Positions 1 to 34,372 of a DNA stretch of 34,372 nucleotides are shown here, piece after piece. Location of the stretch: contig NW_021831707.1 in NCBI RefSeq assembly GCF_006345805.1, positions 1 to 34,372 of the forward strand, given 5' to 3'. Every line of letters starts with the position of its first letter. The stretch's first letter is position 1. Under the pieces are notes generated by a model that saw only the letters and a list, made by a program, of their open reading frames with translations, did no database searches and had not been told where the DNA came from. Made by a program: the position numbers and the translations under genes. This DNA is from Octopus sinensis. Lineage: Eukaryota.

Positions 1-333
1 GTGCAGTCTGGACGTCTGTTATCCAGTTGCTGGGTGCTTTTCGCTGTGTAAGATATTTTCTGTGTATAGGAGGGATTGAAGTTTTATGAATAAATATCAA
101 TTATATGCAACTGAATTCTTCATGTTATGTAGTATAATAATCACACATTTTGTGGTGTCTCATGTAATTGTGTAAGGTGGTATATACATATAGGATAGGA
201 TAGAAGTAAGCGAGCGGCGCATGTACACAAATAGGTATTTAACCAATTGAACCTTGGCTTCATTGGGGGGCGTATTTTAAAATTTGTATTTTAAAAAGCT
301 TTGTTTGGGGTGTAATGAGGGCCAGAAGAAGGG

Positions 334-335
334 AG

Positions 336-371
<36 letters not shown>

Positions 372-404
372 CATGTACATACATACATATACACACACAC
401 ATAT
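334..404. repeat. Compound (CA)n/(TA)n/(CATA)n microsatellite
   Basis: Visible repeat; absent at the homologous position of copy B (gaagg|tattacataatt). Confidence 0.9.
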
Positions 405-950
405 GTATTACATAATTTGTGTTGGCAATTAAGAATAAAGTAGCTTCGTTCATTAAAACAGTTGCTGCATTGCATAACAGATAAGACTTCTGCGATGCAG
501 AGATCGCATTGTTGGCGTGAGTAATAAAAGTCCACTTTAAACTGTATACAGCTGAATTATGTTTTAGGTAATGAATGAGACTAGATATAAATATAGTATT
601 AGTTTACACTTGAGATTTAAAGCCAGAATAATGGTTACTAATTCTGGCTTTGAAGGTAGTGCTGCTCGAGGTGATATATGCATTCTTGGAATCTTCCGTA
701 GTGGCCATATACTTATGTACCATATTTCTCGTGAGGCATTTGTTTTGCAAGGGAGAGGAGTTTACAGTTACATAGTCTTCTAGGGGGTACTAAGTGGAGT
801 TTTTGGGTTATAATTACCTGAAATTAACCGGGCGTTATATTTAGTATTAGCCTCAGCGTTAGGATTGGTATTGTTTGTGGTGCAGTGGGAGTAGTCCGGG
901 GGATGGAGATTATCAATGAGCACTCTCAATTTGCGCATCTATTACACATA
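405..950 (-). mobile_element. Decayed Penelope-like element (PLE) fragment, GIY-YIG endonuclease region, copy A
   Basis: Minus-strand translation across stops and frameshifts gives CNCK..PLQNKCLTRNMV..ATTEDSKNAYI..STTFKARISNH..LKW..THA..CDLCIAE..NERS..CQHKL, the typical PLE endonuclease end. Homologous to 16945-17520. Confidence 0.8.
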
Positions 951-1099
951 AACATACAATGAACTACTTACAATGTAAGTTCCTAGTTTCAGCAGGAATG
1001 CCTCAAAAAAAAAAAAAAGTTTCCGAGATAACAGAATGTGTAACGAAATGTGTACAATGGAAAATGAAACGTCAATAAAACAAAATTATGCAGAATACA

Positions 1100-1130
1100 T
1101 TTAATTTTAAAGACTGAACTTTCTTTTAAT
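1100..1130 (-). terminator. Candidate polyadenylation signals (two ATTAAA) of CCP gene copy 1
   Basis: tttaat at 1100-1105 and 1125-1130 reads ATTAAA on the minus strand, ~220-245 nt after the stop. Both are conserved in copy 2 (~17667-17700). No transcript evidence. Confidence 0.4.
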
Positions 1131-1346
1131 TATAGAATTGTTTCCAGTTAGTTATGCAAATACCAAGAGAGAAAACACCCTAAGAAAGTTCTTGGAAATA
1201 AATTTAGGAATGTTTCTAATTACATCGTCATAGCTATGCAGATAAGATGTGGAATATGCTTCTTTAAATTTAACTCATATACACAGAAACAATAATTTGT
1301 GCATAAAGGGGACAGTTTCAAAGGGAGAGTAGTTTGATATTAGTAA

Positions 1347-2834
1347 TTATCGGTAATTTTCACACCTCAAAGTACAACAACTTGCATGGGTTTCCTTAAA
1401 AGGTATTTCCGATGTTGTAGTGTTAAAATTCACAACGACACACTTATGTCGGTAATTACAGTTTCTATAGTCACAAGTGTACTGGCGGTAACCAAAAAAT
1501 TTGCAATCAATGTTTGTTCCGCAAACATAGTAATCTGATGAAATATTCTTGTAAAGAAGATTGTTGTTACGATCAAGTCGAATATTTTTAAATGCACAGC
1601 CTGGTGTTGGGGTCAGTATACCTTTATGGCACATTACGCTCTCGTTCAATTTCTTCGAATTTGGGAATTCACAAGAATAAGTAATGTTCGTATTTTCTGG
1701 AACTGTACTGCCATACGGAAGATATTTCAAAGTTTTCGAATTTCGGTAGCTATATATGCCAAATTTTCGCAACAATTGACAGTTCTTTGCACACTGTGGA
1801 AGTTTTCCACTCCATGTTCCATTTTCTAAACAGGTTCTTTTTGAATCTCCCAACAATGTTTCTCCAACTGGACAACTATATTCAATAACCGAAAAATTAC
1901 GTGACAAAATAAAATTTAACCCATTTCGTTTCTCAATTTTACACGCGTTTCTGCACTGTATATCTGGATACCATTTACTTGACAAGCATTGAACGACACC
2001 AAACGCGACAGGAATGAAAGATCGTTTGCAAGAATATATGACTTTTCCTCCATCGTTGATTAAGGTTCTTGGTTTTAATATTGTACCTTCAGAAATAGTC
2101 ACCACTCTACCAGCAATTTCAGGTACAAAGCAATTCAAAGTACAAACAGGTGCCGGAAAGTTCCAGCTGCCGTCTGAAAGACAAGTTAATACAGATTCAC
2201 CTTTCAGACTATATGGCTTTAAGCAACTGAAATGAATTGTTTCGTTAACTTTAACTTCATTTGTATTGTTTACATTGCCATGTTTGGGTGGGTTCGGTGG
2301 GAGACATTTAACAATTTCACAGATTGGTGGGAGAGACGACCACTGTTTATTTTCTTGACAACGTATTGAATTGTTTCCTCGTAAAAAATAACCAGACAGG
2401 CAGGAAAAACGAATAACAGAGTTATATGAGTATGCAACATTTATCATGAAACTGCGTGCATGTTTATGAAAAATCGGGCAAGTTATTAACTTACATTTTT
2501 TATCTTCATACATCCATTTACCATTCGAACAAATAATATCGGCTGTATTCTCTACGCTTGCTTCAAAATAGCGGTTGCACTTTTGTTTCAGATGTATTTT
2601 TGCCTCTTCCCATTTCACAATATAATGTATCCGACTGTTCTTTAATGTCGGTAAAGGACCACAGTTTAGGATATTTATAATTTGTTCAAAAAACCACGGA
2701 GCATAGTTGTTTTCGGTTGAAGTCGAATTACTGTATTCAGATACGATCTTTTTCATAACATTTCCAAATGTATTATTTTCACTCTTCACTGTTAATATAA
2801 TTAAGAAAAGGAAATAAAATTTTCTGGATATCAT
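1347..2834 (-). CDS. Secreted multi-Sushi/CCP glycoprotein (495 aa), single exon, copy 1; Hig/LEV-9-like modules plus Cys-rich C-terminal domain
   Basis: Uninterrupted ORF with a hydrophobic N-terminus (MISRKFYFLFLIILTVKS). About six CCP modules (C58-C114 divergent, C119-C172, C177-C231, C235-C294, C298-C348, C352-C413) with F/Y-x-C and C..W..P-x-C motifs. About 10 N-glycosylation sequons, no TM segment, intact paralogue at 17917-19401. Confidence 0.93.
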   Translation of the reverse strand: MISRKFYFLFLIILTVKSENNTFGNVMKKIVSEYSNSTSTENNYAPWFFEQIINILNCGPLPTLKNSRIHYIVKWEEAKIHLKQKCNRYFEASVENTADIICSNGKWMYEDKKCKLITCPIFHKHARSFMINVAYSYNSVIRFSCLSGYFLRGNNSIRCQENKQWSSLPPICEIVKCLPPNPPKHGNVNNTNEVKVNETIHFSCLKPYSLKGESVLTCLSDGSWNFPAPVCTLNCFVPEIAGRVVTISEGTILKPRTLINDGGKVIYSCKRSFIPVAFGVVQCLSSKWYPDIQCRNACKIEKRNGLNFILSRNFSVIEYSCPVGETLLGDSKRTCLENGTWSGKLPQCAKNCQLLRKFGIYSYRNSKTLKYLPYGSTVPENTNITYSCEFPNSKKLNESVMCHKGILTPTPGCAFKNIRLDRNNNLLYKNISSDYYVCGTNIDCKFFGYRQYTCDYRNCNYRHKCVVVNFNTTTSEIPFKETHASCCTLRCENYR

Positions 2835-2927
2835 TCTCTCAATTTTGTTGCTAAACTTGTTCGTGAAGATAAGGTCGCTGTGTTCACACTTGTTATTTCG
2901 TTGCCTTCAGTGACTGTTCAATGCACC

Positions 2928-2934
2928 TTTTATA
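2928..2934 (-). promoter_or_regulatory. TATA box (TATAAAA) of CCP gene copy 1
   Basis: TTATCTCGAGTATAAAAGG, 94 nt upstream of the ATG; identical in copy 2 while the adjacent sequence has diverged. Confidence 0.65.
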
Positions 2935-3189
2935 CTCGAGATAACACACCCAGGAGCGTATAAGTAGTACTGATAAAAACTTACTTATATTTACTTTTTT
3001 GAATTTGACACCGTTTTAATTGAATGAATAAGGATACTCCCATATACACCTCTTTTAGAGAGTACAGAATATTATGTCCAGACTAAATATCAAACTGAGT
3101 ACATTGCAAGCACAAATTACAAACTATGAAAAACGATAACATTATATTAAATAAATTTTATTGTTGATACTTTGTATAATTTCATATAC

Positions 3190-3234
<45 letters not shown>

Positions 3235-3382
3235 TACTGCATAGAATGCTGTATATGTGTGTATGTATGTATGTATGTATGTATGTATGTATGTATGTAT
3301 GTATGTATGTATGTATGTATGCATGCATGTATGTATGTATGTATGCCAAATGCATGCATATGTAGATAGAAAGATAGATAGA
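3190..3382. repeat. (TA)n, (TATG)n and (GATA)n microsatellite block
   Basis: Directly visible; a homologous, longer block lies upstream of copy 2. Confidence 0.95.
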
Positions 3383-4254
3383 TCGCTTGCATCATTACAA
3401 GTCAAGTTTTAATACAGTGCACACTTTTGTAATGTTCGTGTAGGCAATGTTTTCCTCCCACTCATTAATATTTCAATTGAAAACAAAGAAAAACTGACAA
3501 GCGTTACACAGTACATAAAACAGCAAAATTATTTGAAAGTACTTCACATACTCTGCATAAATTATAAAATTTAAAGAAATTACCTTTAATTGTAATTTTT
3601 GAGGCTGAAACTAACTGTTTCTATTTTCATAAGGAAAATACAAAAGAATCATGTTTCAGTGATTTGTGGGTCAGTTTTTTCCAATTTAGTGACAAAATAA
3701 TTTGTTGTCCTAAAAGCTGGTTCAACAAAATACGTGGTAGAAAAAGGCAGCTGTAAAATGGATATAAATTCCCACGTATTTGGATATTAAACGGGTATTT
3801 AAAAAAAAAAAATCTCCATAAATTTCGGTATCTACCACAACGAAGTTCCATTGGCTTTTTTTCGTATTTAAATTCTAAACTTTTTTTCCGGGTATAAGCA
3901 TCAACCTCGACAACATTTACATTAAAAAGATACCTTTTCCAGTCACATCTTCAAGTTCAAAATATCGCTAAATCGGTTTCCTGTATCTCATAAACGATTA
4001 TTGAACTTTTCAATCTCTTATGGAATTACACCTTGTTTAATGGATCACAATTTTGCGAACTGATGGAATTCCTTCTTCCCAATATTAGGCATAAAATATA
4101 AAGATTTTCGATGAACAATGACATTACATTTTATACAACTCATAAGATGTTGTATTGGCTCCTTGGAGCTAGAAACGAATTTCATTAAATCTCGTGAAAA
4201 TGCCCGTCAATTGTAAAGCATCAAGCTTTATTGGGAAGAAATCTCAAACGCCTT

Positions 4255-4456
4255 GTGGTTCATTTGGAGTAAAAGAAAATGCAGAAGGATCAGTTAATTA
4301 TGATTTTATTCAACATATTCCCCTCTCAGATTCGCACACTTATTGCAGTCACCTTTCAGGTTTTTTAAACCCTGTAAAAGAACTCGGAATACTGGGCCAT
4401 CAACCAGGCTTTCACAATATCCTTAAAGCCGGGAACTTTTCAGCACGCCCATCATA
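4255..4456 (-). mobile_element. Mariner-derived MITE
   Basis: Minus strand starts tatgatgggcgtgctgaaaagttcccggcttt (mariner-type TIR) and contains the transposase 3' end (CNKCANLRGEYVE*). The other TIR is degenerate. Confidence 0.7.
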
Positions 4457-4497
4457 GAGTACAACTTTATTAACATTAGAGTACAACTTTATTAACA
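4455..4497. repeat. 22-bp tandem duplication (tagagtacaactttattaaca x2)
   Basis: Exact 21-nt copies at 4455-4475 and 4477-4497, next to the MITE end. Confidence 0.85.
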
Positions 4498-4779
4498 ATA
4501 AGAATTATGGCTATAAATATAATCAAGTCGAATGTTTACAAATGACGGTGTTACGACAGCTCAGCAATTTACTAGATTGCTGGTGCACAGAAGTTCGTTG
4601 GCTGTTATAAAGGTGCATGTTTGTTTCGTTGCCTTAAATGTTTCGTTGAATTAAATGACAATATCGAAGGATGTTTTTCTAATTAATGTTTGATTCTATG
4701 GAAAATCAAAGATCAATAAAATACAGCCACTAAAGGGTATACTAAAAAAAAAAGGCACACATTCTTATGAAACTTTGTC

Positions 4780-5155
4780 GCTTGTTTCAGTCATTAGACT
4801 GCGTCGACTCCAGTACCTATATTTTCAAGCCTGGCGCTTATCCTATCGGCCTACACATCGCAGAACAGCGAAGTTTCGGAGAAGTAAACAAGCGAACATC
4901 AGCTATCAAACTGAGTGGGGAACTGTTACAAAGACGAAGACATACACACGCACTTACGCGACGCGCACGCACTCTCTCTCGCTCTCTCTCCCCCCCACAC
5001 ACACATCACGGGTTTCTACGAAATCCATTCACAAGACCCTGGCCGGCCTAGGCCTACAGTAGAAGACACTTGCCTAACGTGCCATGCAGTGGAACTGAGC
5101 CTACAGCTATATGGTTGGAAAGCAAACATCTTACCACTCAGTCACACCTGCACCT
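4780..5155 (-). mobile_element. tRNA-derived SINE, older diverged copy of the family at 15335-15737
   Basis: Reverse complement shows the head aggtgcaggtgtgactgagtggtaag, an internal microsatellite and the tail aatgactgaaacaag. Confidence 0.8.
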
Positions 5156-5224
5156 ACCATGACAGGAATGGCACAAGTCCGCCAACATAAGAATTTCAAT
5201 AGAGCTTAGATCTAACAAAACATA

Positions 5225-6425
5225 TATGAAGGTCGGTTGAAAAGTCCCCAGGCTAATCAAGATACTCTCATGGAATTTGACTAAATGAGGTTTATTTCAT
5301 TTCTTTCATCGGCGTTGTAGTGTTTGAATCTTATTATTGAAGAAGCTTTCATCCTGTGGGTCAAAAAATTATCAAGAGCAGATGTGACGTCATCGTCACT
5401 GCGATACTGTTTCCAGCCAAGTATTTTTATGATGTTGGGGACATGATAGTCAAGTGGTATCAAACCACTAGAATAGGGACGGTGATCAACCAGTTCACAG
5501 CCACTCTACTCACAGCAGCCATTGAAACCAATGACTTGTGTGCTGGGGCATTGCCCTGATAAAACAAAACCCCTTTCATCAGTTTTCATCGGCATTTAGT
5601 CTTGATTGCCTTTTGCAACTGCTTCAGATAGTTGGCATATTTCTCTCCACTGATGACGTGGCTTTTTTGAAGATAGTCAACGAACACAATGCCTTTTGCA
5701 ACCCAAAAGACTGAGGTCGTCACCTTCCCTGCAGATGAAACGACCGTGGTCCTCTTTAGAGAAGATGAGGATGGGTGTTTCCACAGCATGGATTGTTTCT
5801 TTGTCCCTGGCTCAAAGTGATGAAACCAACATTCATCCTGGCTAAGAAAACGTTCAAGGAAACCAGCTGAATCTGTCTGAAAGAGTGACAGATTTTTCTG
5901 TGATGTCGACAGCCTGGTGCGCTTTTGATCAGGTGTCAAAAGACATGGAGTCCACCGAGCAGATACCTTCGTCATGCCACATTCATTGTGTAGAATAACT
6001 CCCACGGTATACGCTTTTAGAATTGGTTATTTGATTGATAGTCAATCATATGCCATCCATCACCATGTGGTGAACATGACCAACGTTTTCTTCGGTGGTA
6101 GTAGTTGCAAGACGTAAAGACCTTGGGTGATCTTTAAAACCCTCCATTCCTCGCCTAAATTCACCTATCTGCTTTTGCACCGTTGATGAAGATGGAGCGT
6201 CATCCCTTAATATAGCAAGCATGGCAGCATGAATGTACCTGAGTGACTAAACACGTTTTCTGCTGGTACTTGATAACAGTGTTCTTTGATCTGTCAGATT
6301 TCAATTTACGTGTAAAGAAATAATGCAGATTTTAATAAGAATAACTGAAATTAATGCATGCAAGATTTCACAGTTATGGCATAGCTCATTTATAGTCAAC
6401 CTATGAGCTTTTTGCCCACTCTCTT
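5225..6425 (-). mobile_element. Decayed Tc1/mariner (DD34D-type) transposon
   Basis: ORF 5586-6005 has KVSARWTPCLL, SQDECWFHHFEP and VFW; next frame has FYQGNAPAH and RPYSSGLIPLDYH (degenerate HPPYSPDLAPSDY). Degenerate TIRs at ~5225-5258 and ~6392-6425; ~1.2 kb; contains stops and frameshifts. Confidence 0.88.
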
Positions 6426-7244
6426 GGGTCAACATTATTATATGTTACCGAGGTTTGCTCTGTTTTAAACGATAGCCCTATGTTTATGCACATGTCTCTA
6501 TCCTCTAATCTTCCAACGGTGTTCATTAGTGACTATTTATCAGCAATGATATAGATTGTTGCTACCACAAAAAGAAAAGAAAAAAGAAAAGAAAAAGAAA
6601 AAATTTAATTGTAAATTTACTTTTATAGAAAGTATATAATACTTACGGAGTTCAGTCACGAAAAGTTTGAAATATGGAACGGTATAGGACATCTTGGGAT
6701 GAAATCAATAATTTATTTCGTCATACATGAGCACAGACAAAATGTATCGCATGTTGGCATTGTACTTAGCCCTGGCTCTTTTGTACACGCTAATCCTTTC
6801 CCTTTGGTTGTAACCAGGAATTGCATACGGTGGATGATGAGGTGCTGTATGTGTCTTTCCAATTAATGGGTTGCACGTGCAAGGCCCATTCCTCATCACT
6901 CTCACCAGTCTGCTATAGGATATTGAACTTGGCGTTGTCTGCAATAGCTGCGTCTTGTGGACAAGGTGTTTAGAGGGCATGGGTTGGCATAACGGGAATG
7001 AAGGATCTGGGACCTTACTATTTTTAGTTGGCAGTTTGAAACCGGTAGTTCGAGCGCTTGCTAGGGTAGTCTATTGTTACTTTATTACTCTGGTGAATGG
7101 AGTTAGCTACTTCCTGGATGCTCTTCATAGTGCTAGATTCTAGTTGACCGACATTGCCGATTTGCAGCATAAATTCATAAACTTATGTATACATACATAC
7201 ACACAGACACATACACGCGCGCGCGCACGTACACACACACACAC

Positions 7245-7284
<40 letters not shown>

Positions 7285-7296
7285 ACACATATATAT

Positions 7297-8055
7297 ATCG
7301 ACCGCCACGCATCCTTTTCCAAGGAAGTTTCATCTTAATAATTACGATGCTCACTCTTCTATCTTTACTATCTCTTCTCTGTCTATCTTTCTCCCTCTCT
7401 TGTTCTTCATCCTTTCTGGTTTTCTCTCCCACCCTTCTTTATTCTTCTCCTCTCCTCTTCACCGTCCCCTCTCTCTCACTCCTCCTCCTCGACTCTCTCG
7501 TCGCTAACACGTGACGAAAGAGAATCTATCTTTTTGCCTACTACCTTTCGTAAAGACAAAACGTGCTTATACTGCCTCCTTCATAAGCTCGTCTTCCTAG
7601 CGTTCATAATAATTTTCTATCGTCTTGGCTTAACGTTTGTTTTTACTGTTTTGTTCTCACAGTCCTGTTCTTGTTACCACATTCACCCCCACGCAAAAAA
7701 TCCCAAATTTTATTTAATTGCTTTGCAGGAAGGACTGTTTCAACGAAGTCACGTATTGTCATTGCCTTCGAACGTGGAGTAGATGGAACAGGGACAACTG
7801 AAAAAGGGAATATTCTTATGTTGCATGTCTCGTGTCTCTGTCTTTTTCGTTGTTCGAAAAAAATGTTCGTTTCTATGTTTTTGTTTTCATGTTTTCGTTT
7901 CTAATTGTGTTCAACGTGTTTTGTGTCCTGTACCCATATATGCATGTATATAACATATATATATATATAAGTAGTACATATATGTATGTATAATGCATAT
8001 ATTTATATATTATTGATATTATTATATGATCGAACGCCACGCATCCTTTTCCAAG
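7297..8055. repeat. Segment bounded by a 27-bp direct repeat (probable retroelement terminal-repeat remnant)
   Basis: atcga(c/a)cgccacgcatccttttccaag at 7297-7323 and 8029-8055. Confidence 0.5.
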
Positions 8056-8056
8056 T

Positions 8057-8088
<32 letters not shown>

Positions 8089-8468
8089 CTAGCAGTATCG
8101 CCCGGCGTTGCTCAGGTTGTAAGGGAATAAACTATAAAGCATTTTTAGAGAGGTATAGCCAAAAAATAGCATAGCAAAAGAATGGAAAAAAAATTATGGT
8201 AAATTCTTTTTGAGAGTTAAAAAAGGTGGAGTTGCGGCCCCTAGACGGTCTGTGGTTTGGGCTTCTGTCTCGACCCCATGTCGAATTTATCGATTTTTTT
8301 CAGAACTGGGGGAACTTTTCAAAATTTTCGCTGCGTTAGTTTTGAATTATGACATTGGGCTATGTGTGTGTCAAGGTTTCATCAGAATCGGTTGAAAGCC
8401 GTGGTCAGAGTGAGGGTACGAGAAACAGACCACACAGAGAAAACGCACAGACAAAACTGCCGGTTTAT

Positions 8469-8480
<12 letters not shown>
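8089..8480 (-). mobile_element. Non-autonomous Helitron-like element
   Basis: Minus-strand 3' end has a GC hairpin (8101-8116) followed by CTAG (8089-8092), inserted in (TA)n; 5' end lost in a TA-rich tract. Confidence 0.6.
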
Positions 8481-8510
<30 letters not shown>

Positions 8511-8610
8511 ATATCCCTTCCTCCTGAGCGTCCAAAATACTATATTGTTCCACGTCCTCGCGTTGTTGTGTTTATTTTGTGTTTTCATGTTTGGATTAAC
8601 TATATATATA

Positions 8611-8644
8611 TATATATATATATACATATATAATAATAATAATG

Positions 8645-8675
<31 letters not shown>

Positions 8676-9182
8676 CAAACAACAGCAACAATAATAATAA
8701 TAAATGTAAATCCGAATTTCTGTGTGTCAGTGTGTCACACTTTGAGCCCCTCTCTCACTATTCAGTGACATTTCTACTATTCCGCGTGATGAGGTGAGAG
8801 TAATAGTAGGCATACAGACGGTAGTAGATTAATGGTTGTGATGGCAATAGGGTGATAATAATAGTATGAGCTGTAGTTGTGATAGAGGTGGAGGTGACAG
8901 CGCTGATGGTGGTCGCAGTGGTAGCCGAGGCGTTCAGGGATGACAGTGATAGTAAGTGATGTAAAAGACAGTGGTGATGGTGGTGGAGGGGAAGACGGCG
9001 AAGTCGAAGGTATTGATGGAGGTGGCGTCAGAAGTCTGAATTTGTGTGTGTGTGTGTGGCAGTTGTGGTGGCGATGGTGGTGGTACTGGTGATGGTGATT
9101 GCTGAAAACAACCAACAGAAAGCGAGAGAGAGATGGAGAGAGGGAGAGAGAGAGGAGAGAGAGAGGGAGAGAGATGAGAGAG

Positions 9183-9215
<33 letters not shown>
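8611..9215. repeat. Low-complexity stretch: (TA)n, (AAT)n/(AAC)n, (GGT)-rich, (GA)n
   Basis: Directly visible; source of spurious His/Pro/Glu-Arg ORFs. Confidence 0.85.
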
Positions 9216-9216
<1 letters not shown>

Positions 9217-9557
9217 AAGAGGTTAGACAGAAAAAAATTGTACTGACGCCTGAGTGGGAGGACAAAAAATGTTATTTATCGTGCAGCTTTGCAATAAGTT
9301 ACAAATCGACAAATTATATCATTATTTTGATGAAAATTGTTCATTGCTTGAAAAATATTAGTTAAGTCTAAAACAATTTAATATGTACTCAATGAATGAA
9401 ACTCAATAAAATCTATCTATTTGTTGGAGTCTAACAATTTATTGTGTTCTCTGAAATTTTGTTCTCTTTTTTATTAATCTTTATATTTCACCTTGCTCTA
9501 TCCACTAGTGCACTAATATGATGTTCTGTACTGGGAGTTATACTCCTTTCTATTTGA

Positions 9558-9639
<82 letters not shown>

Positions 9640-9649
9640 CACGCACACA

Positions 9650-10092
9650 TTCTTTTATTCTTTTATTTGTTTCAGTCATTTGAATGCGGCCGTACTGGAG
9701 TACCACCTTTAGTTGAACAAATCGACCCCAGGACTTATTCTTTGTAAGCCTTGTACTTATTCTATCGCTCTCTTTGCCGAACTGCAAGTTACGGGGACGT
9801 AAACACACCAACATCGGTTGTCAAGCGATGGTGGGAAGACAAACATAGGCACAAACATATACACACACATACATACACACATACACACACACACACACAC
9901 GCACATACATACATACACACACATATACATACGGCAGTCTTTCAGTTTCTGTTTACCGAATCAACTCACAAGGCCTTTGTCGGCCCGAGGTTATAGCAGA
10001 AGACACTTGCCCAAAGTGCCACGCAGTGGGACTGAACCTGGAGCCATGTGGTTGGTAAGGATGTTACTTACCACACACCCACTCCTGCGCTT
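9650..10092 (-). mobile_element. tRNA-derived SINE
   Basis: Reverse complement closely matches 15335-15737 (head, gcaagtgtcttctgctata core, internal microsatellite, tail). Confidence 0.9.
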
Positions 10093-10237
10093 GTATATAC
10101 ATACAACACACACACACACACACATACACATATATATATATTCACAAACATGTATATAATATATATTCATACATACATACATACATACATACATACATAC
10201 ATACATACATAGTTGAAATTTATCGAAAAACAAAAGA

Positions 10238-11102
10238 CTAAGACAGGTGTGTATGAACAACAAGCAAGGGTATTAGTTTGACGCTCGAGAAAGAATGAAA
10301 AAGTCTTTTACGTTTCGAGCCTTTGCTTTCCAACGAAACGGAATAAGAGAAAATAAGCAGGGAGAGGGTCGAACATAGCGATGACTGGAAAAAAATGCAT
10401 TGAAAGAAAGGGATAGAGTAAAGTGCTAGTGATCCCAACAAGAGAAGGTGCACATGCATGTGTGTGTGTGAGAATGGTGTATGTGTGTTTGTGTGTGTGT
10501 TTGTGTTGTGTGTAGCAGTTGATGTGTGCCTTTTCACGTGGTGTGTGCACATGTGTATGTGTGTCTGTGACCAGTGTGCATGTATGTGGGTGAAAGTTAT
10601 CTTTGTCTGTATGTTGCGTGTGTAAATGCGTGTTGCGTGTGTATGTATGTATAGTCTGTGTTCAGGTGTTTGTTTATGTGGATGTGGGAGTGTGCATGAT
10701 GGTGTGCGTTGTGTGTGTACTGAGTTAAAGAGTGTATATGGCTTCTCGTATAGTGGAGTGTGTGGTGGCGTTATTGAATATTGTGTGTCGGTGTGTGGAT
10801 GATGGTGTGTGTTGTAGGTGCTAAGTGGTCACTGCTAATGTGTGTGGAATGGTGTAGTTTTTGTATCAAATGAAGAGAGGAGGTGAGGTGGTGTCAGATG
10901 AAGCGAGGAGGTGAGTTGAGCCTATATGATGGAAAGGAGCGAAGAGAGAAGATTAATTCTTGTTCACGGCGAAGGCGGGAGTCCAGATATCCCCCGTACA
11001 AAGACAATCCAAACACAGACAGATGCTAGAGCGAATGACCGGTTGAGCGGAAATGGCGCGTGACTGGGGAGACATTGCCGAGTTTGACCGATGTACAGGG
11101 AA
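10238..11102 (-). mobile_element. PLE 3' part (end of GIY-YIG endonuclease, 3'UTR/pLTR with degenerate hammerhead)
   Basis: Minus strand reads SLYIGQTR..PVTRHFRSTGHSL*..RLRREQELIFSLRSFPSYRLNSPPRFI*; continuous with 12663-14100 across the RTE insertion. Confidence 0.8.
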
Positions 11103-12662
11103 AAATCGATGTCCTGAAAAATCTCCGGAACAACAAGGCCCCGGGTGAGGACGGTGTCCCAACTGAGATCTACAAGGCTGAGCCTGATGTCTTCGCAGCC
11201 AGGCTTCATCGTGTCTTATGTGCTGTGTGGGCGACGGAGCGTTTTTCTTCCTGATGACTGGAGCGAGGCAACTTTTTTACCTTTCTGTAAAAAAGGTGAT
11301 AGAAAGCTGTGTTCCAACTATAGAGGCATCAGCTTGATCGATGTAGCTGCCAAAACCTTTGCAATCCTTCTTTTGAAGAGGTTCCAGGCCATACGTGATG
11401 TCCGTACTCGTCCTTCACAGGGCGGCTTCCGTCCCGGGAGAGGGTGCGTTGATCAAATATTCAGTCTCCGGCGAGTCCTGGAACAGCGGTGGGTGCACCA
11501 ACAACCTACCGTTCTCTGCTTCATCGATTTTGCGGCTGCCTTCGACTCGGTGGATCGGGAGGCCCTCTGGCGTATTATGCAGGCGGACGGTATCCATGTG
11601 AAGCTGCTAAACCTCGTACAGGGCTACCATCGTTCAACGAGGGCTCGTGTGAGGGTCTATGTTGGGGAGACGGAGTCGTTTGATGTCACTACCAGTGTTC
11701 GATAGGGTTGTGCGCTCTCGCCAACCCTATTCAATTACGCCATCTCAACACTGCGCTTCGGGACTACCCGGGTGTAGAGGCTAGGAGAGGAGTCGTGGTA
11801 ACGGACCTGGCCTACACAGATGACATCGCGCTCTTGGGCTCTAACCGGGCGGATGTCCAAGATGCTCTCAAAAGGGTGCATGTGGCAGCGGCAGCTGTTG
11901 GTCTTCGGATCAATGCTGGCAAAACCAAAGTGATGACGTCTCTGGTCGCAGCAGATGAATGGCAGCCAATCGTTCTCCAGGGCGTGGAGCTGGAGGATGT
12001 GGAGTCCTTTGTCTACTTGGGTTCAACGGTGGTTTCAAAGAGCCAGGGCGCAGCCGAGGTCGAGCGTCGCATAGGTGCTGCCAGATTCGCATTCGTGCGC
12101 CTCCAGCGGTGCCTGTGGGACAGAAGAGAGATCTCCTCGGTAATCAAATGGCGAATCTATCAGGCCGTCGTTCGTACTATCCTCCTCTATGGTTGTGAAA
12201 CATGACCTATGAGGGTAGTTGATCATCGAAGGCGTTCGACAATGACTGTCTCTGCTGCATTCTTCGCTGCCGACGCATTGAACGGGTTCCTACAGCCGGT
12301 CTTCGCCATCGCCCCTCCCTTCGGTGCTTTTACAATGGCGCTTAAGAGGGTTCGGTCATGCGGCCCGTGTCCAGAGGGTGAGCTGATTCGCGATGTCCTC
12401 CTCCTACCTCCACTTCCCAGCTGGCGCAAACGTACGGGCGGGTAGCTGAAGATCTGGGAAACGACGATAAAGGAAGACCTCTCTGAACTCTCCGGTCTGC
12501 AGGTGGTGGGTCTGCGCAGATGGAGCTGCGAATGGCTTGCTATCTCCAGTGACCTTGCACAGGACCGTCGAGCGTGGGCCGCCATGGTTCGTGATGCCGT
12601 TAGGACCAGAGAAGAAGCCGGCTCAAACCGCCCTGGGTGAACGCCGTCACAAGTACAAGTTA
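11103..12662 (+). mobile_element. 5'-truncated RTE-clade LINE (RT fragment) nested in a PLE, 10-bp TSD gtacagggaa
   Basis: NNKAPGEDG, NYRGISL, QGGFRPGRGCVDQIF, FIDFAAAFDSV, LAYTDDIALL, LLYGCET motifs, with stops and frameshifts. Tail caagtacaagt. TSD at 11093-11102 and 12663-12672. Confidence 0.92.
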
Positions 12663-14100
12663 GTACAGGGAAGAACAGAAAGAGCGAGATACAGTAAATG
12701 ACATGACTAGAAGCGCAGATAAAGGAGTCGGTGATGTGATAGGGACGATGATAGGTGCCTGTGAGGATGGTGGTGTTGCAGAAGTAGGGGTAGGCTGGAC
12801 AGCGTGGGTGGGTGCAGTGGAACGAGCCAGGCTGCGAAGTGGGGGTTGGGAAGAAACTGTAGACCAGGATGGTGGTGTTGCAGAGGTAGGGGCAGGCTGG
12901 ATGTCACTCAGGATATGGGCTCGTTCGAAAGAGGGAAGAAGATTCGGGAAGATGTGCGAGGTGTAGGTGTCCGACAGGAGTCGCCAGAAGGCTCGTAGAA
13001 TGATGCATTGGAGGTGCAGGGCGGAAAGGTGGTAGGTGAGGGGAAACGGAAGACGAGCAACGGCGGGGCAGGTGTGAGGCGAAAGAGCTGAGGCACGGTC
13101 CACAGATCGTGCCCTGAAAAGGTCAGTGTGGATAGTGGTCAGGGGATATCCACTTAGGACGAAGTGGCGAGCCATGCGTTGAGACTGAGTCTCAAAGTCA
13201 TGGTTGTCACTGCAGAGCCTGCGCAGACAGGGGAATTAGGAGTAGGGGATGGAGAACTTGGTGTGGGTAGGGTGGGAGGAGGAGAAGTTAAGGTAGGAGT
13301 GTGAGTCAGTGTGTTTATAGTGGATTGAGGTAGTGAGATCGGAGTGGTATATGCTGAGAGAAATGTCGAGAAATTCGATTGAAGAGTTAGAGATAGTGCA
13401 GGGGAATTGGAGGTTAGGATGGAAGGATTGGACAAAAGAGAGGAAGGAACCTAGTTGTTCGCGCCGATACTGGTCATCATGTGAGGTCGCTCCGATACAG
13501 TCATCGCTATAACGACCGTAGTATTCGGGAGCGGGACCAGTGAATTGTGAGAATATTTGGGCCTCAACGTAGCCAACGAAGAGGTTCGCATACTTGGGGT
13601 CCATTCTTGCTCCCATGACCCATCTCGAGACCTGTTGGTAAAAATCCCCCGCGAATGAGAAGCAGTTGAGGGAGAGGAGAAGATCAGTCAGACGAAGAAG
13701 TGTGGAGGTGTCAGGTTGAGAGTCAGGTCGAAGATCTAGAAAGGGTCTGAGCGCAAGAAGTCCTTCGTTGTGCGGGATCACCGTATATAAACTCTTGATA
13801 TCAAGAGTAAATAGAAATTTAAAGGGGCTAGAAGGGAAGGAGAAAGAGTTAAAGAGACAGATAGCATGGCTGGTGTCGTGCACCTGGGAGAGGAGGGAAG
13901 TCACTAGGAGGACAAAGACACAGTTGAGGTATTTGGAGATCATTTCTATGGAGCAGTTGCAGGTGGAGACGATGGGGTGGCCAGAGTTGTTGGGCTTGTG
14001 AATGTTGCGAAGGAAGTAAATAGTGGGAGTGCACGGAATACGGACAATGAGGTTAGATGTGGTGGGAGGGAGACGGGAGGAGGAAATGTGGTCATGAATA
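12663..14100 (-). mobile_element. PLE 5'-truncated body: RT and start of GIY-YIG
   Basis: ORF 13236-14141 has NIHKPNNSGHPIVS, TLDIKSLYTVIP, FSFAGDFYQQ..MG..P.YANLF and RYSDD (degenerate RYIDD). Downstream frames give DSFICASSHVIYCIS..SLY. Confidence 0.9.
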
Positions 14101-14415
14101 GTATATACAAACAACATAAGCGAACCCATATACTCACACAATCACACACAATAACTTTACAGACGGCCGCAACAATATCAACAGCATGACTAACTACTTA
14201 GTGCATATAAGTAGTCTCTATCATTATATATAGTTTAGACTTTAATTTCCTTTATATTTAACATTCACTATTAATATCCCTACTCTTTCTGTTAGCTACT
14301 TATGACGTTATATCATATAACGTTTTTTTAAAACAATATTAATAGCGTTCTGTCTATCGCTATACGAATCCATCATTTTTTGCTAAAATGTCGTATTGAC
14401 AAGTTTCGTTTTTTC

Positions 14416-14502
14416 ACTTTCCTGAAGAGAAGATTGCATTGTTTATACCTTTTATTCTTTTGAATAAGTATCAGTGGAATTTTTGAAACATATGTAGAAA
14501 GT
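14416..14502 (+). ncRNA. Type I hammerhead ribozyme motif (PLE-type)
   Basis: Stem I ACTTTC/GAAAGT; core CTGAAGA (14422-14428); wobble-rich stem II GAAGA/TTTTT; GAAA (14485-14488); palindromic stem III ACATATGT; GTA cleavage triplet (14494-14496). Confidence 0.7.
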
Positions 14503-14708
14503 AAAAATACTTGTTTAAACCTGCGTTAACTCCATTTTTTATTCATATTATTCAAATATTCAACGTAAATACGAAGTTTCAACCTTTATAAACAAGGAGT
14601 TACAACATCTTTACTTGTGGGATTTTGCTGCCCTGGTAACTATTCATTCATTTATCCGTGTTAATTGTTAACAAGGTAAAATACACTCATCTATTTATAT
14701 ATATATAT

Positions 14709-15043
14709 AGGTGCAGGAGTGGGTGTGTGTTAAGTAGCTTGCTAACCAACCACATGGTTATGGGTTCAGTCCCACTGCGTGGCATCTTGTGAGTGGATTT
14801 GGTAGACGGAAACTGAAAGAAGCCTGTCGTATATATGTATATATATATGTGTGTGTATGTGTTTGTGTGTCTATCTTTGCTTGACAACCGATGCTGGTGT
14901 GTTTACGTCCCCGTCACTTAGCAAAAGAGACCGATAGAATAAGTACTGGGCTTACAAAGAATAAGTCCCGGGGTCGATTTACTCGACTAAAGGCGGTGCT
15001 CCAGCATGGCCGCAGTCAAATGACTGAAACAAGTAAAAGAGTA
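14709..15043 (+). mobile_element. tRNA-derived SINE with internal deletion
   Basis: Matches 15335-15737 but lacks the segment between two cttg motifs (ggcatcttg|tgagtgg). Confidence 0.9.
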
Positions 15044-15334
15044 TATATATATATATATACATACATATATTCGCACACAAATTCGGAGAGTGGAGCCGAT
15101 AAAGTCTAGGCTACAAATGTCTTTTAGCTTGCAGATCTGATGTAATCATTTCTCAAAGAGGGGTATTCAGCTCGCTACTCAGCAGACCGAAGATACCTTA
15201 ATTATAAGAAAATTACATTGTCGTTAAGTAATCCCAACTTATCTCTCCGAAAATATAATTTGAAATGAGAGGTGAAGCCGGAAGAACAGAGTAATCCACC
15301 CACAAACCAAAAAAAAAAAAAAAAATCCAGATAT

Positions 15335-15737
15335 AGGCTCGGGATTGGCTGTGTGGTAAGTTGCTTGGTAACCAACCACATGGTTCCGGGTTCAGTCCCA
15401 CTGCGTGGCATCTTGGGCAAGTGTCTTCTGCTATAGCCTCGGGCCGACCAATGCCTTGTGAGTGGATTTGGCAGACGGAAACTGAAAGAAGCCTGTCGTA
15501 TATATGTATATATATGTATGTATGTGTGTTTGTGTGTCTGTGTTTGCATGACAACCGATGCTGGTGTGTTTACGTCCCTGTCACTTAGCGGTTCGGCAAA
15601 AAGAGACCGATAGAATAAGTACTGGGCTTACAAAAACAATAAGTCCCGGGGTCGAGTTGCTCGACTAAAGGCGGTGCTCCAGCATGGCCGCAGTTAAATG
15701 ACTGAAACAAGTAAAAGAGTAAAAAGAGTAAAGAGTA
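15335..15737 (+). mobile_element. Full-length tRNA-derived SINE (abundant octopus-type family)
   Basis: A box TGGCTGTGTGG (15346-15356), B-box-like GGTTCAGTCCC (15389-15399), internal (TA/TG) microsatellite, (AAAGAGT)n tail; three other near-complete copies in the window. Confidence 0.9.
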
Positions 15738-16944
15738 TAAAACAGGAAGAAATGTTTGAAGAAATAAGAGGGCTAGTAAGTAAGAAAAGTGAAGGAAGAG
15801 GTTAAAAATTTGTGAGTGGGGAATTGTCGAAAGTTGTTAGAGAAGAAAGATAATGAGAGGCGAGCGGAGAGGTGGGGTGATTTAGTGTAGATTTAGTGTA
15901 GACGGATGCTGACTTTAGTGAAACACTTAAACCCTTTATAAATCCTATCATCTGACCATGATCAACCGTAACATAAAAAATTAAATTATACAACCCTCCT
16001 TTAAATACCATCATTACAACTTAGAACAACAAATATAACCTATATATATATAGAAATGTATAATATAATCTCACTAATCAAATTAATAAATGGAGGAGCT
16101 CCCATATAACAAATACATAATAAAAATATTAATAAACTCATTATAAGATTATAATTAATTATCCCTCCACATAAAAATAATCTTCGACTATTAATTTTTT
16201 TCATAAAACTTATATAAACTTAGATGTGTTTCGACCAATGATTGGTCCAGGCCATGTCTAACTTAATAGCACCACCTGATGGTGCTATTAATTACATTTC
16301 CTAAACAAAATAAACCTGAAGAACATAACCCATAACAAACCGTCATCAAAATAGCCCCTTCTCAACCAATAATAAATCCCCTAGTTAGTAGGGGTAATTA
16401 GGGGTAATTTGAGAATATTAAGCTAAGGCCACTTTACTGTGTCTCCAGTAAATAGATACTTTGGCGCACCCACGCGTAAACGTTTGTGCACAAACATTTT
16501 TTAGAAGAGATGAAATGGTCAAGAATAAGAAAAAAAGGAAAGGAAGAAGTCAAAGAATTAAGAGTGGGTATTGAATGGAGTTGTTAGGAAAGGGTGGAAA
16601 AAGAGGGAGATAAGAGTTGAAGGCTGTATTCTTTAAAGGGGAGCATAGTTCACGTGGTTAAAGTTGATCGCTTACTACTTCAGGCATATGCACACCCGCA
16701 CGCTTATGCGTACACTCACAGAGTGCCCATAGGATCAGCTTTGGTAAACATGCGCGCGTACGCGCATGCTTATTACCACATGTATAAAGGAAGCTATAAA
16801 GATCTAACAATGTTAAGGAAATGTATGAAAATAGCTTTAAAAAGTATATGTTATAAATACTTTGAAGAAATTCAAGTGACGCTGATGTAGGAGGATTGGT
16901 AGGGAATTATAGGGGAAGGAAGAATTATTTGTAACTTCAGAAGG

Positions 16945-17520
16945 TATTACATAATTTGTGTCGGCCATTCAGGATAAAGTAGCTTCGTTCATTGAAACAG
17001 TTGTTGCATTGCATAACAGATAAGACTTCTGCGATGCAGAGATCGCATTTGTTGCTATAACCGTTTTACGGTTTGGCATGAGTAACAATGGATCATATTA
17101 AACTGTATACAACTGCATTAATTTTTAAGTTATGACTGAGCCTAGATAAAGAGGTAGTATTAGTTTTCGCTTGAAATTTAAAGCCAGAATAATAGTTACT
17201 AATTCTGGCCTTGAAGGTGGTGGTACTAGTTCTGATATATACTTACTTGGAATCATCCGTGGTGACCACATACATTTGTACTGCATTTCTTGTGAGGCAT
17301 TTGATTTTTAAGGAACAGGAGATGGAGCATTTACAGCTGCAATGACTTCTAGAGGATAGTAAAGTGGGGTTTGTGGGGTTATGATTATCTGAGTTTAACC
17401 AGGAGTAATATTTAGTATTAGCCTCAGCGTTAGGGTTGGTATTGTTTGTAGTGCAGTGGAAGCAGTCCGAGGGGGGGGGATATTATCAGTGAGCACTGTC
17501 AATTTGTGCATCTATTACAC
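16945..17520 (-). mobile_element. Decayed PLE GIY-YIG fragment, copy B
   Basis: KCLTRNAV..TTDDSK*VYI..TTFKARISN..THAKP*NGYSNKCDLCIAE..NERS..RHKL; same position relative to the CCP gene as copy A. Confidence 0.8.
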
Positions 17521-17916
17521 ATGAACACGTTGTGAACTACTTACTAAATAAGTTCTTAGTTTCAGGAATGTCTCCCGAAAAAACACTTGTCGAGATAATA
17601 GAATGTGTAAAAAAATGTGCGTAATGGAAAAAGAAACGTTAATAGAAGCAAAATCAAAGAGAATACATTTAATTTTAAAGACTGAACTTTCTTTTAATTA
17701 TAGAATTGTTTCCAGTTAGTTATGCAAATACCAAGAGAGAAAACACCCTAAGAAAGTTCTTGGAAATAAATTTAGGAATGTTTCTATTACATCGTCATAG
17801 CTATGCAGATAAGATGTGGAATATGCTTCTTTAAATTTAACTCATATACACAGAAACAATAATTTGTGCTTAAAGGGGACAGTTTCAAAGGGAGAGTAGT
17901 TTGATATTAGTAATTA

Positions 17917-19401
17917 TCAGTAATTATTACACCTCAAAGTACAACATCTTGCATGGGTTTCCTTAAAATGTATTTCCGATGTTGTAGTGTTAAAATTCAC
18001 AACGACATGCTTACGTCGGTAATTATAGTTTGTATAGTCACAAGTGTACTGGCGGTAACCAAAAAATTTGCAATCAATGTTTGTGCTGCAAACATAGAAA
18101 TCTGATGAAATATTCTTGTAAAGAAGATAGTAGTTACGATCAAGTCGAATATTTTTAAATGCACAGCGTGGTGTTGGGGTTAGTATACCTTTATGGCACA
18201 TTACGCTCTCGTTCAATTTCTTCGAATTAGGGAATTCACAAGAATAAGTAATGTTCGTATTTTCTGGAACTGTACTGCCATACGGAAGATATTTCAAAGT
18301 TTTCGAATTTCGGTAGCTATATATGCCAAATTTTCGCAACAATTGACAGTTCTTTGCACACTGTGGAAGTTTTCCACTCCATGTTCCATTTTCTAAACAG
18401 GTTCTTTTTGAATCTCCCAACAATGTTTCTCCAACTGGACAACTATATTCAATAACCGAAAAATTACGTGACAAAATAAAATTTAACCCATTTCGTTTCT
18501 CAATTTTACACGCGTTTCTGCACTGTATATCTGGATACCATTTACTTGACAAGCATTGAACGACACCAAACGCGATAGGAATGAAGGATCGTTTGCAAGA
18601 ATATATGACTTTTCCTCCTTCGTTGATTAAGGTTCTTGGTTTTAATATTGTACCTTCAGAAATAGTCACCACTCTGCCAGCAATTTCAGGTACAAAGCAA
18701 TTCAAAGTACAAACAGGTGCTGGAAAGTTCCAGCTACTGTCTTGAAGACAAGTTAATACAGATTCACCTTTCAGACTATAAGGTTTCGAGCAACTGAAAT
18801 GAATTGTTTCGTTAATTTCAACTTCATTTGTATTGTTTATACGGCCATGTTTTGGTGGGTTCGGTGGGAGACATTTAATAGTTTCACAAACTGGGGGTGG
18901 AGACGACCACTGTTTATTTTCTTGACAACGTATTGAATTGCTTCCTCGTAAAAAATAATCAGACAGGCAGGAAAAGTGAACAACCGAATTATATGTGTAT
19001 GCAACATTTATCATGAAACTGTTTGCAGGTTTATGAAAAATGGGACAGGTTATCAACTTACATTTTTTATCTTCATACATCCATTTATCATTCCAACAAA
19101 TAATATCGGCTGTATTCTCTACGCTTGCTTCAAAATAGCGGTTGCACTTTTGTTGCAGGTGTATTTTTTCCTCTTCCCATTTCAAAGTATATTGTATTCG
19201 ACTGTTATTCAATTTCGGTAAAGGACCACAGTTTAAGAGTTTTATCATTTGTTCAGAAAACCACGGAGCATAGTTATTCTTGGTTGAAGTCGAATTACTG
19301 TAATCAGATACGATCTTTTTCATAACATTTCCAAATGTATTATTTTCACTCTTCACTGTTAATATAATTAAGAAAAGGAAATAAAATGTTCTGGATATCA
19401 T
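17917..19401 (-). CDS. Secreted multi-Sushi/CCP glycoprotein (494 aa), single exon, copy 2
   Basis: Gap-free alignment to copy 1 with 48 amino-acid differences by manual count, one residue shorter (CGA>TGA). All CCP cysteines conserved. Confidence 0.93.
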   Translation of the reverse strand: MISRTFYFLFLIILTVKSENNTFGNVMKKIVSDYSNSTSTKNNYAPWFSEQMIKLLNCGPLPKLNNSRIQYTLKWEEEKIHLQQKCNRYFEASVENTADIICWNDKWMYEDKKCKLITCPIFHKPANSFMINVAYTYNSVVHFSCLSDYFLRGSNSIRCQENKQWSSPPPVCETIKCLPPNPPKHGRINNTNEVEINETIHFSCSKPYSLKGESVLTCLQDSSWNFPAPVCTLNCFVPEIAGRVVTISEGTILKPRTLINEGGKVIYSCKRSFIPIAFGVVQCLSSKWYPDIQCRNACKIEKRNGLNFILSRNFSVIEYSCPVGETLLGDSKRTCLENGTWSGKLPQCAKNCQLLRKFGIYSYRNSKTLKYLPYGSTVPENTNITYSCEFPNSKKLNESVMCHKGILTPTPRCAFKNIRLDRNYYLLYKNISSDFYVCSTNIDCKFFGYRQYTCDYTNYNYRRKHVVVNFNTTTSEIHFKETHARCCTLRCNNY

Positions 19402-19496
19402 TCTCTCAATTTTGTTGCTAAACCTGTTCGTGAAAATAAGTTCACTGTGTTCACACCTGTGAGTTCGTTATGCTTTTTGTGCATACTCAGTGAGCC

Positions 19497-19503
19497 TTTT
19501 ATA
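19497..19503 (-). promoter_or_regulatory. TATA box (TATAAAA) of CCP gene copy 2
   Basis: Same TTATCTCGAGTATAAAAGG context, 96 nt upstream of the ATG. Confidence 0.65.
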
Positions 19504-19759
19504 CTCGAGATAACACAGGTTCCCAGCTACGTATAAGTGGTTCCGAGAAAAACATATTTATATTTTCAGTTTGAATTTGACACCTTTTTGATTGAGAAAA
19601 TAGAGATACACCAACTCTTTTAGAATTTATAGAAATTTATTATGTCCAGACTAAATATCAAACTGTGTACACTATAAGCACAAATTACAAACTATGAAAA
19701 ACGATAACATTATATTAAATAATTTGTATAGTTGATATTTTGTATAATTTCATATACAT

Positions 19760-20432
19760 AATATATATATATACAGTACTGCATAGAATGCTGTATATGT
19801 GTGTATGTATGTATGTATGTATGTATGTATGTATGTATGTATGTATGTATGTATGTATGTATGTATGTATGTATGTGTGTATGTATGTATGTATGTATGT
19901 ATGTATGTATGTATGTATGTATGTATGCATGCATGCATGCATGTATGTATGTATGTATGTATGTATGTATGTATGTATGTATGTATGTATGTATGTGTGC
20001 ATGTACGTACATACTATGTACGTATGTATGTGTGTTGTGTGTGTTGTGTGTGTGTGAGAGAGTTTGTATGTGCGTATGTAAGTATATATGCATGTATGCA
20101 TGTATGTATATGTAAACAGAAAGAAAATTGATAGATAGATAGATATACATAGATATACAAAGAATACTGTATATGTATGCATGCATGTATGTAAGTATGT
20201 ATGTATATATGTATGTATGTATTCCCGTACGCACGTATGTATGTATGTATGTATGTATGTATGTATGTATGTATGTATGTATGTATGTATGTATGTATAT
20301 GTATGTATGTATGCACGCACGTACGTTCGTACGAATGTACGTACGTATGTATGTATGTATGTATGTATGTATGTATGTATGTATGTATGTATGTATGTAT
20401 TTATGTGTATGTATGTATGTATGTAGGTATGT
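19760..20432. repeat. Expanded (TATG)n compound microsatellite
   Basis: Directly visible, ~670 bp; source of HTYI/MYVC pseudo-ORFs. Confidence 0.95.
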
Positions 20433-20439
20433 AGATATA

Positions 20440-22160
20440 CGCATACTAAAGGAACTAATCGAAAAATATTTGCAGCCTATCTGGAATAAAATTAAGTACG
20501 TGACTAGAAGGAAAAGATATGGCACCGTGGAAGCAAGGTTCGAGTGGGAAGACGAAGCCAAACTACACACCACAGTGCTCATATAAATGGACAACTAGTA
20601 CTCCTGTCGACTACCCCGGACAGCGAGTTTTAAAAAGATTGGAGAGGTACCCCACGAGATTGGCGATCGTCATACTTGATAAATGAGGAAAACATCGATG
20701 TACTACAGAGAAATAAACTATACCAACAAAACTGGTGTGTTCAGGGTCTGGAGCTTTTATTTGAGACAAATGAACAGACACTTGAAAGTATTCCAGGCAC
20801 AATCCATTTGCCTGAAAGAGCAAAATTGCACGCAACGGTGGAGGGGCGCAAACCGAGGTGCTATCTCAGTGGGCAGAGGGACTACTTCAAAGTCCCTTGC
20901 CCACTGAGAACAAACGAGAAACGCACCCCACCTCGAGCAAAAGAGACTCCACAACAGCACTTACAACAACAAACGCAGGCTGCTCCAAAAGTAACTCCAC
21001 CACCAACACCACCCAAAGCAGCAACGACTGCTGCACAGTGTACAGAGAAAACATCAACAGTCACAAGAACGGCAACGAAGATCACCACAGATGCAGCAAC
21101 AGTAGGATTAGCAGCAGCACCATCCACATTGGAAGGGACGCCATCTGTAGCAGCAGTCAAGAATACCCGAAAAGCATCACTAAGAAACTACAGAACCGAC
21201 ACCAGCAGCACGAAAGGAAGAAACCACTTCGACAAACAACCCACCTGTTATACCCCTTTCTAAGTCTGACCCAGAAACTGCCATAGAAGCAAGCAATGAG
21301 TGGAGAGAATTCCCCGAAAGGGAAAAACGCATAAAGGATACCATCCCAGCACTTCCCTACAACACAGACACACGACCACCAACTAAAACATCCACATTAC
21401 CAACACCACCAATACCACTGCCAGCACACCGTACAAAACCACCGTCACAATCACTAGTAAATCTCACTGCAATCAACCCAAATAACGAATCCCTAATGAA
21501 ACACATACATGAAAATACAAACATCACATCAAAAGATTTTCTGTGCACTTCACCTAACGCTTCACCTCACGCACAAATAGCCAGTGTATCTAACACAACC
21601 GTCATCTTAAAAGAAAACCACTCCAATGCGGCGGTTAAGCCCCAAGGAACAATAATGAAAAGTCTATAGAAAAACCTGGTCGTGTAAATTTTCACAGCCA
21701 CTCAGAAAAGTGAGAAAAATCTCTCACCCCAACCCCGCAGCCCCAAAAGTAATTAGCGTATCATTCTTTTAGTTTTGCTCAAGTCACGCTGCTTAAATGT
21801 GCATGGCTTGGGGTCGTTTTGAAAGCAAGGGCGCTTTCTCAACGACCTTAGTTCACTGGATTTGGATTGCAAAAAAGTGTAAAAGTTGTATGAATGGTTT
21901 GAACGAGTGGGCTTAACTTGGGTTTAAACTTCTAGGCTTCTGCCTTAGCAGTAAGGTTGTCATGTGGTTTGTGGGGTTTCCACGACCAATCTAGAATACT
22001 CCCCCTTTTGGGCACCACTGTTGTTTTATATATTTACACTTGCAATTTTTAGCTGTTTATCATTGTTAAAACTGTTTGCACGATTTTGTGTACGACCTCA
22101 CCTTGTCTGTCCAGTATTGTCCCTCTGTGTCGGCCCCTAATGGCTAATAAAGAATTAAAT
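20440..22160 (+). mobile_element. Tx1/L1-clade element A: 5'-truncated ORF1, ORF2 stub and 3'UTR (ORF2 almost absent)
   Basis: ORF1 remnants KELIEKYLQPIW..KRYGTV, QNWCVQGLELL and a degenerate zinc knuckle RCYLSGQRDYFKVPC. APE start CLNVHGLG..LNDLSSLDLD at ~21790-21868 runs directly into sequence resembling the ORF2 end and 3'UTR of element B. AATAAA at ~22146. Confidence 0.7.
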
Positions 22161-25100
22161 TTCGACTGTACGGGCGTCTTTTTTTTTTCTTGTGAATTCT
22201 GCCATTTGCCTACCTAAATTGTGTTATTTTATTGTGAATTTTGTGTGCTATCGATTCTAAACCTGCTTATCAGGGGAAGTATCGAGATTAAAAATGTCTC
22301 CTCTAAGGAGCGAATTAATTATTTTCGCAACTTTTTCTGTAATTTGTTTACACTTTTTTGAAATTATGGCTTTCAGCCAAAGCATAGACAACGCCCCCAA
22401 TACTAACAGGCTCAACAAGATGTACCAAGTAATGTTCCCAGCACTTCCCTGTCGCAAACAGGAGGAGGTGAACAAAGTAAATACCCAGAAATATCCGACA
22501 AGTTCTACAAAGGACACCCCAATCTACAACAATGAAAAGGAATTAATCGATAAAGAAAATGAATTAACCAAACCAAACCGATGCAGTTTCTCGTCGGTTG
22601 CAACTATAAACCAGGAAAACAAAAAGACTAACCAATCAGACCTAGAAAAATATAAAAGCTTAGCAAAGCGTGGAAGGAACAATATAAACTTAACCCCACC
22701 CGGTGATATAATTCAACAACAGCAAGAAAAACAATACTATTTAAAGTTCTTTTGCTAAAAACTAAAAAAGTCGAACACATGCCAAAGGAAATAATAGAAA
22801 AGTGCCTGCAACCCATATGGGGCGATACCAAATATATATAAAGAGAAAAAAGATACAGCACTGTGGATGTAAGGGTTCGCATCCGAAGAAGAAACAAAGG
22901 AACACTCTACAGTGATTTTGAAAACTAACGAAATGGTGCTACTTCCCACTTATATGGGTAAACGTACGTCCAAAATAAAAATAGGAGAGGTCCTACCAGA
23001 AGTTGACGTAGTGTGGCTCGTGACCGCTGTTATGCTCGATTTAGAAAGTAGCATTTCCATACTGCAGGTCACGAAGCTGCACTAGCAAAACTGGTGGGGC
23101 CAAGGCCTAGAAATCATCACACAGGCCGCACAGCAGGATCTCAAGATTATACAAGATCTAATAAATTTACCAGATGGTACAGCCTTCCGAGTGATAGTGG
23201 AGGGTCCAAAGCTCAGATGTTGCAAATATGGTCAAAAGGGCCACATTAGAAGTTCTTGTCCATCGGATACCTTAGAAACTGGCCACCTTCCACCAGACGT
23301 GCCTCTGAAACACCTGTTCAAGGCAACCAAAACTAACCCAATACTACCAACAAGCCCCGCCCCGGACACCAAGACGAGTAAGGCCCCAAAGGATGGCACT
23401 AATAAACAAAACCCTACACCAACCTGCACAAACACTACCGCAAAAAGACAAGATAACCCCACAACAAAAGAGGAAAAGTAAGAAGTATCTAAAAAAAGAA
23501 GGAAAAGAATAAACACTTCCTCAACCCCACCGCCCCACAGACACACACCACAATACAAGCGCCCTTCCATACACACCTGAACCTCATACTCCAGAATCTG
23601 TCATCAACATCACGGCAATCAACGCAAAGAACACACAATTAACAGAACACATAAACGAAAGTCCCCGCATATCAACTTTCAACGCCCCGCTTCACATTCA
23701 CAAATTCTTGAACACATCAAAATAATAAAACTTGACTGTCATTCATATACGGAGTTAAAACAACTATATCCTAATGGCCCTGGAACATAACAACTAAAAT
23801 TCAAAAACACATTTACCGGAACTTAATCAACGACGCCCTACAAGCCACGACGGGTGGGGAGGATAAATCTACACACCCCACCAATCTCCAAGGCTCAACT
23901 AAGAACGCTGCACAAGACACACTGGGAGAGAAGGATGAATCCACCACTCCCATCACCAAGTAAGTAATCAATTCTATTCATCATGGTTTCGTTCAAGCTT
24001 AGCAATGTGAATGGGATAGGAAGCATGCTTGCTAAATGATCTCAGGTCATGGGATTTGGATGTCGTAGTCACCAGTGAAACCAGGCTGACCTCTTCGATG
24101 GTTATGAGAACTACATATCTCTAACCCAACCTAGAGAAGACGGGGGAATTGTGGGTTTATTCCGGAAAGGCCTGGATTTAGAAATCGAGACTAACATTGT
24201 GAACCCACAAGGCATGCTGGTCGTCCTTCAGACTGGTTGCAGTCTATGCCCCAAATGACACGGGGCAATCCGACTACTTCAGACACCTAAAGGCTTTCCT
24301 TGTGACGCCGTGCATGTTAGTATTAGTAGGTGACTTTAACAGAATCCCAGATGTACGTGTGGATTGTGTTGGTTCAACTCTAAATAGAAAAGGGTATAAT
24401 TGCCTCACTAACCTGCACAGTCGCTTTCAACTAGCTGACAGGTTTAGAATGGATCACTCGGATGCTCCTATGTGGACATGGACCAGATCCTACTTAGATA
24501 GAATATCCATTAGTTTCGGTGATAAATCTAGCGTTAGTAGTCCACAATTTCAGATTGCCAGCTATACGGATCACAAGTTTGTGATTTGTAAGCTTGACTT
24601 AGATAGATTTTGTAGACAGGGTCACGGTTACTGGAAGCTAAATACGTCACTCCTAGCGTGCAAAGCCTACAGTGATCGGAATGGAGGATTAGTGAAACAG
24701 GCGTTAACTGGAGCCACCATCAATAACAACTGGTGGTACGCCCTAAAAAGAGCCATTAAATTTGAGTCACGTAGATATAGCAAAGTTTTAGCATTAGAAA
24801 AATAGAATAGAATGGGACTTAGTTAGCACGCTAGAAGAGGCATTAAATCTGGCAATGGTTCTAACGTGGCAATGAGATTGGCCCTCGTCCAACACTTCAA
24901 TGCTAAGCACGAAGTTTGCATTGTCAGAGCTAATTTACGTGCTATGAGACAAGAGGGAATGTACGCTGCAAGATGAGCCCGTGTAGTAGAGACGAAAATG
25001 GATGCACAGTTAACGAACCCGACAAAATGTGTTTGGTCCTTCACCAGCATTTCGCTCAGCTGTTTGGGACGAACGGTGGGCCAGATCGCGGGATGGACTT

Positions 25101-26933
25101 CTCGGAATTCCTGGTTCGTCTGCCAGACTCTCAGTGCAGGAGGCGGAGTGCTATGAATAGCCGATCACAGTTGCGGAAGTAAAAGAGGCCCTATCGGGCT
25201 GCGTTGGGAGCAAATCGCCGGGTCTAGATTGTCTGCCCTACGAGTTCTATTGTAATATGCCAGATTTGTTTGGCAACCCACTGGCAAATATCTACGCCAA
25301 CTGGTAACAGGGTTGGAGCATTACTAGCTCTGTGAGCCGGTGGACCGTGGTGCTGCTAAGAAAGAGCTCAAACAAGGGTGACATTATAGATAACTTTAGG
25401 CCCATCACTCTGCTTAATATAGAGCTGAAGCTTTTGGCCAAGGTGCTAGGTAACAGGTTGGCGCTTGACGTCGACAAACTGGACGGGAAGGCGCTAACAA
25501 GCGCCATTCCATCCAAAACAATCCACGACAACCTCCACTTCCTACGCTACACCATACACAAGGTGGTTAATAATCCTGGCATTTGAGGGGTATTGATGCA
25601 TTTAGATCACTCTAAAGTATTCGATAGGGTTCATCATGGCTATCAGGCGGCAGTCCTCGAAGCGGCCGGGTTTGTCCAGTACTTTCGCGGTTGGATCTCC
25701 ATATTATTTAGTAACATTAAATCAGCATTTCGAATGAACAGTTATCTTTCAGAGCCGTTCAGCATTGTGCGTTCGGTCCACCAAAAATGTTTCCTATCCT
25801 CCCTTTTATACGTTCTGGCCTTTGAGCCTTTACTACATAAATTGGAGGCCTTGAGGGGCTTCCCGCATGATCTGGGGTGCGGGAGGTCGGTGTCAGTGTT
25901 TGCGGACGACATCACTGTCATCGTATCCCGTGACAGACATCTGCATCTAGTAGGTGATGTCATTAGGTAATACGAAGCAGTGTCAAGCGCAAAAATAAAC
26001 TGTGATAAGTTGGTTGGCCTGCAGCTCGGTACCTGGAGAGGCAGGTCGATTCCATCCAATAACGTCATAGGCCGTTGGACGGGTGACCCGGTGAAATTGT
26101 TCGGGGTCTGGTTCGGTCCAGACCTCCAAATAGAGAGAAACTGTGAAGTTACGAACAGAGTGACCAGTCTTCCCCAGAAATAGGCTGAAAGGAAGCTGTC
26201 CTTGAGAGGGAGGGTGGAGGTGGCGAATGTGTTTATTGCATTCGTCATCATACGCTGTATTTGCTGTCAACTACCGCTAAATGGAAAGCTGGGCATGCCT
26301 TGGCTGAAAATGCGCAGACATGCACTAAGGCTGAGACATCTCCAGCTCTACCTAGAGTGTGAACAGGTGTAGTCGTCCTTCGTGAAATTGATCTTCCCAC
26401 AGTCCGACTCCTTTAGCAAGTTGAACTCATGGATCATGCGTAGACCTAGTTTGGATGCTTGGCAAGTAGAATGCCGTCAGGCTCTCTTGCTTCTCTGCTG
26501 GACGAGCAATGCGAGCGGCGGGGGTTCCACCTCGTCCTTTTATAGAGGGTTAGTGTCTGGTACTTGCGATGACGCTCTGGGGTAAACTCTGTGCCTCGAT
26601 GACGGTCAACTCACAGTCTGTTCTGAAGGACGTTTGGGCCAAGGCCCATGGATAACTACCAGAAATCCTTAGCCTGGCAGTGCTATCGAGGAGCTCTACC
26701 TGTTTGCAATAAACCCTTTAGGTACAGATGCGCAGACACACGGACATGCTCGAGATGCAAGCAGAGCAACGAAATTGTTCTGCACTCTATCGTACAGTGT
26801 CTGTTGATTTCAGACCTTTGGGTTTACGTAGAACACCTGCTGTCGCATCTAGGAGTACAGTTGTCAAACGAGTCTATCATTAAGATTGTCCCAACTCCTT
26901 CCTTTAACCGGGAAAGGCAGGCAACCTTTTTCT

Positions 26934-27163
26934 TATTTTTTTTATTGCCTACAAGGAGCTACACATAGATGGGACAAACAACGACAGACAAAGGGATTAA
27001 GTCAATCATATCGACCGCAGTGGGTAACTGGTACTTATTTAATCGACCCCGAAAGGATAAAAGGCAAAGTCGACCTCGGCGGAATTTGAACTCAGAACGT
27101 AGCGGCAGACGAAATACCGCAAAGCATTTCGCCCGGCGTGCTAATGTTTCTGCCAGATCACCG
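26934..27163 (-). mobile_element. tRNA-derived SINE (second family) inserted in LINE B ORF2, 16-bp TSD
   Basis: Head gcggtgatctggcagaaacattagcac..gagttcaaattcc; TSD caggcaacctttttct at 26918-26933 and 27164-27179; A-rich tail. Confidence 0.9.
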
Positions 27164-27303
27164 CAGGCAACCTTTTTCTGCTTGATAGATATAGCCAATA
27201 GGTCCTATGGCCAACGAGGTTGAAAGGAATTAAGACGGGCAATTTCCTCTCTGGCCTGGGTTTAATTAAATATTTCTCATTCCATCTAAAAGAAAAATAA
27301 GGC

Positions 27304-27331
27304 GAGAGAGAGAGAGAGGAGAGAGAGAGAC

Positions 27332-27390
<59 letters not shown>
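27304..27390. repeat. (GA)n microsatellite within LINE B ORF2 end
   Basis: Directly visible; LINE coding remnants flank both sides. Confidence 0.9.
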
Positions 27391-27394
<4 letters not shown>

Positions 27395-27711
27395 GTGCTA
27401 CTACCACCGATTGTGGGTTTAAAAGTAGATGGTTGCAGGTGGCACGATCGTTTTGTATGAATGTGGCCAACTTTAACGGAATACCTTAGGCTCCCGTGTG
27501 AGAGCAGTGCTGGGTCGTGGCTTGTGGGGTCTCCATACCCAACATTTCGTCTTGTTAAAGCATAACTGTCATGGAAAAAGTTTTTATTTGTTAATTCTAT
27601 TTATATTGTTATTCCATCCGCCCATTCCACCCTGTTGTAGACCTCTAGTTGTTCTTGATAGTCCTGTTTTATCTAGTTATGTATAACCCATTATGGCCAA
27701 TTTAAAATAAA

Positions 27712-27960
27712 ATTTCTTGCTAAACAACTACACAGATGATTTGTTTATAGTGATCAAATGTTCGTGTTCATTTCCTCCATCAAATCGACTTTATCTGTAC
27801 AGGTTCACCATGTGCCAATTGTCAGAGGACGAAATGATCGCAGAGTAACGTGAAATTAAGTGCTTTGCTCAAGAACATAACGCAACGCTTGACCTGGGAA
27901 TCAAAACCACGATTTTGCAACCGTGAGTGCAACACCCTAACCATTTAGCCATGTGCCTCA
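27712..27960 (-). mobile_element. tRNA-derived SINE (third family)
   Basis: Minus-strand head tgaggcacatggctaaatggttagggtgttgcac with A box TGGCTAAATGG and B-box-like GGTTTTGATTCC. Confidence 0.75.
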
Positions 27961-28448
27961 ATACACACACGCACACACACACACATACACACACACGCAC
28001 CCCCACACATACACACATGTATTGAGTTCTGTTTGTCCTGTTCTATTAATCATATGTATGTATGTATATATGTACCTACACGCAAGCACGCACAAGCATA
28101 CACTTACGTGTGCGCACACACAATCATGTATATAAGTACATATGTGTATGTAATATCTGTTTGTGTATTATATAAAAGCTGTAGAAAACAAATTACTCCT
28201 CTACCCAGACACACACACACAAGCACTCCCCTATCCACACACACAAGCATACACATATATACATAAAAGACGCAACACAAACTCCCGCCTCATTGCACGT
28301 GTATACACACGTACATTTATAGAATAGCAGTCAAGTATTCTGTCAAGGTGACCTCGACAATGTTTCAACAAATTCACAAATGTTTAGTGGATATTTGACA
28401 CGTCTCTGCCTGTATGAAAGCATGTGTTTGTATGGTGGTTGTGCATGC

Positions 28449-28524
<76 letters not shown>

Positions 28525-28899
28525 TGGGTGTATGTGGGAAAAAGAGAAGTAGAAGAATATCATATGCGTGCGCGGGCGTGTGTGTGTGTGTGCTGCGTAC
28601 GTATCGGCAGCCGATGTAACTAGCAAATAACCGCTGCATGAGGTAACCTAATTTCTCAAGCTCTCTGACATCGAAAACTTTAGTCCAACTGTGGTTCTTA
28701 TCTTATGCTGTAGTGTCCTCTTGTGGACACAGCGAACTAACAAACGGGCTGCAAATGTCAAGATACCAATATAGGGCGTGGGAACGCTAGTTGTTTTGAT
28801 TGGGGGTAGTATTTCTTAGAAAAATCATGATTTAACTTCGGGGAAATATCTATATATGAAACACATTCTCGAAAAAAAATCTTTGTCATTTGTTCAGAA

Positions 28900-29249
28900 A
28901 AGCGGTTCTCAACTGGCGTCCATATGGCCTCCGATGGTCCATATAAGATTTTTTGGGGCCCACAAAACAAAATAGTAAATTGGGGATCTACAGTAGTATT
29001 TTAAGGGCTCCTGAAAAAAAAATTGCTTTAGATATATGTATTGGTTTGTATTGCAAGAAACAGCGAAGTTTCTTTCTTTACCATTTTGCATAATTCAACC
29101 TACGCAAGTTGATGTGTGAAAAGCAAAATAAGAATTTTGGAAGAAGTTTCTATAAAACTAGTTTTTAAGCATCAAATGACTATGGTGATCCATCAGAATA
29201 AAATAGTAATCAAACGGGTCCATAGATAAAAAATGGTTGAGATCTCTTA
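28900..29249. mobile_element. hAT-like MITE
   Basis: Imperfect TIRs aagcggttctcaac / gttgagatctctt, subterminal ggtccata motifs, and degenerate 8-bp flanks gttcagaa / gtccagac (6/8 match). Confidence 0.6.
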
Positions 29250-29257
29250 GTCCAGAC

Positions 29258-29345
29258 CGCTAAGTTACGGGGACGTAAACACACCAACATCATTTGTCAA
29301 ACTATGGTAGGGTAAGGGCAAAAACAGATACAATGACACATACAC
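29258..29345 (-). mobile_element. SINE fragment (middle part of the 15335-type family)
   Basis: cgctaagttacggggacgtaaacacacca matches the family in reverse complement. Confidence 0.7.
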
Positions 29346-29357
29346 TCACACACACAT

Positions 29358-29400
<43 letters not shown>

Positions 29401-29539
29401 ATTTTGGTTGGATTTGTATTTAGTTCAGATGGGATCTGGAACGATGTTAATAGCACCCTGAAGAGGCGGCAATTAACACCAAAATGCACACCAAGATGCA
29501 AAATTTTGCAGTGTGCACGAAATTTCAGCAAAAACATAT

Positions 29540-29775
29540 GTATGTGCTGAAATAGAAAGATGTGATTGACTGCATAATAATACTGGATATATAAATCTCT
29601 ACAGTTCTGTATTTAAGAGATGAGGAATTATGTACATTATTTACATTGTTTACATTAGACGGATATTTGTCGTCATCTTATTTGTTGTTAACACAACGTT
29701 TCGGCTGATATATCCTCCTGCCTTCTTCAGGTATCTTGGGGAAATTTCGAACCTGGGCTCTCATTCCTAAGGCAT
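29540..29775 (-). mobile_element. Solo PLE pseudo-LTR
   Basis: Short AT-rich unit carrying a minimal hammerhead; no coding remnant. Confidence 0.55.
29690..29735 (-). ncRNA. Minimal type I hammerhead ribozyme
   Basis: GATAC-CTGAAGA-AGGC...GCC-GAAAC-GTT-GTGTT: stem I GATAC/GTGTT with G-U pairs, ACGT palindromic stem III, GTT triplet. Confidence 0.7.
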
Positions 29776-29829
29776 TTTTGTTTGACTAAAGGCGGTACTC
29801 CAGCATGGCCACAGTCGAATATATATGTG

Positions 29830-32800
29830 TATAAACAAAACCATGTGCAGGTAGCTCAATAAATACCATGAGCAAATACCAACATGTTTTGTGCCTCCTC
29901 GCCCCAAATCGTATGACGATGATAGCGACAGGAACAGGTGAAGGATGTCACTGGAAGTTCTTAGCTTGAACTTCGCACATAGGTGGTGAAAGGTAGATGG
30001 CCACTTTACACAACATCTGCGAGTAATTGTGTAATTTGTGTCCTCCTTTCACAAAAAAGCAGCCCTTTTTAAGGATGGCACTGCATTCCCTCTGTGGAGG
30101 AGGGGTCAAGAAAATGTGACCTAGAAATTGCTTACTCGTAGTGCAAATGGCTGAGCATCCAAACCTGCAACAGAAGATTAAGCAAATCGAAAACAAAAAA
30201 AAAAAACAGCATTTTATTGCATCCTGGAATGTGTGAACTCTTCAGGACAGCAAGAAAAACATAGAACGTAAGACCGCTTTGGTTACCCATGTCTTGAAGG
30301 AAAGAAAAAATTGGAATAGCAGCTCTTTCAGAAACCAGACTAGCGGATTGTAGTAAGCTACTGGAAGTTGATGCTGGATACACTTTTTATCTGGATGAGA
30401 AAGCCTCTGAAAGTAAAGTGTTGGGTTTACTATTCGGAATGAGGTGAAGCAACGTTTTGAATCTCTGCATTAATGAAAGACTCATGTCATTGCATATCTG
30501 CATTGGCAAAAATAAATATGTAACTATTTTCAACTGCTATGCTCCAACCATGCACTCAAATGACGTAGTCAAAAAGCTGTTTCACTCTGAGTTACGTAGC
30601 CAGTTGAGAGTTGTCTCCATCCATGAAAAACTTCACCTTGACAATTTCAATGCACATGTAGGGGGTGATACATTCATATAGGGTGACGTAATAGGGAGTC
30701 ATGAGATTGGCAAGGCAAACTCAAACGGCTATCTGCTGCTATTGATTTGCAGTGAGTATGGCCTTTTGATTACCAATAGTCTTTTACAACTCTCCAACCA
30801 CCACAAAACTACCTGGAGGCATCCCCAGTCCAACCATTATCACTTTATTGATTACATAGCTCTGAGGTCTTCCATTGAGGAAGATGTCCAAGTAACACGT
30901 TCTTTCTCCATTGGGGAGCATTGGTCTAACCTTAGACTGATACGATCAAATGTGAATTTTACTATCCGCAGTCCTATTCATAACAAGCGCACTCGACTTG
31001 TTCGAAAAGTGGACGTGACAATGCTGAGGAACAATGACAATTTAACCTCATTTCAAACAACCTGCGACAACAAACTTGCTGGGATTTCGGAAAACATAGG
31101 TATTGAAACAGTGTGGCCTGCTTTTAAAAATGCTCTATTTGAGTCATCCTGTGAAGCACTCGGCTATGTTAAGAGGAAGCACCAAGACTGGTTTCTGTTC
31201 AAAAGATCCAAACATCTCTCCTCGTTTGGACAATATGCACAAGTACCACTGTCAGTAGATGTCAAACAAAAATAATTCCACAAAACGCAACGATTTTAAA
31301 AAGGTCAGAAATACATTCCAATCTCAAATGAGGCATATGAAACAGATATAGTGGCGAAAGAAGGCACAGGATTTGCAGGATGCTGCGGTTAGATGTGACT
31401 TAAAGTCATTCTATTAAAATTTAAAGGGTGTTTACGGACCTGTGTCTAGTGGCTCAACTCACATACTTTCAACTGTGGGTAATCTTTTGACAAACAAAAA
31501 GGGAATCCTGAACCGCTGGACAGAGCACTTTTCAAATGTTCTGAATGTAGACTCAATTTTTGATGAAGAACTGATCAACAATCTACCACAGAAGCCTGTC
31601 CTTGAAGAACTGTCAGTTGCTCCATCAAATGCTGAGATAAAAATGGCCATAAAACAGCTCACGAATGGAAAGTCGTCTAGGAACAATGGTATGCCGGCCA
31701 AGATATAAATGTGGTAGCAATCTCTTGCTGAACAAATTAGTGAACTCTTCTCTTTAATCTGGGAATCAGGATCAGTCCCACAGGAGTTTAAAGTCGCTTC
31801 TACTGTTCATCCTTATAAGCACAAAGGCGACAAATGTTAATGTGATAACCATAGAGATATCTCCTTTTTGTGTGTTGCCGAGAAAATCCTTGTAAGATTT
31901 ACCTTAAACAGACCAAAGATGCCCTTGCCAGCTTAGTGTTACCCGAATCACTATGTGGCTTTCGGGCTGGTAGAGGCACAGTGAATATGATTTTCAGCCT
32001 AAAGCAACTGCTGTAAATACAATCGAAACCTTTTTGTCACTTTTGTAGATCTAACTAAAGCTTTCGACACTGTATCTAGAGATGCTCTTTAGGTTGTCCC
32101 TAGAAAGCTAGGTGTTCCCAAAAAGGTGCTCAATGTCATCATTTCTTTCCATCAAGGGATGATGGCTTCTGTTAGATGTAGCGAGGAAGTGTCCGATTCT
32201 TTCACAGTCTGAAATGGAAGAAAACATGGCTGTGTTCTTGCACCGCACTTATATGCTTTGTGTTTCTCCGTCATGTTGGAAACAGCGTGCGAGTGTGTTA
32301 AAGAAGGAGTAAAGTTTGAGTACAGAACAGGTGGTGGCTTGTTCAACCAACAAATGCTTCAAAGCAAAAACTAAGACTTTGGTGCAAACAGTTCGAGATT
32401 TACTCTTCGCAGACGATTGTGCACTGTAGCACACACTCTTGAGGACATGCAATGCATTCTAAACAACTTCTCCCGTGCATCGGAAGAGTTTGGTCTGAAC
32501 ATCAGTATCAAGAAAACGTATGAGTGATATCAGAATTCCGAAGCAACTTCTCTTTGGTCAGCTCCCCACAGGAAGGTCAGCTCAAAGGCCACTCTTGCGC
32601 TTCAGAGATAAACTAAAAGACAGTCTGAAATGATGCGACATAACCCTTTCTTCTTGGGAATACAAGGCGACAGAAACCAGGGCCTGGCGCTGGTCCTGCT
32701 TCTACTCAGTTCAAAGATTTGAGCAAAGTCAACTCCAACATCGGTATTAACTTTGGTAAGCATGAAGGCATGGTGGAAAAACGCTGCTCTTCTAAATGGA

Positions 32801-32988
32801 AACCTTACTTGTTATTGTGGTTTTGTGGCACGAGGCAAAATAGGCCATAGCATCGACCCAAGAAAACACATGGTAAAAGTGCTCAAGCCACAAGAAGGCC
32901 TCAAGAGACACATTCGTGTTCATAGAACATGATTACTGCTTCATTTTACTGAACAATCATTTCTCGTTCACGACGAGAGAATTCATCA
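29830..32988 (+). mobile_element. Near full-length decayed RTE (BovB-like) LINE with internal deletion
   Basis: APE: ASWNV*TL, AALSETRL, INERLM, CYAPT, NFNAHVG, TWRHPQS, IDYI. RT: CGFRAGRGT, FVDLTKAFDTV, GCVLAP, LLFADDCAL, GLNISIKKT. At ~32520 it jumps to RIPKQLLFG; C-terminal GLKRHIRVH. Confidence 0.9.
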
Positions 32989-33011
32989 TATATATATATA
33001 TATATATATAT

Positions 33012-33052
<41 letters not shown>

Positions 33053-33139
33053 GACAACAAAAGAATGAATGAGACCTCGATATTATGTAAATAGAGAAAT
33101 TTATCTATAATATAATATGCGACAATTAGTCGTTTGCCA

Positions 33140-33201
33140 TAATAAAACTCGGAGTTTCGGATGTTGGGGCGGAAGCCTGCTCCGGCATCTCTTCAGTTAT
33201 C
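33140..33201 (-). ncRNA. Hammerhead ribozyme motif, left arm
   Basis: GATAA-CTGAAGA-GATG...CATC-C-GAAA-CTCCGAG-TT-TTATT; near-palindromic stem III, GTT triplet intact; one extra C before GAAA. Confidence 0.6.
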
Positions 33202-33704
33202 GAGGCAATAAAAATATGCTATGAAAATGACCGTTAAATAAAGGGAAATTACTATGAAGATGACCGTTATTAAGACAAACAAAAGAGCTATGAGAATGAC
33301 CGGTAAATAAAGAGAAATTACCCGAATAGGGAGAAAGTAAAAATACTCGAAGAAGGTAAACCCGCGCTCATAGAATACGCATATGCGCAAATTTACATAC
33401 ATACGCATGCGCTCACGCACACCCACGTGCATGTGCATATATACATACCCACGCGCATGTGTATATATGCATATACTCATATATGCACACCCACACACGT
33501 ACATATATATGTATGCATCCATGCATATGTAAACATACACATATACATACCCGCACACACGGGTATGTATATGTGTATGTTACCTTTCACCCAACATATT
33601 TGTGCATGTGTGAATAGAGACTACATATGAATATATTGTGCGTGTATGGGTGTATATACTTGTGTGCGGGTATGTATATGTGTATGTTTACATATGTATG
33701 GATG

Positions 33705-33772
<68 letters not shown>

Positions 33773-33978
33773 AGATGCATATATATATATAAAGTGTGTA
33801 TGGGTGCGCATATATGTGTTTCACGCGAGTGTGAGTAAGTATATGCATATATGCACATGCACGTGGGTGTGCGTGAGCGCATGCGTATGTATGTACATGC
33901 GCGTATGCACGGATTCTATGAGCGTTATTTTACCTTCGAGTAATTTTACTTTCTTCCTTTTCAGGTAATTTCCCTTCT

Positions 33979-34041
33979 TAATAACTGACGAGATGCCGGA
34001 GCAGACTTCCGCCCCGACATCCGAAACTCTGAGCTTTATTA
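33979..34041 (+). ncRNA. Hammerhead ribozyme motif, right arm (cleavage triplet mutated)
   Basis: TAATAA-CTGACGA-GATG...CATC-C-GAAA-CTCTGAG-CT-TTATTA; perfect 6-bp stem I, but GCT replaces GTT. Confidence 0.55.
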
Positions 34042-34128
34042 TGGCAATCAACTAATTGTCGCATATCATGTACATACATATATACATACATACACACACA
34101 ACACCAGACACACACACACAGACACACA

Positions 34129-34173
<45 letters not shown>

Positions 34174-34250
34174 CACACACACACAAACACACAGAAACAC
34201 ACACACATATGTCAATGATACCTTCGCAAATTATTTTTTCGTGAACAGTT

Positions 34251-34291
34251 CAATTTGAAGACTCCACTAGAGTGGACGAAAGCGCTAATAT
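34251..34291 (+). ncRNA. Degenerate minimal hammerhead
   Basis: TTGAAGA (C>T in core), TCCAC-TAGA-GTGGA stem II, GAAA, AGCGCT palindrome, CTA triplet; stem I poor. Confidence 0.35.
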
Positions 34292-34372
34292 ATGATATAT
34301 GATTTATAAAAACATGTAACATACTAATAAATATCTGAAAATATAAAATCATCCAGATTTCTGAGTACCTCA

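Follow-up and report, generated by a model that had tools for sequence, protein, structure and literature searches.

An unplaced scaffold of Octopus sinensis, VCDQ01000500.1 (34,372 nucleotides, here called the window), carries two similar single-exon genes for proteins composed largely of CCP (Sushi) modules. It raises the question whether these proteins are receptor-clustering scaffolds of the Hikaru genki (Hig), Hasp and LEV-9 type, as proposed in an earlier note made from the DNA, or secreted gland or immune effectors, which was its fallback. The two open reading frames, reported there as an intact tandem pair, were verified on the minus strand (Table 1); they lie head to tail, separated by 15.1 kb. 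Their coding sequences share 94.6% nucleotide identity, and the proteins align without gaps at 90% identity. The duplicated units match each other with 88.8% identity in self-BLAST, with indels, and the flanks of the two copies with 84–85%. These indels, the flank divergence and the presence of both copies on one scaffold without gaps rule out that one locus was assembled twice, a doubt raised in the same note; copies 1 and 2 are true paralogues. The TATA box is kept in position in 8/8 aligned paralogue loci, and each window copy has its own TATA promoter. The description of the surroundings as dead transposons holds for one intergenic reverse-transcriptase fragment, in which RVT_1 matches two abutting ORFs (E = 7e-13 and 1.5e-07) split by a stop at 11706–11708; the remaining long ORFs of the window gave no match in the Pfam scan. 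Long "ORFs" at 19710–20594 are translated (TATG)n repeat.

Table 1. Coordinates of features in the window (positions from its first nucleotide)
Feature	Position	Strand	Basis
Copy 1 CDS + stop, 495 aa	1347-2834	-	ORF call; Pfam Sushi 108.6 bits; AF2 model
Copy 1 predicted signal peptide	2781-2834	-	
Copy 1 N-terminal helical region	2664-2780	-	
Copy 1 CCP1	2493-2663	-	
Copy 1 CCP2	2319-2480	-	
Copy 1 CCP3	2142-2306	-	
Copy 1 CCP4	1953-2132	-	
Copy 1 CCP5	1791-1943	-	
Copy 1 CCP6	1596-1781	-	
Copy 1 8-Cys tail	1350-1595	-	
Copy 2 CDS + stop, 494 aa	17917-19401	-	ORF call; architecture as copy 1
Copy 2 CCP1-6	18163-19230	-	
Copy 2 tail	17920-18162	-	
Duplicated unit A (gene, ~940 nt 3' flank, ~510 nt 5' flank)	405-3345	-	self-BLAST; flank alignments
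Duplicated unit B	16944-19887	-	self-BLAST; flank alignments
Near-identical tract, copy 1 (codon 235 to ~255 nt past stop)	1092-2132	-	
Near-identical tract, copy 2	17663-18699	-	
ATTAAA signals, copy 1 tract end	1100-1105, 1125-1130		
ATTAAA signals, copy 2 tract end	17668-17673, 17693-17698		
TATA box GTATAAAAGG, 101 nt upstream of copy 1 ATG	2926-2935	-	
TATA box GTATAAAAGG, 103 nt upstream of copy 2 ATG	19495-19504	-	
(TATG)n microsatellite, 5' edge of unit B	19796-20433	.	TRF
Microsatellite counterpart bounding unit A	3254-3345		
Reverse-transcriptase fragment, dead retroelement, intergenic	11145-12205	+	Pfam RVT_1

The architecture originally read from the DNA, a signal peptide followed by about six CCPs and a Cys-rich tail without a transmembrane segment, was borne out. 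Pfam Sushi/CCP (PF00084) matched the two copies with 108.6 and 94.4 bits (gathering cut-off, 20.7 bits), the Cys spacing delimits exactly six four-Cys modules per copy, and no 19-residue window reaches transmembrane-grade hydrophobicity. The N-terminal sequence, MISRKFYFLFLIILTVKS, is read here as a signal peptide, and both proteins are predicted to be secreted. A scan reporting Pfam matches to E up to 1 returned Sushi alone, with HRM, LCE and F54D1_6_C sub-threshold, and no WAP, Ig or Sushi_2 match in the window proteins. The CCPs, five of six of which have the conserved Trp (CCP6 lacks it), are preceded by a helical region of about 40 residues and followed by an orphan Cys-rich domain of about 80 residues with eight Cys in copy 1 and six in copy 2; each protein has 11 N-glycosylation sequons. 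The AF2 model (mean pLDDT 77) consists of six beta-sandwich modules in the beads-on-a-string CCP fold, with pLDDT 70–89 across residues 58–413, and Foldseek aligned it with factor H, CR2 and beta-2-glycoprotein I at E = 1e-20 to 1e-16. By sequence and by fold, the proteins are members of the CCP/Sushi/SCR superfamily. The tail, predicted to be beta-rich with low confidence (pLDDT 57–68 as part of the whole-protein model and 44.6 in a model of the tail by itself), matched nothing in PDB or Pfam.

The two genes belong to a multi-copy family, known so far only from octopods (Octopus, Argonauta) and from one ENA/Logan group, all with full-length members, as expected from the earlier suggestion of a lineage-specific expansion; on present sequences the family appears limited to cephalopod or cephalopod-like assemblies. 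Scores of at least 519 bits were reached by octopod proteins only, and the next matches, at no more than 319 bits, are generic multi-CCP proteins. An exhaustive profile search of 1.84 billion proteins with CCP6 plus tail as query gave 141 matches, 139 of them outside the family; the tail was covered only by the family itself and by P0041. Further O. sinensis copies are located mostly on unplaced scaffolds. Pseudogenes of the family occupy L006:2635-4014 and L004:5345-6123, and P0169 is truncated and a mosaic of copies 1 and 2. Family turnover is of the birth-and-death type, by tandem duplication and pseudogenisation. The absence of introns, also claimed from the window, extends to every relative examined: the window copies, like those at L002–L005, L007 and L010, span 3 x (aa + 1) nucleotides, and L006 contains an uninterrupted 491-codon ORF, part of which is skipped by the database gene model. 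No poly(A) remnant was noticed at the duplication unit, which is bounded by the microsatellite. The family had been taken for an architecture without a described protein; its members are in fact present in RefSeq and UniProt, labelled generically (for example, complement factor H-like or P-selectin-like), and the part of the claim that stands is that no paper characterising them was found.

CCP body and tail evolve under different regimes, which is the new observation made here. In all closer pairs, omega was 0.2–0.6 in the CCPs versus 1.2–6.8 in the tail. For the window pair it was 0.2–0.4 in each of the six CCPs and 0.50 over the whole gene, while the tail showed 13.5 non-synonymous versus 0.5 synonymous differences, with a dN of 6.9% as compared to a local neutral divergence of 1.3%. 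Fisher tests of the tail non-synonymous sites gave p = 4.6e-4 with local neutral sites as the reference and p = 1.9e-5 with the non-synonymous sites of CCP4–6; the within-tail N-versus-S test by itself was borderline (p = 0.045). The 1:1 orthologues P0007 and P0174 are 93% identical in CCP1–6 versus 70% in the tail, and members of the ENA group 90–93% versus 24–58%, CCP4–5 being nearly invariant among octopods. Purifying selection acts on the CCP body. The orphan tail changes at a neutral or faster rate, in comparisons of paralogues as well as of orthologues, yet retains its Cys framework, with all eight Cys kept in every member but copy 2. Copy 2 has lost a family-invariant Cys pair of the tail (C459Y, C465H) and two invariant Gly (G105D, G222S), its stop lies one codon earlier than that of copy 1, and all polarisable tail changes (4/4) fall on it. 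Part of the tail signal could reflect relaxed constraint in this copy; however, relaxation alone cannot raise dN above the local neutral rate. With its remodelled tail, copy 2 has either shifted in function or begun to decay.

Synonymous divergence between the window copies is uneven, with dS of 0.18 in codons 1–234 versus 0.035 in codons 235–413, and the 3' flank within the near-identical tract shows one mismatch in 251 nt. Since dS drops at codon 235 and P0169 is a mosaic of both copies, the tract is probably due to gene conversion, which has partly homogenised the CCP body between the copies. The tract also includes the tail with its non-synonymous excess.

Copy 1 matches UniProt A0A6P7TXA6, which is listed as "complement factor H-like" in the skin-mucus proteome of O. 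vulgaris (PMC10138644, Table S2), identified by one unique peptide and one PSM at 3% coverage; the sample was from O. vulgaris and the matched database entry derives from O. sinensis. Two in-silico peptides of A0A6P7TXA6 (PMC10138644, Table S5) co-occur in copy 1 only, and the detected peptide may be common to several paralogues. The fallback of a secreted gland or immune effector fits both this detection and the diversifying tail. We consider it somewhat better than an even chance, at a probability of about 0.55, that the family comprises secreted mucus glycoproteins for recognition or defence, in which the CCP stalk is conserved while the tail diversifies. The CCP string, being rigid and conserved, would serve as stalk or partner-binding rod, and the near-invariance of CCP4–5 across octopods suggests that these modules bind a conserved host partner. 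The Cys-knotted tail, the fold of which is predicted with low confidence, would form a variable ligand-binding head. Released into the skin mucus, such a protein might act in extracellular recognition or defence, for instance by binding microbial or foreign surfaces.

The regulators of complement activation (RCA; factor H, FH-related proteins, CR1/CR2, CD46, CD55) are likewise secreted CCP strings, their genes lie in tandem clusters evolving via duplication and gene conversion, and recognition by factor H and its relatives lies at one end of the rod. For CCP2–3, CR1 (summed E = 1.9e-97), factor H and CD46 were the best matches in sequence and fold. However, the resemblance is at module level only, with 17–25% identity, and full-length relatives occur in octopods and the ENA/Logan group only, so that RCA proteins are rejected as orthologues or close homologues; moreover, the octopus genes are intronless, whereas CCP genes typically have one exon per module, and they encode a non-CCP tail with eight Cys. 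Beta-2-glycoprotein I (apolipoprotein H), too, is secreted, glycosylated and CCP-only, binds its ligand by an aberrant C-terminal end, and ranked high in Foldseek (target-normalised TM-score 0.46–0.48). Several of the non-family matches to CCP6 plus tail carry its fifth-domain family, Sushi_2. The octopus tail, in contrast, is a separate module of about 80 residues rather than an extended CCP, and the octopus family is multi-copy and diversifying. In the C4b-binding protein alpha chain and in ZP3R/sp56, several CCPs precede a short C-terminal extension that contains Cys; in C4BP this is a conserved, two-Cys amphipathic helix driving oligomerisation. An oligomerisation tail of this kind was rejected for the octopus proteins, with their eight-Cys, hypervariable and (at low confidence) beta-rich domain that matches nothing in PDB or Pfam. 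The logic of a lineage-specific, multi-copy secreted mucosal protein with conserved and diversifying recognition parts recurs in snail FREPs and amphioxus VCBPs, although their domains are unrelated.

A role in conspecific or reproductive recognition, as a gamete or mate protein or a contact cue whose tail was diversified by sexual selection or self/non-self signalling, is possible but unlikely. Tandem lineage-specific expansion, 1:1 orthologues differing mainly in the tail and an omega that exceeds 1 in a single domain typify reproductive and recognition proteins, and a location on the body surface would be in keeping with a contact cue that suckers read. There is precedent in mouse ZP3R/sp56, a rapidly evolving CCP protein with a C-terminal extension that acts in sperm-egg binding. 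Against this, the sole expression evidence is from skin mucus, and the exhaustive profile search, Pfam and PDB revealed no homology to known gamete-recognition proteins.

Somewhat less probable is that the window copies, or one of them, have no function and are young duplicates on the way to becoming pseudogenes, their ORFs intact owing to youth and gene conversion and not to function. Decayed family copies do exist, P0169 is truncated, and the losses of Cys and Gly in copy 2, its earlier stop and the whole-gene omega of the pair point in the same direction. However, both ORFs, of 494–495 codons, are intact despite the dS in the 5' half, omega is low in all six CCPs, the TATA boxes are conserved and copy 1 has been identified at the protein level (by one peptide). 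Moreover, copy 2 lost its two Cys together and retains an even number, as expected from the removal of one disulfide and not from random decay.

Venom peptide families combine a conserved precursor with a variable mature region, and the fixed Cys framework, hypervariable loops and conserved upstream region of the octopus proteins could be read as a glandular effector or toxin precursor, in which the CCP body is the carrier and the tail a released, hypervariable active peptide. The window copies have a motif of the R-x-x-R type before the tail (RLDR), as do several members of the ENA group (REPRAR, RDPRVR). We regard this as improbable: the basic motif is missing in most octopod paralogues, a strongly conserved six-CCP body of 410 residues is implausibly large for a propeptide, and neither Pfam nor PDB gave a toxin-family match.

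Still more doubtful is an extracellular Hig/Hasp/LEV-9-like scaffold clustering nicotinic-type receptors, such as the suckers' chemotactile receptors, which derive from nAChRs. Hig and Hasp of Drosophila and LEV-9 of C. elegans are, like the window proteins, secreted and CCP-dominated, and are C-terminally processed (PMC9083331). The minimal R-x-x-R motif between CCP6 and tail (residues 419–422) recalls the processing of LEV-9, whose clustering function sits in the CCPs and not in the WAP domain (PMC9083331), and the window proteins are CCP-only; secretions of the sucker surface could also be part of skin mucus. However, Hig carries an Ig domain and Hasp and LEV-9 a WAP domain, both absent here, and the CCP number is six as compared to five in Hig, eight in LEV-9 and up to 17 in Hasp (PMC9083331). 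RLDR is not kept across the family, a fast-diversifying birth-and-death family is unlike conserved single-copy scaffolds of the synaptic cleft, and one skin-mucus peptide is the sole expression evidence. The last CCP had been likened to that of Hig, but its motif YLPYGSTV..NITYSC on reading resembles the core common to CCPs (aromatic-x-x-G-S-x-V-x-Y-x-C), enlarged by a short insertion. Among the families listed (25/30 for the 12 longest matches), WAP and a Hig-type Ig domain were absent from all 139 matches to CCP6 plus tail outside the family; by name these matches include vertebrate factor H, FH-related, SVEP1-like and plain Sushi-domain proteins, besides two hypothetical proteins, one from a bacterium and one from a spider. 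The family is set apart from Hig, Hasp and LEV-9 by domain content and, indirectly, by this search, which revealed no specific kinship, and homology to them is rejected. The proposed receptor-scaffold link fails because the matches are of complement-regulator and SVEP1 type, the very grouping that the earlier note had said would speak against it.

Octopus skin has a factor that prevents sucker attachment, according to the summary of Nesher et al. (2014) in PMC9339708. That the family is a candidate for this factor, as a hypervariable skin label read by the animal's own chemotactile suckers, is a long shot. If true, the CCP stalk would anchor in mucus and the tail would encode species, individual or paralogue identity; more broadly, there would be a co-evolving set of protein ligands for the expanded chemotactile receptors, which would keep the link to these receptors with the family as ligand rather than scaffold. 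A label of this kind is compatible with secretion, skin-mucus detection, lineage restriction and tail-specific diversification.

The DNA corresponds to the whole unplaced scaffold VCDQ01000500.1 of assembly GCA_006345805.1, and no runs of N occur within it; databases assign its proteins to Octopus sinensis. An earlier note had described two intact, secreted CCP paralogues, and this description proved accurate: the feature is real. The two proteins are 90% identical in a gap-free alignment, and their coding sequences share 94.6% nucleotide identity. Pfam detected Sushi/CCP alone in both copies (108.6 and 94.4 bits, cut-off 20.7), and the cysteine positions define six four-cysteine modules (residues 58–114, 119–172, 177–231, 235–294, 298–348, and 352–413), followed by a tail with eight (copy 1) or six (copy 2) cysteines. 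Each copy contains 11 N-x-S/T sequons, no 19-residue window of either reaches TM-grade hydrophobicity, and the N-terminus, MISRKFYFLFLIILTVKS/ENN, reads by eye as a signal peptide. The AlphaFold model computed from an 11-sequence family alignment (mean pLDDT 77) starts at the N-terminus with a helical region, continues with six beta-sandwich modules (pLDDT 70–89), and ends in a beta-rich tail (pLDDT 57–68). The analysis establishes secretion signals and architecture.

The coding region is uninterrupted in both window copies and in each relative whose DNA was read, which bears out the proposal of single-exon genes. In each of the eight octopus paralogue loci that were aligned, a TATA box (GTATAAAAGG or CTGTAAAAGA) precedes the ATG by about 95–110 nt (at –101 and –103 in the window), and ATTAAA signals are found 217–244 nt downstream of the stops. 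Together with the continuous reading frames, these elements support self-contained genes, which are intronless and have their own promoters.

Features of the window and locations of family members and relatives (L-numbers denote DNA loci of relatives)
Feature	Location	Strand	Remarks
Copy 1 ORF	window 1347–2834	–	495 aa
Copy 2 ORF	window 17917–19401	–	494 aa
Duplicated unit	window 405–3345 vs 16944–19887		about 2.95 kb
Cluster of changes in CCP1 of copy 1	window 2583–2648		residues 63–83
GC-rich island	window 10000–14000
Reverse-transcriptase fragment, split by stop	window 11145–12205		dead retroelement between copies
ORF with retroelement-like motif	window 13236–14141	–
ORF with retroelement-like motif	window 24302–24805	+
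ORF with retroelement-like motif	window 30742–31275	+
O. bimaculoides XP_014781787, XP_014785378, XP_014773178	CM046603.1		within ~0.3 Mb
O. bimaculoides XP_014777951			different chromosome from the CM046603.1 trio
O. sinensis XP_029633620, twin XP_029634395, XP_036357238	CM016861.1, 132.43–132.52 Mb
Tandem pair XP_029634395, XP_029633620	L002:3505–4992, L002:10001–11485		CM016861.1
Intact ORF at XP_036357238	L006:10001–11476		CM016861.1
O. sinensis XP_029657165/XP_029657166	41.6-kb scaffold
O. sinensis XP_029656586	58-kb unplaced scaffold
O. sinensis XP_029638524			another chromosome
O. vulgaris			one family model
Argonauta hians			two family proteins
Decayed family copies	L006:2635–4014, L004:5345–6123
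In-frame TGA	L008:11330–11332, L009:1353–1355		5' of first tail Cys codon

The copies are arranged head-to-tail at a spacing of 15.1 kb, within a duplicated unit that is 88.8% identical with indels; their flanks are 84–85% identical. A haplotig is rejected, and so is one locus assembled twice, which the earlier note had named as a finding that would refute its proposal, in view of the divergence of 5.4% in the coding sequence and about 15% in the flanks, the indels, and the single gap-free scaffold. The intercopy region contains microsatellites and at least one dead retroelement. The surroundings had been characterized as dead transposons, which holds for the reverse-transcriptase fragment; the remaining long ORFs of the window had no Pfam match. 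Three of them contain motifs resembling retroelement reverse transcriptase (YSDDCIG) and LINE endonuclease (VGDFN...), and with zero Pfam matches at E up to 10 they are motif-based candidates for a transposon origin. The GC-rich island (GC 0.48–0.55, as against 0.32–0.35 around both genes) has a strong positive GC skew, and its position matches that of the retroelement debris in the intercopy region. Scans of the window for tRNAs and Rfam families were empty.

Nei-Gojobori estimates for the window pair gave omega values of 0.36–0.37 in CCP1–3 and 0.13–0.29 in CCP4 and CCP6, while CCP5 does not differ between the copies. The dS value falls from 0.18 in codons 1–234 to 0.035 in codons 235–413, and near-identity runs about 255 nt beyond the stop, with one mismatch in 251 nt. 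We read the segment from codon 235 to about 255 nt 3' of the stop as a probable gene-conversion tract, a reading supported by XP_029656586, because this protein is a mosaic of copies 1 and 2, in which positions 261 and 276 bear the residues of copy 2. XP_029656586 is a truncated model of 305 aa, close in sequence to copy 1, which stops after CCP4; it represents either copy 1 itself, as a disrupted haplotig or allele, or a third copy that is broken. When polarised by 11 outgroup paralogues, the derived changes in CCP1–3 number 13 and 12 in the two copies. Seven derived amino-acid changes fall within 21 residues of CCP1 in copy 1 and are also present in XP_029656586, copy 2 having retained the family consensus at these residues; they may point to a further hotspot of local change, or to a short patch converted from a paralogue outside the sample.

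A constrained CCP body is joined to a fast-evolving tail, and this contrast between rod and tail, which recurs across the family, is what is new here. Within the conversion tract, the 81 tail codons of the window pair show 13.5 non-synonymous and 0.5 synonymous differences. Tail dN (6.9%) exceeds the neutral divergence estimated locally (1.3%; Fisher p = 4.6e-4) as well as the dN of CCP4–6 (p = 1.9e-5); the N-versus-S test within the tail alone is borderline (p = 0.045). In closer octopus pairs, tail omega amounts to 1.2–2.5. The 1:1 orthologues P0007 and P0174 are 93% identical in CCP1–6 but 70% in the tail, and members of a group from ENA assembly ERZ21867824 share 90–93% and 24–58% identity, respectively. 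The tail retains an eight-cysteine framework and an FFGY-type motif. Searches of the tail against Pfam (E up to 10) and of PDB by profile yielded nothing meaningful, and modelling it alone with AF2 gave an unusable result (pLDDT 44.6).

In a large homology search, only octopod proteins scored above 519 bits, namely those of O. bimaculoides, O. sinensis, O. vulgaris, and Argonauta hians given in the table. P0012–P0018 (≤319 bits) were rejected as generic multi-CCP proteins with unmatched N-terminus and tail. An exhaustive profile search of 1.84 billion representatives with CCP6 plus tail as query retrieved 141 matches, in which the tail was covered only by the family itself and by P0041, a single-exon protein of 511 aa with identical architecture and 36% identity from ERZ21867824. 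This assembly contains at least six family paralogues, and one more relative was found in Logan run SRR24189493; since the gene calls of both treat TGA as Trp, neighbouring "genes" are unreliable. From the degree of divergence alone, our guess is that the ERZ21867824 group stems from another cephalopod lineage. Searching the literature for accessions and run numbers returned no papers. So far, the family is seen only in cephalopod-type assemblies. The window pair and XP_029656586 group together in a neighbour-joining tree as a clade of O. sinensis sequences only, decayed copies occur at two loci, and the family has undergone tandem birth-and-death evolution with gene conversion. The borrowed database names, among them complement factor H(-like), P-selectin(-like), SVEP1, CSMD3-like, and clotting factor C, are misleading and call for correction, as does at least one gene model: XP_036357238 ("complement factor H-like", 390 aa) is truncated, skipping CCP2–3 of an intact, continuous ORF of 491 codons.

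The skin-mucus proteome of O. vulgaris lists A0A6P7TXA6 as "complement factor H-like" in Table S2 (1 unique peptide, 1 PSM, 3% coverage), and two tryptic peptides derived from it in silico, GESVLTCLSDGSWNFPAPVCTLNCFVPEIAGR and FSCLSGYFLR, appear in Table S5 (PMC10138644). Among all family sequences retrieved, these peptides occur together only in copy 1; the exact match and elimination lead us to infer that A0A6P7TXA6 is copy 1. The listing is direct, though weak, evidence for secretion of a family member at the body surface. We consider it somewhat more likely than not that the proteins are mucus-borne recognition or defence glycoproteins, the CCP rod of which would bind a conserved partner and the tail variable ligands. 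Adaptive immunity is not known in cephalopods, and little has been learned of the recognition molecules that they secrete. Because it is lineage-restricted, intronless, and tandemly expanding, combines a strongly conserved six-CCP rod with an orphan eight-cysteine domain that appears to be under diversifying selection, and has left a first protein trace in skin mucus, the family is a concrete candidate, open to testing, for a role in recognition or defence at the mucosa of octopus or in chemical signalling by contact. If its function were that of generic extracellular-matrix glue, the finding would be only modestly interesting.

A role as contact or reproductive recognition cue is conceivable, albeit unlikely. 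Somewhat more doubtful is the notion that the genes are decaying duplicates. All four polarisable tail changes (same 11 outgroup paralogues) occurred on copy 2, including C459Y and C465H, by which an invariant cysteine pair was lost; loss of an even number fits deletion of one disulfide, and copy 2 could be in early decay. A glandular effector precursor appears improbable.

The proposal of a Hig/LEV-9-type scaffold of nicotinic receptors fared worse, and we regard it as very improbable. LEV-9 consists of eight CCPs and a WAP domain, Hig of five CCPs and an Ig domain, and Hasp of a WAP domain and up to 17 CCPs (PMC9083331). Unlike LEV-9 and Hasp (WAP) and Hig (Ig), the window proteins contain neither domain according to Pfam, and among the families listed in Pfam scans of all 139 non-family matches of the CCP6 plus tail profile, neither a WAP nor a Hig-type Ig domain appeared; domains seen in these matches were Sushi_2 (beta-2-GPI fifth domain), cEGF, SRCR, CUB, WSC, and HRM. 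Of ten non-family matches looked up, eight bear names: three are factor H or FH-related proteins of vertebrates, and the other five are an SVEP1-like protein, a Sushi-domain protein of a bat, a fragment from O. bimaculoides, a repeat protein from Clostridia, and a hypothetical protein of a spider. In sequence and fold searches of PDB, CR1, CR2, factor H, beta-2-GPI, and CD46 ranked highest; Foldseek with the whole model retrieved generic CCP strings only and was uninformative on the tail. The "Hig-like" motif of the last CCP looks, by eye, like the generic core of a CCP lengthened by a short insertion. The earlier note had itself named grouping of the CCPs with generic complement-regulator or SVEP1 modules as refuting its proposal, and by this standard the Hig reading fails, as judged indirectly from domain content and from profile matches to CCP6 plus tail. 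This leaves an uncharacterised variation on the theme of CCP proteins, whose diversifying Cys-rich tail is an orphan. An octopus skin chemical that blocks sucker attachment has been reported, the molecule yet to be named (PMC9339708); that the family is a skin label sensed by chemotactile suckers is a remote possibility.

Outside the window, two distant relatives (L008 and L009) only about 60% identical to each other carry an in-frame TGA immediately 5' of the first tail Cys codon, where P0161, another family protein, has TGG (Trp). Downstream, the frame stays open for 68–69 codons and the tail Cys framework is kept. No SECIS match was found at these sites and local RNA folding is not unusual; A-to-I editing of UGA to UGG, read-through, or tail-less variants are possible. 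The tandem pair at L002, about 5 kb apart and about 99% identical (dS 0.01–0.017), is explained either by a duplication in the very recent past or by one introduced in assembly. In P0008 (MetaClust, 376 aa), a single frame leads from a truncated copy, which breaks off inside CCP4, across a short linker to the start codon and CCP1–3 of the next copy, indicating that head-to-tail copies are very tightly packed in some octopus sequence.

What the first reader, a model, noticed from the sequence alone, without database searches (positions are those of the whole stretch)
1347..1601. C-terminal Cys-rich domain differs only by amino-acid-changing codons, between near-identical tracts
From codon 412 to the stop I count 16 nucleotide differences from copy 2 (17914-18168). 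They give 12 amino-acid changes plus one R>stop, with no purely synonymous codon. Upstream, 346 bp are identical (1663-2008 = 18230-18575). Downstream, ~250 bp of 3'UTR differ by one substitution and one 1-bp indel. A divergent island of replacement changes between homogenised tracts suggests diversifying selection on a binding or effector module.
Basis: partly seen in the sequence, partly recalled or inferred. Interest (0 to 1): 0.75.

Follow-up and report, generated by a model that had tools for sequence, protein, structure and literature searches.

The report
Fast-evolving tail of duplicated octopus gene
Two neighbouring copies of an octopus-only secreted protein gene keep being copied onto each other, yet their cysteine-rich tail differs only by amino-acid-changing mutations, a pattern that, together with the same signal in relatives, points to selection for diversity in a so far uncharacterised binding-type module.

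Summary
The window is a whole unplaced contig of the Octopus sinensis assembly. It carries two direct-repeat, single-exon genes, 495 and 494 aa. Each encodes a signal peptide, six four-Cys Sushi/CCP modules and an 8-Cys C-terminal domain found only in octopods.

- **The island:** codons 412-495 differ at 16 nucleotides in 13 codons, none purely synonymous.
- **The flanks:** the 407 coding bases upstream differ at 2 synonymous sites, and the 255 bases downstream by one substitution and one indel.
- **Outside that tract:** the copies are 7-20% diverged.

Non-allelic gene conversion explains the near-identical tracts. A second collinear contig shows different tract borders.

On its own, "no synonymous change" is only marginal (p about 0.02-0.08; pairwise LRT p = 0.008). 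The island's clustering against its flanks is strong (p = 1e-6). Its synonymous sites are as young as the flanks.

A site-model test across nine family sequences finds omega > 1 only in this domain (LRT 11.6, p = 0.003). The signal holds without the window copies (p = 6e-4).

Diversifying selection is therefore the best reading, at about 0.6. The function is untested. The phenomenon is well known; the gene family and its domain are undescribed.

The parts
1347..2834 (-). Copy 1: single-exon ORF of 495 aa plus stop. It encodes a signal-peptide-like N-terminus, six four-Cys Sushi/CCP modules (Cys 58-413) and an 8-Cys C-terminal domain.
   Evidence: ORF. Pfam Sushi 108.6 bits, three stretches. 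Cys map and absence of a TM-like segment. AF2/Foldseek match strings of CCP modules such as beta2-glycoprotein I, factor H and CD46.
17917..19401 (-). Copy 2: single-exon ORF of 494 aa plus stop, 90% identical in protein to copy 1. Its C-terminal domain has 6 Cys, having lost the family-conserved C459 and C465.
1347..1601 (-). The island in copy 1: codons 412-495 plus stop, the C-terminal Cys-rich domain. It carries 16 nucleotide differences from copy 2, all in replacement codons.
17914..18168 (-). The island in copy 2 (stop codon at 17917-17919).
1602..2008 (-). Near-identical coding tract, codons 277-411 (= 18169-18575). It has 2 synonymous differences, and 1663-2008 is identical over 346 bp.
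   Evidence: Permutation test.
1092..1346 (-). Near-identical 3' flank, the presumed 3'UTR (= 17660-17913). It has one substitution (1303) and one 1-bp indel (1218). ATTAAA signals lie at 1130 and 1105, and the tract ends within about 15 bp of the second.
2009..2834 (-). Older-diverged 5' part of the CDS, codons 1-276 (= 18576-19401). dS 0.157, dN 0.062, omega about 0.4.
405..3345 (.). Duplicated segment A, matching 16944-19911 at 89% identity overall. The repeat is direct with spacing of about 16.57 kb.
16944..19911 (.). Duplicated segment B.
1303..1361 (-). Patch covering codons 492 and 495 and 3'UTR site 1303. Here the collinear contig's copy-1 homologue carries the copy-2 states, marking a short polymorphic conversion tract at the island's 3' edge.
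2009..2052 (-). Patch covering codons 261, 272 and 276. Here too the collinear contig's copy-1 homologue carries the copy-2 states, so the 5' border of the homogenised tract differs between the contigs.

Best explanation
The two genes are tandem paralogues of an octopod-restricted, secreted protein family. Each has six Sushi/CCP modules followed by an orphan Cys-rich C-terminal domain of about 80 residues.

The 5' halves keep the divergence of the original duplication, with dS about 0.16, similar to the O. sinensis / O. bimaculoides orthologue distance. The 3' half and 3'UTR (about 1092-2008/2052) have been homogenised recently by non-allelic gene conversion, which is still going on in short tracts.

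Inside that young tract, the C-terminal domain has gained about 15 replacement changes and no silent ones, on both copies. Positive, diversifying selection acts on the exposed positions of a conserved disulfide framework, and conversions that would erase these differences are not retained.

The CCP string is inferred to act as a conserved stalk. The C-terminal domain is inferred to be the variable recognition or effector head.

Shown: the duplication, the mosaic divergence, conversion-like tracts, omega > 1 in the domain in this pair and across the family, and restriction of the domain to octopods. Inferred: secretion, the stalk/head division of labour, and any ligand.
For: **Mosaic divergence and conversion**
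- Along the duplicated segment, divergence is 15-20% in outer flanks, 7-8% in the 5' CDS, 0.5% in 1602-2008 and 0.8% in 1092-1346.
- The 346-bp identical run was reached in 0 of 5000 permutations.
- dS is 0.157 in the N-terminal part against 0.024 in the middle and 0.010 in the island.
- A second collinear O. sinensis contig, about 98.5% identical, carries copy-2 states in two short patches of its copy-1 homologue, at 2009-2052 and 1303-1361.

**The island is young but replacement-rich**
- Counts are Nd 14.5 and Sd 0.5.
- If the island were as old as the 5' half, 6.9 silent differences would be expected; P(<=1) = 0.005.
- Against the pooled neutral sites of the tract (388 sites, 3-5 changes), Fisher p runs from 2e-5 to 2e-3.
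- The pairwise ML codon model gives LRT 7.1 against omega = 1, p = 0.008.

**Family-wide signal**
- In the C-terminal region, P2/P4 of O. bimaculoides have omega 2.5, and P2 or P4 against O. sinensis 3b have omega 1.3-1.5. Other regions give 0.2-0.6 in nearly all the other comparisons (the P2/P4 N-terminal region is 1.05).
- M1a against M2a on 9 sequences gives LRT 11.6, p = 0.003, with 41% of sites at omega 2.9 in the C region.
- The same test gives LRT 0.9 and 0.8 in the middle and N-terminal regions.
- It is robust to taxon and gap choices, and without the window copies gives LRT 14.8.
- Forty-seven simulations under M1a gave a maximum LRT of 3.2.
- Sites 435, 439, 457, 463 and 485, which differ between the copies, have posterior 0.87-0.95.

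**Framework conserved, surface variable**
- Cys, FFGYR and CCxLxC are invariant from Octopus to Argonauta, yet mean pairwise identity is 0.44 against 0.72-0.82 elsewhere.
- Changes polarise to both copies.
- Both ORFs stay open, although about half of random 15-hit sets create a stop.
Against: - Taken alone, the absence of silent codons in 13 differing codons is only nominally significant, at 0.02-0.08, and 0.12-0.31 if one silent step is allowed. It was also found by scanning, so a look-elsewhere discount applies.
- Codon-position counts of 7/6/3 are not far from uniform.
- Eight of the 16 changes lie in four close pairs (codons 424/425, 439, 465 and 492). If these are multinucleotide events, single-step codon models overstate omega.
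- Copy 2 lost two Cys that are invariant elsewhere. The second contig's copy has C438S and two frameshifts. Both could indicate decay rather than adaptation.
- The site models are my own implementation, with branch lengths fixed from M0. The tree is long (6.3 substitutions per codon), the alignment has indels, and recombination among paralogues can inflate M2a.
- The copy-2 states at 12 sites rest on one contig of a long-read assembly.
- There are no expression, ligand or structural data.
Confidence: 0.62

Rival explanations
1. Mosaic conversion without positive selection. The island simply escaped the most recent conversion events. It is somewhat older than its flanks and drifts under very weak constraint (omega about 1). 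The lack of silent differences is chance.
For: - Count-based tests on the island alone give p = 0.02-0.2.
- With 0-1 silent changes at about 49 silent sites, the upper limit on island dS is about 0.06-0.10, which overlaps dN 0.076.
- M0 omega for the domain family-wide is 0.75, not different from 1.
- Conversion tracts here are short and patchy.
Against: - The pairwise LRT rejects omega = 1 (p = 0.008).
- An average omega near 1 in a domain where about a quarter of sites are invariant from Octopus to Argonauta implies omega > 1 at the rest. M2a finds exactly this.
- The same excess appears in independent pairs.
Confidence: 0.2
2. Decay of the module. The C-terminal domain of copy 2, and of the second contig's copy, is losing function, and the replacement changes are unconstrained damage.
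For: - Copy 2 lost C459 and C465, which are invariant in all other members.
- The second contig's copy has C438S, Y149C and two 1-bp deletions.
- That copy differs from copy 1 by 13 replacement codons against 1 silent, at the same 1% as non-coding DNA.
Against: - Derived changes lie on both copies: at nucleotide level 7 in copy 2, 4 in copy 1 and 4 unresolved; the stop-codon site, not scored in that count, adds one more in copy 1.
- Copy 2 lost an even number of Cys, as expected for removal of one disulfide.
- Both window ORFs are intact, whereas about 50% of random 15-hit sets give a stop.
- Silent sites did not change as decay would predict.
- The rest of copy 2 is under constraint (omega 0.4 and 0).
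Confidence: 0.07
3. Ectopic donor. The island of one copy was overwritten from a third, unsampled paralogue, so the differences were imported rather than evolved in place.
For: The family is multi-copy with mosaic histories. dS between the window copies and the chromosomal paralogues rises from 0.2 (5') to about 1 (3'). Conversion is active.
Against: An imported tract should bring silent differences too, and there are none. The copy-2-specific states (425T, 435T, 439C, 459A, 465CA, 485A) match no known member. No closer relative exists in the protein collections searched.
Confidence: 0.05
4. Assembly artefact. The island differences are consensus errors, or a chimera of collapsed paralogues or haplotypes, in an unplaced long-read contig.
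For: The window is an unplaced 34-kb contig. The sister contig has 1-bp deletions typical of long-read consensus. The copy-2 island states were not seen elsewhere.
Against: All 16 differences are substitutions, clustered in 255 bp between clean flanks. Twelve copy-1 states and three copy-2 states recur in an independent contig. Random errors would not avoid silent positions or stops.
Confidence: 0.04

Closest known systems
Islands of divergence between tandem paralogues under interlocus gene conversion. Theory from Teshima and Innan (my recollection); the Arabidopsis halleri HMA4 'mosaic divergence' model is bioRxiv 10.1101/2025.10.29.685298.
   Same: These are tandem copies in which conversion-homogenised tracts alternate with diverged segments. 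Effective conversion varies along the gene, and selection on one segment opposes homogenisation.
   Different: In those models the protected island also keeps linked silent differences. Here the island has none, so its differences look newer than the last homogenisation rather than merely protected. The gene family is also different and uncharacterised.
Venom and secreted-peptide gene families with a conserved prepro or UTR and a hypervariable Cys-framework mature region. Examples are cone-snail conotoxin superfamilies and 'accelerated evolution' of snake PLA2 and three-finger toxin genes. From established literature; not tested here.
   Same: Untranslated and scaffold parts are more alike than the Cys-rich functional part. 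Replacement changes exceed silent ones, and Cys codons are largely fixed while inter-Cys loops vary. These are also multi-copy tandem families.
   Different: There is no evidence that this family is expressed in the venom gland or is toxic. The variable part is a C-terminal domain on a large six-CCP protein, not a small processed peptide. One copy has lost a Cys pair.
Vertebrate CCP-string plasma proteins: complement factor H and the CFHR cluster, and beta2-glycoprotein I.
   Same: Each is a string of Sushi/CCP modules whose C-terminal end carries the target-recognition function. Beta2-glycoprotein I, with its aberrant last domain, is the top Foldseek match. The CFH/CFHR genes are tandem and exchange sequence by conversion (established knowledge).
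   Different: Identity is only 14-25%, and over CCP modules only. The C-terminal domain here is not a CCP by Pfam and has no PDB or Pfam relative. Complement-related activity is untested, and the NCBI names (factor H-like, P-selectin-like) are automatic.
Cephalopod cephalotoxin SE-CTX and the DECA-CTX proteins (bioRxiv 10.64898/2026.04.09.716377 and 10.64898/2026.06.01.729309).
   Same: These are secreted cephalopod proteins that contain Sushi modules among Cys-rich binding domains, and they show lineage-specific diversification.
   Different: The architecture differs: about 1050 aa with EGF, TSP1 and LDLa domains, none of which is found here. They are described for decapodiforms, and no homology to the C-terminal domain was detected.

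Membership tests
Sushi/CCP/SCR-domain proteins (Pfam PF00084) | A match to the Sushi profile above the curated threshold. | tested here: met
   Copy 1 scores 108.6 bits and copy 2 scores 94.4 bits, against a cut-off of 20.7, with three stretches each.
Sushi/CCP/SCR-domain proteins (Pfam PF00084) | Repeated modules of about 60 residues, each with four Cys, and a beta-sandwich fold. | tested here: met
   Twenty-four Cys fall in six groups of four between residues 58 and 413. The AF2 model is beta-rich, although module 4 (234-296) is of low confidence. Foldseek gives E = 1e-16 to beta2-glycoprotein I, factor H and CD46.
Selectins (the NCBI name 'P-selectin-like') | An N-terminal C-type lectin domain, an EGF domain, CCPs, a transmembrane anchor and a cytoplasmic tail. 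| tested here: not met
   There is no lectin or EGF Pfam hit at E <= 1. No hydrophobic segment lies beyond the signal peptide (maximum KD19 of 1.24).
Regulators of complement activation (factor H, CD46; the NCBI name 'complement factor H-like') | Binding of C3b/C4b, with cofactor or decay-accelerating activity. | not testable with these tools
   Only the shared CCP fold was seen, and the names are automatic.
Beta2-glycoprotein I-like | Five CCPs, the last one aberrant with an extra disulfide and a lysine-rich lipid-binding loop. | tested here: inconclusive
   This is the best structural match for the whole chain. However, the C-terminal domain gives no sequence hit to any PDB chain at E <= 10. 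The stand-alone model was too poor (pLDDT 51) for a fold assignment.
Cephalotoxin (SE-CTX-type) | [quoted passage not shown] | tested here: not met
   Only Sushi is found in 495 aa. The architecture is as described.
Paralogue pair under non-allelic gene conversion | Identical or near-identical tracts longer than chance allows, with sharp borders and heterogeneous silent divergence. | tested here: met
   The 346-bp run was reached in 0 of 5000 permutations. dS is 0.157 against 0.024 and 0.010. Five differences fall in 1087-1091, then none until 1218. Patches in the second contig show different borders.
Domain under diversifying (positive) selection | dN/dS significantly above 1 at a class of sites, specific to the domain. 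| tested here: met
   The pairwise LRT gives p = 0.008. M1a against M2a gives p = 0.003 for the C region and is non-significant for the other regions. The result survives robustness checks and a null simulation with 0 of 47 replicates reaching it. Caveats: own implementation, recombination and multinucleotide changes.
Domain under diversifying (positive) selection | Population-level support, such as a McDonald-Kreitman excess or balanced polymorphism. | not testable with these tools
   Only one extra haplotype-like contig is available. It differs from copy 1 in six island codons, all replacement.
Domain under diversifying (positive) selection | Selected residues are clustered on one exposed surface. 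| not testable with these tools
High-posterior sites cluster in sequence at 431-439, 451-467 and 482-485.

The most novel reading that the evidence does not exclude
The family is an octopod invention. A conserved CCP stalk presents a new, disulfide-framed hypervariable head. The head's repertoire is generated by tandem duplication and kept diverse by selection against ongoing gene conversion. That would make it a lineage-specific recognition or effector system (immune, gamete-recognition or secretory/venom) with no counterpart described in cephalopods, built on a domain fold not yet in Pfam or the PDB.
Probability: 0.3. Interest if true: 0.7.

Novelty: new member of a known kind. Interest (0 to 1): 0.48.

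Why it matters
Cephalopod genomes are known for lineage-specific gene expansions, but few of their orphan secreted families have any functional lead. This finding singles out one such family. It is a secreted six-CCP protein with an octopod-only Cys-rich domain, and that domain is marked as the part under selection for change.

That signature is typical of molecules that meet a co-evolving partner, such as pathogens, gametes or prey targets. It therefore gives a concrete target for expression, ligand and structure work.

The pair is also a clean natural example of gene conversion and diversifying selection acting on neighbouring segments of one gene. The tract borders appear to differ between the two collinear contigs, which may be haplotypes. 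That is useful for testing models of how duplicates escape concerted evolution.

Tried and rejected
- **Fold of the C-terminal domain.** The stand-alone AF2 model reached only pLDDT 51 and Foldseek gave nothing below E = 2.6. A profile against PDB sequences and Pfam gave nothing meaningful. phmmer against 1.84 billion representatives found only octopus proteins plus one spurious repeat protein. The fold is therefore unassigned.
- **A closer outgroup or the copy-2 homologue on the sister contig.** The locus L007 stops 63 bp short of it. No protein is called there, so it could not be fetched.
- **Literature on this family.** Searches by domain, by species, by NCBI names and by accession found no paper. 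A cephalotoxin relation was rejected on architecture.
- **'Island is just an unconverted old patch'.** Rejected because its silent sites are as young as the flanks.
- **RNA genes or structured RNAs.** None were found in the window.
- **Failed runs.** A first bootstrap run timed out and one script call was empty.
Full report
**1. What the window is**

The 34,372-base window is the whole of contig VCDQ01000500.1 of assembly GCA_006345805.1. The related proteins of that assembly are labelled Octopus sinensis. The sequence is AT-rich and full of microsatellites. It also holds reverse-transcriptase and mariner-transposase remnants.

Two long ORFs lie on the minus strand: copy 1 at 1347-2834 (495 aa) and copy 2 at 17917-19401 (494 aa). 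They sit in a direct repeat of about 2.9 kb (405-3345 = 16944-19911, 89% identity overall), spaced 16.57 kb apart.

**2. Checking the observation**

- **The island.** From codon 412 to the end, 13 codons differ at 16 nucleotides, giving 12 amino-acid changes plus R495(CGA) against TGA. None of the 13 is purely synonymous.
- **Upstream.** 1663-2008 is identical to 18230-18575 over 346 bp. The whole of 1602-2008 has only two differences, both silent.
- **Downstream.** 1092-1346 differs by one substitution (1303) and one 1-bp indel (1218).
- **Further out.** Divergence jumps to 15-20% with indels, with five differences within 1087-1091. The 5' 828 bp of the CDS differ at 63 positions.

Chance is excluded for the tract structure. 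The 346-bp run was never reached in 5000 permutations. Sixteen differences in 255 bp against 4 in the 662 flanking bp gives p = 1.4e-6.

Chance is less clearly excluded for 'no silent codon'. The binomial test gives p = 0.038. When I mutated the island at random and kept only stop-free outcomes, zero silent codons arose in 2-5% of 15-hit sets and 5-8% of 12-hit sets. The 12-hit case matters because eight of the 16 changes lie in four close pairs (codons 424/425, 439, 465 and 492) and may be four events rather than eight.

**3. What the genes encode**

- Pfam finds only Sushi domains, at 108.6 and 94.4 bits.
- The 24 Cys between residues 58 and 413 fall into six groups of four, that is, six CCP-type modules. 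They follow a hydrophobic, signal-peptide-like N-terminus, and there is no transmembrane-like segment.
- A full-length AF2 model (pLDDT 68.5; C-terminal 80 residues at 64-85; module 4 poor) matches CCP strings. Beta2-glycoprotein I is the top hit, followed by factor H, CD46 and CR1/2.
- The last 80 or so residues carry eight further Cys: 438, 444, 454, 459, 465, 486, 487 and 491.
- This domain has no Pfam hit and no PDB sequence hit.
- In a phmmer scan of 1.84 billion representative proteins it found only octopus proteins. A stand-alone model was too poor to assign a fold.
- Full-length relatives exist only in O. bimaculoides, O. sinensis and Argonauta hians. All those fetched are single-exon genes of about 490 aa, several of them in clusters on one chromosome.
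- I found no paper on the family. The NCBI names (P-selectin-like, factor H-like, and so on) are automatic.

**4. Gene conversion**

Silent divergence between the copies is 0.157 in codons 1-276, 0.024 in codons 277-411 and 0.010 in the island. The first value matches the non-coding flanks and is close to the O. sinensis / O. bimaculoides orthologue distance (0.175 for P2 against 3b). The 5' half therefore keeps the age of the duplication. The 3' half plus 255 bp of 3' flank has been homogenised recently. That tract ends within about 15 bp of the second of two ATTAAA signals, the likely transcript end.

A second unplaced O. sinensis contig, VCDQ01000542.1 (locus L007), is collinear with the window at 96.7-98.6% identity. 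It lacks the retroelement-rich stretch 9406-16793. It is either the other haplotype or a very recent segmental copy.

Its copy-1 homologue agrees with copy 1 at 136 of the sites that separate the window copies. In two short patches, however, it carries the copy-2 states. These are codons 261/272/276 (2009-2052) and codons 492/495 plus 3'UTR site 1303 (1303-1361). At 1% background divergence, three or four hits in 44-59 bp are unlikely by mutation (my estimate, P about 0.01 or less). I read them as short conversion tracts whose borders differ between the two contigs. Conversion is therefore ongoing and nibbles at the island's edge.

**5. Is the island selected?**

Three lines of evidence bear on this.

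(a) *Age.* If the island had merely escaped conversion since the duplication, about 6.9 silent differences would be expected. Zero to one are seen (P <= 0.005). Its silent sites are as young as its flanks.

(b) *Rate within the tract.*
- 14.5 replacement changes fall at 200 sites, against 3-5 changes at the 388 presumably neutral sites of the same tract. Fisher p runs from 2e-5 to 2e-3.
- This assumes one history for the whole tract.
- Without that assumption, a pairwise ML codon model still rejects omega = 1 (LRT 7.1, p = 0.008). Simple counts are marginal.

(c) *The family.*
- The C-terminal region has omega 2.5 between O. bimaculoides P2 and P4 (Nd 38.8, Sd 4.2).
- It has omega 1.3-1.5 between these and O. 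sinensis 3b.
- Other regions give 0.2-0.6 in nearly all the other comparisons; the exception is the P2/P4 N-terminal region at 1.05.
- I wrote an M0/M1a/M2a likelihood program, with branch lengths fixed from M0 up to a scale factor.
- For nine sequences, the C region gives LRT 11.6 (p = 0.003), with 41% of sites at omega 2.9.
- The middle and N-terminal regions give LRT 0.9 and 0.8.
- The C-region result holds with the seven closest sequences (12.9), on ungapped columns (9.6), without the second contig (11.4), and without either window copy (14.8, p = 6e-4).
- Forty-seven data sets simulated under the fitted M1a null gave a maximum LRT of 3.2.

Five of the residues that differ between the copies (435, 439, 457, 463, 485) have posterior 0.87-0.95 for the omega > 1 class. 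The two lost Cys have about 0.

The domain combines an invariant framework (Cys, FFGYR, CCxLxC, conserved to Argonauta) with 44% mean pairwise identity, against 72-82% elsewhere. Rough polarisation with the other paralogues puts derived changes on both copies. Both ORFs are open, although about half of random 15-hit sets would introduce a stop.

**6. Caveats**

- The pair alone cannot exclude an island that is moderately older than its flanks and drifts at omega about 1.
- Paired changes and recombination can inflate codon-model tests.
- My program is not codeml.
- The tree is long and the alignment has indels.
- The copy-2 island states rest on one contig.
- Copy 2 has lost C459 and C465. This is an even number, consistent with removal of one disulfide, but I could not check that they pair with each other.
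- The second contig's copy has C438S, Y149C and two 1-bp deletions, one of them not in a homopolymer. It may be a decaying allele or may carry consensus errors. I compared it column by column and did not mend it.

**7. Mechanism proposed**

Shown:
- A tandem duplication about as old as the species split.
- Recent and continuing non-allelic conversion of the 3' half.
- A replacement-only burst in the C-terminal domain on both copies.
- Family-wide omega > 1 confined to that domain.

Inferred:
- The protein is secreted.
- The CCP string is a conserved stalk.
- The C-terminal domain is the variable recognition or effector head.
- Conversions that would erase functional differences are removed by selection.
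- The biological arena (immunity, reproduction, secretion or venom) is unknown.

**8. Comparison with what is known, and verdict**

The pattern is a textbook one: islands of divergence under interlocus conversion, and accelerated evolution of Cys-framework secreted proteins. It is a new example of a known kind.

What is new is the carrier. This is an undescribed, octopod-restricted family with an orphan domain. The case is also unusually clean, in that a replacement-only island lies inside a tract whose silent sites are almost identical.

Interest is moderate, at 0.48.

Noticed in passing
window 9406-16793 (RT ORFs 11145-11705 and 11708-12205, plus strand): This retroelement-rich stretch between the two gene copies (PF00078 hits) is missing from the otherwise collinear contig VCDQ01000542.1. 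It is either an insertion/deletion polymorphism or a difference between very recent segmental copies.
   Followed up: partly
L007 10001-11483 (contig VCDQ01000542.1): The copy-1 homologue is annotated as a 305-aa protein (XP_029656586.1). It has two 1-bp deletions, at window-equivalent positions 1936 and 1869, the second not in a homopolymer. It also has C438S and Y149C. Thirteen of its 14 codon substitutions against copy 1 are replacements. It could be a decaying allele or could carry long-read consensus errors.
   Followed up: partly
whole CDS, window copies against L002/L003 paralogues: Silent divergence between the window copies and the chromosomal paralogues rises from 5' to 3': 0.21-0.27 in codons 1-276, 0.42-0.54 in codons 277-411, and 0.8-1.0 in the C-terminal domain. 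This suggests older conversion among 5' halves across the family, or a mosaic origin. High dN may also inflate the last value.
   Followed up: no
L003 3505-4992 and 10001-11485 (O. sinensis chromosome CM016861.1): This is a second tandem pair of the family, 6.5 kb apart and 98.7% identical including flanks. The CDS has 7 differences, 4 of them replacements. It is a very recent duplication of the whole unit.
   Followed up: partly
L005 5345-6123 (minus strand; O. bimaculoides): A fragmentary family member, with pieces matching residues 7-93 and 315-494, lies 4 kb from the intact gene P0005. It is probably a pseudogene or a rearranged copy.
   Followed up: no
protein P0008 (metaclust, 376 aa): This sequence runs from the middle of one family member straight into the start (MISRTFYF...) of another. 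It could be a read-through or chimeric transcript of a tandem pair in another octopus, or a mis-called ORF.
   Followed up: no
window 3180-3350 and 19700-20450: A (TATG/TACA)n-type microsatellite lies just upstream of both copies. It is about 170 bp before copy 1 and about 700 bp before copy 2, and it marks the 5' end of the duplicated segment.
   Followed up: no
window 5586-6005 (minus strand) and 25593-25970 (plus strand): A mariner-type transposase remnant (PF01359, E = 1.6e-13) and a further reverse-transcriptase fragment (PF00078). Both are ordinary repeat debris.
   Followed up: yes
window 1105-1135: Two ATTAAA signals lie 216 and 241 nt after the stop of copy 1. The near-identical tract ends at about 1092, close to the expected cleavage site. 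The 3' border of homogenisation thus coincides with the probable transcript end. It is unexplained whether this reflects UTR constraint, RNA-mediated conversion or coincidence.
   Followed up: no
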